This document shows, piece after piece, positions 1 through 64,000 of a DNA stretch of 64,000 bases. The notes beneath the pieces were generated by a model that had not been told where the DNA came from, searched no databases, and worked only from the letters and a program-made list of their open reading frames with translations. Origin of the DNA: Candidatus Falkowbacteria bacterium (GTDB taxonomy: Bacteria; Patescibacteriota; Patescibacteriia; UBA11705; JABHMO01); the NCBI GenBank assembly GCA_018674305.1, contig JABHAL010000004.1, forward strand, positions 446-64,445, read 5' to 3'. Made by a program: the position numbers and the translations under genes. Positions within the stretch are counted from its first letter, which is position 1. The number at the start of each line of letters is the position of its first letter.

Positions 1-146
1 CACAACACGCCTCACAAAATCAACATCCTAGAACTGGAACTGCTTGTGCCCCGTTCACCTGCGCCGAGTTTGCAAGCTTCCGGCGGTCGAAAACCAAATC
101 TGGATCAACTGGAAGGCAACGTCGAAGAGTATTTCTAGAAAACCAA

Positions 147-179
147 AACGCTCCCCGCCATGCGGGAGAGCGTTTTTTA
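147..179. terminator. GC hairpin (gctccccgcc...gcgggagagc) with T-run on one side and A-run on the other. Likely a bidirectional intrinsic terminator.
   Basis: Inverted repeat followed by TTTTTTAT, read directly from the sequence. It lies just downstream of minus-strand gene 199..720. Confidence 0.5.
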
Positions 180-198
180 TTTACTCCAATTTTTATAA

Positions 199-720
199 TT
201 ATCTTTTTCTCCTAATTATATTCGGAATCAAAAATTTTCTTTTGTTATCACTCAAATTTTCAAAACTATCAACAACTTCCATTAGTTTAGCGCTGGCAGA
301 TTCTGCAAAAGCTACCACTTCAACACGACAACCGTTTGTGTTCTGAACATATTCAACCAAAGGAATATAATCACCATCACCAGAAACTAAAATTATTACA
401 TCAAGACTTTGGGACAGCTTAACTGCATCCATAGCAATACCCACATCCCAATCACCTTTTTTAGCGCCACCAGGAAAAATTTGCAAATCTTTTGTTTTAA
501 CTTCATAGCCAACTTTTTCCAATGCTTCAAAAAAATTCTTTTCTAAACCTTCCATTGTTTTAATACCATAAGCTATGGCGCGAATCAGTTTTCGATCACC
601 AACTGACTCTTTTAAAATGGCGCCAAAATTAACTTTCTTTTTGTACAAAACCTTACCACTATAATACAGGTTTTGAATGTCGACCAAAACGCCGACTCGT
701 TGTTCTTTGAAAATAGACAT
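199..720 (-). CDS. NYN/LabA-like domain protein (predicted RNase-like, DUF88 family)
   Basis: 173 aa. The ILVSGDGDY motif and overall pattern are typical of the LabA/NYN family. Confidence 0.6.
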   Translation of the reverse strand: MSIFKEQRVGVLVDIQNLYYSGKVLYKKKVNFGAILKESVGDRKLIRAIAYGIKTMEGLEKNFFEALEKVGYEVKTKDLQIFPGGAKKGDWDVGIAMDAVKLSQSLDVIILVSGDGDYIPLVEYVQNTNGCRVEVVAFAESASAKLMEVVDSFENLSDNKRKFLIPNIIRRKR

Positions 721-723
721 AAG

Positions 724-813
724 TTATATTGTTATATTGTTATATTGCTATATTGTTATATTGCTTGCCGTGAACTTAACAAAGTTATAGTTCATGGCTA
801 TATTGCTATATTG
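724..813. repeat. Tandem octamer repeats (TTATATTG/CTATATTG), 5 copies then 2 more. Located in the upstream region of the NYN gene.
   Basis: Direct reading: ttatattg x5 at 724-763 and ctatattg x2 at 798-813. Confidence 0.8.
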
Positions 814-920
814 TTTAAACAATTTAACAATCTGACAATTTACTATTCTATAGTATCATAATTAATCTGAAACTAAAACCATAACTGTTCGCTGAACAAT
901 AATCTGTAACTATAAAAAAA

Positions 921-954
921 TCCCCCGACAAACGTCGGGGGATTTTCTGCTTTT
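921..954. terminator. Intrinsic terminator hairpin (tcccccgacaaacgtcggggga) with flanking A/T runs. Bidirectional.
   Basis: Perfect 9-bp stem. It reads as hairpin plus T-run on the minus strand, downstream of gene 958..3252. Confidence 0.7.
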
Positions 955-957
955 CTA

Positions 958-3252
958 TTAAAACACTAATGTTCCAAAATATAAAGGAAAGTCATCATGC
1001 ACCAAAACATCCTCATTGGTCTCTACGTCCTTACCAACCACCATATAACTTGCTGGCATTGATAATTGTATAGTATCGTTAGTACTGGCAATGGTAGAAT
1101 CCGCATAAACATCAAAACTGTATGTTTGTCCTGCCGCTAAGTAATAATTGATGTTAGTTGTAAAAATTGACTTCAGGCTATTACTATAATATGTTGGCCA
1201 CATCACACCACTATTATTTGATAGTTCTATTCGCCAATCAACGAACTTAGATGGGACTGCAGAATTTACGTTAAAACCTAACTCCGAAAGCTCAACGTCC
1301 TTAGTTACCATAATATCAATAGTTGCTACTTTAAGACCTGTTGATGGTGTGGCTGTTCCTGTAGGTGAATTTGAACTAACGCTAACATAGATCCCTGCCT
1401 GTTCAACAACCTGTTCCACACACGCACCATTTACACAGGTTTTATTATTTGGACAAACCGTTCCTTCTGTTGAAATAGGTGGGGCTCCCGGGATTTGATT
1501 ATCTACTGCTATATATCCATCATTACAATAATATTCAATAACGTTCCCTGAACTAGTACAATAATCCTTCTTTGTTTCCCAACTACTATCATTCCAATTT
1601 ACACCTGTTGTTTCACCAGCTGACTCTAAATTAATTCCTCCGTCAGTGTCCTGACATTCTACTGCTGCACAACTTCCATCTTCATGACAAAATAACTGTG
1701 GTTCTCCACAAGCTACCCAAACTGCTCCTGGCTCAACTGGGTTACTACAATAACCATTACTATCACAAATTTCTTGTGTACATGGATTCATATCATTACA
1801 ATCATACTCATTTGTACACTTCACTATAGGACCATTCTGTCCCACACAAGAACCCTGACTACAAGCTGTTCCAGATGGACATTCAAAATAATGGCCATTA
1901 ACCCTGCCGTCAGGTAAACATTGTGATTCAACTACCCAGGCGCCAGTTTCAGTTTGTGCGCCGTTAACTTCTTCAGCGCAATAATCATCACTATAAACTA
2001 GCTGGCTAAAAGTATAATCCCAACCAAGAATAGTGGTAGATTGATAAATATCATTACCATCTGGATCATCACACATATCAGATAAAGCATCAGCTCCAGT
2101 AAATTCAGGGAAATCAATAGAGAAATCTCCAATAATATTTGCAGTTTCTAAAGAATTCAAGCTGTAAGCAACTACTGACTCCTCATCAATCATACTTAAC
2201 TGCAACTTCTGATTAACTCCTATCATCCCCTCTTTAATGAACACCACATACACACCTTTTTCAACTCCAGCTGGAAAAATATAATTATTACTAGATAAAT
2301 CAAAGCTAATTTGATCTGAACCACTGATTTGGCCTTGAACTAAGAAATCTCCGCTATCTTGATACAGTCTCCAATAAGCAGGTTTCATTATCAGTGGCCA
2401 ACCTTGTTTAATTTCAAAATTAAGTTGGTTAACCTTAATATCTTCATTTGCATTAAATTTTAATCTTGCAACAATATTCTTCTCCATATTCAAAGTACCA
2501 TTTGGCAAAGATGTATCTTGCTGTACACTTAATTCAGTACTTGCCAATACACACGCACCTTCTACACAAGAACCTGGACAATCATAACTATTCCAGCTTA
2601 CTTTACCGGTCTTTTCATTACAAAAATATTCTAATATTCTTCCCTCGTCCCAACATTTGTCATCCGCTTCATAAAACTCATCAGTTGTTGGGTGTAATCC
2701 TTTGATATGCCCCTTCATTCCTAAATTAGCAAATTTATAAGAATTAATAGGCAAACCAACATCATTTTTGTCAGTTACGTCACTATCAAGACAAGCGCCT
2801 TCTGTCTCACCTGGAATACCGACTCCGATTATTCTTTTCTTCAAAACTTTCCTGGCTCTACCCATTTTGTACCATGCTTTAAGTAAGGTTTTGTACCGCT
2901 TGGCATCCTTTGGTTTAAATACAACCGTAACTCGACAAGTTTCTTGTGGTCTCAGCTGAGACTTACAAGTTGTCTTATTTCTATCAAAGGTAAAACCGTT
3001 TGCCAATTTAGAAAAACTGAACTTGATAGTTCTACGTTTTTCAACATTTTTCACTACAAAAGTTTTACTAACTGAATCACCCACCATTACTGAACCGAGA
3101 TTCTCGGTCCCCATGTCAATAAATTGCAATCCAGTGTTAACTGCGTTATTCGCCATCATGGCGGCAGCAGCTACTGCAATAATTCCAGCAACTACAACCT
3201 TGGTGGTTGATTTAGTGCTAGTTTTACTTTGTGTTTGTGTCATTGTTTTCAT
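958..3252 (-). CDS. Large secreted/anchored surface protein. N-terminal TM/signal, conserved beta-sandwich-like N-module, then three Cys-rich repeat modules.
   Basis: 764 aa. N-terminal hydrophobic segment VVVAGIIAVAAAAMMA. The ~250-aa N-module is highly similar to the neighbouring gene. Repeated Cys-rich motifs end in G.CV. Confidence 0.6.
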   Translation of the reverse strand: MKTMTQTQSKTSTKSTTKVVVAGIIAVAAAAMMANNAVNTGLQFIDMGTENLGSVMVGDSVSKTFVVKNVEKRRTIKFSFSKLANGFTFDRNKTTCKSQLRPQETCRVTVVFKPKDAKRYKTLLKAWYKMGRARKVLKKRIIGVGIPGETEGACLDSDVTDKNDVGLPINSYKFANLGMKGHIKGLHPTTDEFYEADDKCWDEGRILEYFCNEKTGKVSWNSYDCPGSCVEGACVLASTELSVQQDTSLPNGTLNMEKNIVARLKFNANEDIKVNQLNFEIKQGWPLIMKPAYWRLYQDSGDFLVQGQISGSDQISFDLSSNNYIFPAGVEKGVYVVFIKEGMIGVNQKLQLSMIDEESVVAYSLNSLETANIIGDFSIDFPEFTGADALSDMCDDPDGNDIYQSTTILGWDYTFSQLVYSDDYCAEEVNGAQTETGAWVVESQCLPDGRVNGHYFECPSGTACSQGSCVGQNGPIVKCTNEYDCNDMNPCTQEICDSNGYCSNPVEPGAVWVACGEPQLFCHEDGSCAAVECQDTDGGINLESAGETTGVNWNDSSWETKKDYCTSSGNVIEYYCNDGYIAVDNQIPGAPPISTEGTVCPNNKTCVNGACVEQVVEQAGIYVSVSSNSPTGTATPSTGLKVATIDIMVTKDVELSELGFNVNSAVPSKFVDWRIELSNNSGVMWPTYYSNSLKSIFTTNINYYLAAGQTYSFDVYADSTIASTNDTIQLSMPASYMVVGKDVETNEDVLVHDDFPLYFGTLVF

Positions 3253-3261
3253 AATTTTAAA

Positions 3262-5310
3262 TTAATTTTGAGGGACACATTGCTTTAATGTATTATCCCA
3301 TAATATATTATTATTATTTTCTGTTTTACCGCAAAAACAACCAGCACCAAAAGCAATTTCTCCGAGACCGCTATATGAAATCAAATCTGGATTACACTCA
3401 CAACCGTTACTGGGATTATTATCAAAATCCATCCAACCATCACCACATTCCCACTGACACTGAAACTCATCCGCATATATTATACCATTATTGGTATTAT
3501 AACTGTAGTCTGGCTCTATATATGCTTTGATGTTTGGCTTGGTTAAACTAACTAACACTCTACAACCACTGACAATTGTATTTCCATTTAATTGAACTTT
3601 ATTCAGTCCAGAAATAGCATCTAAAACACTCACATCAGTTACTTGGTTATTTCTAAAATCAAGTTCTTTCAAATTAGACAAATTATCTAAACCTGACAAA
3701 TTATTAATATTATTATTTTCAGCCCAAAGCTTTTCTAGCTTAGTTATATTTTGAATCGGGCTTAAGGACTGAATTACATTATCTCCAATATCTAAATATT
3801 TAACATTAGTACTATTTTCTAAACCGACTAAACTACTAATAAAATTATTATTTAATCCCAACCTACCTTCTATTTTTGTTAAATTGGCTAAAGCAGAAAT
3901 ATTCTGGATATTATTATATCCCAGTCGGAGTGTTTTAAGTTCAGATAAATTGGTTAAAGCTGAAATGTCACTAATATTATTGTTTTCAGCATACAAAGCT
4001 ACAATATTAGTCAAGTTCGCCAAAGCAGAGAGATTACTAATACTGTTTTGACCAATGGTCAAAACCCACATATCTGGGAAATTTGCTAAAACTGAAATAT
4101 CAGAAAGACCGCTATTACTGGAAATATCTAACGTTTTTAATTTAATTAAATTTTCCAGTGAAGATATATCAACTACACTATTATTCGCTAAATAAAGTGA
4201 TTTCAAATTAATCAAGTTTTCCAATGGTTTAACATTAGTAATACCATTAAATCTCAAGTCAAGCGTTTCTAAATTGACTAAATTTGTCAGTGGCGCCAAA
4301 TCAAGATTAGTGATGTTGGAATTATAGCCGACCATACATAATTTTTTCAATTTAGACAAATACTCAAGACCACTTAAATTTGCCACCGGTTTATCCACCT
4401 TCGTGATAAAAGGTTGAGCAAAACAACCAGCTTGAATTAACTCTTCTATGTCCTGAACATCTGAAACTATGATATCTTCATCAAGTTTATCAATTTTTTG
4501 TCTTATAATTGTTTCTAAATTTTCATCTGGGAAAGTTATAACAGAATTTGGGTCTATAATTGGATCCGCCGCTGGAACCACTTCCGGCTCAACCGAAACC
4601 AATACACATCGCCCCTCTAAACAACTACCTGGACAATCATAACTGTTCCAACTAACTTTACCGGTATTTTCATTACAAAAATATTCCAATATGCGTCCTT
4701 CATTCCAACACTTATCATCAGCTTCATAAAACTCGTCCGTTGTCGGATGAATACCGCTAATATGTCCTCTTTTAGTCAGATTAGCAAATTTATATGTCTT
4801 GTATGGTAATCCCACATCATTTTTATCTTTTTCATCACTATCTATACAAGCCCGATCACTTTCTGCCGACATGCCAAAACCTACCAATCTTTTTCTTAGC
4901 GATTTTTTTGTTCTTCCTTTTCTGCTTATTACATTAAGTTCAGCTTTATACCTTTTAACTTCCTGTGGCTTGAAAACAACTGTAACCCTACAAGTTTCTC
5001 GTGGTTTCAAAACATGCTTACAAGTTGTCTTGTTAGTATTAATTGTGAAACCCTTAGCTAAACTTTTGATAGCAAAGTTAATAGGCTGTCGCTTTTCCAT
5101 GTTTTTTACCACAAAAGTTTTGCTAGCTAAATCACCAACCATAACAGTCCCAAATTTATATGTCCCACGATCAAGAAATTGCAAGCCTGTATTATTAGCT
5201 GCATTAACCCCAATCATTGCTGCTGCCACGGCTGCAATAATTCCTGCCACTACTACTTTAGTAACTGCCTTAGTATTGGTTTTTATCTCTGTTCGTGTCT
5301 TTGTTTGCAT
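3262..5310 (-). CDS. Large secreted/anchored surface protein. Same N-module as 958..3252, followed by ~15 leucine-rich repeats (internalin-like) and a Cys-rich C-terminus.
   Basis: Paralog of the upstream gene. LRR motifs L..L..L.L..N.I.D.S.L. Start chosen at MQTKTR with an AAGGA RBS. The 9-bp gap to the next gene suggests an operon. Confidence 0.65.
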   Translation of the reverse strand: MQTKTRTEIKTNTKAVTKVVVAGIIAAVAAAMIGVNAANNTGLQFLDRGTYKFGTVMVGDLASKTFVVKNMEKRQPINFAIKSLAKGFTINTNKTTCKHVLKPRETCRVTVVFKPQEVKRYKAELNVISRKGRTKKSLRKRLVGFGMSAESDRACIDSDEKDKNDVGLPYKTYKFANLTKRGHISGIHPTTDEFYEADDKCWNEGRILEYFCNENTGKVSWNSYDCPGSCLEGRCVLVSVEPEVVPAADPIIDPNSVITFPDENLETIIRQKIDKLDEDIIVSDVQDIEELIQAGCFAQPFITKVDKPVANLSGLEYLSKLKKLCMVGYNSNITNLDLAPLTNLVNLETLDLRFNGITNVKPLENLINLKSLYLANNSVVDISSLENLIKLKTLDISSNSGLSDISVLANFPDMWVLTIGQNSISNLSALANLTNIVALYAENNNISDISALTNLSELKTLRLGYNNIQNISALANLTKIEGRLGLNNNFISSLVGLENSTNVKYLDIGDNVIQSLSPIQNITKLEKLWAENNNINNLSGLDNLSNLKELDFRNNQVTDVSVLDAISGLNKVQLNGNTIVSGCRVLVSLTKPNIKAYIEPDYSYNTNNGIIYADEFQCQWECGDGWMDFDNNPSNGCECNPDLISYSGLGEIAFGAGCFCGKTENNNNILWDNTLKQCVPQN

Positions 5311-5399
5311 AAAACTATCCTTAATAAACAATAAATGTTAAACCATAAACTAATTTATTAAGTTTTAAATTATATATTTATTTTTACTTTAACAAATTA

Positions 5400-6392
5400 C
5401 TAGTTTTTCAATTCCAATTCTTGCTCAAAAATATCTTTATGTTTATCTAATTCACCTACTGCCGCTAAATAAAGTTGTTTTACTTTTTCTTGATCACTTA
5501 ATCTTTCTTCGACTAAACTACGTAAAATTTCAATTGTCTGTTCATGGGTCTTGGTTCCACGGATACGAAAAGCCTGATATTTATCAGCAATAACTAAGCG
5601 CACTCGAAAGGCCTGATATTTATCAGCTAATTCCAGAGAAGCCATCTGAGGATCCACATTTTCTATTCCTACCCTAGCTGGATCATGGCCATCAATCATG
5701 TGATGACTAGCTGCCACTTCCACAACCCGATTATCAACACCTTGATCTCTTAAAATATCATATGACCAATAAACATGCGCTGACCACAAAAGTCCCATGC
5801 GGATTTTTTTTCCTATTTTTGTTTCAAATCTTTTTTCTTGTTGTTTTTTTCCTGCTGAAACAATTCTTGTTAATATTTCATCCGCTCTCTCTTCAGTCAA
5901 ATCACCTTCATCAACCTTAATTTGCAAAGCTTGCTGTAAAGTCAATTCTTGTGGTGTGACTTCATGATTATTAACTGTGTAAATTATTTGATTAAAATCT
6001 AAATTGAACACATCCACAAACGCTTGTTGCTCTTCCGGTGTGGCTTCAGCTGGCCCAGACTTGCCTACATCATGAACCAAGCAAGCAAACCGCAGTTCAT
6101 TCATTTCACTTTCGTCCATTTCAATATCCTCAACCAAATTATCAATAATCTCGGAAATTTCTACTGCATCCTGAAAATGAGAATTGCGTTTTTGAAGATT
6201 TAATCCTTCAATGTTTGACAATTTACTCAAACGATTCAAAATTGTTTGTGATACATTTTCATAACCCAAAGCACCAAACAATTCCTGAATTTGTTCTGGG
6301 CTTCTTTTGTCATTATGAAAATCTCTTTTTAATTTTTGTTCATACAGATTATGCATGAACATATCATTTTCAAACGGCATAACAAAAACCAA
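5400..6392 (-). CDS. HD-domain phosphohydrolase
   Basis: 330 aa with the motif ACLVHDVGK. Contains an in-frame internal duplication (ADKYQAFR x2). Confidence 0.55.
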   Translation of the reverse strand: MVFVMPFENDMFMHNLYEQKLKRDFHNDKRSPEQIQELFGALGYENVSQTILNRLSKLSNIEGLNLQKRNSHFQDAVEISEIIDNLVEDIEMDESEMNELRFACLVHDVGKSGPAEATPEEQQAFVDVFNLDFNQIIYTVNNHEVTPQELTLQQALQIKVDEGDLTEERADEILTRIVSAGKKQQEKRFETKIGKKIRMGLLWSAHVYWSYDILRDQGVDNRVVEVAASHHMIDGHDPARVGIENVDPQMASLELADKYQAFRVRLVIADKYQAFRIRGTKTHEQTIEILRSLVEERLSDQEKVKQLYLAAVGELDKHKDIFEQELELKN

Positions 6393-6444
6393 AATAAGAA
6401 CTTCTTAAGTGAAGCTAATTTATTCATAGAAATTATACCATATT

Positions 6445-7773
6445 TTATCTTTTTCTCCTATTACTTTTAATTATATAAAACAAAATCAAATACATCACAA
6501 CCATCACCCACCAGCTAATATTAACTTCCACTGACGCCCATTTAAATGCTGAAAATATTTCGACTACTTTGATTACATACCCCAAGACCAACCACGAGAA
6601 CCAACCAATTATTTGACCAAGAAACAAATATACAGATGAAGAGATAAACTGCAAAAAACCAACTAACATAGCGATTGGAATCACTGGCAAAACCAACAGA
6701 TTAACAACTGGTGCCACAATTGAAAGTCGGCCGAACTGAAATAGGATTAACGGTAGAGTAAAAATTATTGCGGATAACGTTGAAGTTAAATTTTCCTGCA
6801 AACCAAATTTCCTTGGCACCCATTTAAATCCTTTAATCAACTTTGGAGATAAATAAACTAAACCTATTGTTGCCAAAAATGAGAGCTGAAAACCAGCATC
6901 CCAAATCAAAATTTTTGGATTAAACAATGCCATCACTACGGCTGACAAAATTAAAACATTACTTACCTTACTTTTTCTGCCTAAATGTTTAGCCAACAAA
7001 ACTATACTACCCATTATAGCGGCCCGAATCACCGACGCGCTGGCACCAGTTAAAATCACAAAGAAAAATAACGCAATTAATATCCCCCATATTGATTTTT
7101 TGCGATTAATTGAAAGTGAAGTGAAAAAATTCAAAAGTAAAATCACGATAATCGTAATATTATAACCAGAAATAGCGATAATATGCGTTATCCCGGTAAC
7201 ATTGAACTTATTTAACAGATCCTGCGGGATCCCCTGTCGTGCCCCCACCAATATCCCACCAACTAAAGCTGCTTGCGGTTCCGCCACTGTACGATTAATT
7301 TTTGTTTGCATCAGCCACTTTAACTTGAGTATGCCGGCAATAAGGATATTGCCGCTTCCGGTTCGTAATGAACGGATTTGTGGCTGATAACACACTGAAT
7401 AAATTCCGTAACGTGCCAAATATCTATCATATTTAAAATTCTCAATTTGCTCGGGAGTTTGCAATTTACATTTAACTTCCAATAAATCACCATATTCAAA
7501 CTCTGGATATAATTGAGTCCGAAGCAAAACTTTTCCTCTAAGTTCTGTCGGTTTAACGGTTAGCTTCTGGTGATCCAATCGAACATCCGGCTCTGTGGAA
7601 ATCACAGCCTGAAAAGTCATCTGTTTATTATTATAAAAAGAAATATGTTTTTCATTAAACTTGGGAGAATAAAATATCGCCCAACTCAATTGAAACAGTA
7701 GGATAACAAAACAAATCAGGAAAAACTTTTGCGACTTTTTAAGTTTCATAAATTCATTATAACAAAAAAGCAC
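6445..7773 (-). CDS. comEC: ComEC/Rec2-family DNA internalization channel (DUF4131 plus competence domain, no beta-lactamase domain)
   Basis: 442 aa. N-terminal TM plus OB-like region, polytopic membrane core with an IIAISGYNI motif. Confidence 0.65.
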   Translation of the reverse strand: MLFCYNEFMKLKKSQKFFLICFVILLFQLSWAIFYSPKFNEKHISFYNNKQMTFQAVISTEPDVRLDHQKLTVKPTELRGKVLLRTQLYPEFEYGDLLEVKCKLQTPEQIENFKYDRYLARYGIYSVCYQPQIRSLRTGSGNILIAGILKLKWLMQTKINRTVAEPQAALVGGILVGARQGIPQDLLNKFNVTGITHIIAISGYNITIIVILLLNFFTSLSINRKKSIWGILIALFFFVILTGASASVIRAAIMGSIVLLAKHLGRKSKVSNVLILSAVVMALFNPKILIWDAGFQLSFLATIGLVYLSPKLIKGFKWVPRKFGLQENLTSTLSAIIFTLPLILFQFGRLSIVAPVVNLLVLPVIPIAMLVGFLQFISSSVYLFLGQIIGWFSWLVLGYVIKVVEIFSAFKWASVEVNISWWVMVVMYLILFYIIKSNRRKR

Positions 7774-7794
7774 CCTTATTAAGAGTGCTGTGTT

Positions 7795-8400
7795 CTACTT
7801 AGTCGGACAAGTCTTGATTTTCTGAACCACATATAACCACAATAAATTCAAACTTCCCTTAGCGTATTTGTAGTTGACTTTAAGTTTCCGGAACTGTTTA
7901 TTTACCGTTGTTGGGATAAAAGGAACTCGGTCACTAACAACCTTGGCCACGAGCACCGGCACATTATATTTCTTCGCCAATGCAGTTACGTGATAAGTTT
8001 CCTGATCAACAGCAACAACTCCACGTGAAATACCGAAGCGATGCCGGACCATTCCGTGAAAAGTTTGAAAAACTCCCTTTTCAACTCCCTTTTTCAGATT
8101 AATTGTTCTTGGAAAAATCCTTGTTGTATCAATGTCGAGTCGCTGAGTCATCAATGTCCCTGGTTTTCTGTAACGTACTTGAGTTGCGATGACAGTATTG
8201 CCAACTTTTAAATTTCTATTGACCGAACCGCAAAGCCCAAAACAGATTATCATATCCGGGACTTCTTTTTCCAGCTCAACACCTAAATTTTCAATGGTTT
8301 TGGAACAACCGATCCCAGTCACAATAATTTTCGACACAAACCCATTATCTGCACCGAAAGGAATCTCACCTTCATCAGCAACAACCAGCCAGATATTCAT
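7795..8400 (-). CDS. Purine nucleoside phosphorylase/MTA-SAH nucleosidase family (PNP_UDP_1)
   Basis: 201 aa. Fold-family pattern IIVTGIGCSK...VVAVDQETYHV. Confidence 0.45.
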   Translation of the reverse strand: MNIWLVVADEGEIPFGADNGFVSKIIVTGIGCSKTIENLGVELEKEVPDMIICFGLCGSVNRNLKVGNTVIATQVRYRKPGTLMTQRLDIDTTRIFPRTINLKKGVEKGVFQTFHGMVRHRFGISRGVVAVDQETYHVTALAKKYNVPVLVAKVVSDRVPFIPTTVNKQFRKLKVNYKYAKGSLNLLWLYVVQKIKTCPTK

Positions 8401-8530
8401 TCCTTCCTCCCTTTTATTTACTTTCTTTTCATTAAATATTATCCTATGAAACGTGTTTTGTCAAGGCTGTCCCAGTTGCCAAACTTGCTTAATTGCATTA
8501 TGCTTGGCATATAAACATTAAACAAAATAT

Positions 8531-9025
8531 ATGCAAGTACCAACCAGGCGCTATGATGCCAAAGCCAAAGCAACTGACCCACTGATAACTCAGCAAAAGT
8601 TTGATGAGCTAAATAATAATCTTGAAAAGTTACAAAAAAAATTGCCAAATGCCATGTCTGAAGTTTCCCGGTTAGCAGAGATGGGTGATTTCTCAGAAAA
8701 CGCAGCTTATCAAATGGCCAAAGGCCGCTTGCGTGGTATCCATAGACGAATTCAGGAAATTGAAACGCAACTAAAACATTCAGCAATTATTGAAGCCAAA
8801 CAAAACACTGATTCAGTTCACTTGGGACAAAAAGTTACTGTCAAAAGCGACGGTCAAACAAAAACTTTTCAAATTCTGGGACAAACTGAAACCAATCCCA
8901 GCGCAGGAATCATTTCCCGCTATTCCCCACTGGGGACTTTGCTTTTAGGTAAAAAAATCGGTGACATTGTTGAAGTACAATCAGAAAATAAACTCATTAA
9001 ATATCAGATAGTTAGTATTGATTAA
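8531..9025 (+). CDS. greA: Transcription elongation factor GreA
   Basis: 164 aa. GDFSENAAYQMAKGRL and the C-terminal FKBP-like region align with GreA. The antisense ORF 8439..8786 is judged spurious. Confidence 0.85.
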   Translation: MQVPTRRYDAKAKATDPLITQQKFDELNNNLEKLQKKLPNAMSEVSRLAEMGDFSENAAYQMAKGRLRGIHRRIQEIETQLKHSAIIEAKQNTDSVHLGQKVTVKSDGQTKTFQILGQTETNPSAGIISRYSPLGTLLLGKKIGDIVEVQSENKLIKYQIVSID

Positions 9026-9187
9026 TGTTTATTCTGTTTTTAAAAAAATGCTTAGTATTTACTGAGTTTTTTTGATTTTCTATTTACAATATAAGACCAA
9101 AACAACCTATTGACATACTCCAAAGAACTTGTTAATCTACTCTATTGAGCCTACTATCTAGGCACAAAAGACTAAACGGAGGATATT

Positions 9188-9622
9188 ATGAGTGGTCAAA
9201 CATTCAGTATTTTGTGGGGAACCAACGATGTAGGACAATTTGCCATACAAAAAACGTTAGCTAAGCTCCAGGAACTTGGGCACAAATTGTTCTTCACTGA
9301 AGACCCAACTGAGCTGCTAAACGCACTGGGTTCACCAGACAGAACCTTTGATCTGGTGGTCATTGAACCTGAGCATCTGAAAAAGTCAGACGACTGGCCA
9401 GAAGCCGAAGGTAGTAATCAACCACGGGTTCACACCGGCTATGCGCTAGCCGCAGAAATCAGAAAAAATTACGCCCGGCTGCGGATTATGATTCTCACTT
9501 CTTTTACCCCACAAGAAGAAACACTAGAACAATGCGGTCTAACTGCTATTGAAAACTGGGGCACAATTGTTCGCAAGCCCTGCCTGAGCGAAGACCTTAT
9601 TCAGGCTATTGAAACCGGTTAA
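9188..9622 (+). CDS. Receiver-like (CheY-fold) domain protein, probably degenerate
   Basis: 144 aa. DLVVIEPE, ILTS and RKP follow the receiver pattern, but the acidic pocket is not canonical. Confidence 0.35.
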   Translation: MSGQTFSILWGTNDVGQFAIQKTLAKLQELGHKLFFTEDPTELLNALGSPDRTFDLVVIEPEHLKKSDDWPEAEGSNQPRVHTGYALAAEIRKNYARLRIMILTSFTPQEETLEQCGLTAIENWGTIVRKPCLSEDLIQAIETG

Positions 9623-9628
9623 TAATCA

Positions 9629-9664
9629 CAAACGCTCCAATTCAATTTTGGAGCGTTTTTTTAT
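9629..9664. terminator. Intrinsic terminator (aaacgctccaa...ttggagcgttttttt)
   Basis: Perfect hairpin plus T-run between convergent genes. Confidence 0.8.
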
Positions 9665-9684
9665 CAGAATAAATTATTTGATTA

Positions 9685-11610
9685 TTATTCAACCAAAACA
9701 TCCTGTTCCAAAACCTCATCTGTAGATTTTACCAAGTCACTGATTAATTTAATCCACAACTTTTCTTCCACCGTGCTTAAATTTTCTTTACTTGTCATTA
9801 CTCTATAAATATCGGATTTAGCATTACCCTGAATAATTAAATCCTGATTTTTGAAGTAAATTTTACCCAAGCACTTATTTAGGATTGGTGAATTGTACTG
9901 TTTTGTGAATAGACTGGTGCCCCAAAAATTTTCTCGTGGTACATAATCAGACTGTTCAATCAAATTTAAAATAGTTGGAGAAATATCCATGTGACTGGCT
10001 TGCGTAACGATTTCCCCCTTGAACCCTTGCGGAAAAACAATGGTCATCGGAAGCTGATTATAAGAATCAAAAACTAGTTGTTCATTACTACCATCAAAAC
10101 TATAATATCTATGATCACTATAAATAACCACAATTGTATTTTTATCTAACCCTTTATTTTTCAAGCTGATCATCAAATTTTCCAAAGCGTCGTCAGAAGA
10201 TTTCAGGAAACCAAAGAATAAACGCATTTGCTCTTCATTTATTTCCGAACTGTTAACCAACCAAGGATTAATTTTTCCGACAAAAGGTTTTATTTCTAAA
10301 TTATTGGCATCTAATTGATAGTCAATTTGTTCCTGGTCATGAGGAGCATGAGAAGTAAAACTCAAAACATATCCGAAGAATGGTTTTGATTCTTTATTTA
10401 ATTCAGTCAAAGCTCGCTGAAAAACTTGGTCATCATTTAACTTTTGCCTTAAATCAGGCGCAAAATATGTATTATCAAAGCCCCACCGAGGAATCAAAGT
10501 TTCACGATCCCAAAATTCCGGTACATTAGAATGAAAAAAATGGGTTGAATAATTGTAATCATCCTTCAAAATTTCTGGCAAACAGTTAAATTTATTTTCT
10601 TTATGAGAATAACCAATTGGCTCAAATGAATTTGGCCAAAAACTACACAAAGAAGCAAACTCAGCGTTTATGGTTTCACAACTATTTGCATGAAAATCGC
10701 CAATCGTAACATTGTTCTGCATTAATTTTTTGAGATATGGCATTGGTGACGGATCATTATCAACAGCCCAACTGCCGACCGACTCCAACTGTACAACTAA
10801 AATATTTGGACGCTCCTTGAACTTCGGTAAATATAATTGGCTCTCTGTCTCTGGGTTGAATTTTTTAATCTCCAACCAACTATCCTCAGCAACTTGCAAT
10901 GCTGTGCGATCATCATCCTGATTGTCATCTTTGTTTTTGGCATTCGCATAAAGCTGAGAATAAAAATGACCCAAAAACCCCACATCTGAAAGTTGTTTTT
11001 TTATATCCCACCAGGTTTCTCTAGGATTATTATATAAATATGAACAAGTGCTAAAAGCCACTGTGTTAATAATCGCAAAAACAACAATCAAAAACACCAA
11101 ATTACGCATTGGGCGTTTTTTATAATGAAAAATTAGTTTTAATGGCTGTGAATTAAAAAGTAAGTGCTCAACCTTTTTATCTATAATAAGTAAATATACT
11201 ATTGAGTTTAATATTGCTGCCAAATATACTACTATTGCTAAAACATACAATTTAACTGGCACCAAGCTAGCAAAATCTTGCAAAAAAGTAATCATACTTA
11301 AGTCCAGCTGAGAAGCCTGGCGCATACTAAAATCTACAAAAGATTTAAATACTCCGAAATATGCAAAGTTAAACAATGAAACTAAATATACTGCTCCCAA
11401 AAATAATAAGCTGAGCGCCCTCCACCAACGAAAACGTAAAAAATTAAACATCAAAAAATAACTCAAAGTAGCGATCGAAACAAAAAATAAATGCAACCAG
11501 GTGAAACTAAAATCTAATAATGAAAAGTAAATAAAAAAGTATATTACATTAAAAAAAAGTAATATGAAGTAAAAAATTACTGCTATTATTAACCTCCTTT
11601 GATTAAGCAT
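9685..11610 (-). CDS. LtaS-like/sulfatase-family membrane protein (alkaline-phosphatase superfamily phosphoglycerol transferase)
   Basis: 641 aa. Multi-TM N-terminus plus an extracytoplasmic sulfatase-like domain. Confidence 0.55.
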   Translation of the reverse strand: MLNQRRLIIAVIFYFILLFFNVIYFFIYFSLLDFSFTWLHLFFVSIATLSYFLMFNFLRFRWWRALSLLFLGAVYLVSLFNFAYFGVFKSFVDFSMRQASQLDLSMITFLQDFASLVPVKLYVLAIVVYLAAILNSIVYLLIIDKKVEHLLFNSQPLKLIFHYKKRPMRNLVFLIVVFAIINTVAFSTCSYLYNNPRETWWDIKKQLSDVGFLGHFYSQLYANAKNKDDNQDDDRTALQVAEDSWLEIKKFNPETESQLYLPKFKERPNILVVQLESVGSWAVDNDPSPMPYLKKLMQNNVTIGDFHANSCETINAEFASLCSFWPNSFEPIGYSHKENKFNCLPEILKDDYNYSTHFFHSNVPEFWDRETLIPRWGFDNTYFAPDLRQKLNDDQVFQRALTELNKESKPFFGYVLSFTSHAPHDQEQIDYQLDANNLEIKPFVGKINPWLVNSSEINEEQMRLFFGFLKSSDDALENLMISLKNKGLDKNTIVVIYSDHRYYSFDGSNEQLVFDSYNQLPMTIVFPQGFKGEIVTQASHMDISPTILNLIEQSDYVPRENFWGTSLFTKQYNSPILNKCLGKIYFKNQDLIIQGNAKSDIYRVMTSKENLSTVEEKLWIKLISDLVKSTDEVLEQDVLVE

Positions 11611-12682
11611 TATTATCTAAGTGTAATAAAAAGTCTTGTACTGTTTGATAAAACCGTTTTAATCCGAGTAACGAGACCCATTCATTTTTTTTATGATTAC
11701 CAGAACCAGTTGGTTGGAAATTAATTGCCGGAATATTGTAGGCTGACAAATACCGAGCATCAGAAGAGCCAAACTGTTTTGTAAATGGCAGCTCTTTGGC
11801 AAAATGCTTTTCGGCAGTAGATTTAAATGCTTGCAAATATTCATTATCTGGCTCAATATTAAAAACATCAGCTGCGACACCACACTCACACTCAATTCCC
11901 TGCTCATTAATGCACGAAAAATAACTCTTAATTTTCTCCTTATCATCCATTGAATAATAACGAAAATCCAACTCCATTTCTGCCCACTCAGGGATAGAAT
12001 TAAACTTATCTCCTCCTCGCATAACCCCAAGGTTAACAGTTAATCCAAAATCTTGATATTCATTTTTTATCTGTAAGTCATTTAACAATGTCTGATATAA
12101 CTGGTATAGCTTTTCGACTTGATTCTCACCTTCCCATGGCCTTGATGAATGGCCACCAGTACCACGAGATTTTAATTTATAAATACTCACACCTTTTTCA
12201 GCAATGACAATACTGTCACCAAATCCCCCGTCCGGAACAACCGCGACTTTAGCAGTATAACCAGCTTCCAAAACTTTATTTAAACCATTTTGCCCACCAA
12301 CTTCTTCATCAGGAACTAAAACCAAAGCAACTTTTAAATTATTTAAACCAACCTTTTTAATTAATTCAACTTCAACAGCAATGGACGCCTTCATATCAAA
12401 TCCACCACGACCCAGTAATTTACCTTCATTCACTTTGGGCTTGAAACTTTCGACTTCTCCAGGAACCACGTCCAAATGACCATATAAAAATACGTCAAAA
12501 TCTTTGACTAAATGTCGACTTATAACATATGAAGTAAATCCTTCGGATTCAATTGTTTGCACTTGAAAATCAGCGCCCAAATAATCAATAATAACTTGGG
12601 CACAAAGTTTTACTTTGGCTTGATCTTGTGTCACTGAAGGCACTGCCATTAATTGTTTAGCTAAATCTAAATAGTCTGTCAT
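11603..12682 (-). CDS. M20-family metallopeptidase (ArgE/DapE-like)
   Basis: 359 aa. Motifs GHLDVVP, GRGGFDMK, DEEVGG. Confidence 0.7.
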   Translation of the reverse strand: MTDYLDLAKQLMAVPSVTQDQAKVKLCAQVIIDYLGADFQVQTIESEGFTSYVISRHLVKDFDVFLYGHLDVVPGEVESFKPKVNEGKLLGRGGFDMKASIAVEVELIKKVGLNNLKVALVLVPDEEVGGQNGLNKVLEAGYTAKVAVVPDGGFGDSIVIAEKGVSIYKLKSRGTGGHSSRPWEGENQVEKLYQLYQTLLNDLQIKNEYQDFGLTVNLGVMRGGDKFNSIPEWAEMELDFRYYSMDDKEKIKSYFSCINEQGIECECGVAADVFNIEPDNEYLQAFKSTAEKHFAKELPFTKQFGSSDARYLSAYNIPAINFQPTGSGNHKKNEWVSLLGLKRFYQTVQDFLLHLDNNA

Positions 12683-12721
12683 ATATTTATTAGGGACAAA
12701 GGTTCAGGAGCCTTATTTTTT

Positions 12722-13759
12722 TTAACTATACGTCGCAACAACTTGATCAACTTTTTTTAATATTCTCCGATTATCTTGACGAGGATATTTCTTTACTTTT
12801 CTTCTATATTTCGGTAAACTCTTTAAGAATTTTTTAATTGTAATCATATCAAGTTGATCAGCATGCAAACCATAACCTGATTTCTCAATATACAAAGCAT
12901 TCAAAATTTGTTCAAACTGCGATCGTACTGGCCAGGCTAAATATGGTTTTCCCAAATGCAAAGCTTCACCAATTAAAGTAAACCCTGTATTGGCAATTAC
13001 GGCCTTAGAATTTGCCAAATCTAGGAAAAACTTATCTTTGCTTGGTTTTTTGAATAAAAGATTTTTTTGTTTGCCTTCTTTATTAAATCCATAACAAATA
13101 AATTTGCAATTCACCTCCAGCAATACTTTTTCCAAATCGTGACTTGGAGAAGTTACATAAACTAATATATAATCACCTTGCTTTGGTTTAGCTTGTAAAA
13201 CTTCTGATCTCAAAATTGGTGAAAATACAAAAGTTTTTTTATTCTTAGGCTTGGTTTTGAAAAATGATATTACTAGATTAATTTTCGTATTAAAAATTAA
13301 AAGTTTTGTAACGGCCTTAGCCAGAGTTGCGTCTTTTTCATGTTCCCGCGGATATTTTACGATTGTATCAGTTAGGGCATGTTGATTATCAATAGAAACT
13401 AACGGTACTCTCTTTAAATTTGCAGCGATACAAGCCAACGGCTCGAAATCAGTGATAATTAGATCCGGTTTAAAACTATTAATCAACTTTAGAATCTTTT
13501 GTAAACTAGCTTTTGCTTGTGGCAAACGTAAAGCGTTCTTATATACTGTCGGCAAAATTCGGACTTGATTATCATGGTAATCAAAAGTTAAACCAAAAAT
13601 CTTTTCAACTTTAAAAAACTTTTTTAACAAATCATAACCTTGATTATACGAGAGTATTTTCAATTCATGCCCCTCTCCCACCAAATGAGCAATAATTTCT
13701 TTTGATCTGGAACCATGACCAGCGCCCTGGCCGGCCAAGCTGTAAATAATTTTTGCCAT
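12722..13759 (-). CDS. GT-B glycosyltransferase (MurG/GT28-like)
   Basis: 345 aa. N-terminal GQGAGHGSR glycine-rich loop. Confidence 0.45.
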   Translation of the reverse strand: MAKIIYSLAGQGAGHGSRSKEIIAHLVGEGHELKILSYNQGYDLLKKFFKVEKIFGLTFDYHDNQVRILPTVYKNALRLPQAKASLQKILKLINSFKPDLIITDFEPLACIAANLKRVPLVSIDNQHALTDTIVKYPREHEKDATLAKAVTKLLIFNTKINLVISFFKTKPKNKKTFVFSPILRSEVLQAKPKQGDYILVYVTSPSHDLEKVLLEVNCKFICYGFNKEGKQKNLLFKKPSKDKFFLDLANSKAVIANTGFTLIGEALHLGKPYLAWPVRSQFEQILNALYIEKSGYGLHADQLDMITIKKFLKSLPKYRRKVKKYPRQDNRRILKKVDQVVATYS

Positions 13760-13765
13760 ATTTCT

Positions 13766-14782
13766 TTATTTTTTAAAACGCCCTCGAATAAATCGATATA
13801 AACCGAGTTTTATGGGCATATAAACTTTTTCATAGGTGCCAATATACTCAGTAATTTCTGCATCTGGAGAAAAGCCCATTTTGAATTTGGTAAACCCTGC
13901 CCATTTGGACTCTCTGCCCTCAGCTCCAGCTGGGGCAGCTCCCCAAAAATCATAAAACCATAAACCATCATCTTTTGCATCTTTAATCGCCTGCCACTGA
14001 AGTAAATGCGGGGCCATTAAATTACGATATTCATAATCCGAAGCTCCAAATAAATATGTTACCGTATCATTCCAGAAAACCATTATGTTCGCCGCAATAA
14101 CTTTACCTTCATGTTTAGCAAAATATAGTTTCACAAATGGCAATTCTAATAATTTTTTGTAATACTCTTGAGAGTAAAAAGTTATTCCTTGACGTTGTGT
14201 AGTTTTTTTAAGTAGTTCATAAAACTCCTTGAACTTGCTATTGTCAACTTCAACTTCAACTCCCTTTTTTCTGGCTAAATTAATATTGTAACGCGTTTTT
14301 TGATGCATACCAGCTAAAATTTCTTCTTCTTTCTGACGAATATCTAAAATTAATGTGTGGCGAGGCTGGATATCTGATTCAGATTTTTCAAACCCTTTTT
14401 CTGATAAAACATTCGCCCATTCTTGATCATTTGTGTATGGATCAACTTGCAAATACAAACATTTATTGTACTTAGCCAATTTATCAATTTCCTGCATTAT
14501 TAATTGGAGAATTTTATCTTTGCCAACTGTCGCCTGATCATTAATAACTGGGCCACGCGGGGAATACAAAATTGATTGATTAATCTTTAATATTGTTTTG
14601 AATACAAATATTGAAGCTACCCAAGTATCGCCCTCAGTTATTACAAAACGCCAGACCTGGTCTTTTTGAGTCGCCATAAATTCGCTCCATTCCCAGGATT
14701 GTAAAAATGAACCTCCCTCGTTGGTACGGATAAATTCATTCCATTTTTGTTTATCATTAATTGTGGCTTCGCGAATTTGCAT
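13766..14782 (-). CDS. FemAB-family peptidoglycan interpeptide bridge aminoacyltransferase
   Basis: 338 aa. The N-terminal GGSFLQSWEWSEF signature is typical of FemX/FemAB. Confidence 0.7.
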   Translation of the reverse strand: MQIREATINDKQKWNEFIRTNEGGSFLQSWEWSEFMATQKDQVWRFVITEGDTWVASIFVFKTILKINQSILYSPRGPVINDQATVGKDKILQLIMQEIDKLAKYNKCLYLQVDPYTNDQEWANVLSEKGFEKSESDIQPRHTLILDIRQKEEEILAGMHQKTRYNINLARKKGVEVEVDNSKFKEFYELLKKTTQRQGITFYSQEYYKKLLELPFVKLYFAKHEGKVIAANIMVFWNDTVTYLFGASDYEYRNLMAPHLLQWQAIKDAKDDGLWFYDFWGAAPAGAEGRESKWAGFTKFKMGFSPDAEITEYIGTYEKVYMPIKLGLYRFIRGRFKK

Positions 14783-14786
14783 ATAA

Positions 14787-15362
14787 CTAAATATTTTTTA
14801 ATACTTCCCTCACCTTTTCACTCACATCTTTTATACTCGGATCAACTTTTTTCAATGCTTCCTTGGATTGATACACTGAATAGCCCAACGAAACCAAAGC
14901 TTCAATCACCTCTGTATCTTCTCCCATTTCTTCCCTAGACTTGAGGCCATCCAATTTAACTGAAGCAGTAATTTTATTTTTTAATTCTAATACAATTCGC
15001 TCAGCAGTTTTCGCTCCAATACCAGAAACTCGTTTCAAAACTGAAGCATCGCCATTCACAATTGCAGAAACAATATCACCAACACTAGCTTCAGTAAATA
15101 CGCCTAAAGCAGTTTTAGGACCAATCCCGGAAATTGAAATTAATTGCTCAAACAACTTTAGCTCTTCGTATTTTACAAATCCAAAAAGTAGTAATGCGTC
15201 CTCTCTCACATGCTGATATGTATACAATTCAACGTCATTACCTATTTTTACATTTAACAAAACTTCCGCTGGAACAAAAACCTTGTATCCGATTCCGTTA
15301 TTCTCCACGACCAGGAAAGTACCATCTTTTTGTTTGATTTTACCACTAATAAATGCAATCAT
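14787..15362 (-). CDS. ruvA: Holliday junction branch migration protein RuvA
   Basis: 191 aa. HhH motifs ISGIGPKTA / SGIGAKTA and an OB-like N-terminal domain. Confidence 0.9.
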   Translation of the reverse strand: MIAFISGKIKQKDGTFLVVENNGIGYKVFVPAEVLLNVKIGNDVELYTYQHVREDALLLFGFVKYEELKLFEQLISISGIGPKTALGVFTEASVGDIVSAIVNGDASVLKRVSGIGAKTAERIVLELKNKITASVKLDGLKSREEMGEDTEVIEALVSLGYSVYQSKEALKKVDPSIKDVSEKVREVLKNI

Positions 15363-15427
15363 AATTCATTCTTTGTTATTCTTACGTCATAATCAATGAT
15401 ACCGTATTTTCTCTAAAATTTCAACTA

Positions 15428-15466
15428 CAAAAAAACTCCGCTGTTTACTAACAACGGAGTTGTATG
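15428..15466. terminator. Intrinsic terminator (ctccgctgtttactaacaacggag plus T-run on the minus strand)
   Basis: Hairpin immediately downstream of the minus-strand gene 15469..15933. Confidence 0.6.
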
Positions 15467-15468
15467 TT

Positions 15469-15933
15469 TTATTTCAATACCCACCTATCTGGGTATTTCT
15501 TGGTTGGTCTTATCATTGCTCGAAGCCCAAGAACAGCCGCAAGAACAGGAACAAATCCTTGCACAGTAAACCTCAAATTACCCTTTAATTCTGGATCATA
15601 TTGCCTGAAACGGTTACTCAAAATCGACTTGACCCATCGGCCACTTTTAAAGAGCCAAATTCTTTGCCTTCCCCGAAAAAACTGCAAACATTCCTTATCA
15701 TCATAATCATAAATAATCACATCACCCGCCTGAAGACCAGTCGCAGCAAATGGAGCTTTATCCATAATCTTCATTCCAAACGGAAGATCTGGCTTTGTCT
15801 TTTCGCCTCCACCATTTTTTATCTCGCCGCAATGAGGACAACAGTTCTCTATATCTTTGTACTCTGTAAAGCATTTCCAACAAACAATCATTCGCACCAT
15901 GATAAGTTCCTCCAGTCCATGAGAAAAGGCCAT
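15469..15933 (-). CDS. Hypothetical protein with a C4 zinc ribbon
   Basis: 154 aa, CWKC...CPHC. Confidence 0.4.
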   Translation of the reverse strand: MAFSHGLEELIMVRMIVCWKCFTEYKDIENCCPHCGEIKNGGGEKTKPDLPFGMKIMDKAPFAATGLQAGDVIIYDYDDKECLQFFRGRQRIWLFKSGRWVKSILSNRFRQYDPELKGNLRFTVQGFVPVLAAVLGLRAMIRPTKKYPDRWVLK

Positions 15934-16071
15934 TAATTACATTTAAACCTACCATCTATAAATCATTTTGTCAATATTGATTATTTGTGTTTCCTTGCGA
16001 GGAATCTCGGGCAAGTCGAAGGATGACGAAGTAAAAAAATCCCAGCCAAAATGCAGGCTGAGATTTATTTT

Positions 16072-16446
16072 TCATGAAGCAAAGTACCAAGTCGCATTAT
16101 TCGTAATAATCAGAGCGATTTGTTTCAATAATTCAGGAGGAATCACCCGCTCTCTGTCCGTTAATGAACAATCGTTATTTACAGCCCAAGCAGCATCCTG
16201 CCTCATCGTACGTAACGATCTTTCACGATATCGGCCACCACCAATGCATTGTTCAAGAGTAAACCCAAGCGCTTTTTTGATTTTGTAAAATGGAGCTAGA
16301 TGAAACATATGCCCCGCTTCATCAATAATCAACGTTAACTTTCCACTTCCATCATCATACAGAAGAAAAACACCATTCGTTTTGTCCCGCATGGTAGGAT
16401 TAAAAAATCTTATCTCTCCGCTCTTTTTCACTGCCTTAACATTCAT
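16072..16446 (-). CDS. Hypothetical protein
   Basis: 124-aa ORF in line with the operon. No recognisable motif. Confidence 0.35.
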   Translation of the reverse strand: MNVKAVKKSGEIRFFNPTMRDKTNGVFLLYDDGSGKLTLIIDEAGHMFHLAPFYKIKKALGFTLEQCIGGGRYRERSLRTMRQDAAWAVNNDCSLTDRERVIPPELLKQIALIITNNATWYFAS

Positions 16447-16459
16447 TTCATTCTCCCTG

Positions 16460-17821
16460 TTAAATTATTTTCAACTTTCTTCTTAACAAAGTATGTTCTG
16501 GTAATTCTTTTTCTATTGGTAAATATATATTTTTATCTTGCCCACCATGAGCTTCGGAAATTTCATTTTTCTCTTCATCTAATATTTTTTCAACCTTATA
16601 TTTTAAATTTTCTCCGACAGGAACCACAAATTCAACGTCATCTCCAACTTTGATCTGATTATGAACTTTCACACATGCCATTTTGTGGTTGGCAGACTGG
16701 GCAGAATTTAATTTTGCCCCGACCTCAATTACTTGCCCACAAAATTCCCAATCACAATCTTCATGACATTTATCAATTTTTTGTTCACACTCATCTTTAC
16801 CAAATAAAAATCCGGCTGTGAATCCTCGGTTTTGGGCTTTTTTCAATTCAACTAAATATTTCTCATTATCTTTATTCTTTATTCTTTGATCCTTCCCCTT
16901 TCCTTGATATTTGCCCTTTGATTCTTGCTCCTTAAGCGCGTCAATGGCGCGACGATAAACGCGCGTAGTGTTGCCAACATAATATATACTTTTCGCGCGT
17001 CCTTCAATCTTGAATGACATTACTCCTGCATCTTTTAATTCCTGCAAATGCTCAACTAAACATAAATCTTTAGAATTCATAATATAACTACCATGTTGAT
17101 CTTCTTCTATTATTAATAAATCATCCGGCCGCTTCATTTCTTCAATAATTACTTTTTGTATTTCTTTCTTTTTTTCTTTTTTAATTTTATATTGCCATCT
17201 ACACGGTTGAGTGCAATCTCCTAAATTGGCACTACGATCATTAAAATATTTTGACAATAAACAACGACCAGAATAAGACATGCACATTGCGCCATGAACA
17301 AAAGTTTCCAGTTCCACTTCCGGAACCTTAGCGTGAATTTCTTTAATTTCTTCAAGTGTTACTTCGCGACCGAGAATAATTCGCTTCACTCCCTGGTCAT
17401 ACCAAAATTTTGCTGATTGCCAGTTTGTACAATTGGCCTGAGTGGACAAATGAATTGCAATACCTGGTTTACCATCCGAAGCTTTAGCGTAGGATGGCCA
17501 AATATTTTTCACGACCGACAACACACCAGGATCGGAAATAATCAAACCATCGGGCTTTAGTTGCTTTAATTTATCAATATATTTATCTAAATTTAGCAAA
17601 TGCTTATTATGAGCATAGATATTAATTGTTACATAAACCTTTTTACCTAAAGCATGAGCATACTCAATTCCTTCACTTAATTTAGCCAAATCGAACTGGT
17701 TAATTCTAACACGTAAAGAAAAATCTGGCAGACCACAATAAACTGCATCTGCACCAAAGGCAAATGCTATTTTTAGCTTGTTTAAGTCGCCTGCTGGGGC
17801 TAATAATTCAATTTGTTTCAT
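16460..17821 (-). CDS. Peptidase U32 family (collagenase-like, PrtC/RlhA-type) with a C-terminal extension
   Basis: N-terminus MKQIELLAPAGDL plus the U32 core. The start was adjusted to MKQ. Confidence 0.75.
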   Translation of the reverse strand: MKQIELLAPAGDLNKLKIAFAFGADAVYCGLPDFSLRVRINQFDLAKLSEGIEYAHALGKKVYVTINIYAHNKHLLNLDKYIDKLKQLKPDGLIISDPGVLSVVKNIWPSYAKASDGKPGIAIHLSTQANCTNWQSAKFWYDQGVKRIILGREVTLEEIKEIHAKVPEVELETFVHGAMCMSYSGRCLLSKYFNDRSANLGDCTQPCRWQYKIKKEKKKEIQKVIIEEMKRPDDLLIIEEDQHGSYIMNSKDLCLVEHLQELKDAGVMSFKIEGRAKSIYYVGNTTRVYRRAIDALKEQESKGKYQGKGKDQRIKNKDNEKYLVELKKAQNRGFTAGFLFGKDECEQKIDKCHEDCDWEFCGQVIEVGAKLNSAQSANHKMACVKVHNQIKVGDDVEFVVPVGENLKYKVEKILDEEKNEISEAHGGQDKNIYLPIEKELPEHTLLRRKLKII

Positions 17822-17874
17822 ATAACCTAATTTTAGCAGAAATATACAATAATTCAAGTCCTTATTGAAAAACA

Positions 17875-17903
17875 TTGACAAATCTAATAAAATAAGCTAT
17901 AAT
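17875..17903 (+). promoter_or_regulatory. Consensus sigma70 promoter TTGACA-17-TATAAT
   Basis: ttgacaaatctaataaaataagctataat read directly. It lies ~50 nt upstream of the MEPTT start, which has a GGGGGAAAG RBS. Confidence 0.7.
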
Positions 17904-17950
17904 AGAACCTTATAATATTGAACATTTACATTTTATTTTTGGGGGAAAGA

Positions 17951-19471
17951 ATGGAACCGACAACAAGATACGTACTGGTCAATCACGGAGGACCGGATAC
18001 AGACTCTGCTGTAATTAGTTATCTTTGGCACCTTACTTACAAGAAAAGAATCGGCGCTGAAGACGTGGAGTATGTTTTTGTTCCTTCAGGCAAAAGACTA
18101 GAACCACATCTGGTTGAGCCTGGCGACATCGTATTTCATTTGGACACTGGGTATCGCTTTGATCCCGGGACAAATGATTATGATCATCATCAGGATCGAA
18201 AACGCTGGCCAAGTGCAGCTCGAACTATGTTTGAAACATTTACCAAACTGCAAGAAGATCCTATCATCGCAGAGATGGTGGACCTAGCCGATCGAGTTGA
18301 TAGTGGCAACACTGTTAATCAAGAAGATCCCGATGCTCGTTCGACTCGACAAAGTTTCAACGGGGAAGTTACATCTTTCAACACTGGACGAGAAGATAGC
18401 CCAGTTATTCTGATCACCGAACAATCAGGCCCTTGGCAAATTGTAGACCTACTGTCCAACATGGAAGTAGAAAGTAACGAACTCCAAGATCGAGACAAAC
18501 TGATTGTCAGTATGATGATGTTGGAGTCCTGGTACAACAACGAAAAGAAGAGACGGGAAACCAAACAGGCTGACTTCAAGCCGACTCTGGATATTGAAAT
18601 ATTTGATCGTGTAGCTGCCACATTTATCCAGCTTGTTGCTAAAGATAAATGGCTCTATGATGTTGACTTCCGAGAAGTAGAAGATTCTTACATGAGAGCC
18701 ACCCAGGATCGTTTCACTAGCATGACGGAAGCTGCTTTCCAAAGCTTTCAGCATATCCAAGGAGAACCAGTTTTTGAAGAACTTGTATATTTGGTAAATC
18801 TGCTTCGCACATCGAACTCCACGGTTAACAAGAGTGAAGAAGCGGATATGTTCAAAACTCAACTAACTGAGATGTTAGCCGAGTTTAACCAAGGACGTGA
18901 TCATAAAGTTATCCCAATCACCCTTCGAAAGGGACCCTGGGAGGTGGCTGAACTATTTCCAAGTGAGGGATATAGCTTAACTGCCAGAATTCTGTCTGGC
19001 TTGATTATGTTCAAAGCTTGGTACAACAAAAAAACCGTACGAAAAAGAATCAACACTCTGCTAAGTACATCAAACTGGTTTGAGTATAGCGGAATTAAGT
19101 ACGTAGTTGTTCCTGAAACTACTTTTACCACCAAGGTAATTCGTTACCAACTCCGCCGCTATCTTCGCGATGAAGTTGATGTAGCGATAGTGACCTATCT
19201 GGAGTGCGGTACTGGGAAAAAAAGCATTGGCATTACCAGAGTCCAAGATGACGTTGTCAACGGAATGGACGATCTATATCACCAGCTCAAACGAATTGAT
19301 CCACGAGCTGATGTATTCATGTTTCGACCTTCCAAGTTTGTCATTTACATCAAGGACAAGCTAGATATCCTGACGCCACAACGAGTTAGCCAGGAAACAG
19401 TCCGAACGCTGAAACCACTCATTGAGTACTCCGATCACAACTCGGAAAACGCCTTAGCGGTTTCTTCGTGA
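17951..19471 (+). CDS. Large hypothetical protein with N-terminal DHH-phosphoesterase-like motifs
   Basis: NHGGPDTDSAV, LDTG and YDHHQD resemble DHH motifs I-III. No DHHA1 GGGH was found. Confidence 0.4.
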   Translation: MEPTTRYVLVNHGGPDTDSAVISYLWHLTYKKRIGAEDVEYVFVPSGKRLEPHLVEPGDIVFHLDTGYRFDPGTNDYDHHQDRKRWPSAARTMFETFTKLQEDPIIAEMVDLADRVDSGNTVNQEDPDARSTRQSFNGEVTSFNTGREDSPVILITEQSGPWQIVDLLSNMEVESNELQDRDKLIVSMMMLESWYNNEKKRRETKQADFKPTLDIEIFDRVAATFIQLVAKDKWLYDVDFREVEDSYMRATQDRFTSMTEAAFQSFQHIQGEPVFEELVYLVNLLRTSNSTVNKSEEADMFKTQLTEMLAEFNQGRDHKVIPITLRKGPWEVAELFPSEGYSLTARILSGLIMFKAWYNKKTVRKRINTLLSTSNWFEYSGIKYVVVPETTFTTKVIRYQLRRYLRDEVDVAIVTYLECGTGKKSIGITRVQDDVVNGMDDLYHQLKRIDPRADVFMFRPSKFVIYIKDKLDILTPQRVSQETVRTLKPLIEYSDHNSENALAVSS

Positions 19472-19539
19472 CAAAGTAAATATTTCTAACCATAAAGGAC
19501 ATAGTCTCATTGCAGACTATGTCCTTTTCTTTTTTAAAC

Positions 19540-20718
19540 TTATTTCAGGCGCCAGAGAATCCGAGGAATGAATATTAAACAAATCACTCCCGCCACCAAC
19601 CAAACAATTGATACATCCAGCCACTGGGAAATATACCCACTCCCTAGCCAACCAATTGCTGCTCCTGCCTTGACTATCATTGAATTGAAGGAGCCAATTG
19701 TTGCCCTCTCTTTGGACGGAATATTTTCATGGAGATACCCCATATGAGCGGGATTAAAGACTCCACGGCCAATTTCATGCAGCCAAAACGCCCATAAAAT
19801 CAACCAGCCAGATGCGAAAATTGAGGCTACTAAAACAAAAACGCCAACCTCAATTGCTCCATAAATCATCAATATCCTTTCTGAAACACCCCTATCGATT
19901 AATCGACCACAAACAAAGTTACCTAACATTTCGAATAGTTTAATGCCAATCCAAGCAATAGAAATAATCCAAAGGCCAATCTTTTTTTCAAAAACAATTG
20001 ACCAATTCATGTTTAGTGGTTGAATAATTAATATTAGCAAGCTACCTGCTATAATCAAGCGCCAAACGTTTTTGTTCTGATAGCCGTAGTGAACACTTTT
20101 TTTTATTATTACACCCATACCACGGAAACTTTTTTTCCATCCCAGTTTTTGCTTTTCAAAATAACTCTCGTCAATAATAAATATTGACAAACCTGCAGCA
20201 ACAATAACGCCTATACCGGAAATTAAAAATGGTAATCGCAAACTACTAATGGCAACAAAGGCTCCTAATGATCCACCCAACAGAGAAGCTGCTCTAATGA
20301 CAACTTCACCGTGAGAAAACACACCACCGATTTTTTCTTTATAGCCGTTCATGTCTAATGAATCTTTGACCCAAGCATCGAGCGCACCAGAGATCATACT
20401 AACACCAAATGCAACTAACACTTCGGACAAAACAAAGAACCAGAAACTATAGCTTAAAAAATATACTATCGTTGCCAATCCAGTGATAAAGGATCCCAGA
20501 ACCACTGAGAACTTTCTTCCGAGAAAATCAGCCACCACCCCTGTTGGTACTTCAAACAAGAACACTGCAACCATAAAGGAAAAATTAATCAGACCGACTT
20601 GGTACATGTCCATGCCATTATCAAGCAAAAACAAAACGTAAATTGCATGATGAAAAGCAAATGGAAAACCATACAAAAATTTAAAGAACAAGTAACTGCG
20701 AATAATTTTCTTCGTCAT
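19540..20718 (-). CDS. MFS transporter
   Basis: 392 aa, ~12 TM segments, MFS-like loop motifs. Confidence 0.65.
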   Translation of the reverse strand: MTKKIIRSYLFFKFLYGFPFAFHHAIYVLFLLDNGMDMYQVGLINFSFMVAVFLFEVPTGVVADFLGRKFSVVLGSFITGLATIVYFLSYSFWFFVLSEVLVAFGVSMISGALDAWVKDSLDMNGYKEKIGGVFSHGEVVIRAASLLGGSLGAFVAISSLRLPFLISGIGVIVAAGLSIFIIDESYFEKQKLGWKKSFRGMGVIIKKSVHYGYQNKNVWRLIIAGSLLILIIQPLNMNWSIVFEKKIGLWIISIAWIGIKLFEMLGNFVCGRLIDRGVSERILMIYGAIEVGVFVLVASIFASGWLILWAFWLHEIGRGVFNPAHMGYLHENIPSKERATIGSFNSMIVKAGAAIGWLGSGYISQWLDVSIVWLVAGVICLIFIPRILWRLK

Positions 20719-20724
20719 AACAAA

Positions 20725-20787
20725 ACCTCCAAGGTTTTAAAATTAAATACGCCCAGCTGATCTGGCCGGACGTACTATTGGAGGTTT
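20725..20787 (-). promoter_or_regulatory. Leader structure sequestering the RBS of the MFS transporter gene
   Basis: A perfect 12-bp inverted repeat caaaacctccaa / ttggaggttttg pairs the GGAGG Shine-Dalgarno with a site ~50 nt upstream in the mRNA. Confidence 0.4.
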
Positions 20788-21035
20788 TGATAATCTATTT
20801 TATATATAAGTAAATACAACTATCTCAATAGGACTACTGGTCAAATCAGATTGAACTGAAGTTGGCGAGATGCCAAAATCAGCACCTGATGTAAAATCAG
20901 TGCCTCGCATATTAAGACAATTGTTACAATTTTTATTCATATGTTTCCCTCTACTCTTTATGACGTAAGATTAGCCAAATTGTTACACTTTTTCAAAAAA
21001 AAGAACTGACCCTAGTGAAGGTCAGTTTTCTTTTG

Positions 21036-21323
21036 CTACTTAAGTGGACTTGCTGCGACATTTCCGCAACTTGGAAGGGACAATAGCCCACTTGTTATCA
21101 ATCGTTCTTTCTCTTTTTTAAGAAAATCACGACAAGGAACACATAATTTGAAAGCCACTCTAACTGGAGCAGTTTGACACTCAGAACAACGATGCCTTAA
21201 ATGGCTCATTATAACATTTGTACTACCACAAACACAGACAATATCTCCATTTTTGGCAATATCAAAATTGTGGTCGTACTCCTTCAGATCACAGTCTTGA
21301 CAAAATACGACAATCTCTGCCAT
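21036..21323 (-). CDS. Small double zinc-ribbon protein
   Basis: 95 aa with four CxxC pairs. A terminator hairpin lies downstream. Confidence 0.45.
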   Translation of the reverse strand: MAEIVVFCQDCDLKEYDHNFDIAKNGDIVCVCGSTNVIMSHLRHRCSECQTAPVRVAFKLCVPCRDFLKKEKERLITSGLLSLPSCGNVAASPLK

Positions 21324-21437
21324 GGGCCCCCCTTCTTTATTTCATGAGAAAACAACGATGAGATTATCATAAATAAAAAGCTATGCTTTGTCAAGAAAAA
21401 ACTGACCCACATTTAAGCCAGTTTACGTTTGTATTTA

Positions 21438-21731
21438 TTATATTCCTGGGCCGTCAAAACCATCTTCTCCATCTTGCACATCCAATGCGGCTTTGTTCAT
21501 AAACCAATGATATGACTGTTCTGTTTTGTAACCAATAATCCAGGCCACCAAGGCAATACTACCAGCAAGCACATGCGCCAAAACAGGATGACTTGATCCG
21601 CCAAAAATGGTTAGACAAATTGCATCAATCAGCAAAAAAAACCAAGCACATAGAACAAAAACTCCAATGGCGTAAACAAAAGAAGCTAATAAATTTAAAA
21701 CCAGGCTAACTGGTTCTTTCTCTTTTGTCAT
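21438..21731 (-). CDS. Small membrane protein
   Basis: Two predicted TM helices. The start was trimmed to MTKEK. Confidence 0.35.
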   Translation of the reverse strand: MTKEKEPVSLVLNLLASFVYAIGVFVLCAWFFLLIDAICLTIFGGSSHPVLAHVLAGSIALVAWIIGYKTEQSYHWFMNKAALDVQDGEDGFDGPGI

Positions 21732-22105
21732 CTCGGGACCTCCGATAGCGTTGGATAACGAAAGGCTATAAGCTGGATATAGATTGTCCATTTTCCGTTT
21801 AGCTTTCCTACATGCAAAAAGCCCGGGTCACGAAACTGGATCAAGCCGTCTGTTCTTTTTTCCACTACAAACTCTTCCCAGACACCCTTTTCCAACTCCA
21901 CAGAAACCAAGATGGTTCCAGCTTCATCTTCCTCTCTCTGCCCCAAATGAACGCACTCATACCGCTCAATCTTAGAAGTCCTATCAAAAATACCCAGTCC
22001 CACCAATTCTTCGTTCGTATGGACAAAATTTTCTTTACCAAACAAAGTTATTGGTTTGCGACCATGAAGCTCACAACGTACTGGTCCTATCATGACTCCC
22101 TCCAC
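21728..22105 (-). CDS. Hypothetical protein
   Basis: 125-aa ORF with no recognisable motif. Confidence 0.35.
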   Translation of the reverse strand: MEGVMIGPVRCELHGRKPITLFGKENFVHTNEELVGLGIFDRTSKIERYECVHLGQREEDEAGTILVSVELEKGVWEEFVVEKRTDGLIQFRDPGFLHVGKLNGKWTIYIQLIAFRYPTLSEVPR

Positions 22106-22164
22106 CTTTCAATGAACAATAAAATATATTAATTTAAATCAACAATTGTGTCAACTATATTTTT

Positions 22165-23112
22165 TTATTTATTGGATCTTTTCACTCTCATCAATCCTGA
22201 ACAGGTGACAACTTCAATTCCTTTTTTTTCTAATTCATCCAAAAATAAATTAACACCAACTGAATCTGAAGAGATGTGTCCAGCAATTACAACATTGAGG
22301 TGATGTTTTTCTGCTTCTTTCTTATGTTCCTCACTCATATGCATTCCAATAATTGTTCCAATTCCTGCCTGAGCTAGCTTCTCAAAAATTTCCTTTGCGC
22401 CACTAGTTCCACCAGTGATTTCTGTTAGTGCAATCTTTCCACAAAAATTTTCTGGGCTGCCAGCAAAAAGTTTTGGGCCTGCACCTCGTTTTTTGGCCTC
22501 CGCATATTCCGGAATCTCCTCAAAAAATTCTATAACTTCACTAACATATTCGAACTTTTTACGCGCCATTTTTTTCTTCAAAAAGTTTGCAACTAAGTTG
22601 TCACACGGGGTATGTACATTGATCAAACTAGTTTTTAGAAGTCTAGCTGCATCTACTACTTTATAATGATTTATCGGACTAACTCCACGTCCAACTTCTG
22701 CAATACGCATTCTTAAACATCCTTGAGCAATATTAATCGGGATTCCATAGCCTGCTAAAACCTCAACTTGCATTTCCATTACATCATGAAGATTCGCTAG
22801 CGCTTTTCCAATGGGGTGATGTCCAATAACTAAATCAATTCCGCCAAGTTCTTTTGCCAAAAGCATTTCTGAAGTATCAATATCAATTCCGCAAAGAACC
22901 TTTTTTACTTCTTTTTTGCTGTCGAAATGAATTCCACTATCTAAAAATGGATTATCTAAACTTTCTCTATTGAAATCTTTACGTTTATCTTTCGGTAATT
23001 TATCATACTGTTCTTTTTTCTTTTTTTGTAATTGCAAAACTCGCTTTTCTCCACGTAAATCAGACTTAATTCCTAATTTTAAAGCTAAGTTGAAAATTTC
23101 TTGTACATTCAT
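22165..23112 (-). CDS. Nif3-family dinuclear metal-centre protein (GTP cyclohydrolase 1 type 2 homolog)
   Basis: DLVIGHHP and C-terminal AGHISSD motifs. Confidence 0.65.
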   Translation of the reverse strand: MNVQEIFNLALKLGIKSDLRGEKRVLQLQKKKKEQYDKLPKDKRKDFNRESLDNPFLDSGIHFDSKKEVKKVLCGIDIDTSEMLLAKELGGIDLVIGHHPIGKALANLHDVMEMQVEVLAGYGIPINIAQGCLRMRIAEVGRGVSPINHYKVVDAARLLKTSLINVHTPCDNLVANFLKKKMARKKFEYVSEVIEFFEEIPEYAEAKKRGAGPKLFAGSPENFCGKIALTEITGGTSGAKEIFEKLAQAGIGTIIGMHMSEEHKKEAEKHHLNVVIAGHISSDSVGVNLFLDELEKKGIEVVTCSGLMRVKRSNK

Positions 23113-23143
23113 ATGAATAAATAATGAATTATGAATTATGTTA

Positions 23144-23779
23144 TCACTTAATAATTAAATCAAACCACGCTTGAAAACTTGCGCCCCATTCTCGAACTGT
23201 AAACTTAAACTGTTTACCGTAACCTGTATTTTGAGCTATTACCCCAACTGCATCTACACCAAGTTCATTACAAATATATAACGCTCTACGTAAATGATAT
23301 TTCTGAGTAATTAAAACAACGCTATTTAACTCAAACTGCTCTTTTATGTTTTTACAACTGTCGTAAGTACTTAATCCCGCATGGTCAAACAACATCATCT
23401 CTTCAGGTAAACCATTATCCAATGCAAAATTTTTCATGGCCTGAACTTCATTATGATTAGCTGTACTATTATCTCCGCTCATTATGAAGCGACCGACTCG
23501 CCCCTCCTGATAAAGTCTAATGGCTGATATAACTCTATCTTGAAGCACAACTCCAGGAACACCACGAGCTTTTAATCCTGCACCAAATACTAACGCCACG
23601 TTTGGTGGAGATAAACTTTCAGGATTAACTATTTTCGAACCATACTTAAACTGAACTCGTGCCATGATCAAGAAAACAAACAAACAAAATAATAATAAAA
23701 CAAAAATAATTGTTCTAGTTGTTTTTCTGAATTCACTTGATCCACTATTTGTGCTTCCTCTTTCTATTCCAATGTCCAT
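23144..23779 (-). CDS. DUF218/YdcF-SanA-like protein
   Basis: VALVFGAGL...GDNS pattern with an N-terminal TM segment. Confidence 0.65.
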   Translation of the reverse strand: MDIGIERGSTNSGSSEFRKTTRTIIFVLLLFCLFVFLIMARVQFKYGSKIVNPESLSPPNVALVFGAGLKARGVPGVVLQDRVISAIRLYQEGRVGRFIMSGDNSTANHNEVQAMKNFALDNGLPEEMMLFDHAGLSTYDSCKNIKEQFELNSVVLITQKYHLRRALYICNELGVDAVGVIAQNTGYGKQFKFTVREWGASFQAWFDLIIK

Positions 23780-23849
23780 GTTGTAAAATCCTAAACTCTA
23801 ATATCTAAATTCTAAATAAATTCAAATGCTCAAAACCTGAATCTTTAAA

Positions 23850-25190
23850 TCACAAATTCAAAATTCCGCGAGCGACAATCAAACCTGTAGCCGCCGCCCC
23901 AGTAATATTTCCAGAAAGACCTGCACCGTCACCAGCTACATACAAACCCTTAATATTGGTTTGTAGATCTTTTTCTGTTTTTAACTTTGAAGAACGAAGT
24001 TTAATTTCTGGCGCATATAATAAAGTATGTGGCGAAGCAATGCCTGGTAAAACTTGATCCAACATTTCTAAACCTTCTTTAATGTTTTTTACAATTCTAT
24101 GAGGTAAAGCCATAGAAATATCACCCGGTGTTACATCTTTTAGACTTGGAATAACAAAACTTTTACTAATTCTTTCCCAAGTACTACGCCTTCCCTTATA
24201 TAAATCAGCCATTCTCTGCACAATTGGTTTACCTCCTCCAATTGTGGTCGCCAACTTGGCAATTGATTTAGCATAAGCAATTGTATTTTCTACCGGCTCC
24301 GTTAAAGTCACCTCACTCACAAAAGCAAAATTAGAATTTAATGAATTATGATCTGAATTTGAATGTCCATTCACACAAACAAAATCCTTGTATTGTTCTG
24401 CCGCTACATGACCTTTTGGACAAGGACAAAAAGTTCTTACCACATCATCAAAAGTTGGCGTCCTCATCATAAATACCGTTTCATACATTAAATCTGCATG
24501 TTTTTTTAAAACAGCTTCTGGAAATTCTACTCTTACACCCACTTCAACTTTTTCATAGGTGTATGGCAAATTATATTTTTCCGATATTTTTTGTAACCAG
24601 CGAGCCTTAATTCGTCCGGGCGCTAAAATAACTTTGTCGGCAAAAATGTCACCTTTATCTGTTTTCACACCCGTTACACTTGTTCCACTTATAATAATAT
24701 CAATCACTTCAGTTTGATCTTTTATAATCAGCCCTTTATTTAATAAATGATTTTCAAAATTCTCAATTACCTGTGGTAATTTATCACTACCAACATGTCG
24801 CGCTTTGCGCACAAATAATTTAATACTTTTTTTCTTGGCGTCATCTGCTAATCGATTTGCCTCATCAATATCTTTTGGATAATATTCTGCAGTTACACCA
24901 AATCTGGTAAATAATTCATCAACATAATCCAAATACTTTTGATATTCTGCTTCATTATATAAATGTAGCATTTTTTCATGACTTAAAACAGGTGTGTAAT
25001 GCAATTTACCGTCAGAAAAAGAACCAGCTCCACCAATGCCTGACATAACCTCACTTCTTTGTCGATTTTTTATTAAATTACCAAGCTCGATTAAACAAAC
25101 CTTTAGATCTGGCTTTTGATTAACCAATTCATATGCAGCAAACATTCCTGCCGGCCCTCCGCCAACAATGATCACATCAAATTTTTCCAT
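23850..25190 (-). CDS. FAD-dependent oxidoreductase (COG2509-like)
   Basis: VIIVGGGPAGMFAA Rossmann motif. Confidence 0.6.
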   Translation of the reverse strand: MEKFDVIIVGGGPAGMFAAYELVNQKPDLKVCLIELGNLIKNRQRSEVMSGIGGAGSFSDGKLHYTPVLSHEKMLHLYNEAEYQKYLDYVDELFTRFGVTAEYYPKDIDEANRLADDAKKKSIKLFVRKARHVGSDKLPQVIENFENHLLNKGLIIKDQTEVIDIIISGTSVTGVKTDKGDIFADKVILAPGRIKARWLQKISEKYNLPYTYEKVEVGVRVEFPEAVLKKHADLMYETVFMMRTPTFDDVVRTFCPCPKGHVAAEQYKDFVCVNGHSNSDHNSLNSNFAFVSEVTLTEPVENTIAYAKSIAKLATTIGGGKPIVQRMADLYKGRRSTWERISKSFVIPSLKDVTPGDISMALPHRIVKNIKEGLEMLDQVLPGIASPHTLLYAPEIKLRSSKLKTEKDLQTNIKGLYVAGDGAGLSGNITGAAATGLIVARGILNL

Positions 25191-25290
25191 AAATAATATA
25201 ATATTATTTAACACTCTTATTATACTACCACACTAATTTTCGAACCACAACAAAAAAGAGCCTTACAGTGTAGTAAGACTCTTGGTGCGG

Positions 25291-25845
25291 CTAAAAGTGG
25301 CCGCAGTATCCGTCCCAGTTGTCGACTGGGTATTGACTTTCGTCTAAGTTCCACTCACCTGTGTCCTCATCTTCCCAACCTTCACCGCAAGCGTAGCGGT
25401 AGGCCTGTCCTTCCTTCATCCCGAAGTAGAACTGGTGTGAGGCGTTGCGGCCCACCTGGTAAAACATTACCCCTTCCCGCTCCATTGAATACGGTTCAAG
25501 GCTGTCTTCAAACTCCAGATGCATGCGGATCATGGACTCAGCTCTTTCGTCGCCACCGTGCAACTTCTCAGCAAAGTCCTTAGCTGTGGCGTCACGCTTC
25601 GCGTCAACAATCTGATCATCAGCATACATTGCTTTCATCTGATCAATAATTGCCTGGTCTGTGACCAGCTCACGATCACCGAAGCTATTCTTGCGAAAAA
25701 ACACCATGCCGAAAAACGAACCTTCCGAGGTGACCATCTCGTGCTCAACCTGCCAGCCTTCTCCGATCTTGAACCCCTGGGTCTCCAGCGACTGACCATC
25801 GATCTCCACACCGGACCAAAAACTCACGTTCTTCTGCTGATTCAT
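25291..25845 (-). CDS. Hypothetical protein encoded in the GC-rich island
   Basis: 184 aa after trimming to MNQQKN with a GGAGG RBS. No family recognised. A terminator hairpin lies downstream at ~25255-25290. Confidence 0.45.
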   Translation of the reverse strand: MNQQKNVSFWSGVEIDGQSLETQGFKIGEGWQVEHEMVTSEGSFFGMVFFRKNSFGDRELVTDQAIIDQMKAMYADDQIVDAKRDATAKDFAEKLHGGDERAESMIRMHLEFEDSLEPYSMEREGVMFYQVGRNASHQFYFGMKEGQAYRYACGEGWEDEDTGEWNLDESQYPVDNWDGYCGHF

Positions 25846-25952
25846 GGTGAACCTCCAATGTATTATTAAATTTATTCTCTTCAAAAGTCAATCTTGCAAT
25901 TGACTGCTCAAGAGAGTCACCGTTGTCTGACAACGGATCATCTTTGCGTGAG

Positions 25953-26129
25953 TCACCTCTTTTTGACCCTTCCCATTCTGGGCATCCCCCCAGTGGGTTG
26001 CGAACGCATTGCCCGCTCGAACAGGTACTGCTCACGGGTTACGCTTCCACGCTCCCGACCACCAGCAGTAAACCCATTCTGACGAAGAAAACTCGTCGCC
26101 TCAGCCACCAGATTCCGCGCGTTCCGCAT
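25953..26129 (-). CDS. Small basic ORF (58 aa) directly downstream of promoter module 1
   Basis: Hand-translated as MRNARNLVAEATSFLRQNGF...GRVKKR with a GGAG RBS 8 nt upstream. It falls below the ORF-track length cutoff. Confidence 0.3.
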   Translation of the reverse strand: MRNARNLVAEATSFLRQNGFTAGGRERGSVTREQYLFERAMRSQPTGGMPRMGRVKKR

Positions 26130-26150
26130 TGGCTATCTCCTTTTGTTAAG

Positions 26151-26218
26151 CCATCAGAAAAATTAATTTTCATTAATTGCTCTGATGAATGCACAAGTAA
26201 ATGTTACTTATGCACAAG
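26151..26218 (-). promoter_or_regulatory. Promoter-like module copy 1 (conserved core plus direct repeat TGCACAAG x2)
   Basis: Shares catca...ttaattgctctgatga with copies 2-4. An RBS and ORF follow on the minus strand. Confidence 0.45.
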
Positions 26219-26812
26219 AAACGCAATGACAAGGGTTATCCACTTTACCGAGACATTTTCCCCATAATAGTATGACTTAACAACAATGGCTCACTAAAAG
26301 TCCATTGTCCCCTGTCTGAAAGGTTTGTCGCTAAGACTTTACCTTCCTTTTTAAAGAACCCTTTATAACCATAGAACGTGTATGGCTGGTTCTTTTCGTA
26401 ATGGTGCTTGCGTACACCTACGATCGTCCTAATGAACTCAACACTACCTTTTACTAGTGCTGTCTCACCCCATAGCCGGTTGAGCAATATGCTCCCGGCC
26501 TGCCCCTGAGCAACCCTTACACAATTTTTACTGCAAGTTATTGGTCATGTCGACTTAACAAATTACTTACACACTATTTTTTCGCAGTGAACTAGAATCT
26601 CAAATCTATGGCCCTTATCCCATAGACCCTCTAGCTCTGAAGAATAATATTTTCCAACGCTCCTAAGAGTCTGTTAGAAAAATTACTCTTCTCTTCAGGC
26701 TCCCCAGAAAACAACCATTGTCATGTGTTAGACAATAATCGTTTGTGAGTTCTGCCCTCGGTACTGGCTGCTGCGAACAACCTATCCCAGTGGTTTTAGA
26801 CTTTTCGCAAAG

Positions 26813-26878
26813 TCATCACAATAATCAATAAACATAATTACTCTAATGAGCACGCAAACACCTGCTACATGCGCTCGC
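26813..26878 (-). promoter_or_regulatory. Promoter-like module copy 2 (core plus imperfect palindrome gagcacgca...tgcgctc)
   Basis: gtcatcacaataatcaataaacataattactctaatga core. Sits just downstream of the small gene 26882..27064. Confidence 0.4.
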
Positions 26879-26881
26879 TAA

Positions 26882-27064
26882 CTATTTACTTGCACTTGGA
26901 GCCTTACACTCCTTACAACCTAGGCAAGGCGGGCGCCCAAACGGGTATTTTGGACAGTCTACCCGAACAGCAACCTCTCTCAAATACCTCTCATGCTCGT
27001 CTTCAATACTGAAAGGCTCGTCGGTCTCAAAATCCCAACCACTAATCATTTCGCCTTTTCTCAT
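26882..27064 (-). CDS. Small Cys-rich (zinc-ribbon) protein
   Basis: 60 aa from MRKGEM with an AAGGAG RBS. C-terminus CPKYPFGRPPCLGCKEC. Confidence 0.45.
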   Translation of the reverse strand: MRKGEMISGWDFETDEPFSIEDEHERYLREVAVRVDCPKYPFGRPPCLGCKECKAPSASK

Positions 27065-27080
27065 CACTATCTCCTTTATT

Positions 27081-27150
27081 AGAGTCATCAAAATAATCAA
27101 TTTTTATTAATTACTCTGATGATTGCACAAGCTCTAGGAGCTTGTGCAAG
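27081..27150 (-). promoter_or_regulatory. Promoter-like module copy 3 with the perfect palindrome GCACAAGCTC-TAG-GAGCTTGTGC
   Basis: Read on the minus strand as TTGTGC ... TAATTAAT ... AAGGAG ... ATG directly upstream of 26882..27064. Confidence 0.5.
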
Positions 27151-27837
27151 TAGGGAGATGACTGTAGGTGGACAATCATCAGTGCGACACTCACTCCCGA
27201 TCAAGAGAGTCTCCACCACCGCTGCTTAACGGCTGTCGCTTTGACCACACATCCTGGATTCTTGGCCACCCGCCTTGACCGCCCGAAGGCGAGGCAGGAG
27301 GCCTCCATCCAAGTTTCAAGTTAAGGGAGTGTGCGCCCCCTATAGCCTCAGTCAGTTTCTTGCATCTCCGCCCGGCCAAAGGCTTTGACACATGCGAGGG
27401 GTTGGCCTCGCTTCCGCTTTACATCGTATAAGACCCTTCCCCTGGGCCAAACACGCATTGCGGCATGGCCCGACACTGACTGATTTGCTCTACCTTTACC
27501 TTTAACATAGAATTTTATGTTAAATTCCCTGTGCTGGTAGCAGAGCGGGTCCCCTCCCGTAAGCTTGCGACTCACGACAGACAACCACCAACTTTACCGA
27601 CTCCACCTTATTGGCGTAAGGCAAGCCACTAACTTCCTTTGCTCCGACCAAGAGCTTGGACCACATCTTCTCAAGGTGACTCCCCCTGTCATTAGGGGCC
27701 CTGTTCACGATAACTCCGAAGAGCTTCTCGCTAGAAAATGTGGTGGAGATTTGGATAACAGGCAAGCCTGATACCCTGCCTTCCCCGGGATAGGGTAGAC
27801 ATATCGTTCCTTACGGAACTATCAGGCACTCCACAGC

Positions 27838-27902
27838 CATCGTAATAATCAAAGCTTTATTTAATTGCTACGATAGGTGCGCGAATATTTTTATTCACGC
27901 AA
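27838..27902 (-). promoter_or_regulatory. Promoter-like module copy 4 with the palindrome TGCGCGAATA-TTTTT-TATTCACGCA
   Basis: ccatcgtaataatcaaagctttatttaattgctacgata core. Upstream (on the minus strand) of the ORF-poor GC-rich core. Confidence 0.4.
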
Positions 27903-28519
27903 GAGTTTATTTGCGCAGTGGTAAAATGCTTTCATTTACCTGTCTAGGTTCTCGCTAAGAGTAGCCTAGACTTTTTGTATTTTGTTCTACAAAACCTTTA
28001 CTTCCTCGTATCACCTCCAATGGACGTTATCGATCTTTGTTTGGTGAGGTCAGCCAAGGCTTCAACCTGGGAAAGCAGCTGCGCGCTACCAACCGGTGCA
28101 ATATAGAACATAAATTGATAATGACCACATCTCATCCCCCAAGCCCCGAAGAACTTTAGGAAATGAGTCTAGTCTCATTAAGTTTATCTCTAAATCCCTC
28201 TGTAATATGTTGCCAGATAAATAAATTTGAATTAATGGCATTTATATAAGCGAGGGATATATTTCCGGAAACAAGGGTTCAGTTGTTACACCTACATCCT
28301 TATTTCTAGAATACAAGCAAATTGCCTGTACTGGTCGAGAACAAAAAACTTTTTTTTACTCAACATAGAAGTATAGCATGCATTTTAAAACTTGTCAAGT
28401 ACCGTCAACAAAAGTTTACTCGTTTCTACTTTTTTTATTTAATTTTAGCTAAATCATAACACTGAAAACTGTTGAAACGCTTCGTCGTAAATCGCGAGCA
28501 GAATCGCTTTAATTTTCCT

Positions 28520-28556
28520 AAAACAAAAACAGCCCCTTTAACAGGGCTGTTTTTAG
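28520..28556. terminator. Intrinsic terminator downstream of ileS (cagccctgttaaaggggctg plus T-run)
   Basis: Hairpin with run read directly. Confidence 0.7.
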
Positions 28557-28568
28557 AATATGCTTATC

Positions 28569-31454
28569 TTATTTTTCAAGAGTTATCTTAATTGTTTCAT
28601 CATTAACCTTAACTTCGGTTTCTCCGCCCCCTTCTTCAACTTCAGTTAATAATGTAGCTTGTTTTAATTTTTCAACCATATCTTCATTAGCGAATAATTT
28701 TTTAAGTTGTTCCCCTTTTGTAGAATAAACTAATTTAACTTGATCCGTTCGAGTTAAACCCTGATTTTTACGAAGATTGTTTATTTGCCTGGTTAACTCA
28801 CGAACTAAACATTCAAGTTTTAATTCATCCGTTAATTCAATGTTTAATCCCACCTTTACGTTTGAAGCTTCTTTAACAACACGATCTGCTTGTTCTCTCA
28901 CCTCTTTGGTGTGTTTTACTTCTTTGACATTAAGTTCTTCCGCAATAATATTTTCTAATTGGTTATCAAGTTTTGTACCTTGATAACGAAGATACTGTAA
29001 TGGCTGTCGAACCTTAATTTGTTTTTCATCACGCGCAGACAATCCAAGCTCCACAACTTGCCGAGCTAATTCCATATCTTTCAAAACATTTTCATCAATT
29101 AATTTTTTATCAGACACTGGCCATTCTGCTAAATGCACTGATTCCTTTTCGCCATCAAGCTTTTGATAAAAACTATCCGCTGCAAACGGCATAAAAGGTG
29201 CGATTAATTTCACAAATTCATTTAAGACATAATTTAAAGTCGCTACTGCATTTTCTTTATCTGCTCCTTCAGTTTTGAATCTATCTCGTGAACGACGAAC
29301 ATACCAAGTAGATAGCTCATCAATAAAATCCATAATCTTTCGCCCACTTTCAAAAACATGATATTCCTCCAAATCTTTCGTCACATCCCGAATTAGTAAA
29401 TTTAACTTTGAAACAATCCAAACATCCAAAACATTCTTACTTTTCACTTTTAACTTTTCACTTTTAACTTCTCCATACATTCCATAAAAATTAACAACGT
29501 TACCGAGCAACATTACAGTCTTACGAAGGACATCTTTAACTGCATTCTCATCAAAATTCTTTGGCTCTCCCGGTTGATTAATTGTATACAAATGCATACG
29601 CAGAGCATCAACTCCATACTTATCAGCAATCATCCATGGATCTATAACGTTTCCTTTTGACTTACTCATTTTCTTTCCATCTTTATCACGAATATGTCCA
29701 AGGCAAATCACATTTTTATAACTAGCACCTTTACCAAGAAAAGTTGAAACTGCCAGCAACGTATAAAACCAACCACGAGTTTGATCAATCGCCTCAGAAA
29801 TATATTCAGCTGGATATTGCTCTCCACTATCAACTAATTCCTTGTTTTCAAAAGGATAATGATGCTGAGCAAATGGCATTGACCCTGCATCAAACCAACA
29901 ATCACAAACATCAGAAGTTCTCTTCATCTGACCGCCACAACCACAACCATATTCTAAAGTATCAACGTATGGTCGATGAAAATCCAACTCACCCTTACCA
30001 TTTTTTGGTAATGCACCTGTCTTTTTCTCAAGCTCGGCAAAGTCACCAATCACTTCAAACTTTTCACACTTATCACATTCCCAAATCGGAAGTGGTGTGC
30101 CCCAATATCGTTGTCTGGAAATAGCCCAATCTTTAACGTTTTCTAACCACTCACCAAATCTTCCAGTTTTAATATGGTCAGGCACCCAATTTATCTTTGC
30201 ATTATTTTTTATTAACTCATCTTTCAACGCAGACATTTTTATAAACCAAGAATCCTTTGCGTAATAAAGCAATGGGCTATCACAGCGCCAACAAAACGGA
30301 TAATCATGTTCATACATTCGTTCTTTCAATAACAAACTACGTTCTTCTAAATCTTCAACAATTTCTTTTTCAACTTTAGAACTTTTAACAAACTTTCCGG
30401 CCCACTTCTGAACGCTTTCAACAAATTTTCCACCTTCATCAACAGTATGAACAAACGGTAAATCATTTTCTAGACCAAATTGAAAATCATCTTCACCATA
30501 CATTACTGCAGTATGCACAATTCCAGTTCCGTCTTCGGTAGTGACAAAATCTGCCTTACCCACGAACCAGGCCTTTTTATCGCCAGCATCCACCGCACCA
30601 GGAAATAATGGTTCATATTCTATTCCCAATAAATCTTTTCCTATTAATTTTTCAACAACTTCAACCTTGTCTTCAAAAACTTCGCCAAGCAATGATTCAG
30701 CCAGAATATAAAATTCATTTTCAACTTTAACTTTCACATAACTGATACTTTCACCAACCGCAAGAGCAATATTTCCCGGCAAAGTCCAAGGAGTTGTCGT
30801 CCAAGAAAGAATGAAGGTGTCTTTTTGATCTTTGACTTTAAATTTGATATAGATTGAAGTTTCCTCCACATTTTTGTAACCTTGCGCAACTTCGTGAGAA
30901 GATAGTGCAGTTCCACAGCGCGGGCATTGCGGGACAACTTTATATCCTTTGTAAACTAAACCCTTCTCATGCGCCTGATTAAAAATCCACCACAATGATT
31001 CAATATAATCATTAGAATAAGTTGTATATGGGTTTTCCATGTCCACCCAGAATGCAATTCTTCGAGTCAGTTCTTCCCAATCTTTTTTGTATCGCCAAAC
31101 GCTTTCTTTGCATTTAACATTAAATTCTTCAATTCCAAATTTTTCAATGTCCGGTTTACCAGAAATTTTTAATTCTTTTTCAACCTGAAGTTCAACAGGC
31201 AACCCATGAGTATCCCAGCCCGCTTTTCTTTCCACATGAAAACCCTGCATTGTTTTGTAGCGTGGAATTACATCTTTGAACGCTCGTGCTAATACATGGT
31301 GAATACCAGGCTTACCGTTAGCAGTTGGTGGGCCTTCAAAAAAAACAAAATTACCTTTAGTCGATTTTTTGTCTAAAGTTTTTTGGAAAATATTTTTTTC
31401 TTCCCATTTTTCTATTAATTTTTCTTCATTTTGAGCGAATTGTGATTTAGCCAT
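28569..31454 (-). CDS. ileS: Isoleucine--tRNA ligase
   Basis: 961 aa. HIGH-like GIHHVLAR, KMSKSKGN, and the IleRS-specific DWAISRQRYWGTPLP. Confidence 0.85.
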   Translation of the reverse strand: MAKSQFAQNEEKLIEKWEEKNIFQKTLDKKSTKGNFVFFEGPPTANGKPGIHHVLARAFKDVIPRYKTMQGFHVERKAGWDTHGLPVELQVEKELKISGKPDIEKFGIEEFNVKCKESVWRYKKDWEELTRRIAFWVDMENPYTTYSNDYIESLWWIFNQAHEKGLVYKGYKVVPQCPRCGTALSSHEVAQGYKNVEETSIYIKFKVKDQKDTFILSWTTTPWTLPGNIALAVGESISYVKVKVENEFYILAESLLGEVFEDKVEVVEKLIGKDLLGIEYEPLFPGAVDAGDKKAWFVGKADFVTTEDGTGIVHTAVMYGEDDFQFGLENDLPFVHTVDEGGKFVESVQKWAGKFVKSSKVEKEIVEDLEERSLLLKERMYEHDYPFCWRCDSPLLYYAKDSWFIKMSALKDELIKNNAKINWVPDHIKTGRFGEWLENVKDWAISRQRYWGTPLPIWECDKCEKFEVIGDFAELEKKTGALPKNGKGELDFHRPYVDTLEYGCGCGGQMKRTSDVCDCWFDAGSMPFAQHHYPFENKELVDSGEQYPAEYISEAIDQTRGWFYTLLAVSTFLGKGASYKNVICLGHIRDKDGKKMSKSKGNVIDPWMIADKYGVDALRMHLYTINQPGEPKNFDENAVKDVLRKTVMLLGNVVNFYGMYGEVKSEKLKVKSKNVLDVWIVSKLNLLIRDVTKDLEEYHVFESGRKIMDFIDELSTWYVRRSRDRFKTEGADKENAVATLNYVLNEFVKLIAPFMPFAADSFYQKLDGEKESVHLAEWPVSDKKLIDENVLKDMELARQVVELGLSARDEKQIKVRQPLQYLRYQGTKLDNQLENIIAEELNVKEVKHTKEVREQADRVVKEASNVKVGLNIELTDELKLECLVRELTRQINNLRKNQGLTRTDQVKLVYSTKGEQLKKLFANEDMVEKLKQATLLTEVEEGGGETEVKVNDETIKITLEK

Positions 31455-31469
31455 ATTCTATATTATATA

Positions 31470-32060
31470 TTATTTATTTCTTATTTTTTGAAAATGATGA
31501 TAATCTACCTTGCCAATCAATTCCGCTCCCCAAAGCCAACCCAGAGATTCAAATATTTTCACTACCGGACAATCTTTAGTTAAAACACCCGGTTTAGTTG
31601 GATCATATACCGCACCTTGTGGTTGAATTAATTTAGGACTGATATATGGATTAATTTTGGGATTAATATCAACGGCTAACCCAGAAGCGTGCGTTGACAA
31701 ATTATCTGTACCAATAATTTTACGATAATTAAATCCTGATGAATTATTATCTTGCATTGATAACTCATCATCCCAATTTCCATTTTTATAATATTTTTTA
31801 TTAGAAATTGGAATAACCTTAGCAATAGGAAATTTATTTTCCAAAATCACCTCAAATATTTTTTTTATATCTTCTATAACAATTTCGTTCACTACTATTT
31901 GACCTGCATGAATTAAATTATCAAAAGAATAATATAATACTCTTACAACTTTTTGAGAGTTCAAAATACTCTCCGGACAATCATTGTTTAAATTAAAAGC
32001 AACTGCATCTTGAGATGTCATTTGACTATCTATAATTGGATTTTCTATTGTTCCAAGCAT
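31470..32060 (-). CDS. M15-family peptidase (VanY/D-Ala-D-Ala carboxypeptidase-like)
   Basis: HASGLAVDINP metal-binding motif. Confidence 0.55.
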   Translation of the reverse strand: MLGTIENPIIDSQMTSQDAVAFNLNNDCPESILNSQKVVRVLYYSFDNLIHAGQIVVNEIVIEDIKKIFEVILENKFPIAKVIPISNKKYYKNGNWDDELSMQDNNSSGFNYRKIIGTDNLSTHASGLAVDINPKINPYISPKLIQPQGAVYDPTKPGVLTKDCPVVKIFESLGWLWGAELIGKVDYHHFQKIRNK

Positions 32061-32289
32061 AAAAAAAAAGCGAAATTCTGCAAGAGCCTAAATTCAAGGC
32101 GGTACCATCTTGCTTTTTTCACTTAATTCACAGCGATTACAGGCTTACCCGGCCAGGTCTACTAACCATTCTCGGTTTTCTTCTGGCAGCGCGTCCTTCG
32201 AAACCTTGGTAAAGAAGGACTTTCTTAGCGATAACTAAGATCAAACGCTTTTGTAATTGTGGTCTAATAATAGCAATAAAATATATTTC

Positions 32290-32330
32290 CGTCAATAAAA
32301 AACGCGCTTCAGTTGTGAAACGCGCTATGT
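32290..32330. terminator. Intrinsic terminator downstream of 32336..33259
   Basis: agcgcgtttcacaactgaagcgcg plus T-run on the minus strand. Confidence 0.55.
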
Positions 32331-32335
32331 TTAGT

Positions 32336-33259
32336 CTACAGGCCAAACTCTTTTGCTTTTGCCAAATATTCTGGCAAAGTACAATCGTAATGAACTGACC
32401 AATTAATCAATCTTAGAAACAATTGAAATTGATTTTGATCTGCCACAATCTCTTGCAATCGTTGGTGATTAGCCTCTACACCTGCTTTCAACTTGGGTAG
32501 ATTTGATTGGTCCCAAATTGGGTCATCTTCATGCTCCCATTTATCTGACATAATCTGAAAAACTGAACCATTCAAACACTCAAAAAGATGGGGGAAGAAA
32601 AAACCAAGTTGACCTTTGACAATCCAATCTTCTGGAGTCATTCCCAACTCCATCCACAAAGCACCACTTTCGAACATATTAATCAAAAATGGATCTGCTG
32701 GCTCATCAAGTCCCAGTGACTCACTGCTCGTCGCCCCAGCTGCCACTCGCAATGTATCCAGAACCCGAAGAAAATTGACCCAATCTTCTGGAGATTCTTC
32801 ATCCAACGTGTAAGGAAATTTTGTCCGTAGAATATCTTTAAAATACTCAGGAAGATAATGACTAGTAAGACCTATCTTGAGTGGAGAAAAGATTCCATTA
32901 AATTCATCTATTGAAATCCCCAAACTTTTTTCTTCTGGAGATTCTACTGCGTTGCCATTATGACTAGCATCATGTCCAAGCCATCTCAAACAAATATCAA
33001 ACAAAATACTCCCATCACAATCTTTTTGATTTTCAAGCAAATAGCACAATCCATACAAAACATGGATTGGACCATGATAAGGAACTTTCTCATCATAGTG
33101 CTTATCTAGAAACTTTTTCACCAGGTTGACAGCTCTAATGCTATTGTAAGAAATACAAGTTTCTGGATCATCAAAAAGCTCTTTCAACAGATAAGCAACA
33201 TGGAGCCAAATTCGATATTTTTCTCTAATTCGACCAGCAAAATTCGGAAAGTTACTCAT
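32336..33259 (-). CDS. Hypothetical protein (possible divergent HD-like metal-dependent hydrolase)
   Basis: 307 aa with H...HD-like spacing (GPIHVLYG...WLGHDASH). Weak. Confidence 0.35.
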   Translation of the reverse strand: MSNFPNFAGRIREKYRIWLHVAYLLKELFDDPETCISYNSIRAVNLVKKFLDKHYDEKVPYHGPIHVLYGLCYLLENQKDCDGSILFDICLRWLGHDASHNGNAVESPEEKSLGISIDEFNGIFSPLKIGLTSHYLPEYFKDILRTKFPYTLDEESPEDWVNFLRVLDTLRVAAGATSSESLGLDEPADPFLINMFESGALWMELGMTPEDWIVKGQLGFFFPHLFECLNGSVFQIMSDKWEHEDDPIWDQSNLPKLKAGVEANHQRLQEIVADQNQFQLFLRLINWSVHYDCTLPEYLAKAKEFGL

Positions 33260-33423
33260 TGAAGACCTCCACTATGTTTAAGAACAATTTCTCTTACGTA
33301 CGGTAAGATTAAACTAATTTATCACTCAAAAACCATCCTGTCAACCCTACTGTTGACAAAAAGAGAAATTCATGATAAGTTTATTGGTAATTTAATGTAT
33401 AATAAAAAAAAGGAGAACTGAAA

Positions 33424-34608
33424 ATGACGACTGAACTGGTAAGAAAAGAACCTAGTTCGTTGACAACTTTAACTGAAGAAGAACAACCCAGTATTTTTTG
33501 GAAATTTAGGCAAATTTTCGAAGCTGATTGGTGTACTGATAGAAAAATCTACTGGTATGATGTCCGCTTCAATCGTACTCGTCTCTGGCAAATTACTCAA
33601 CTGAATCGAGTATCCAAGAAACAAGACAAACTGTTGGGTATTTTTCCTGGTGAACCGGATGTCGACGTTCTTAAGCTAGCAATTGCTGGAGCAAACATTG
33701 AACGTATTTTAACTGGCGTACGCTGGGAGATTTACTCTGACTTTGCCTGCAATCAACTGGTCACTATGGGCCGCTTTGATGTGATTGATTTGGTACCCGC
33801 TGATCGAAGTAAATTGGAACAGCTGTTCAGATCAAATCATGTTGGCGTAAAATCATCAATCAAAGACTGGGACTTTGATGGGATCTTCCGAACTCATATT
33901 TGTCCTAAATGTCAAAAGGCCTACAGTCAAGATCTGCTAATGTTTATCCCTGATTGGATGCACTGTAGCAGTTGTGGTTTTTCTCTAAGTAAAGATAGCG
34001 GAGCCTTTTCTGCTCTGCTTAAAAACTTACTCGTTCAACTAGCCAGATCAAATGAATTCCGCTTTCCCGTTGAAGACAAAACAAATATTCCAGTGGCTAT
34101 TCAACTGATTGACGTACTTCCTACTCCGCTGATTGCCCATATTATTGGTGAACTTCTTGGCGGTGCACCTTTATCACATTCGTATGGTATGGGTTTAGGG
34201 ATGGAGCCTAATGATTTAATCACTTGCTTGGAAATGAGCCTTTTTCACAAAATAAGAATTCCAATCATTCGTGATGGGTTCATTGATTTTGTATCAGTTT
34301 TCTTTGATGAGCAAATTGCGCATTATCAAAATGGTGGCTCATTACCCAAAATGCCTATGCCCGAAATGACAGAGAGTCAACATCGGGAGTATCTTACCAA
34401 AAACTGGAGCGAGACAAAGCAACATTTCGTTGATCAAACCATGTTGCTATCTAGTTTATCTGACTGGTTTCTTGGCCGTAAGGTGACTAAGGCTGAAGAG
34501 TTCCAAAATACTGGCGCTTTTAAGAAAGCTTTACACGGATATGCTTATAATCTGGAAACACTAATTGAATTACTATGGCAAGAAAAAATGGAGGCTAGCC
34601 ATGAATGA
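33424..34608 (+). CDS. Hypothetical Zn-ribbon protein, paralog A
   Basis: 394 aa with shared GRFD and WDFDG plus CxxC...CxxC modules also found in the downstream gene. Confidence 0.5.
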   Translation: MTTELVRKEPSSLTTLTEEEQPSIFWKFRQIFEADWCTDRKIYWYDVRFNRTRLWQITQLNRVSKKQDKLLGIFPGEPDVDVLKLAIAGANIERILTGVRWEIYSDFACNQLVTMGRFDVIDLVPADRSKLEQLFRSNHVGVKSSIKDWDFDGIFRTHICPKCQKAYSQDLLMFIPDWMHCSSCGFSLSKDSGAFSALLKNLLVQLARSNEFRFPVEDKTNIPVAIQLIDVLPTPLIAHIIGELLGGAPLSHSYGMGLGMEPNDLITCLEMSLFHKIRIPIIRDGFIDFVSVFFDEQIAHYQNGGSLPKMPMPEMTESQHREYLTKNWSETKQHFVDQTMLLSSLSDWFLGRKVTKAEEFQNTGAFKKALHGYAYNLETLIELLWQEKMEASHE

Positions 34609-35653
34609 TCTGATTCGTTTGAAGGATGTACGTTTGCCAGCTGTGCCCGTGGAACTTCCACCTCTTGAAGGTGAAGGTTTGAACCATGGTAAATTAATTC
34701 TCGCACCTGGAGCTAGGAGCGCCGAACAAGTTATTGCGAATTACCGAAACAAGTTTTCACCAGAATCGCAACGTTGGTTCAGGCGTTACTACCTAAAAGC
34801 ACATCGCAATCGAGATCGTACTTCGATTCGCTATGCTTGGAACCTTGATGCGCCGTTGACTGATCGCACCGTCGGGGTTTTCAAGGGTGATGACTTGGCC
34901 GCTGCGCAGATTCTGATCGGTAACAACATGGCCGGCACGTCGATGGGTTCTATTTCCTGGCACTTGTGCGAAGATCGAGACGGAGAAGAACCGATTGCTC
35001 TCGGTCGCTTCGACCCCTGGAGCTTGCTTCAGGACATTTCGCCTGCTGATATTGTCCGCTTGCGTGATCAACGAGGCTTAGTCCCTGATCTTGATCGTTG
35101 GGACTTTGACGGTTTCTACATGCGCCGAACTTGTCCTCAGTGCAACACCAAGATTTCTATCAACATGTTTGCTTTCAACATAGACTCTGCGCAATGTGAC
35201 AAGTGTGGCGTTCGGCCCTTCCTATCAAGGGCACTTGGCAACATGCTTCGAATGGCTCTTCCGGCAGTGACCGGGAAAGGCAATCAAATCCTTTCCGCTG
35301 ATGATGCCTTACTCCATACTGTTGAATGGCTTGGCGGAGTTCATGCCGGAACTGAGCATTTGCACCAGGAAGAATTGCCCGATGAGATTACTCCACAAAT
35401 CATGATTGATGGACTACTGAAAAATTCTCGACTTCTGGCTTCTGCGCCAGAAGGACGATTTGCTCTATCTCCGGTTGTAACGGCTCATCTAGCTGATGAT
35501 CATGATTCACGTTCCCTGGTTATCGGTGCAGCCAACACTTTGGCTCGAGTCATCCAGGAAGGTGGCCCATTTACTGACACCCATGCAGCGACTGCACGCC
35601 TACTTCAATTAGTAGAACGTGATGCGCTAAAGGCGCAAAGAGAACTTACCTAA
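34601..35653 (+). CDS. Hypothetical Zn-ribbon protein, paralog B (translationally coupled, higher GC)
   Basis: Start MNDLIRL with a GGAGG RBS, overlapping the upstream stop (ATGAATGA). Shares LGRFD, WDFDG and CPQC...CDKC with paralog A. Confidence 0.5.
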   Translation: MNDLIRLKDVRLPAVPVELPPLEGEGLNHGKLILAPGARSAEQVIANYRNKFSPESQRWFRRYYLKAHRNRDRTSIRYAWNLDAPLTDRTVGVFKGDDLAAAQILIGNNMAGTSMGSISWHLCEDRDGEEPIALGRFDPWSLLQDISPADIVRLRDQRGLVPDLDRWDFDGFYMRRTCPQCNTKISINMFAFNIDSAQCDKCGVRPFLSRALGNMLRMALPAVTGKGNQILSADDALLHTVEWLGGVHAGTEHLHQEELPDEITPQIMIDGLLKNSRLLASAPEGRFALSPVVTAHLADDHDSRSLVIGAANTLARVIQEGGPFTDTHAATARLLQLVERDALKAQRELT

Positions 35654-35659
35654 AATAAT

Positions 35660-35690
35660 AGCGTGAACCACATTGGTTCACGCTTTTTTA
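35660..35690. terminator. Bidirectional intrinsic terminator (agcgtgaacca cat tggttcacgct TTTTTT)
   Basis: Perfect 11-bp stem between convergent genes. Confidence 0.85.
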
Positions 35691-36263
35691 TTACTTTGAA
35701 AACTCTTGGCCTAGCCAAATCTTATTGTCTCGATCATCTTGGTCAGTATGCGATTCTAGCTTTCTCATCAACTTCGTAATTGTGTCAAAATGAACTGGAC
35801 TAAACTCCCAAGAATCAACATCAATCGGACAAGACAAACCATGTGGCTCAAGTAGGCCATGTGAATGACCAAATAAATGCCAGGACCCCTTAAAAGCATG
35901 GTTCCAAGTCCGCATTGCATAGTGATTGAGAAAAATTCGCTGCCTTTTCACTCGAATCTCTTTTTGCTGGCAAATCCATTCCCAGGGCAACTTTTTCATT
36001 TGATGCATTTTGTCATGGTTGCCAATGATCAAAAATTTTCTGCCTGGCATTAGTCTAAACATCGCTTCCATGCGAGCAAAGGCAATCCGCCAATAGAACA
36101 CATCACCCAGACAGTAGACGAAATCTTTTGGCTTAATAACTGCATTCAGATTTTCTAAAATTGCTTCGTTCATTTGCTTAACATTATCAAATGGACGATT
36201 GCAATATTCAATAATCTTTTCATGAAAAAAATGTGGATCAGAATAAAACCAAGTCTCTGACAT
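35691..36263 (-). CDS. Calcineurin-like metallophosphoesterase
   Basis: GDVFYW, GNHD, GHSHG motifs. Confidence 0.75.
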   Translation of the reverse strand: MSETWFYSDPHFFHEKIIEYCNRPFDNVKQMNEAILENLNAVIKPKDFVYCLGDVFYWRIAFARMEAMFRLMPGRKFLIIGNHDKMHQMKKLPWEWICQQKEIRVKRQRIFLNHYAMRTWNHAFKGSWHLFGHSHGLLEPHGLSCPIDVDSWEFSPVHFDTITKLMRKLESHTDQDDRDNKIWLGQEFSK

Positions 36264-36324
36264 TACTTCCTCCTAGGGTAAATGTTTTCATTACAATTTA
36301 TATTAATTTAATTATCTTGTCAAC

Positions 36325-36358
36325 AAGGCATTCAAAAAAAACGTCCTGGAATTATCCA
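36325..36358. terminator. Intrinsic terminator downstream of the CYTH gene
   Basis: acgtcttggataattccaggacgt plus an 8-T run on the minus strand. Confidence 0.65.
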
Positions 36359-36375
36359 AGACGTTGTATTTCTTT

Positions 36376-36981
36376 CTACAAATATTCAGCCAGAAGTTCT
36401 TGCAACTGCGACTGATTCAAAGTTGCGAGATGAACATTAGAAAAACGCTCATCGGTACTTACATCAATTACTCCACACTCCTTCATCCATTCAGGTAATT
36501 CATTTGGAAATCGATTTGGGCGCGGATCACCTGAATCATCTCCCAATTCTATCTCGACCATATACAAGCCCTCAAGCTCGCCACGAAAAACATCGACCTC
36601 AAAAAACCAACCACCAAAGCAAACAACGTAACGAACCTTTTCAACGAAGCAAGTACAACCTTCCACCAGCTCATTGAAAAGTACATCATCAATGTGATTT
36701 TCAAATTCCAGACGAGAAATGATTCCTCTCCCAAGATCATTCTTTTGCCGAGCACCCTTTACCGTCAAGAAACCTTGGTCATCCTGCCGACGTAAACGAA
36801 TAATCCTGCCCTTGCCCACAACATCAAGATAGTACTGCTTAATCTTCTTTCCCAAGCTGAGCTTTTCATTTGGCAAAGAATGCAAAAGGAACTTCTTTTC
36901 ACTTTCTAGCTTCATAATTTCCCCCAATTTAATGAACACTTTCGAACAGACTAATATAACAACTAAAAATTGTATTGTCAA
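36376..36981 (-). CDS. CYTH-domain protein (CyaB/inorganic triphosphatase-like)
   Basis: N-terminal EKKFLL and an E.E.K pattern characteristic of CYTH. Confidence 0.55.
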   Translation of the reverse strand: MTIQFLVVILVCSKVFIKLGEIMKLESEKKFLLHSLPNEKLSLGKKIKQYYLDVVGKGRIIRLRRQDDQGFLTVKGARQKNDLGRGIISRLEFENHIDDVLFNELVEGCTCFVEKVRYVVCFGGWFFEVDVFRGELEGLYMVEIELGDDSGDPRPNRFPNELPEWMKECGVIDVSTDERFSNVHLATLNQSQLQELLAEYL

Positions 36982-37024
36982 TAGTTAGTAAACAAAAACA
37001 CACCAACCTTAATTGATGTATTTT

Positions 37025-37101
37025 TGGTGGACCCGGCAGGGATCGAACCTGTGACCTCCTCGGTGCAAGCGAGGCGCTCTAGCCAACTGAGCTACGGGCC
37101 C
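37025..37101 (-). tRNA. tRNA-Ala (anticodon UGC)
   Basis: A hand-folded cloverleaf gives the anticodon loop CTTGCAC, a G3:U70 pair and a GTTCGATCC T-loop. CCA is encoded. Confidence 0.85.
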
Positions 37102-37267
37102 TTATAGCTCACATCACCATAACGCTATGTTAGGGAGTGGTGAGCAAGACAACATACAAAATGAAATGTTGTATAGAAATACTAACAAAAACATAATACA
37201 TTGTCAAGTTGAAAACTCAAAATAAGATATACACATCTTGCTTTATTATGCTAAAATGTAAATAACT

Positions 37268-38428
37268 ATGGACAAACAATCAGACAAATTTTGCCTCAAC
37301 TGCGAGCTGCCCAGATCGCACCATCAAGATAATTGGCTAAATGAAATTGTTAACCATTTTTTTATTCCGAAATCATTAGTTTACTTAAGTCAAAAGTTTA
37401 ATCAAAAAATCGACCCGACACTAGAAAAGTTTTTTTTATTCTTTAACGAAAATCACTTTGCTGAGCCACAAATAAATGATTTAAAATTACGCACACAACT
37501 ATTTATTAATGAAGCAACTAAATATGGGGCCAAGATCTCGGTTCTAAAAACTAAAGGTAAACAAACCAATAATTTTAAAATACTACTTAATGACAAAATA
37601 ATTCGCTTTAATTCCCTACCTCTAGCTGAGCATAAAAGTGGAAAATTGTTTCATCAGATTGACGACAAACTCAAGTGTAAACAAATCTTACAAAAAAACA
37701 ATTTTCCAGCTGCAGCTGGCCGTGGATTTTGGTTCTGGCAAAAAGGCAAAGCCCTGTCTTACGGCCAGCAAATAGGGTTCCCTTTGGTGGTAAAACCCAG
37801 AAACGGCTCTGTAAGTCGACATGTAACCACTGATATTCAAAATCTTGATGAATTAAAACAGGCAATCAATTTTGCAATTGAATATGCCCCAACTTTTATG
37901 ATCGAGAAGTATTTAGCTGAAGGTTTTGTGCATCGGATAACCATAATAGACCATGAAAAAATATTTTGTGCCAAACAAATACCAGCAAACGTTGTTGGTG
38001 ACGGGAATTTAACCATTGATCAACTGGTTGCAATTAAAAATGCAGACCCAGCAAGAGATGGTTCTTTTTATTATCCATTAAAACTAAACTCAGATACAGA
38101 TTTAAATTTCATTCCGAAAAATAACGAGACTGTTTACTTACAAAAAAATCCCTTCATGAAATTAGGCGGTGATATAGAAGAAGTTACTCAAAAAGTCTCT
38201 GAGGAAAATCTTAATTTATTTAAAAAACTTTCTGAAAATTTAAACATTAAAGTTCTAGGCCTGGATTTTATTTGCCAAGACATTTCTCTTCCGTGGAATC
38301 AACAAACCTGTGGAATCCTGGAAGTAAATACTCTACCTTGCATCGAAATTCATCATTTACCAACTTCTGGCGAAGCGCAAAATCCAGCCAAAGCTATATT
38401 GCAAATGATTAAAAAATATTATTTATGA
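37268..38428 (+). CDS. ATP-grasp ligase (RimK/GshB-like) with an N-terminal extension
   Basis: LVVKPRNGSVSRHV and the downstream ATP-grasp pattern. Confidence 0.5.
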   Translation: MDKQSDKFCLNCELPRSHHQDNWLNEIVNHFFIPKSLVYLSQKFNQKIDPTLEKFFLFFNENHFAEPQINDLKLRTQLFINEATKYGAKISVLKTKGKQTNNFKILLNDKIIRFNSLPLAEHKSGKLFHQIDDKLKCKQILQKNNFPAAAGRGFWFWQKGKALSYGQQIGFPLVVKPRNGSVSRHVTTDIQNLDELKQAINFAIEYAPTFMIEKYLAEGFVHRITIIDHEKIFCAKQIPANVVGDGNLTIDQLVAIKNADPARDGSFYYPLKLNSDTDLNFIPKNNETVYLQKNPFMKLGGDIEEVTQKVSEENLNLFKKLSENLNIKVLGLDFICQDISLPWNQQTCGILEVNTLPCIEIHHLPTSGEAQNPAKAILQMIKKYYL

Positions 38429-38970
38429 TTTATTTAGCAATTGTTCTGTTGATTTTACTTTTCATTGCAATTATTTTTTTGTTTACAATAATATTTAATT
38501 CTCTGATTTTTGGACACGGTATCACCAGTCACTCAAACGCAATTGAACTTCTTTATAAAATAATTAAAGCCAACAACTTGGAAGAAAAAAAATTTTATGA
38601 TTTGGGTAGTGCCTGGGGCCGACTATCAATCAAAACTCAAAAAAAATTCCCCAAATTACAAATATTAGCAATTGAAGATGACCGTCTGAGAATTTTTGTC
38701 TCCAAATTGCTGCAAATAATATTTCGCACAAAAGTACAGTTTTTCCATGACGATCTCTTCAATATTGACTTTAAAAATGCTGATATACTTTTCGCTTATC
38801 TCTGGCATACTCTTCTACCTCAACTGGAAAAAAAATTTCTTGAACAAGCTAAGCCTGGTACAATAATAATCACGCATGAAACATTTTTCCCGAACTTAAA
38901 ACCAAATAAAATAATCACGCTTCATCCAAACAAAAAAAATTCTGAAAAGCTTTTTATTTACAAAAAGTAA
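38425..38970 (+). CDS. Membrane-anchored class I SAM-dependent methyltransferase
   Basis: N-terminal TM plus the YDLGSAWGRL glycine motif. Overlapping start and stop (ATGA). A paralog lies at 42807..43349. Confidence 0.45.
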   Translation: MIYLAIVLLILLFIAIIFLFTIIFNSLIFGHGITSHSNAIELLYKIIKANNLEEKKFYDLGSAWGRLSIKTQKKFPKLQILAIEDDRLRIFVSKLLQIIFRTKVQFFHDDLFNIDFKNADILFAYLWHTLLPQLEKKFLEQAKPGTIIITHETFFPNLKPNKIITLHPNKKNSEKLFIYKK

Positions 38971-39190
38971 TTGTTACATGCTACATGTTTCATGTTTCAT
39001 GATTTAAAGTTATCCCCAATAATCTTTTTTTTTGCTAATCACTATTGTTTGTTTTGCGAAAAAGATCTATAATTTAAATGGAAAGCTACATTTGTATTTT
39101 AAAAATAAAAAATAATAAAAATAAAATCTTTTAAAACTTTCTAAGCAAAAATAAATTTCTGTTTAAAAAGTTTTTAGGAGGACAATTATT

Positions 39191-39514
39191 ATGCCAGCTA
39201 AAAAACGAAAAGCTGCTCCAAAGAAACGAAAGGCAGCTCCAAAAAAGCGAAAGGCAGCTCCAAAGAAACGAAAGGCTGCTCCAAAGAAGCGAAAAGCTGC
39301 TCCAAAGAAAAAGAAGAGAGTAGTTAAGAAGAAAAAAGCTGCTCCAAAGAAACGAAAGGCTGCTCCAAAGAAGCGAAAGGCTGCTCCAAAGAAAAAGAAG
39401 AGAGTAGTTAAAAAGAAAAAGGCAGCTCCAAAGAAACGAAAAGCTGCTCCAAAGAAACGAAAGGCAGCTCCAAAGAAACGAAAGGCAGCTCCAAAGAAAC
39501 GAAAGAGAAAATAA
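39191..39514 (+). CDS. Histone H1-like / KAAPKKR-repeat nucleoid-associated basic protein
   Basis: 107 aa composed almost entirely of KAAPKKR heptads. AGGAGG RBS. A terminator follows. Confidence 0.6.
   Translation: MPAKKRKAAPKKRKAAPKKRKAAPKKRKAAPKKRKAAPKKKKRVVKKKKAAPKKRKAAPKKRKAAPKKKKRVVKKKKAAPKKRKAAPKKRKAAPKKRKAAPKKRKRK
39197..39510 (+). repeat. ~15 tandem 21-bp coding repeats (aaagctgctccaaagaaacga and variants)
   Basis: Read directly. Confidence 0.85.
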
Positions 39515-39523
39515 GCCTATATA

Positions 39524-39556
39524 AAACAGCCCCGCACTGCGGAGCTGTTTTGGTTT
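39524..39556. terminator. Intrinsic terminator (cagccccgc actgc ggagctg TTTT)
   Basis: Hairpin plus T-run. Confidence 0.6.
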
Positions 39557-39614
39557 ACAATAATAAACTAGATTGTACTACAATCGAGGCCAAACGTTAA
39601 TATAATTCAAAAGA

Positions 39615-40367
39615 TTATTTTTGATAATCTCGACATGCGGACAGCAACGCATCACCAAACTGCGAACTTTTCTTATCTTTATAAGCAAACATAAGTTCAT
39701 CCATGAATGGAAACACCGGAAAAACTTTCTTTTCTATTTCTTCCTGGTTACTAGCATCAAATTCCAAAGTTCTGGCAAATTTATAAAAGAATCCCACAAC
39801 CGCGCCTTGACGTTTGTCTGGAGTTAGACTGGTGACCTCACTTTTTGCCAAATCATCCAAATCAACGTCTACTTCCTGTTGCGCAATTTTCAATAAAGCA
39901 TCTTTCAACTCCAGAAAAGTATAATTTGAGTTTACTCGATGTGCCTGTTTCATTGCTTGATCGAGCAGTTCAATTCCACCCTTTTGTGCATTTTTCGAGC
40001 CGATAGCTTCCAAATATATCATAATACTACTCACCACCGCTCTGGCATTTCGATAAACTCTACCCTGTTTGACCACGAATTGATCTTCGGACAACATCTC
40101 CTTTTCACTATTTGCAAAAAAATCTTCCACTAACATTCGACCATAGTCATGAGGAATTTCAATAAGGTCTTCATTTGATAACAAATACTCGCTCTTTCTA
40201 CCAACGACAAGAAGGCCGGCTTCATTGTCATACTCCATAAAACTTCTCTCCGGCGGACAAGTTCCTATATATCGGCCATCAACAAAAGTAGCGCCTTCTG
40301 ACATTTTTAATTTTTTTGGTTGAGGCTTTTCTTCATTTTCAACCTTTTGACTTGATTTTTCCTGCAT
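39615..40367 (-). CDS. Hypothetical protein
   Basis: Start trimmed to MQEKSSQ to remove the overlap with the upstream gene. Confidence 0.35.
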   Translation of the reverse strand: MQEKSSQKVENEEKPQPKKLKMSEGATFVDGRYIGTCPPERSFMEYDNEAGLLVVGRKSEYLLSNEDLIEIPHDYGRMLVEDFFANSEKEMLSEDQFVVKQGRVYRNARAVVSSIMIYLEAIGSKNAQKGGIELLDQAMKQAHRVNSNYTFLELKDALLKIAQQEVDVDLDDLAKSEVTSLTPDKRQGAVVGFFYKFARTLEFDASNQEEIEKKVFPVFPFMDELMFAYKDKKSSQFGDALLSACRDYQK

Positions 40368-40371
40368 AAAA

Positions 40372-41631
40372 TTACAATTGTTTATTTTTTTGTAATTGTT
40401 TATTAATATCCGTCTCATCAAAAACTTTCACAGTCCCATATTCCCCATCATAACCAGGTTGAGTGTAAACTTTGCCTTCCCGGACACGGATAATTGCTTC
40501 AGCGATTATTTCACTGGAAATTAATTCGATTTCTTTACGAGTTAGATCTAATAATATTTCAAATTCAGTTTTCTTTTCTAACATTTCTTCAAAAACTGTT
40601 TGCACGGTCTTTGTGAGCTTACCTTTTTGATAACATTCAGCAATAATTTCTTGAAGTGGGACTAAACTTTTGAAAGGAGTTGCATTTTTCGGTCTGAATC
40701 CAAGTTTCCGATCCGCTAGATCATCAACTCGATGTTCAACTCCTAAAACTAACTCTTTTTTACAAACTGGACAAATATTCTTATGCTTATTTTTACTTTC
40801 CTGTGGAGTGCAAACGAATTTACATTTACTGTGGCCATCAAAATGGTATCTGCCCTCTTGCGGATAAAATTCAATAGTATATAAAAACTTTTTCAAATCT
40901 TTGGTTTTAATAATATTATAAATTTCATCGTAATTAACTTCTTCTAAATCAAAAACATTAGCTTCCCTGCCAATGTTTTTTGGACTATGCGCGTCTGAAT
41001 TAGAAAGCATAGTTAAATTGTCCAAAGCGGACAGTCGCCAATTCATTTCTGGATCAGAACTAAGACCAGTTTCTACTGCGTAAATGTGCGGCGTTAATTC
41101 TTCATAGCATTCTTCTATTGAATCATAGCCCGACTTGGAACCAAACAAGGAAAACCAAGGAGTCCAAATATGCGCCGGGATCACCAAAGTTTTTTCATTA
41201 GCCTCAAAACAAATCTGAGCAAGTCTTTTTGCACTCAATCCAATTATAGGTCGACCATCAGATTTTAAATTACAACCAAGCTTATTTAATTCCGCATTTA
41301 TCTTGTCAACGGTTTCAAAATCCGGCACTAATAAACAAACATGCTGACGCCTTGTCTTATCTTTATCTTTGTAAATACAACTTATTTCCCCACTTAAAAT
41401 AAACCTAACAGGGTTGTCATTCTGAGCTTGCCGAAGAACCAACAAGCCTGAACCATCTTCAGTTAATTTTTCTTTAAGTTCTTTCAAGTACTGCGGATGA
41501 GTAAAATCACCAGTCGCCATTACCCCAATCCCTTTTTTACTTGCCCATACAGCCAAGGTCACCACTTCCATTTGGGGTGAAGTAGCACGGGAGTATTTAG
41601 AATGAATGTGGAGGTCGGCTATTGTTCGCAT
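40372..41631 (-). CDS. PHP-domain phosphoesterase with a C-terminal Zn ribbon (COG1379/Endonuclease Q-like)
   Basis: N-terminal ADLHIHSKYS PHP motif and a CPVCKK zinc ribbon. Confidence 0.6.
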   Translation of the reverse strand: MRTIADLHIHSKYSRATSPQMEVVTLAVWASKKGIGVMATGDFTHPQYLKELKEKLTEDGSGLLVLRQAQNDNPVRFILSGEISCIYKDKDKTRRQHVCLLVPDFETVDKINAELNKLGCNLKSDGRPIIGLSAKRLAQICFEANEKTLVIPAHIWTPWFSLFGSKSGYDSIEECYEELTPHIYAVETGLSSDPEMNWRLSALDNLTMLSNSDAHSPKNIGREANVFDLEEVNYDEIYNIIKTKDLKKFLYTIEFYPQEGRYHFDGHSKCKFVCTPQESKNKHKNICPVCKKELVLGVEHRVDDLADRKLGFRPKNATPFKSLVPLQEIIAECYQKGKLTKTVQTVFEEMLEKKTEFEILLDLTRKEIELISSEIIAEAIIRVREGKVYTQPGYDGEYGTVKVFDETDINKQLQKNKQL

Positions 41632-41654
41632 GACACAGTGAATTAGTTAATTTG

Positions 41655-42023
41655 TTAATTAGTTAATTGGCTCTTCAAGTTATTAATATAACTATTCAAA
41701 CCAACCAATAATCCTTGATAACTATCATCAAGATGTTTCCATTTTTCTTCTGAAATATATTTCAAACTCATGGCAACGCACAAATGACTTCTTACTTCTT
41801 CCAATTCACCACGAGAAATATACAACACTCGAACTTTGTCTTTAAAAAAATATCTCCCTTGACTTTCGGCAATATTAGCAATGACGGAGTTTGCCGCCCT
41901 GATCAATTGCTGAATCAAACAAAACTTCTCCCAAGATGGAAAACCTTTTGTGATCTCATAAATTTCAATTAGCAACTCATGACCTTGTTGCCAAATTCTC
42001 AACTCACTGAATGATTTTGCCAT
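41655..42023 (-). CDS. Four-helix-bundle protein (23S rRNA intervening-sequence protein family, TIGR02436-like)
   Basis: 122 aa, pattern SELRIWQ...LIRAANSVIANIAEG. Confidence 0.7.
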   Translation of the reverse strand: MAKSFSELRIWQQGHELLIEIYEITKGFPSWEKFCLIQQLIRAANSVIANIAESQGRYFFKDKVRVLYISRGELEEVRSHLCVAMSLKYISEEKWKHLDDSYQGLLVGLNSYINNLKSQLTN

Positions 42024-42051
42024 ACTAATAACTAATTAACCAATTCGCTAA

Positions 42052-42810
42052 TTAACTAGTTCGCTCTCTAATCAACTTCTCAACTAATTCTAAATGATCC
42101 GGCGTATTAATTCCTAAACACTCAATCGGATGAATTTTAATTGAGTTAATCGTTTTGTTCTGTTGTACTGCCATTTCCACCAAATCTGTTAAATAATATT
42201 CTTGCTGTTTATTTTCATTTTTAATTTTATCAATATTTTGCCACAGCCAGTCGGAATTAAAACAATAATAACCTGGGTTTAACTCTTTAACTTGCTTTTC
42301 GTTCTCTAAACAATCTTTCATTTCCCGAATTGCTTGAATAGAATTATCACCATTACGTAAAATCCTACCAAAGTTGTAAAAAGTCTGACGCCAGTCATCA
42401 AAATCTTCCACTTCCGTAGTCATCATAGTAAGAACTGACCTTTCACTGTGATGTAATTCAAATAAATTTTCAATTGTTTTATGAGAAATCAAAGGATGAT
42501 CACCATATAAAACTAAAATTGAGCCCACAAAATTATTCAAATGCTCTTGAGTACAAGCTAAAGCATGTCCAGTCCCAAATTGATTTTGCTGCCATACATG
42601 ATCAGCTCGTTCTCGGACTTGATTACGAACTAAATTTCCTTTATACCCAACGACTACAACCGGTCTCCTACCTAAATTAACTTTATAAACGGCGTCTAAC
42701 ACATGCTCAATCATAGGCCTATCCAAAACAGGGGCCAAAACCTTTGGATGCTCACTATTCATCCTAGTCCCCTTACCTCCAGCTAAAATTACAACTTGTC
42801 GTTCGCTCAT
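42052..42810 (-). CDS. Sugar-phosphate nucleotidyltransferase (GlmU N-terminal-domain-like)
   Basis: VVILAGGKGTRM signature. Confidence 0.6.
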   Translation of the reverse strand: MSERQVVILAGGKGTRMNSEHPKVLAPVLDRPMIEHVLDAVYKVNLGRRPVVVVGYKGNLVRNQVRERADHVWQQNQFGTGHALACTQEHLNNFVGSILVLYGDHPLISHKTIENLFELHHSERSVLTMMTTEVEDFDDWRQTFYNFGRILRNGDNSIQAIREMKDCLENEKQVKELNPGYYCFNSDWLWQNIDKIKNENKQQEYYLTDLVEMAVQQNKTINSIKIHPIECLGINTPDHLELVEKLIRERTS

Positions 42811-43349
42811 ATCTCGTAAATAAAAATCTTGTGTTTTTCATTTCTTATAATTTGTACTGGCTCCCTCCAATCCTTAATCTTAAATGAAAAACAGATAACT
42901 TTAGTGCCCGGCCTTAGTTCTTTATCAAACTTTTCACGTAGGCGTACTAAATATTCTTCTAATAAATAACAAAAAACAATATTATACTTACCTATATTTA
43001 TTGTATTAAAATTCTGATGATAAATATTTACTTTAGACTTATAAATCCTATTTTTTACTTTCGCTAAAAAACATGCCCACAAGTTAACTTCATAACCATC
43101 CAAGACTTTGACGCCTTGCTTTTCGAACAATCGCAAAACTCGTCCCTCTCCACAACCCAGATCAACAACTTTATCTTCTGGTTTTAGTTTAACACTTTCA
43201 TTCAAATATGCAATTTGTTTTTTTGTCAAAGGCACAAAGGGCACTCCCCTGGCACGAATTACACCAACTAAAGTAGCAACTGTATAAAAAGTCATCACCA
43301 ACATGACCACGACAACGAAACCTAAGACGATACTGTAAAAAATTATCAT
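42807..43349 (-). CDS. Membrane-anchored class I SAM-dependent methyltransferase (paralog of 38425..38970)
   Basis: N-terminal TM plus VVDLGCGEGRV. Confidence 0.5.
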   Translation of the reverse strand: MIIFYSIVLGFVVVVMLVMTFYTVATLVGVIRARGVPFVPLTKKQIAYLNESVKLKPEDKVVDLGCGEGRVLRLFEKQGVKVLDGYEVNLWACFLAKVKNRIYKSKVNIYHQNFNTINIGKYNIVFCYLLEEYLVRLREKFDKELRPGTKVICFSFKIKDWREPVQIIRNEKHKIFIYEI

Positions 43350-43350
43350 A

Positions 43351-43779
43351 TTACCATTTTAAAATTGAATCATTATTAATTTGATATTGAGTCGCCATTC
43401 CTGCTGGGACTTCCAAGACATATTTAATGGCTGTATTTTTTGATTGAATTATTGGACACTCATTTATGGTTTGACAAGGAACCTCATTTGCTCGAATTTC
43501 TAAAACTTTTTTATTTTCGTCTAAAAAAATAATGTCCAAATCAAACATCATCTCTTTCATCCAAAAATTAGCTTGCTTCGGCTTATCAAAAATAAAAAGC
43601 ATGCCCTGAAAAGCTTCTAAACTGGGGACTTTGCTCAAGCCCTTGGCTAGCTCATTTGAACTTACAGATACTTTCACCTTTATTTGATCGCCAGAAGGAA
43701 CCCGTAAGTCTATGAATTGGGAAAAACCACAACTTGAGAACAAAAACACCATCAAAATTATAAGAATAATCCTGAACAT
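43351..43779 (-). CDS. DUF192 (COG1430) family secreted protein
   Basis: GLM...G.LF.F...FWMK.M..DLDIIFLD pattern. Confidence 0.65.
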   Translation of the reverse strand: MFRIILIILMVFLFSSCGFSQFIDLRVPSGDQIKVKVSVSSNELAKGLSKVPSLEAFQGMLFIFDKPKQANFWMKEMMFDLDIIFLDENKKVLEIRANEVPCQTINECPIIQSKNTAIKYVLEVPAGMATQYQINNDSILKW

Positions 43780-43837
43780 AACAGTTATATTTTAACACTC
43801 AGAGAAAAATTTTTCAAATCGTTTTAAAATAAAAAAC

Positions 43838-43925
43838 AGAGACATAGTCCTGGCGACCTGCCTCGACTGCCTGACGCAGTCGGGCAAGGCGGGCGACCTT
43901 CCCTCTATCAGAAACCATACTTAAA
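43838..43925 (-). terminator. rRNA operon terminator region. A strong GC hairpin (cgactgc gtcag gcagtcg, extended) sits between two copies of the 5S-trailer element gtcgccaggactatgtctctgttttttatttt.
   Basis: Direct reading. The element occurs immediately 3' of the 5S gene and again ~100 nt further downstream. Confidence 0.5.
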
Positions 43926-43963
43926 GTAGCTCGTCAAAATTTAAAATAAAAAACAGAGACATA

Positions 43964-44074
43964 GTCCTGGCGACGACCTACTTTCCCACTGTGTAGTATC
44001 ATCGGCGCTACAGGGCTTAACTGCTGTGTTCGGGATGGGAACAGGTGTGGCCCCTGCGCTAGAGTCACCAGGAC
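43964..44074 (-). rRNA. rrf: 5S ribosomal RNA
   Basis: The reverse complement matches 5S conserved blocks (CCTGGCGAC...CATCGGCGCTAC...TTCGGGATGGGAACAGGTG). A flanking processing stem cagagacatagtcctgg / ccaggactatgtctctg is present. Confidence 0.85.
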
Positions 44075-44159
44075 TATGTCTCTGTTTAAATAGAATATTT
44101 GATTCAAGTATAATAATTACAATTTGTAATCCGAAAATGTGAATATTAACATTATAGTG

Positions 44160-47140
<2,981 letters not shown>

Positions 47141-47351
47141 CAATAATACTAATATTATTGTCTTATAATTTTAATTTTTCGTATTTTTTCGTTTGACAAA
47201 ATTGCTATATTGTTAAAACATTTTTTTACTTAAATCTAACTTAGATTGTCAATGATCTTCGGTGTCATTTTTTATTTAGCCCCACGGTATTTTGGCTCTT
47301 GTGGTTAGTTGGTCTGTATTTTGCAACAGACACTTTTGCAAATAAAAAATA

Positions 47352-47392
47352 TCCCGACTTGATTTTCCATCCATCCCAGGAGAAAATCAAGT
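47352..47392 (-). promoter_or_regulatory. Perfect 13-bp inverted repeat in the rRNA leader (cgacttgattttc...gaaaatcaagtcg)
   Basis: Direct reading. Lies between the putative promoter and the 23S 5' end. Confidence 0.4.
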
Positions 47393-47439
47393 CGAAATAC
47401 TTTGTGTGGGAAATTGTTAACTCAATCAATGTGCCTTCT

Positions 47440-47467
47440 ATTATATAGGAATTTAAAATTATGTCAA
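47440..47467 (-). promoter_or_regulatory. Sigma70-like promoter TTGACA-16-TATAAT on the minus strand, ~300 nt upstream of 23S
   Basis: Reverse complement of tgtcaa at 47462-47467 and of attata at 47440-47445. Confidence 0.5.
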
Positions 47468-47552
47468 GGATAAGCTATGCACAAGTTATATACAATATTT
47501 TTTTGTTTAATTTTACGAAAAAAGCACCCTTTTTAGAGTGCTTGTATTTATT

Positions 47553-48050
47553 CTATGTTTTAGCCTTGGCATTCATTAATGCGTCGCTGATTTCATAGCA
47601 CCAAGGCGTTTTCTTTGTGTTTACAAGAACCACATACTTATCCCCGGAAAGAATAATCAAGCCCTGTTCAACCATTTCATAAATACGTTCGCAATCACCA
47701 TATAATATGCCATTCAAAGCTGGCATTTCTGATTCGGAAACAACTCTTGTTAAATGAACTTTTTTTTCTCCATCAACGTAACGGAAAAAACTCAATGTGT
47801 AGACACCCGGTTTTTTAGTGCCTGTAATAGAGACATGCAAAATTCCTGCATCCCTGTAAAGTTCTTTCAGTCTCGAGCTAACTTCCCAATCTTGACGGTC
47901 AAGCTTTGTCCGATCCTCCTCTATCTGATAAATCCTTTTACGCAATTCATTCGCTTCATCAATCAACGCCAACTTCTTTTCTGTGAAGGATTTATGATCT
48001 ACAAATTTTTCTTCAAACTCTTTTCGTAAGGTTTCTTCTTTTGTTGCCAT
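47553..48050 (-). CDS. Hypothetical protein
   Basis: 165-aa ORF. A terminator hairpin lies downstream at ~47527-47550. Confidence 0.4.
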   Translation of the reverse strand: MATKEETLRKEFEEKFVDHKSFTEKKLALIDEANELRKRIYQIEEDRTKLDRQDWEVSSRLKELYRDAGILHVSITGTKKPGVYTLSFFRYVDGEKKVHLTRVVSESEMPALNGILYGDCERIYEMVEQGLIILSGDKYVVLVNTKKTPWCYEISDALMNAKAKT

Positions 48051-48068
48051 TCATTTCTCCTTTTTAAT

Positions 48069-48536
48069 CTATATTGAATTTGCCATTTGAATTGCCAAAT
48101 TAACTGTTCCTTTTAAAGTATCTGCAATTGGTACGCCATGCTTTTTCGCATAATGGCGAATGTAACCCATCTTCTTCGCTTCAGGTGGAGAACCAAGGAC
48201 AACCTTACCAGAATTCTCCCAACGTCCCCATTCTACATTAGTTGTAAAACCAGGCATGGTTTCAAGCACACGCGGAATCCAGAACAAAATGCAATCTGCT
48301 GCATTCATCTGTTCGTCTTCCCAGTCAACTTGATACTCCCAATTAAATGTTTCTAGATCACGACTCTCAGGAATAAAAATATTTCCATCAAACCCAAATT
48401 GTTCAAAAAGCCTAATTGCTTCTGGTCGCCAAGACGAAACAATTGGTTCAACCCAAGGCCTTGGAGTTGGCCCAGCTAGAAAAATTCTTTTTTCCGCATC
48501 ATCAACCAGCGGATCATCTACGTGAAAGACTCTCAC
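48069..48536 (-). CDS. Nucleoside 2-deoxyribosyltransferase-like protein
   Basis: IFLAGP Rossmann-like motif typical of the NDT superfamily. Paralogous to 52186..52680. Confidence 0.45.
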   Translation of the reverse strand: MRVFHVDDPLVDDAEKRIFLAGPTPRPWVEPIVSSWRPEAIRLFEQFGFDGNIFIPESRDLETFNWEYQVDWEDEQMNAADCILFWIPRVLETMPGFTTNVEWGRWENSGKVVLGSPPEAKKMGYIRHYAKKHGVPIADTLKGTVNLAIQMANSI

Positions 48537-48616
48537 TTAAACCTCCGAATTACAAATTGAAAATGAACCGTTAAGAATTTACATTATATAAAATATACTC
48601 TTTTGTCAACAAAAAC

Positions 48617-48652
48617 CCCGCCTGCTACATTATAGCGGCGGAGCTGTTTTTT
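48617..48652. terminator. Bidirectional terminator hairpin (cccgcc...ggcgg plus T-run)
   Basis: Direct reading. Confidence 0.45.
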
Positions 48653-49445
48653 ATTTCTGTACTCTCAAAGCTTCTCGCAAATAATCACCTGCTTCATCTA
48701 AATTGAGTCTGTCTTCTTCGTCACGCAAAAGCCCTTCCGTATCAATACAAATATCTGGATACCTTTTCACGATTTCAGGAATCAAATGAAAAGTTCCCGC
48801 GGACAAACCACCAGCTACCCCATAACCAATTCCCAAACTTGGTTGGTAAATTGATTCAAGATAATAAAGTAACTGTGCTTGATTTAATGGTTGACCAAAT
48901 CCACAACTTGGATCAAGTAGCACATAATCAATGTGCCGGGAGTAGGCATTAATCAAACTAGCCATCACGTCTGGGTTTCTTACTCTTTCAAAAGCTCTTG
49001 ATCCAATCTGTAAAACAATTACAACGTTAGGATACTCATTTCTGAATAGTCTAAGTTCATCAAGACTTGGCCAAGGAATGTTCAATTGAAAACCATGACA
49101 GGCTGGGCCAGCAATATTCATTAAAATTGCCATTTCATCAGACAGTTTGCCGCCCAGATCTTTTTTAAAATTGAAATGAATCAAATTCAAGGCACACGGA
49201 TGATCCACGAAAATACTTTGAATTTCCTCTACCTCCGAATAACGATTAGGCCACCTGTTTGCAACTCCACATAAAGACTTTGAGCTGACCAGAACGCCAA
49301 CCATTAATTTGTGTCTACCTTCCGCTGGCATCAAGGCCAACATTGCTTCAACTTCCTGCCGGCTCACGAATCCAGTAATTCCGATGTACGGCTTATTCAC
49401 GCTCCCCCTCCATTTAAAGGAACACCCACGTAGGTAATTTAGCAC
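48651..49445 (-). CDS. Hypothetical TIM-barrel-like protein (weak resemblance to phosphoribosylanthranilate isomerase)
   Basis: IGITGF at the N-terminus and DYVLLDPSCGFG near the C-terminus resemble TrpF patterns. Low confidence. Confidence 0.3.
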   Translation of the reverse strand: MLNYLRGCSFKWRGSVNKPYIGITGFVSRQEVEAMLALMPAEGRHKLMVGVLVSSKSLCGVANRWPNRYSEVEEIQSIFVDHPCALNLIHFNFKKDLGGKLSDEMAILMNIAGPACHGFQLNIPWPSLDELRLFRNEYPNVVIVLQIGSRAFERVRNPDVMASLINAYSRHIDYVLLDPSCGFGQPLNQAQLLYYLESIYQPSLGIGYGVAGGLSAGTFHLIPEIVKRYPDICIDTEGLLRDEEDRLNLDEAGDYLREALRVQK

Positions 49446-49495
49446 TTATATATGTTTTGTAAAGTCTAAAATTATGAAAAAAAATAACACGCTCA

Positions 49496-49580
49496 TGGTG
49501 GGCGGGAAAGGACTTGAACCTTCACGGCCGAAGCCACCAGTTCCTAAGACTGGCGTGTCTACCAATTTCACCACCCGCCC
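49496..49580 (-). tRNA. tRNA-Leu (anticodon UAG)
   Basis: A hand fold gives acceptor GGGCGGG/CCCGCCC, anticodon loop CTTAGGA, a long variable arm and encoded CCA. Confidence 0.8.
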
Positions 49581-49735
49581 ATCATGAACGTGTTATTTGC
49601 AATTTTTACCCTCCAAGAATATCATACCCCAATTAGTTAGTCAATATTTAAGGTTATTTTACTAACAAAACAAGGTAAGACCTTGACAAATTTTGTAAAT
49701 TAAGCTAAAATATAATGTTTTAGACCCAAAAGGGC

Positions 49736-49764
49736 TTGACAGATGATAGTTTAGTGTGTATAAT
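49736..49764 (+). promoter_or_regulatory. Consensus sigma70 promoter TTGACA-17-TATAAT for nadK-pncB, with a GTGTG-N5-TACAC palindrome overlapping the -10
   Basis: ttgacagatgatagtttagtgtgtataatacac read directly. An AAGGAG RBS precedes the ATG at 49809. Confidence 0.7.
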
Positions 49765-49808
49765 ACACTTAGTAGGAACTTTGACAACTTTTTTATAAGG
49801 AGCCCCTA

Positions 49809-50687
49809 ATGGCTGACAAAAAAATTGCACTTGTTTGGTTCAAACCTCGCAATGTGCACACAAAAGAGGAAAGCTTTCAAAAATACATTGAAACACTAGC
49901 AGCAAAAGCTGCAAAAATTCGAAAGCAAATTGGCATCAACTATTTGCCACATCAGTCAGAATACATTGGAGTGGTTGGCGGTGATGGTCCTCAGATTGAA
50001 AGAGCAAAAGAGTTTGCCCATCTAGGAATTCCGATTTACGGAATCAATATGGGAACATATGGATTTCTTCTCAATAACCACGGTGATAACGATGATATTC
50101 GTGCAGCGATTGAAGCTGCCGTCTGGATCAAATTCCCTTTGCTGGATATTGAAATTGAATACCTTGATGGCTCAATTGATAAGACTCTGGCTTTTAACGA
50201 CCTATACACAAAAACCTCTGGGGTTCAAACCGCAAAACACAGAGTTTTTGTGAATGGTGAAAACATTATTCCTCAGGTCTTTGATGATCGGGAAACTTTC
50301 GCCATGGGTGACGCTGTAATTGTTTGCTCTGCAGGTGGTTCGACTGCCTACAACCGAGCAGCCGGTGGAAAAGTTTTTTCTCCCAACGCTAAGGTTTTTG
50401 GCATTACCATTGCATCTCCGTTTCCGATTCCATTCAAACCGATTCAAGTGCCTGATACCAGTGAAGTTGTCATTGAAGTTCTGGAAGATGAAAAGCGTCA
50501 ACACATGATTATTGCGGATAATGAAGCCTACACCGATGTACGAAAAGTTACTATCCGCAAGTCTGAATTGACGGTTACCCTGGGCTTCAAGCCTGGTGAA
50601 ACGCATCAGGACAAAGTCAAGAAAATGGAACAAAACCTAAGAGCTTGGAAAAAGAAAGCTCAAGAAAACGGAGGCCAAAATGCTTGA
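49809..50687 (+). CDS. nadK: NAD+ kinase
   Basis: GGDG motif and AGGSTAY. Confidence 0.65.
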   Translation: MADKKIALVWFKPRNVHTKEESFQKYIETLAAKAAKIRKQIGINYLPHQSEYIGVVGGDGPQIERAKEFAHLGIPIYGINMGTYGFLLNNHGDNDDIRAAIEAAVWIKFPLLDIEIEYLDGSIDKTLAFNDLYTKTSGVQTAKHRVFVNGENIIPQVFDDRETFAMGDAVIVCSAGGSTAYNRAAGGKVFSPNAKVFGITIASPFPIPFKPIQVPDTSEVVIEVLEDEKRQHMIIADNEAYTDVRKVTIRKSELTVTLGFKPGETHQDKVKKMEQNLRAWKKKAQENGGQNA

Positions 50688-51969
50688 CATGAAGCGCCTC
50701 AAAGAAGAGCGCAAAAAGATCAAGAAGATTCTCTACACACCTGATGAAGTCAAGGCAATCATTGCCGGAATCAAGCCGATCATTCAGGGAATTTCCGATG
50801 AAGATGTGTACAAGTTCACGATGCAACAGGGCGCCTATCTCGGACAGTCTTTCAATGGCTCAAAGAACTTTTGCGATCTGGATGTAGAGTACGACTTTAA
50901 CGATCGGAAAGGTACGGTTTACCCAGAAGGCTTTGCCGATGCAGTTACGCGCCAGGTCCGACTCATGGGCAATATGCGTCTCCAAGACTGGGAACGAAAA
51001 GGCTTTGAAAGCATGTCCTGGTTCAAGCGAAGCTATCTTGATTTTCTCAGTAGCTATCGCTATGACCCGAGTGAAGTTACAGTTCGACAAGACAGAAAGG
51101 GGCGCCTTTTTATCAAAGTAAACGGCCCCTGGTATCGTACGATCCTGTGGGAAGTTCCCATCCTGGCGATTGTCAGCGAGCTGTACTTCCACATGACCGG
51201 ACAGACTCCGAACGTTGAAACTTTTGAGACCAACCTGGTCAACAAGACCTTCAACTTCAATCGTCCTGGCTTCACTTACATCGACTTTGGTACCCGTCGT
51301 CGAGTTTCTTACCTGACCCAGGAAGCAGTTTGTCTCTATATGGCACAGACCATTCCTGACAACTTCCTTGGTACGAGCAATTGCTATATTGCTTTCAAGA
51401 ATGGACTCAAGGCGTTCGGTACTCATGCTCATGAATGGTTCATGGCACACCAAGCGATGTTTGGTACTCGCATGGCCAACGAAATGGGTTTAGAATCCTG
51501 GGTTCGTATGTACGATGGTGCACTGGGCATTGCCCTTACCGACACTTTCACCACTGCGAACTTCCTTGAGGCTTTTGGTAAGCGTTACGCTGAGCTTTTC
51601 ACTGGAGTTCGTCACGACAGTGGCTGTCCATTTGAATTTGGTGAAGCGATAATCAAACATTACGAAAGGCTGGGAATTGACCCCAAAAGCAAGGCCATCG
51701 TCTTTAGCGATGGACTGGATGACAAGCTGGCCGTTGAACTTCACGAAAAGTTCTATGGCCGTATCGGCGTATCCTTTGGTATCGGAACATTCTTATCCAA
51801 TGACGTTGGATTTAAGCCCCTATCCATTGTGATCAAAATCAGCAAATGTCGATGGTTAGGAACTGAACGCTGGATCTACGTAGTCAAACTGTCCGACAAT
51901 CCAGCCAAACACCACGGTCCGCCAGAGGCTATTACCAATACTCAGTATGACATTGGTTTAGCAGCTTAA
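50680..51969 (+). CDS. pncB: Nicotinate phosphoribosyltransferase
   Basis: DFGTRRR, VRHDSG, and C-terminal GIGTFL motifs. Confidence 0.8.
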   Translation: MLDMKRLKEERKKIKKILYTPDEVKAIIAGIKPIIQGISDEDVYKFTMQQGAYLGQSFNGSKNFCDLDVEYDFNDRKGTVYPEGFADAVTRQVRLMGNMRLQDWERKGFESMSWFKRSYLDFLSSYRYDPSEVTVRQDRKGRLFIKVNGPWYRTILWEVPILAIVSELYFHMTGQTPNVETFETNLVNKTFNFNRPGFTYIDFGTRRRVSYLTQEAVCLYMAQTIPDNFLGTSNCYIAFKNGLKAFGTHAHEWFMAHQAMFGTRMANEMGLESWVRMYDGALGIALTDTFTTANFLEAFGKRYAELFTGVRHDSGCPFEFGEAIIKHYERLGIDPKSKAIVFSDGLDDKLAVELHEKFYGRIGVSFGIGTFLSNDVGFKPLSIVIKISKCRWLGTERWIYVVKLSDNPAKHHGPPEAITNTQYDIGLAA

Positions 51970-52185
51970 ACTTAAACATAACCCTACTTTCACACTTGGA
52001 AGTAGGGTTTTTTTGTCACAAACAAACGACTTTGTTTTCCCAAAGGGACCAGATTGTGGTAAATTAAAACAAAAACTACACAAAACAGTTGACTTTATGT
52101 GAAAAGTATGTTGTAATTATTAATCGTTTACTAGGTACCTACTACCTTAGACTAGATATCTAAAAAGTAGGGAAGGAGTTCTTTT

Positions 52186-52680
52186 ATGAGTACCGTAACA
52201 ATTGGCCTGTTTGGAACTTGTGGTGGCAGTGTTTGGCGGGATACTTTCATGAAACGCTATGAACAAGAAGGTATCGCCTTTTTCAACCCAGTGGTTGAAG
52301 ACTGGGATCCCAGCATGGCCGAGGTGGAAGCTGAACATCTGGCAAACGATGAAATCATCCTGTTCCCTGTAACCAAAGAGTCCTATGGCTCTGGTTCATT
52401 GGCAGAGGTTGGTTTCTCCATTCTCCAGGCCATTCGCCTGGATGACCGGCGCGACTTTGTCATCCTGATCGACATGGACCTGGATGAAAGCTTGGATGAC
52501 CCGATTGCACGGAAAGACTCTATCAGGGCCCGCGCCCTGGTCAAGCAACATCTGAAGAAGCAACGGCTCAAGAACGTGTACTTGGTTGAGTCGTTGGAAG
52601 AAATGCTGGAAGTAAGTGTGCAACTGCACGAAGCCGCCAGCATCCACAGTGGACTGAGGAGATTCAATCCTCACCGCTAG
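52186..52680 (+). CDS. Nucleoside 2-deoxyribosyltransferase-like protein (paralog of 48069..48536)
   Basis: Shares the W..E...DEIILFPV..ES.GS..E.G pattern. Confidence 0.4.
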   Translation: MSTVTIGLFGTCGGSVWRDTFMKRYEQEGIAFFNPVVEDWDPSMAEVEAEHLANDEIILFPVTKESYGSGSLAEVGFSILQAIRLDDRRDFVILIDMDLDESLDDPIARKDSIRARALVKQHLKKQRLKNVYLVESLEEMLEVSVQLHEAASIHSGLRRFNPHR

Positions 52681-52689
52681 ACAACCATG

Positions 52690-52728
52690 AACCGCATCAA
52701 CATCTTAATGTTGATGCGGTTTTTCATT
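52690..52728. terminator. Intrinsic terminator (accgcatcaacat ctta atgttgatgcggt TTTT)
   Basis: Perfect 13-bp stem. Confidence 0.85.
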
Positions 52729-52776
52729 ATTATACAATTATAAAAAGTCCTGGTAGTTACCAAGACTTTTATGTTT

Positions 52777-53838
52777 TTATTTCCTTCCAGCAAACGTGTC
52801 AAAGAATTCAACTCCCAACGCTTTAGCGTCTCGGAAAGTTCGATTAAACTCCTGCCATTCCACAGGTATTGATTCCAACCCAACATTGGCTCCAATTAAC
52901 GCACCCACAATTGCCGCATTAGTATCAGTGTCACCGCCAGCGTTAACTGCTTCCAGTACACCTGCTCGGAAGTTAGTTGGATTACGAAAGAAAATTGCAA
53001 TGGCAAAAGGAATTGATTCCAAGGAATAACAACTACAACCGTTTTGTTGAATCAAGCCATTTAGATTCGACAGCAAACCATTCTCATGAATCTTTTGTAA
53101 CCGGTCTGAAATTTTATCAGTATAATCATGGTAAGCTGAATACAATTTTTCAGCAGCCCTGACCGTTTTGACCAAAGCCTTGAACTTCAAATCTACCTTT
53201 CTAGAACCAACGTCCATTTCATCCTTAACCGATGAGGACATTAACCAGCAAATTGCATAAGCAGCAATCGAAGCACGAATATCTGAATGAGTGGCCATAC
53301 CCTGCTCCACACATATAGACATCATTTTACCACCAGTTACTCCACCATTAGCTAGGGCAACATACATAGCCAGTGGCGCAATTTTCATAGCTACGCCATT
53401 GCCACAACCCTGATTCGGCGCTGGTCGATTACTATGATTTCTCGGATCCTTGCCTTCCCGACCATCAGTCTGAAAAAAACGTTGGATCTGAAAAATAGAA
53501 TTCCGCGTTGAGCCTCCCCAACCAGCAGTACTTTCATTAGCTTCACGAATCTGCTCTTTGAGCATATCCTCAAAATCATAACCCTTACAACGAATCAATG
53601 ATTTTGCCAACGCTCGAGTCAACTGCCAGTCATCAGTAGTTTCACCAGCTTTAAAATTACTAATGCTATCAAAACGAGTTTGCTTAGCATCAAGAAAACC
53701 AGTAACACCACCTGGTACAGCTTTTTCTATCTGATCATCAGTCATAGTTTCAACGGGCATGCCCATTGCATCGCCAATGGCAACGCCAAGAAAGCAAGCC
53801 TGAACTTTACTGCGGAATAATTCATTCAAGTCCTGCAT
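52777..53838 (-). CDS. ADP-ribosylglycohydrolase family protein
   Basis: FLGVAIGDAMGMPVE signature and C-terminal acidic metal-site residues. Confidence 0.75.
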   Translation of the reverse strand: MQDLNELFRSKVQACFLGVAIGDAMGMPVETMTDDQIEKAVPGGVTGFLDAKQTRFDSISNFKAGETTDDWQLTRALAKSLIRCKGYDFEDMLKEQIREANESTAGWGGSTRNSIFQIQRFFQTDGREGKDPRNHSNRPAPNQGCGNGVAMKIAPLAMYVALANGGVTGGKMMSICVEQGMATHSDIRASIAAYAICWLMSSSVKDEMDVGSRKVDLKFKALVKTVRAAEKLYSAYHDYTDKISDRLQKIHENGLLSNLNGLIQQNGCSCYSLESIPFAIAIFFRNPTNFRAGVLEAVNAGGDTDTNAAIVGALIGANVGLESIPVEWQEFNRTFRDAKALGVEFFDTFAGRK

Positions 53839-54006
53839 GAGAACCTCCATATATTTATTTTTTACAAAGAACCGTTCATAGACATTATATATTATAGTAT
53901 TAATAATTTTTAGTCAATGATAAAAAACATATATATTAATTGACAATTTGGCTTAATTTTCATACAATTAAGTATAAATATGTTCATTCAACAAAGGAGA
54001 AAATAA

Positions 54007-54470
54007 TGAAGAACTCATCTTGGATTGTTGTTTTTATGTTTTCATGTTTTTATGTTTTTATGTTCAATGGTTGTTCAATCATTAAAAAACAATGCGAAGC
54101 CCCACCAGGACCTTGCGACATCGCCGACTGGCAAACGCATTGCAAGCAAAGCATTGATGATTTGGACTGGCTAAGGGCTCATTACTTCAACAACACTTAT
54201 TGCTTTTGCCAAGATCTAAAAACCACAGCAATTATTGTTTCAGATGAATGTTTACAATTAGCTGACAAAGCTGAAACCGAAAGAGACAAACGAGAATATC
54301 TAGTCACAGCTGGTCATCTTATCCTCTACTATGCATTTGACGAGTGCGATAAACTTGGCTCAGTTGTTTATGACAGATTAACCAAAGCCAAATTACATAA
54401 ACAAGCCAAGCAGTTTGCTAAAGAATGCAAGATTGCACATTACCAACTCTCAGAAGAAGAGTTACCATGA
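54007..54470 (+). CDS. Putative lipoprotein (signal peptide plus lipobox-like NGC)
   Basis: AAAGGAG RBS. A TTGACA-17-TACAAT promoter lies upstream at ~53940. Confidence 0.45.
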
Positions 54471-54482
54471 AAAAATATTAAA

Positions 54483-54517
54483 CCCCACCTTCTATTAAAG
54501 GTGGGGCTTTTTCTTTA
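54483..54517. terminator. Bidirectional intrinsic terminator (ccccacct...aggtgggg TTTTT)
   Basis: Perfect 8-bp stem between convergent genes. Confidence 0.8.
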
Positions 54518-55300
54518 CGGAGTAAAGAAATTGTTTTGAGCACTCTTCGGATTAACCTTGGCCTGTGATGCGCGGATCACAGACTGACTAACCAGTTGGA
54601 AAACCCGACGAACATCAGACGGGGTATCACCAGCTTCAAGAACTGCACCAGCCGGAATACCCATGTCCTTGGCCACATCTTTGAATCCGTGATTTCCCAA
54701 TCCAACCATAGCCAGAACAAAGGTTTCAGAATCCAGAAGATCCTTGGCCAAAGTTGCACAATCCGCAGCAGTGTGCTGACGAGAGCCATAATCCTGACCA
54801 TCAGTAATCACTACAGCAATGCTACGCACAGTTGTTCCAGAGTCGCGAAGCTGCTGAGCATAAGTAACATTAGCAGACAAAGTCTCAACCCACTTGTCAT
54901 AAAGAGGAGTGCAACCACCAGGATGGTAACTTTTATTATCCAATTTTTCAGCATCCACAACTTTCAGATAAGAGTGATAAGGGTTGTCTCTGTTCAAGGC
55001 CCACATTCCAAGCAAAAATGAATCCTTCTGTTTGGAATCAACCAGCGCTTCAATCAAAGCATTCTGGCCATCAATAACCGCACCAACAACATCCCACATA
55101 GAACTTGAGTCATCAATCAAGAGACTTACCAAGGCAACTTCAGTTGCATCGATCTCATCAAGGTCCAATCCATCGCAACCCATGAGAACATTATCATCAA
55201 GACTTACGCACATTAGGTCACGCGATGGCAAAGAGATGATCCCATGATCAGCTGCATCACCTAGAACACTTTTTACAGTACCAATATCAGGTTTACTCAT
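54515..55300 (-). CDS. von Willebrand factor A domain protein (TerY-like)
   Basis: MIDAS DDSSSM and VVITDGQD motifs. Confidence 0.6.
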   Translation of the reverse strand: MSKPDIGTVKSVLGDAADHGIISLPSRDLMCVSLDDNVLMGCDGLDLDEIDATEVALVSLLIDDSSSMWDVVGAVIDGQNALIEALVDSKQKDSFLLGMWALNRDNPYHSYLKVVDAEKLDNKSYHPGGCTPLYDKWVETLSANVTYAQQLRDSGTTVRSIAVVITDGQDYGSRQHTAADCATLAKDLLDSETFVLAMVGLGNHGFKDVAKDMGIPAGAVLEAGDTPSDVRRVFQLVSQSVIRASQAKVNPKSAQNNFFTP

Positions 55301-55416
55301 AATAATCTCCTATGAGTTAAAAGATTAAAGTTGAAAGTTAAACACAAGAAATTAACTCAGACAAAGACGGTTCCCTCCTCCGACTTAAGTCGGAGGAGGG
55401 TTTGTTATTTTTAGGT

Positions 55417-56412
55417 TTACGCAGCGATGTCGATAACGTCAGTAGACTTGACTACGTGCATACCCGCAGCGCGGAAATCATCCAGCGCATCCTTGGCCAT
55501 CTGCGGGAAGTCAACGATAACTGCACCAGTATTAGGATCAGTCACGGCCGGAACCGGAGACATGCAATCCTCCAGAATATAAACCTTGTCCACCAGACTA
55601 GGATCAACAGCGTTAATTTCACGCAGCAAGTCTTCAATCGTGGTCTTAACGCAATGACTGGAAGCCTGACCAGCAATGTAGATCCGATCATTTTCCATCA
55701 AAGCCTTGAAGAACTTGGTATTGAACTGGCCAACCACTCGACCAGCCACATCCTTCACTTCAGGCGAAAGAACTGAATAGTTCTCAGTCAGAGGATGAAC
55801 ACCCTTGGTCTCAAACTTGGTCTGCTTGCGACGAGCTACTGCATGGAACATAGCTGCTTCAAAAACTGCCGGAACCATCGCATGCCCAACACAACCAAGC
55901 ATGGTGTGATACGGCCAAACGCAAAGCATATATTTGCCAGTTTTCTCAAGCTCCTCGCAATATGCAATGCACTCATGCGGATAAAGTGCTGGCACATACT
56001 TGCCACTCTTAATATCCGCAACAGAAATGAGCGTGAACGGAGCAGGGTGCTTGCCGGTTGCACTCTCAATCCAGAAAGAAGGATGGAAAATCTGGTAAGC
56101 TTTGTGCGTATCCAGAGAAAAATGCATCTCTGTGATCAGCCCCAGATTTTTGTAAATGAACTCACACAATCTGGCACTGTCTTCCATTGCGCCAGGGACA
56201 GACAAACTACCAGAAGTCAAACAAAAATCATTCTGTACATCAATACCGAAAAGTGCAATTTTGAATTTATCATCTACTGACGGCTTCAAGCCATGCACCT
56301 TGGCAAAATCAGTTGCCTCCTCAGCAACCATCGCCTTACGAGAAAGATACAGATCGCCAACCTTGCTAGCGTCATAAAAACTCGGAAACGGAAAAATTTT
56401 AGCATTACTCAT
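55417..56412 (-). CDS. Isochorismatase-family hydrolase (divergent nicotinamidase-like) with an N-terminal extension
   Basis: IALFGIDVQNDFC motif. GGAG RBS. Confidence 0.5.
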   Translation of the reverse strand: MSNAKIFPFPSFYDASKVGDLYLSRKAMVAEEATDFAKVHGLKPSVDDKFKIALFGIDVQNDFCLTSGSLSVPGAMEDSARLCEFIYKNLGLITEMHFSLDTHKAYQIFHPSFWIESATGKHPAPFTLISVADIKSGKYVPALYPHECIAYCEELEKTGKYMLCVWPYHTMLGCVGHAMVPAVFEAAMFHAVARRKQTKFETKGVHPLTENYSVLSPEVKDVAGRVVGQFNTKFFKALMENDRIYIAGQASSHCVKTTIEDLLREINAVDPSLVDKVYILEDCMSPVPAVTDPNTGAVIVDFPQMAKDALDDFRAAGMHVVKSTDVIDIAA

Positions 56413-56451
56413 AATAGGCTCCTAAAAAGTTAAAAGGTAAAAGTAATAACA

Positions 56452-58269
56452 TTAACTCAAGCGAAGAAGACGAATCTCCTTTTCAGAAATTACGTAAACT
56501 CCTCCTGCTGCTGAAATTAATTCACATGATTCATCAACAAACTTTTCTGTGTCAGAAAAAAGTTTAGCTTCAACAAAGTAACCATTTTCAGGATTTAGTA
56601 AAAGCAAACCCTCATCAGTTGCACATAGTACATTGTTACCACCAAGTGCTTTGCCACGAATTGTCTTTAACGATCGACTATTGTCTGCCTCCTCTTCTCT
56701 TTCAGCAATTAACTTACCGTTCTTATCGAGAAGGTAAATAACGTTAATAGTCTTACCATTTTCTACCCGAGACAAAGTGAATAAAACTGAATCATGAGTA
56801 AAATAGCATTCCGCGTCAACCAACTGTCCTTTAATCTCAGGTAACTTCACGTTGTCATTAAGAAACCCCTTGTGAGCATCAAAGACAAAGTAAACAGTCT
56901 TAAGTCCGACTCGGTAAAAACCAAAGCCGAAATCTGGTCCAACTTTGAACCAAGTCTGATTTTCCAGAATCTGTCCCACGATTTCCTGATCATTTTCAGC
57001 TAGGTAATCACCGGAGAGGGTAAAAAAATCAGATTGATTACTGGTAAACATTGGCAACTTACCAAGACCACCAACGGGAATTATCTGTTCAACCTTTTCA
57101 TTACGAATTACAGCAATCTTTTTACCGGAGCCAATCAAAGTACGGTCTCCCATCAAGGCAAAACGCATTGTTCGATCAGCTTTTTCCAAAATCACTTTTT
57201 GTTGGGTTTCCCGGCGAAGAGTATCACCTTCTTCGTAAAGATAACGCAGTTTAGGTCCCTGCAATTCGGCTAAAATAATTCTACCTCTGGTTTGAAACAC
57301 CCTCGTCGCAGTACAACTACCGTTTATTACTGTAGCTTGTACTAATGCCGGGTCCCTTTGCACACAAGTCGGACAAACACGACGAGCATGATAAACTCCG
57401 CACTTAGCACACTCCGTCCACCGAATACTTTTCAGTAGATTAAGATCTAGCTTAGCTCTTTGTTTATCGTCAAAGAGCAAGCTAAAGTAGTTAAGTAACT
57501 CATCCGGCAAAACCCCATAATGAATTGCCGCTTTGGGATACTTTACTTGGTCATCAAAAACTGAAACTGCTGCTTCAGCTCGACGAAGCATGGTTTTGAA
57601 TCCTTTATGAATGCCACCGTAAGGATGAACATACAAAAGGCTTTGAAAAAGCATGACCGCAAAAGCATAGTAATCACTTTCGCAAGTAAAAACTGCTCTA
57701 GAAGAAAAGTCCTGTCCGAACAAAAGAGGATCCAGAAACCTTTCTGTGGCCATAACACAGGGCAAACCAGCAAACTGCATACTGTCAGTGTCAATCAAGT
57801 AACTTTTTTGATCTTTGAATAGAACATTCAAATCATTAAAGTCACCAATAATCACACTTCGAGTATGCAAACCATCAACTGCCTGACCTAAGTCACCGAA
57901 AATTTCCATTACTTCAGAGTTATCAATTCCACCTTGGCGAAATTTCTTTTGCGAAAGCATATAAGCTACTTCAGCGCCAGAAACTTTAGGCATTACATAG
58001 CCGACAATTTCACCTTTTACATCTTTGGCAAGAGCGATAGGTGAAATTACATTTTTCGGCAAATTCTGAGGAAACTTTCTCAGTTTTTCAAGCTTGATCC
58101 TATGCATCATTTGCCACAGATCTTTACGATCTTGCTCCCAACCTTTCTCTGGTTTATGAAAAATCTTTACTGCTTTGTCTCGCCAGTTGAAAACCTGAGC
58201 CTCACCGCCAGTTCCCAAAATATCTTTGGGAGACAGACGGACTTTTTTACCTTCTATGTAAACATCCAT
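56452..58269 (-). CDS. Atypical protein kinase-like protein (RIO/Bud32-like core) with a C-terminal Zn ribbon
   Basis: LGTGGEAQVF...AVKIF glycine loop and lysine. IGDFNDLNVLF...YLIDTDS resembles the catalytic and DFG regions. CAKC...CPTC. Confidence 0.45.
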   Translation of the reverse strand: MDVYIEGKKVRLSPKDILGTGGEAQVFNWRDKAVKIFHKPEKGWEQDRKDLWQMMHRIKLEKLRKFPQNLPKNVISPIALAKDVKGEIVGYVMPKVSGAEVAYMLSQKKFRQGGIDNSEVMEIFGDLGQAVDGLHTRSVIIGDFNDLNVLFKDQKSYLIDTDSMQFAGLPCVMATERFLDPLLFGQDFSSRAVFTCESDYYAFAVMLFQSLLYVHPYGGIHKGFKTMLRRAEAAVSVFDDQVKYPKAAIHYGVLPDELLNYFSLLFDDKQRAKLDLNLLKSIRWTECAKCGVYHARRVCPTCVQRDPALVQATVINGSCTATRVFQTRGRIILAELQGPKLRYLYEEGDTLRRETQQKVILEKADRTMRFALMGDRTLIGSGKKIAVIRNEKVEQIIPVGGLGKLPMFTSNQSDFFTLSGDYLAENDQEIVGQILENQTWFKVGPDFGFGFYRVGLKTVYFVFDAHKGFLNDNVKLPEIKGQLVDAECYFTHDSVLFTLSRVENGKTINVIYLLDKNGKLIAEREEEADNSRSLKTIRGKALGGNNVLCATDEGLLLLNPENGYFVEAKLFSDTEKFVDESCELISAAGGVYVISEKEIRLLRLS

Positions 58270-58374
58270 TGCTTCCTCCGGAAGAAATTCTAATTTCCTA
58301 AATCCTAAACATCAAATAATATCAAATGTTCAAACCAATAAATTTAAATTTTGAACTTTGTATTTGTTTAGAAT

Positions 58375-59154
58375 TTAGATATTAGTGATTGGGATTTGTA
58401 ATTCTTGCTTTCTAACAAGAATTACCGTTGTATCGTCATGTAAAAGTTTATGATTATTACCAAGAACGTTCAGTCGCTTTTGAACCAAAGCTTTATTTTT
58501 CAAATACTTTGACCCAGTTTCAAAATCTAGCAAGTCTCCAACTTTCATTTCTTTGCCAAGCAAAGAAATATCTTCCTCACTTCTTTCAAATAACTCACTA
58601 AAGCCATCGGTGGCAATTAGCAAACTGTCGACTTCAGAAGTTGGTAGGTCATGCTGAATTTTAACTTTTGCTGAACCATAAGTTAAATATTCAGGTTCAT
58701 TATTTTGATCAATTTCTGTAACTTCTCCATTCAGAGAAATCACCCCATCACCAAAGCTAAAGATAATCGTTCTTTCTTCGGTCAAAATAAATCCGACCAA
58801 AGTAAAAAGCCAATAACTATAGGTGTCAGGAGCTTCTACTATCCCTAAACACTGATTAAAGCGACGCAGACTAAGCAAAAATTGCCTGGCCGCATCGTTC
58901 AAAAAGTACTCCCAATCATTTGGCAATTCATCTGGACAAATTTCAATCATCTGTCGTAAATGATTAGCCATAAATCGGACTCCTAACTTCGCTCCTACTT
59001 CAGAATGCCTCCCTGAGCCACAACCATCACTAACTAAACCAATAACTACTCGTTCAGTTGTGGCAATAGTTAAAGCATCTTGATTGTTCTTGAAACCTTT
59101 GTGATGATAAGATCCAATGACGCTTCCACCTTGAATAGCGAATTTATCCAACAT
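58375..59154 (-). CDS. PP2C-family Ser/Thr protein phosphatase
   Basis: LVSDGCGSG and LLIATDGFSE motifs. Confidence 0.6.
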   Translation of the reverse strand: MLDKFAIQGGSVIGSYHHKGFKNNQDALTIATTERVVIGLVSDGCGSGRHSEVGAKLGVRFMANHLRQMIEICPDELPNDWEYFLNDAARQFLLSLRRFNQCLGIVEAPDTYSYWLFTLVGFILTEERTIIFSFGDGVISLNGEVTEIDQNNEPEYLTYGSAKVKIQHDLPTSEVDSLLIATDGFSELFERSEEDISLLGKEMKVGDLLDFETGSKYLKNKALVQKRLNVLGNNHKLLHDDTTVILVRKQELQIPITNI

Positions 59155-59291
59155 TATATTTCTCCTATTTATGTAACTATGATTGTCAAAGTTCTATACT
59201 CACTATGAATTCTTCCTTGTAAAAAGCCGAAGCAAATCACAGAGAAGAAAAACGCAAGATGTAATTTCCCCACAATATGTTTTTAGGAAAT

Positions 59292-59353
59292 AGTGTAATG
59301 AATACACTTTTGTCTTACAGTTTAATCATAGTGTACTTTTTACACATTGTCAA
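59292..59353 (-). promoter_or_regulatory. Minus-strand sigma70 promoter TTGACA-17-TATGAT with GTGTA-N5-TACAC in the spacer, plus a second GTGTA-N5-TACAC copy 40 bp away
   Basis: Reverse complement: cttgacaatgtgtaaaaagtacactatgat. The second palindrome is agtgtaatgaatacact at 59292-59308. Confidence 0.6.
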
Positions 59354-59511
59354 GTCTTTTTGTTAATTTAAAACAAAAACTAGCTAAAGTTAGCTAATAA
59401 TTCCTGTGGGCAAAGGGTTAAAAATGACACTTATGTTTAAATTGAATCCTTGTAATCTCGTAAACAAAAAAACGTCTACTTAACTTTGTAAGTAGACGCT
59501 TATGATTTCAG

Positions 59512-60525
59512 TTAAAGAACAATGTCTTCAATGTGCGGCAGACCAAGGTCTTCTCGACCCAGATTCAGCGTACCTCGCCGCTTGAAGGCTCCGTTCAACG
59601 CTCTTTCCGCCAAACTGTGAATCAGTTCATACGGATAATCATCGATGATGGGAAGATCATTCAACTGATTTTTGTCTCCATCCGGATCAAAGCCAACCTG
59701 AATCAGCTTGATCATAACCTCATCGATCACGTCGTAATTTGCACGGAGTTCATCTTCATCATTCTTGCTGATTCCGAGATCAGCATCCGGCTTGCGGTTG
59801 ATTACCTCTTCCGGAACACAAAGCCGCCTGGCAAAGGCCTTCATCTCCTTTCCCTTGAGAACATTCTGGATCATTCCGAAATCACCAACATCACCGCAGA
59901 TAGTCCAGAAGGCCATCCAGAATTCCGACAGATTGTCGGTCGAAAGAACAAGTCCCTTCATAAGCCTGGCAATGTGGTACGCAGTAATCATGCGCAGACG
60001 CGCCTTGATATTTCCCTGCGCAACCTTGCGAGACCAGTCCCACTGATCAAGAGCAGCCTGATTCTGTGTTTTCACCAGAATCTCTTTTACCTGCTCATTA
60101 ATACTGGCAACTGGCGAACGAGGAAGATCATTGAGTAGATGCTCAAATCGACTTTCCTCAACATAGTGCTCAAGTAGAGCTCTCCAGTCGTAGCTACCGT
60201 TTGCAATACGGAATACTTCAGTCCATTCAACCTTGATCTGATGAACACCAAATTGATTGATAACATCAAGAGCCAAACGCTCTGCATCAGGACTGGACTC
60301 AATGGGAATCATCACTGCTGTAACATCCAGACGATAACCGTCCATCTTTGCCATGTCGCGTGCATACGCCGCCGCTCCCGTAGTTACAGCACTGTCTAGA
60401 CCTCCGGATTCAGGAATAATCAAATCATGAATACCGCTGGCTTTACAATAATCATACAGGTGCAGGGCCATCGCATCAATAGCCCGGTCAATCTGCTTAG
60501 TCGTCAATCTATACTCAGTCGTCAT
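59512..60525 (-). CDS. nadE: NH3-dependent NAD+ synthetase
   Basis: PP-loop SGGLDSAV. Start trimmed to MTTEYR. Confidence 0.65.
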   Translation of the reverse strand: MTTEYRLTTKQIDRAIDAMALHLYDYCKASGIHDLIIPESGGLDSAVTTGAAAYARDMAKMDGYRLDVTAVMIPIESSPDAERLALDVINQFGVHQIKVEWTEVFRIANGSYDWRALLEHYVEESRFEHLLNDLPRSPVASINEQVKEILVKTQNQAALDQWDWSRKVAQGNIKARLRMITAYHIARLMKGLVLSTDNLSEFWMAFWTICGDVGDFGMIQNVLKGKEMKAFARRLCVPEEVINRKPDADLGISKNDEDELRANYDVIDEVMIKLIQVGFDPDGDKNQLNDLPIIDDYPYELIHSLAERALNGAFKRRGTLNLGREDLGLPHIEDIVL

Positions 60526-61123
60526 TTTCGCCTCCGTAAAGGTCATTTGCAATAATAAACTTTTCGACAATAGGGACTACCAATCCTGTAATTGGATTTC
60601 CTGCTTTTAGTCGTGCACGGACTTCAGTACTTGAACCTGCAAGTTCTTGCACCGACAAGACCTCAGCTTTAGAAGGAAGGTCCTTCTCGTTGAGAGGAAA
60701 CCCAGCCCTACTGTTGATCACAAAGTTCAAGTTTTCCCAAACTTCCTGACCGCGATACCAGCATCTCTGAATCTCAGATTCCCCAGTAGCGCCGCCTATA
60801 ATTAGATCAGTTCCAATAACGTGGAAAACCTGACCATTAATTTGCTCTCGCAAACGGCGATCCAGATCGTAAGTACGAGTAAAGGTTTGATTCGTAACGT
60901 CACTCAAGTCAACCTTCACATTTTTCAATTCTCCGAAAGTCATAATAACCATTTCTGATCTTTCCAGTGGTGTCACTGTACCAAAGTCTTTTTTGACTCT
61001 TCCCCCACAAGGCACCACTAACACTTGATCGAAAATCTCAGAAAGAGTTTTGGCAATATCAAAGTGAGCCATTGTAGGTGGATCAAAACTACCACCAAAA
61101 ATCACAACCTTTTTGTCGTTCAT
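60515..61123 (-). CDS. nadD: Nicotinate/nicotinamide mononucleotide adenylyltransferase
   Basis: GGSFDPPTMAH motif. Confidence 0.8.
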   Translation of the reverse strand: MNDKKVVIFGGSFDPPTMAHFDIAKTLSEIFDQVLVVPCGGRVKKDFGTVTPLERSEMVIMTFGELKNVKVDLSDVTNQTFTRTYDLDRRLREQINGQVFHVIGTDLIIGGATGESEIQRCWYRGQEVWENLNFVINSRAGFPLNEKDLPSKAEVLSVQELAGSSTEVRARLKAGNPITGLVVPIVEKFIIANDLYGGENDD

Positions 61124-61226
61124 TTTGCAACCTCATTGTAAAGATCTATTATTCAATAAAATTCATAAATATATTCTGAACTTTATTGAATGGGAATTAG
61201 CTATGAGCTAATTCCCATGTGTTTAT

Positions 61227-61868
61227 TTATCGAACAACTACCACTTCAGCGGCTTCCAACTCCTGGATAATTTGTTCATCGTTCTCAGGAAATACTGAAG
61301 CGCAATATTCCTTAAGTACTCTTACTTCTGCCTCAGGAAATTCCATCTTAGCATCTTTCGCAGAGTCTTTCACACAAACATCAAAGGCCAAACAAACAAC
61401 ATCAATGCCTTCGAAATCATATGCAGAAAGACTTTCCGCGAGACCGGTCGTAATCCGTTCACCATTTTCATTAACTCCCGAGAAAAACGCGGAATGGCTA
61501 GCAACATCCGGATCCATTCCCTTCCGAACGATAAGAGCAACTTTACTCATATCAAGTAAGGGATGAATCATTGCACCGGACGAATTCTGCTTGCAATGGT
61601 CAAAAAAGACCATCTGCTCAACTCCGTTCCTTTTAACCATTGCGAACGGAGCAACACCATGTCTCGAAGCAAATTCGTAATGTCCTTCCGGATGCCAATC
61701 CTGGGTAACGATAATCAAATCGTATTCACCAGTGGCCATCAACGCATTGATCATCTTCATTAAAGCTGAGCCACCCGTAACAGCCAGGGCTCCACTTTCC
61801 ATGAAATCAAGCTGGGGATCAACAATTATCAGGATTCTGCCGATCTTAATCTTGCGAATAGTTTTCAT
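61227..61868 (-). CDS. pncA: Nicotinamidase
   Basis: IVDPQLDF...LAVTGG...TQDWHP pattern. Confidence 0.75.
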   Translation of the reverse strand: MKTIRKIKIGRILIIVDPQLDFMESGALAVTGGSALMKMINALMATGEYDLIIVTQDWHPEGHYEFASRHGVAPFAMVKRNGVEQMVFFDHCKQNSSGAMIHPLLDMSKVALIVRKGMDPDVASHSAFFSGVNENGERITTGLAESLSAYDFEGIDVVCLAFDVCVKDSAKDAKMEFPEAEVRVLKEYCASVFPENDEQIIQELEAAEVVVVR

Positions 61869-62117
61869 CTTTCACCTCTTAAATTGGTTGTAAAATAACT
61901 CAATATAGTATCACACCTACTGCTCATTGTCAAGGTCTAAATCCTCATCTTCTTTATCTATCATCAAACGCATGGCCAACTTGTAATGTTCATCTTTTAG
62001 GTCGTCTAAATTATCACGAATTTTCTTTTTATCCATATAATTGATTACTGAATTGTACTGATCTACTGAACATTTAGTATATCAGTAATTATCAGCACTC
62101 ACTTCACTTTCACAGGT

Positions 62118-62146
62118 ATTATAGTGTATTTATTACACTCTGTCAA
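62118..62146 (-). promoter_or_regulatory. Minus-strand consensus promoter TTGACA-17-TATAAT for pncA with GTGTA-N5-TACAC in the spacer
   Basis: Reverse complement: cttgacagagtgtaataaatacactataat. Confidence 0.65.
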
Positions 62147-62279
62147 GTGTTTTTAGGTGTTTTGTCGTAAAATTAGTCAAAACCATAAAAAAACATCCAC
62201 CCTATTCTAGCATATATATGTATATTTATATTCCCAGTCTTTGCCAAAAGCTATTCTATTGCTATGATTAAGTAAATGT

Positions 62280-64000
62280 ATGAAATTCAATCTCCACGCC
62301 AAATTCAAACCAGCCGGTGATCAACCACAGGCGATCGAAAAACTTGTTCAGGGCATCAAGTCTGATTTTGATAAACAGACACTACTTGGTGTAACTGGGT
62401 CTGGTAAAACTTTTACCATTGCCAACGTAATTAAAAAAACTCAATTACCTACTCTTATAATTGCTCACAATAAAACTCTAGCCGCTCAACTATGTAGTGA
62501 GTTTCGTCAGTTCTTTCCAGACAACGCAGTGGAATATTTTGTCAGCTATTATGATTATTATCAACCAGAAGCTTATCTACCGTCATCTGATACTTACATA
62601 GAAAAAGAAGCCCAAATTAATGAAGAGATTGAACGACTTCGTCACGCCTGCACGCAATCACTCTTAACTCGCAAAGATGTAATTATTGTTGCTTCAGTTT
62701 CTGCCATCTATGGTTTAGGCTCACCAGAAGAATATAAAAAAATAACCTTGCACTTAACCAAGAATCAAAAACTAGATAGGCGTGAAATGCTGGAACAACT
62801 GATTGACATGCAATTTACTAGAACAAATTCTGATTTGAAACGCGGCACTTTCAGAATGCGTGGGCAAATATTTGAGATCATGCCGATTAACGAAAATATT
62901 ATCTTTCGCTTTGAAATTTCTGATAAAATCGACCTAATTGAATCACTCGATCCGATTACCCGAAAAGTTAAACGCGAACTACCAGGTATCTGGCTTTTCC
63001 CAGCCGTGCATTATGTAATTAATGAAGACATTAAACAAAAAGCTTTTCAAACAATTCGCGCTGAACTAAAAGAACAGCTTGCTATATTCAAAAAACAAAA
63101 AAAATTATTGGAATATGAGAGATTGAAACGTCGAGTAAAATATGATTTAGAGATGATCAAAAATGTTGGTTACTGCAGTGGAATTGAAAATTACTCTCGG
63201 CATTTTGATAATAGAAAACCTGGAGAAGCGCCATTTAACCTAATGGATTATTTCAAAGCTAACAATAAAAAGTTTCTAACTGTAATTGACGAGTCTCATG
63301 TTGCGCTACCTCAAATCCGGGCCATGTATAACGGTGATCAGGCACGTAAAAGTACTTTAGTTGAACACGGGTTTAGACTACCCAGCGCCAAAGACAACCG
63401 ACCACTTAAGTTCGAGGAATTTGAAAGAAAAAACGATTCAACAATATACACCTCCGCCACTCCAACAGAATTTGAAACAAAAAGCTCGAATAAAGTCGTT
63501 GAACAGATCGTTCGCCCAACCGGCCTAATTGATCCAGAAGTTGACATCAGACCAATCTCTGGTAAGGAGCAAGAATCAAGGAGCAAGGAGCAAGGAAAAA
63601 TTAAAAAGGGAAAATTAAAAAATAAAACACACACAAAAACTCAGATTGAAGATTTAATATTAGAAATAGAAAAACAGATCAAGCTAAAAGAGAGAACGCT
63701 AGTTACGACATTAACAAAGAAAATGGCTGAAGACCTAGCTGAGTATCTGAAGAAAAAGAAAATACAAGTTTCATATCTACACAGTGATATCGACACCCTA
63801 GAAAGAATTCAAATCATCACAGATCTTAGGAACGGTAAAATTGATGTTTTAATCGGAGTAAATTTACTTCGTGAAGGACTGGACATCCCAGAAGTTTCAC
63901 TGGTTGCTATTCTTGATGCTGACAAAGAAGGGTTTTTAAGAAACGACACCAGCTTAATTCAAACCATTGGCCGAGCAGCTAGAAATGTAAACGGTAGAGT
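62280..64000 (+). CDS. uvrB: Excinuclease ABC subunit B (partial, runs off the window end)
   Basis: [22 protein letters not shown]...[10 protein letters not shown]. Contains a low-complexity insertion ([22 protein letters not shown]). Confidence 0.85.

Follow-up and report, generated by a model that had tools for sequence, protein, structure and literature searches.

The 64-kb stretch of DNA analysed here (the window) carries four copies of the palindrome GTGTR-N5-TACAC, which very probably (about 90%, judged from sequence) serve as operators for NrtR, a Nudix-related transcriptional repressor. By its letters, the palindrome is no novel type of operator but corresponds to the canonical NrtR box of 21 bp, (c)TTAGTGTA-N5-TACACTAA(g), with the GT-N7-AC core of the family. 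The regulator is most likely NrtR itself because the site is of the NrtR type, the box lies next to nrtR across genomes and an nrtR gene is present in the same genome. Thus, no new regulator is needed to explain the palindrome, and this Candidatus Falkowbacteria bacterium, a member of the CPR with a reduced genome, would retain a classical NrtR circuit over the whole NAD-salvage island. The fresh point is that a kinase/phosphatase cassette appears to be under the control of NrtR boxes in several phyla.

Promoters and boxes of the NAD-salvage island

A sequence-only reading of this DNA had proposed that three near-perfect promoters share the palindrome, which lies in the 17-bp spacer of two of them and over the -10 hexamer of the third, and all of this was confirmed. 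The promoter P1 of nadK-pncB (49736-49764, plus strand) consists of TTGACA (49736-49741), a 17-bp spacer and TATAAT (49759-49764) and matches the consensus at 12/12 positions. The -10 hexamer of P1 is located in the palindrome centre of box 1 (TTAGTGTGTATAATACACTTA, 49751-49771, 23.0 bits). P1 is followed on the plus strand by nadK (49809-50687; Pfam NAD_kinase/NAD_kinase_C) and pncB (50680-51969; Pfam NAPRTase). The promoter P2 of the PP2C/kinase operon (59325-59353, minus strand; TTGACA 59353-59348, 17-bp spacer, TATGAT 59330-59325; 11/12) has its spacer filled by box 2a (59328-59348, 18.9 bits). Box 2b (59290-59310, 21.1 bits) is located downstream of box 2a in the P2 leader, at about +12 to +26. 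This is the extra copy that had been noticed near 59.3 kb; it is indeed present, but its centre lies 38 bp and not 40 bp from that of the P2 box. Upstream of P2, a terminator-like hairpin on the minus strand (59470-59501; 13-bp stem and T-run) closes the pncA-nadD-nadE operon. The promoter P3 of this operon (62118-62146, minus strand; TTGACA 62146-62141, 17-bp spacer, TATAAT 62123-62118; 12/12) again has a box in its spacer (box 3, 62121-62141, 21.1 bits). The P3 operon (59512-62036, minus strand) comprises a 39-aa sORF (61917-62036) that is conserved in the relatives L094 and L093, pncA (61227-61868), a nadD-like gene for an NMN/NaMN adenylyltransferase (60515-61123) and nadE (59512-60570), the last three as assigned by Pfam and NCBIfam. 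The earlier gene calls for nadK-pncB, PP2C/kinase and pncA are likewise upheld by these databases. A phage origin of the island was considered and dropped; megablast against phages returned only a tRNA-Leu, and PADLOC only generic kinase matches.

The four copies (49754-49768, 59293-59307, 59331-59345 and 62124-62138) correspond to seven strand hits, and 0.08 sites are expected from 100 dinucleotide shuffles of the window. All of them lie at the three near-consensus promoters; elsewhere in the 64 kb there is neither another GTGTR-N5-TACAC nor a site with fewer than two mismatches to GTGTA-N5-TACAC. Only one of the four boxes departs from a perfect match, by a single G/A change. Together they read (T/A)TAGTGT(A/G)-N5-TACACT with the core G3T4-N7-A12C13, i.e. 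a palindrome of about 21 bp with the GT-N7-AC core. When scored with a weight matrix that was trained solely on NrtR boxes from other genomes, the four boxes reach 18.9-23.0 bits and the next best site of the window 8.8 bits; in 20 shuffled windows the maxima were mostly between 8 and 15 bits, with a single one at 21.1 bits. These data support the earlier view that a shared operator of the repressor type is embedded in the promoter cores of NAD-salvage genes.

The nrtR gene and the box in other genomes

The sequence-only reading had found no regulator gene in the window, which still holds, because tblastn with NrtR was negative within it. A regulator encoded inside the island was dropped as a candidate, since none of the 165-, 264-, 176-, 261- and 39-aa island products yielded a DNA-binding domain with Pfam, NCBIfam or PADLOC. 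A search for NrtR homologues outside the window, as had been suggested, was successful. By following the pncA flank onto contig L010, which is 100% identical to window positions 51227-64000 (12,774 bp), an nrtR gene was located about 6.2 kb past the right end of the window (L010:943-1650; about 70219-70926 on the minus strand in extended window coordinates). Leftward-reading pncA with P3 is followed by uvrB, a radical-SAM gene, uvrA, uvrC, an 86-aa gene and nrtR, and the nearest box-bearing promoter is thus not adjacent to nrtR but about 8 kb away. The 235-aa product is a fusion of a Nudix domain and the NrtR winged helix (PF00293 and PF21906/PF19368), and it matches BtAraR (5bs6; 4e-38) and NrtR from S. 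oneidensis (3gz5; 3e-28) over the full length. Its top NCBIfam match is the 'ADPR responsive transcriptional repressor NtrR' (5e-43); the 147 bits are far below the equivalog cut-off of 400, and the protein is therefore a member of the family rather than an ortholog of the set behind the model. The wHTH motif DKRNFRKK is invariant. The Nudix signature GX5EX7REUXEEXGU is intact, so the protein may also hydrolyse ADP-ribose. Upstream of nrtR there are only imperfect boxes, a half-good site at L010:806-826 (12.7 bits) and GTGTAAGGATTACAG at L010:838-852 (1 mismatch, 5.2 bits), which makes autoregulation uncertain in this genome.

In related Patescibacteria (CPR), nrtR directly adjoins pncA-nadD-nadE and the promoter/box layouts are repeated. 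For instance, in L009, whose NadK is 46% identical, nrtR is located immediately upstream of pncA-nadD-nadE, two boxes precede nadK and two precede pncA. Boxes with 1 mismatch lie just upstream of nrtR in L009 and L092. The two layouts of the window recur in L006, L007, L092, L093, L094 and L013. The box around the -10 hexamer is found before nadK in L006, L007, L092 and L094, and TTGACA-NN-GTGTA-N5-TACAC-TATRAT in L009, L013, L092, L093 and L094, in L009 and L094 also before pncA. L095 has a relaxed form of the spacer layout with 1-mismatch boxes and a weaker -10. Furthermore, the tandem spacing of 38 bp occurs in L009 (twice), L013, L092 and L094. More broadly, a set of 80 nrtR loci that spans many phyla of bacteria and archaea, for which similarity to NrtR was the sole selection criterion, was searched for boxes, allowing at most 1 mismatch; it contains 78 of them, as compared to about 10.6 in Markov shuffles. 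Such boxes are present in 53/80 loci, within 260 bp of nrtR in 31/80, and they cluster just upstream of nrtR. They occur even in genomes with a GC content of 66-73%. The symmetrised consensus of these 78 foreign sites is cTTAGTGTA-N5-TACACTAAg. No box with at most 1 mismatch was detected at the nrtR locus of Kuenenbacteria L012. Overall, the boxes lie upstream of genes of NAD metabolism and track nrtR across genomes.

In view of these results, the original proposal of a dedicated regulator of NAD salvage, distinct from NrtR, NiaR and NadR and acting on a novel palindrome, is very improbable. The window does lack a regulator gene and four of the island proteins (165 aa, 264 aa, 176 aa and the 39-aa sORF) have no family assignment; however, L009 and L092 are examples of relatives in which the boxes are retained but these proteins are missing. 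The different site that had been postulated did not materialise either, because the 21-bp length and the GT-N7-AC core are published features of NrtR operators (PMC2330246) and the same box adjoins nrtR in dozens of phylogenetically distant genomes, while nrtR itself lies just outside the window.

The palindrome could also be devoid of a regulatory role, with the likeness of the promoters resulting from duplication of a cassette within the island. P2 and P3 indeed have the same register (TTGACA-NN-box-TATRAT) and some common flanking bases. However, conservation is confined to the arms of the boxes, with a variable centre (N5) and variable flanks, P1 uses another register, and nearby near-consensus promoters (47467, 49683 and 53940) carry no box. 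Moreover, the arms are kept in unrelated phyla and before orthologous genes whose products share only 40-60% identity, which makes the duplication scenario extremely unlikely. The boxes might otherwise be relics, if NrtR of this lineage had lost its regulatory function and served mainly as an ADP-ribose pyrophosphatase. The intact Nudix signature and the displacement of nrtR by about 8 kb from its targets would fit this idea, but NrtR of the NuhA type with intact Nudix boxes is already known (PMC2330246). Given the near-perfect state of the boxes, the invariance of the wHTH motif and the fact that box positions within promoter cores are kept across genomes that are 100% to 40% identical, a relic has an equally slim chance of being the right explanation. 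NrtR operators in use thus remain the preferred reading.

A PP2C/kinase cassette under NrtR boxes

TerY-P modules are otherwise tied to stress and phage-defence loci. The four genes under P2 (54515-59154, minus strand) form a TerY-P-like cassette, in which a PP2C and a Ser/Thr kinase with a C-terminal Zn ribbon are encoded in one operon. The PP2C gene (58375-59154; Pfam PP2C_2, 9e-19) is followed by the gene for the kinase-like protein (56452-58269), whose Pkinase match is weak (E = 1.5e-5, below the gathering score) and in which CAKC-x9-CPTC comes after the kinase domain. The third gene (55417-56412) encodes a nicotinamidase-like hydrolase with the conserved nicotinamidase blocks D, WPxH and SHC; as a family, it gave weak collinear matches in the PDB to Mtb PncA only. 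The product of the fourth gene (54515-55300) is vWA-like. The residues D63-x-S65-x-S67, T131 and D167 of its putative MIDAS motif (DxSxS..T..D) are invariant in nine homologues; the Pfam VWA match reaches only E = 0.094, and the family profile had no match in the PDB.

NrtR boxes precede the cassette in 11/11 instances examined, i.e. in the window and at 10 other loci; the genomes comprise four CPR genomes, three cyanobacteria, two Corallococcus, an Actinomycetota MAG and a MAG labelled Rhizobium. At the loci examined, the nicotinamidase-like enzyme always accompanies the TerY-P-type cassette. The earlier suggestion that the PP2C/kinase operon belongs to the regulon therefore holds at every cassette locus examined, in several phyla, and membership of the operon in the NrtR regulon is well supported by sequence. 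No published report linking the cassette to NrtR was found; the 'nrtX-nrtY' unknowns of the 2008 list are possible counterparts of its genes. Tentatively, and with the odds slightly against it, the PP2C, the Zn-ribbon kinase, the nicotinamidase-like hydrolase and the vWA/MIDAS protein may constitute an undescribed, conserved cross-phylum cassette of the NrtR regulon that is induced once ADP-ribose indicates that NAD is being consumed, thereby coupling the NAD/ADP-ribose status to a phosphorylation switch. If so, the coupling could operate, for instance, in ADP-ribosylation stress or in phage defence that depletes NAD. The consistent wiring of a widespread TerY-P-type cassette to the NAD/ADP-ribose sensor NrtR is a testable lead, and it suggests ADP-ribose as the specific input of an otherwise uncharacterised kinase/phosphatase module, together with a metabolic setting for it.

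Proposed mechanism and comparison with known systems

Sites, promoter positions, conservation and the family of the regulator were observed directly, and what is known of the family suggests how binding, repression and the effector would come together. Each 21-bp box would be bound by one NrtR dimer. At P2 and P3 the box takes up the entire stretch between the -35 and -10 hexamers, and at P1 it encloses the -10 hexamer, so that bound NrtR should shut out RNA polymerase; a second dimer at box 2b in the P2 leader could act as an additional roadblock. Upon consumption of NAD, ADP-ribose, the presumed signal in this bacterium, would build up and bind to the Nudix domain, and NrtR would let go of the DNA. 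The release is predicted to de-repress pncA, pncB, nadD, nadE and nadK as well as the cassette of PP2C, kinase, nicotinamidase-like and vWA genes.

The NrtR operators described in the literature are palindromic, span 21 bp and have a GT-N7-AC core; in vitro, the binding of NrtR is suppressed by ADP-ribose (PMC2330246). GTGTA-N5-TACAC contains this core and thus fits these operators. The system described here shares with the known NrtR regulons (Rodionov et al. 2008, PMC2330246; 3GZ5/3GZ6) the regulator with its Nudix and winged-helix domains, the operator, the targets pncA, pncB, nadD and nadE, tandem sites at some promoters and the chromosomal linkage of nrtR to NAD genes. However, the host belongs to the CPR/Patescibacteria, a group outside that work, nadK and the PP2C/kinase/nicotinamidase-like/vWA cassette are additional predicted targets, the uvrBAC genes stand between nrtR and its targets, and the Nudix signature is intact here, while most members of the family carry a degenerate one. 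The niacin repressor NiaR (YrxA) also represses genes of NAD synthesis and salvage via a TGT/ACA palindrome, but it belongs to another protein family and has another effector, and its cores TGT-N4-ACA (type I) or ACA-N5-TGT (type II) (PMC2330245) differ from the TGT-N7-ACA spacing found here. The operator of enterobacterial NadR, TGTTTA-N6-TAAACA (PMC2330246/PMC2330245), also differs from the sequence in the window. By sequence, the solved structure closest to the NrtR on L010 is that of BtAraR, an arabinose repressor of the NrtR family from Bacteroides (PMC4666351; 5BS6/5DD4). The operator of BtAraR likewise spans 21 bp, and its main promoter carries tandem sites; in contrast, it controls arabinose genes and answers to L-arabinose and to no NAD metabolites. 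Finally, the TerY-P triad, as relayed by PMC11090510 from Anantharaman 2012, consists of vWA, PP2C and a Zn-ribbon Ser/Thr kinase. The P2 operon likewise encodes a PP2C and, with CxxC-x9-CxxC, a kinase-like protein; its vWA-like product has a putative MIDAS motif. It differs by a C-terminal kinase extension of about 300 aa, by the nicotinamidase-like hydrolase as a fourth conserved gene and by its position under NrtR boxes among NAD-salvage genes, whereas the triad described there resides in tellurite-resistance or restriction loci.

Palindromes in the promoters of an NAD island

The window derives from an uncultured low-GC Patescibacteria/CPR bacterium. Metagenome contigs, the longest of 794 kb, carry genes identical to its own, and its kinase is identical to a protein listed by NCBI under 'Candidatus Falkowbacteria bacterium'. 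A pattern search located GTGTR-N5-TACAC at four places (49754-49768, 59293-59307, 59331-59345 and 62124-62138), corresponding to seven matches over both strands of the 64-kb window, while shuffled sequences gave an expectation of 0.08. No further copy with up to one mismatch exists among the remaining positions. A promoter scan returned exactly the three promoters reported by the sequence-only reading, all with 17-bp spacers: P1 (49736-49764, plus strand) and P3 (62146-62118, minus strand) match the consensus at 12 of 12 positions and P2 (59353-59325, minus strand) at 11 of 12. As previously described, they share the palindrome. The 15-bp box fills the spacers of P2 and P3, giving TTGACA-NN-GTGTA-N5-TACAC-TATRAT, and the centre of the P1 palindrome is the -10 hexamer TATAAT. 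In each of these three strong promoters, an operator overlaps the region contacted by RNA polymerase. The extra copy near 59.3 kb (box 2b) is also present, but it lies in the P2 leader 38 bp downstream of the spacer copy (box 2a), centre to centre, and not 40 bp away. The box is not a general promoter feature because it is absent from the neighbouring near-consensus promoters at 47467, 49683 and 53940. One of these, TTGACA-17-TAAAAT at 49683-49711 (plus strand), is located 53 bp upstream of P1, and its transcripts would need to cross the P1 box.

The box-bearing island is bounded by a 23S-5S rRNA pair (43965-47140) and uvrB (from ~62280). P1 serves nadK-pncB; P2 serves the genes of a PP2C phosphatase and of one kinase-like, one isochorismatase-like and one 261-aa protein (54515-59154, minus strand), hereafter the cassette; and P3 serves a 39-aa ORF and, after it, pncA, a nadD-like gene and nadE. 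In two stretches of the island (47553-49445, 52186-54470), an ADP-ribosylglycohydrolase gene and two nucleoside 2-deoxyribosyltransferase-like genes lack a box, as do the genes of 165-, 264- and 176-aa products without family assignment. ADP-ribosylglycohydrolase genes have been linked to nrtR in Streptomyces (PMC2330246). The 39-aa ORF (61917-62036, minus strand), the first gene behind P3, is kept at the same position in the CPR locus L094 (2218-2340; common NLKDEHYKLAMRL) and, more loosely, in L093 (6432-6548). It probably encodes a genuine small protein belonging to the NrtR regulon.

The GC content of the island is about 42%, as compared to about 35% left of the rRNA genes, which are on the minus strand with no 16S rRNA gene adjoining. 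From 44175 rightwards, the window is matched at 99.7% identity by the 794-kb contig L001, whose left flank is completely different; either the sequence was rearranged or the assembly joined two stretches at the rRNA. Further left, a 23S_rRNA_IVP/bAvd-like ORF (41655-42023, minus strand) adjoins a gene for a MJ0043_C/PHP_C protein (40372-41631, minus strand). In the related contig L009 (226-1959), an RVT_1 reverse-transcriptase ORF is found beside the same genes, and the region 40372-42023 may represent a diversity-generating retroelement or what is left of one. Within the island, only a tRNA-Leu(TAG) gene (49496-49580, minus strand), located between the gene of the 264-aa product and P1, shows DNA similarity to phage records (~85%, Pelagibacter phage HTVC011P).

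NrtR and its box

The sequence-only reading had proposed a dedicated regulator analogous to NiaR or NrtR but with a different site. The NiaR cores TGT-N4-ACA and ACA-N5-TGT do not match the palindrome, and the NadR operator TGTTTA-N6-TAAACA does not fit it either. By contrast, NrtR operators are palindromes of 21 bp whose core, GT-N7-AC, is conserved (Rodionov et al. 2008, PMC2330246); this core is contained in GTGTA-N5-TACAC. As an independent test set served 80 nrtR loci from species-representative genomes, picked solely by NrtR protein similarity (43-81%) and including Woesearchaeota, Chloroflexota, Planctomycetota, Verrucomicrobiota, Cyanobacteria, Myxococcota and Acidobacteriota, among others. 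These loci contain 78 boxes with up to one mismatch vs about 10.6 in Markov shuffles. Boxes occur in 53 of the 80 loci, even at 66-73% GC, and lie within 260 bp of nrtR in 31, mostly 30-160 bp upstream. Their symmetrised consensus is cTTAGTGTA-N5-TACACTAAg. With the matrix of these foreign sites, the four boxes of the window score 18.9-23.0 bits and the next site of the window 8.8 bits; the supposedly different site is therefore an ordinary NrtR site. The closest species-representative nrtR locus (L012, Kuenenbacteria, NrtR 81% identical) has no box with up to one mismatch and only a 2-mismatch site, GTTGTGAATAATACAC, upstream of nrtR.

A tblastn search with NrtR found no such sequence inside the window, in agreement with the earlier statement that it lacks a regulator gene. 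The sequence that flanks pncA of the window continues on contig L010, which is 100% identical to positions 51227-64000 (12,774 bp) and runs 7.9 kb further. Past uvrB, a radical-SAM gene, uvrA and uvrC lies a gene for a 235-aa NUDIX + WHD_NrtR protein (L010:943-1650; in extended window coordinates ~70219-70926, minus strand), 6.2 kb beyond the window end. By sequence, this protein is a member of the NrtR family: its full length aligns to BtAraR (5bs6, 4e-38) and S. oneidensis NrtR (3gz5, 3e-28), its top NCBIfam match is 'ADPR responsive transcriptional repressor NtrR' (5e-43, under the cut-off of this narrow model), and it is 99% identical to the Falkowbacteria protein P0040. In contrast to most NrtRs described in 2008, its Nudix signature is fully intact (G55-x5-E61-x7-R69-E70-L-x-E73-E74-x-G76-L), and it may therefore also hydrolyse ADP-ribose. 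In L009, whose NadK is 46% identical and whose left flank is the same as that of the window, the NUDIX + WHD_NrtR gene lies immediately upstream of pncA-nadD-nadE; two palindromes 38 bp apart precede nadK, another such pair precedes pncA, and a 1-mismatch copy precedes nrtR.

Promoter layouts and presumed mode of action

Box and regulator co-vary across genomes, and two promoter layouts recur. In layout A, the spacer holds the box, which is often followed by another one 38 bp downstream. This layout is present at P2 and P3, nadK and pncA of L009, PP2C of L092, PP2C and a 363-aa gene of L093, pncA and the 369-aa-PP2C operon of L094, twice in L013 and, in a relaxed form with 1-mismatch boxes and a weaker -10, in the cyanobacterial locus L095. 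Layout B, with the -10 inside the palindrome, is specific to nadK (window, L006, L007, L092, L094). Conservation is confined to the arms and the promoter hexamers; the N5 centre and the flanking bases differ, as would be expected of a protein-binding site.

The proposed repressor-type operator of an NAD regulon is supported, and the regulator of P1-P3 is very probably NrtR itself and not a new protein. By analogy with the family, NrtR dimers would repress P1-P3 by occlusion, and box 2b would act as a further roadblock or in cooperative binding. Consumption of NAD yields ADP-ribose. This compound suppresses NrtR binding in vitro (Rodionov et al. 2008, PMC2330246); here it would release NrtR and induce salvage, nadK and the cassette. 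Autoregulation of nrtR in this genome is uncertain because its promoter is flanked by imperfect boxes only.

The PP2C/kinase cassette as a probable member of the regulon

Of the cassette products, the PP2C phosphatase is recognised by Pfam at 9e-19, the kinase-like protein has 605 aa and a CxxC-x9-CxxC ribbon, a 331-aa protein retains the nicotinamidase Asp block, WPxH block and SHC cysteine block, and the MIDAS motif DxSxS..T..D is invariant in the vWA-like protein of 261 aa. The cassettes of three further CPR genomes (kinase 50-63% identical) again lie among pncA, nadE, pncB and nadK, joined by nrtR in two (L092, L093); a spacer box precedes the cassette in all three, and L092 and L094 have another box 38 bp downstream of it. 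Cassettes outside the CPR adjoin nrtR directly and have tandem GTGT-N7-ACAC boxes ahead of PP2C. They were found in cyanobacteria (Aerosakkonema L095, Pseudanabaena L085, L067), Corallococcus (L048, L077; 67-73% GC), an Actinomycetota MAG (L056) and a MAG labelled Rhizobium (L046). Boxes, some with two mismatches, accompany all 11 cassettes examined in CPR and non-CPR genomes, which strongly supports the earlier placement of this operon in the NAD regulon. This CPR bacterium very probably has an NrtR regulon with nadK and the cassette as additional members. NrtR and its box being already known, the main interest lies in the cross-phylum link of NrtR with the cassette; no paper was found that connects NrtR with PP2C, vWA or the cassette kinase. 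The unnamed NrtR targets 'nrtX-nrtY' of Streptomyces, Frankia, Proteus and Hahella (Rodionov et al. 2008, PMC2330246) might be part of it. The cassette resembles the TerY-P triad (PMC11090510), from which it differs by the added NAD-type amidohydrolase.
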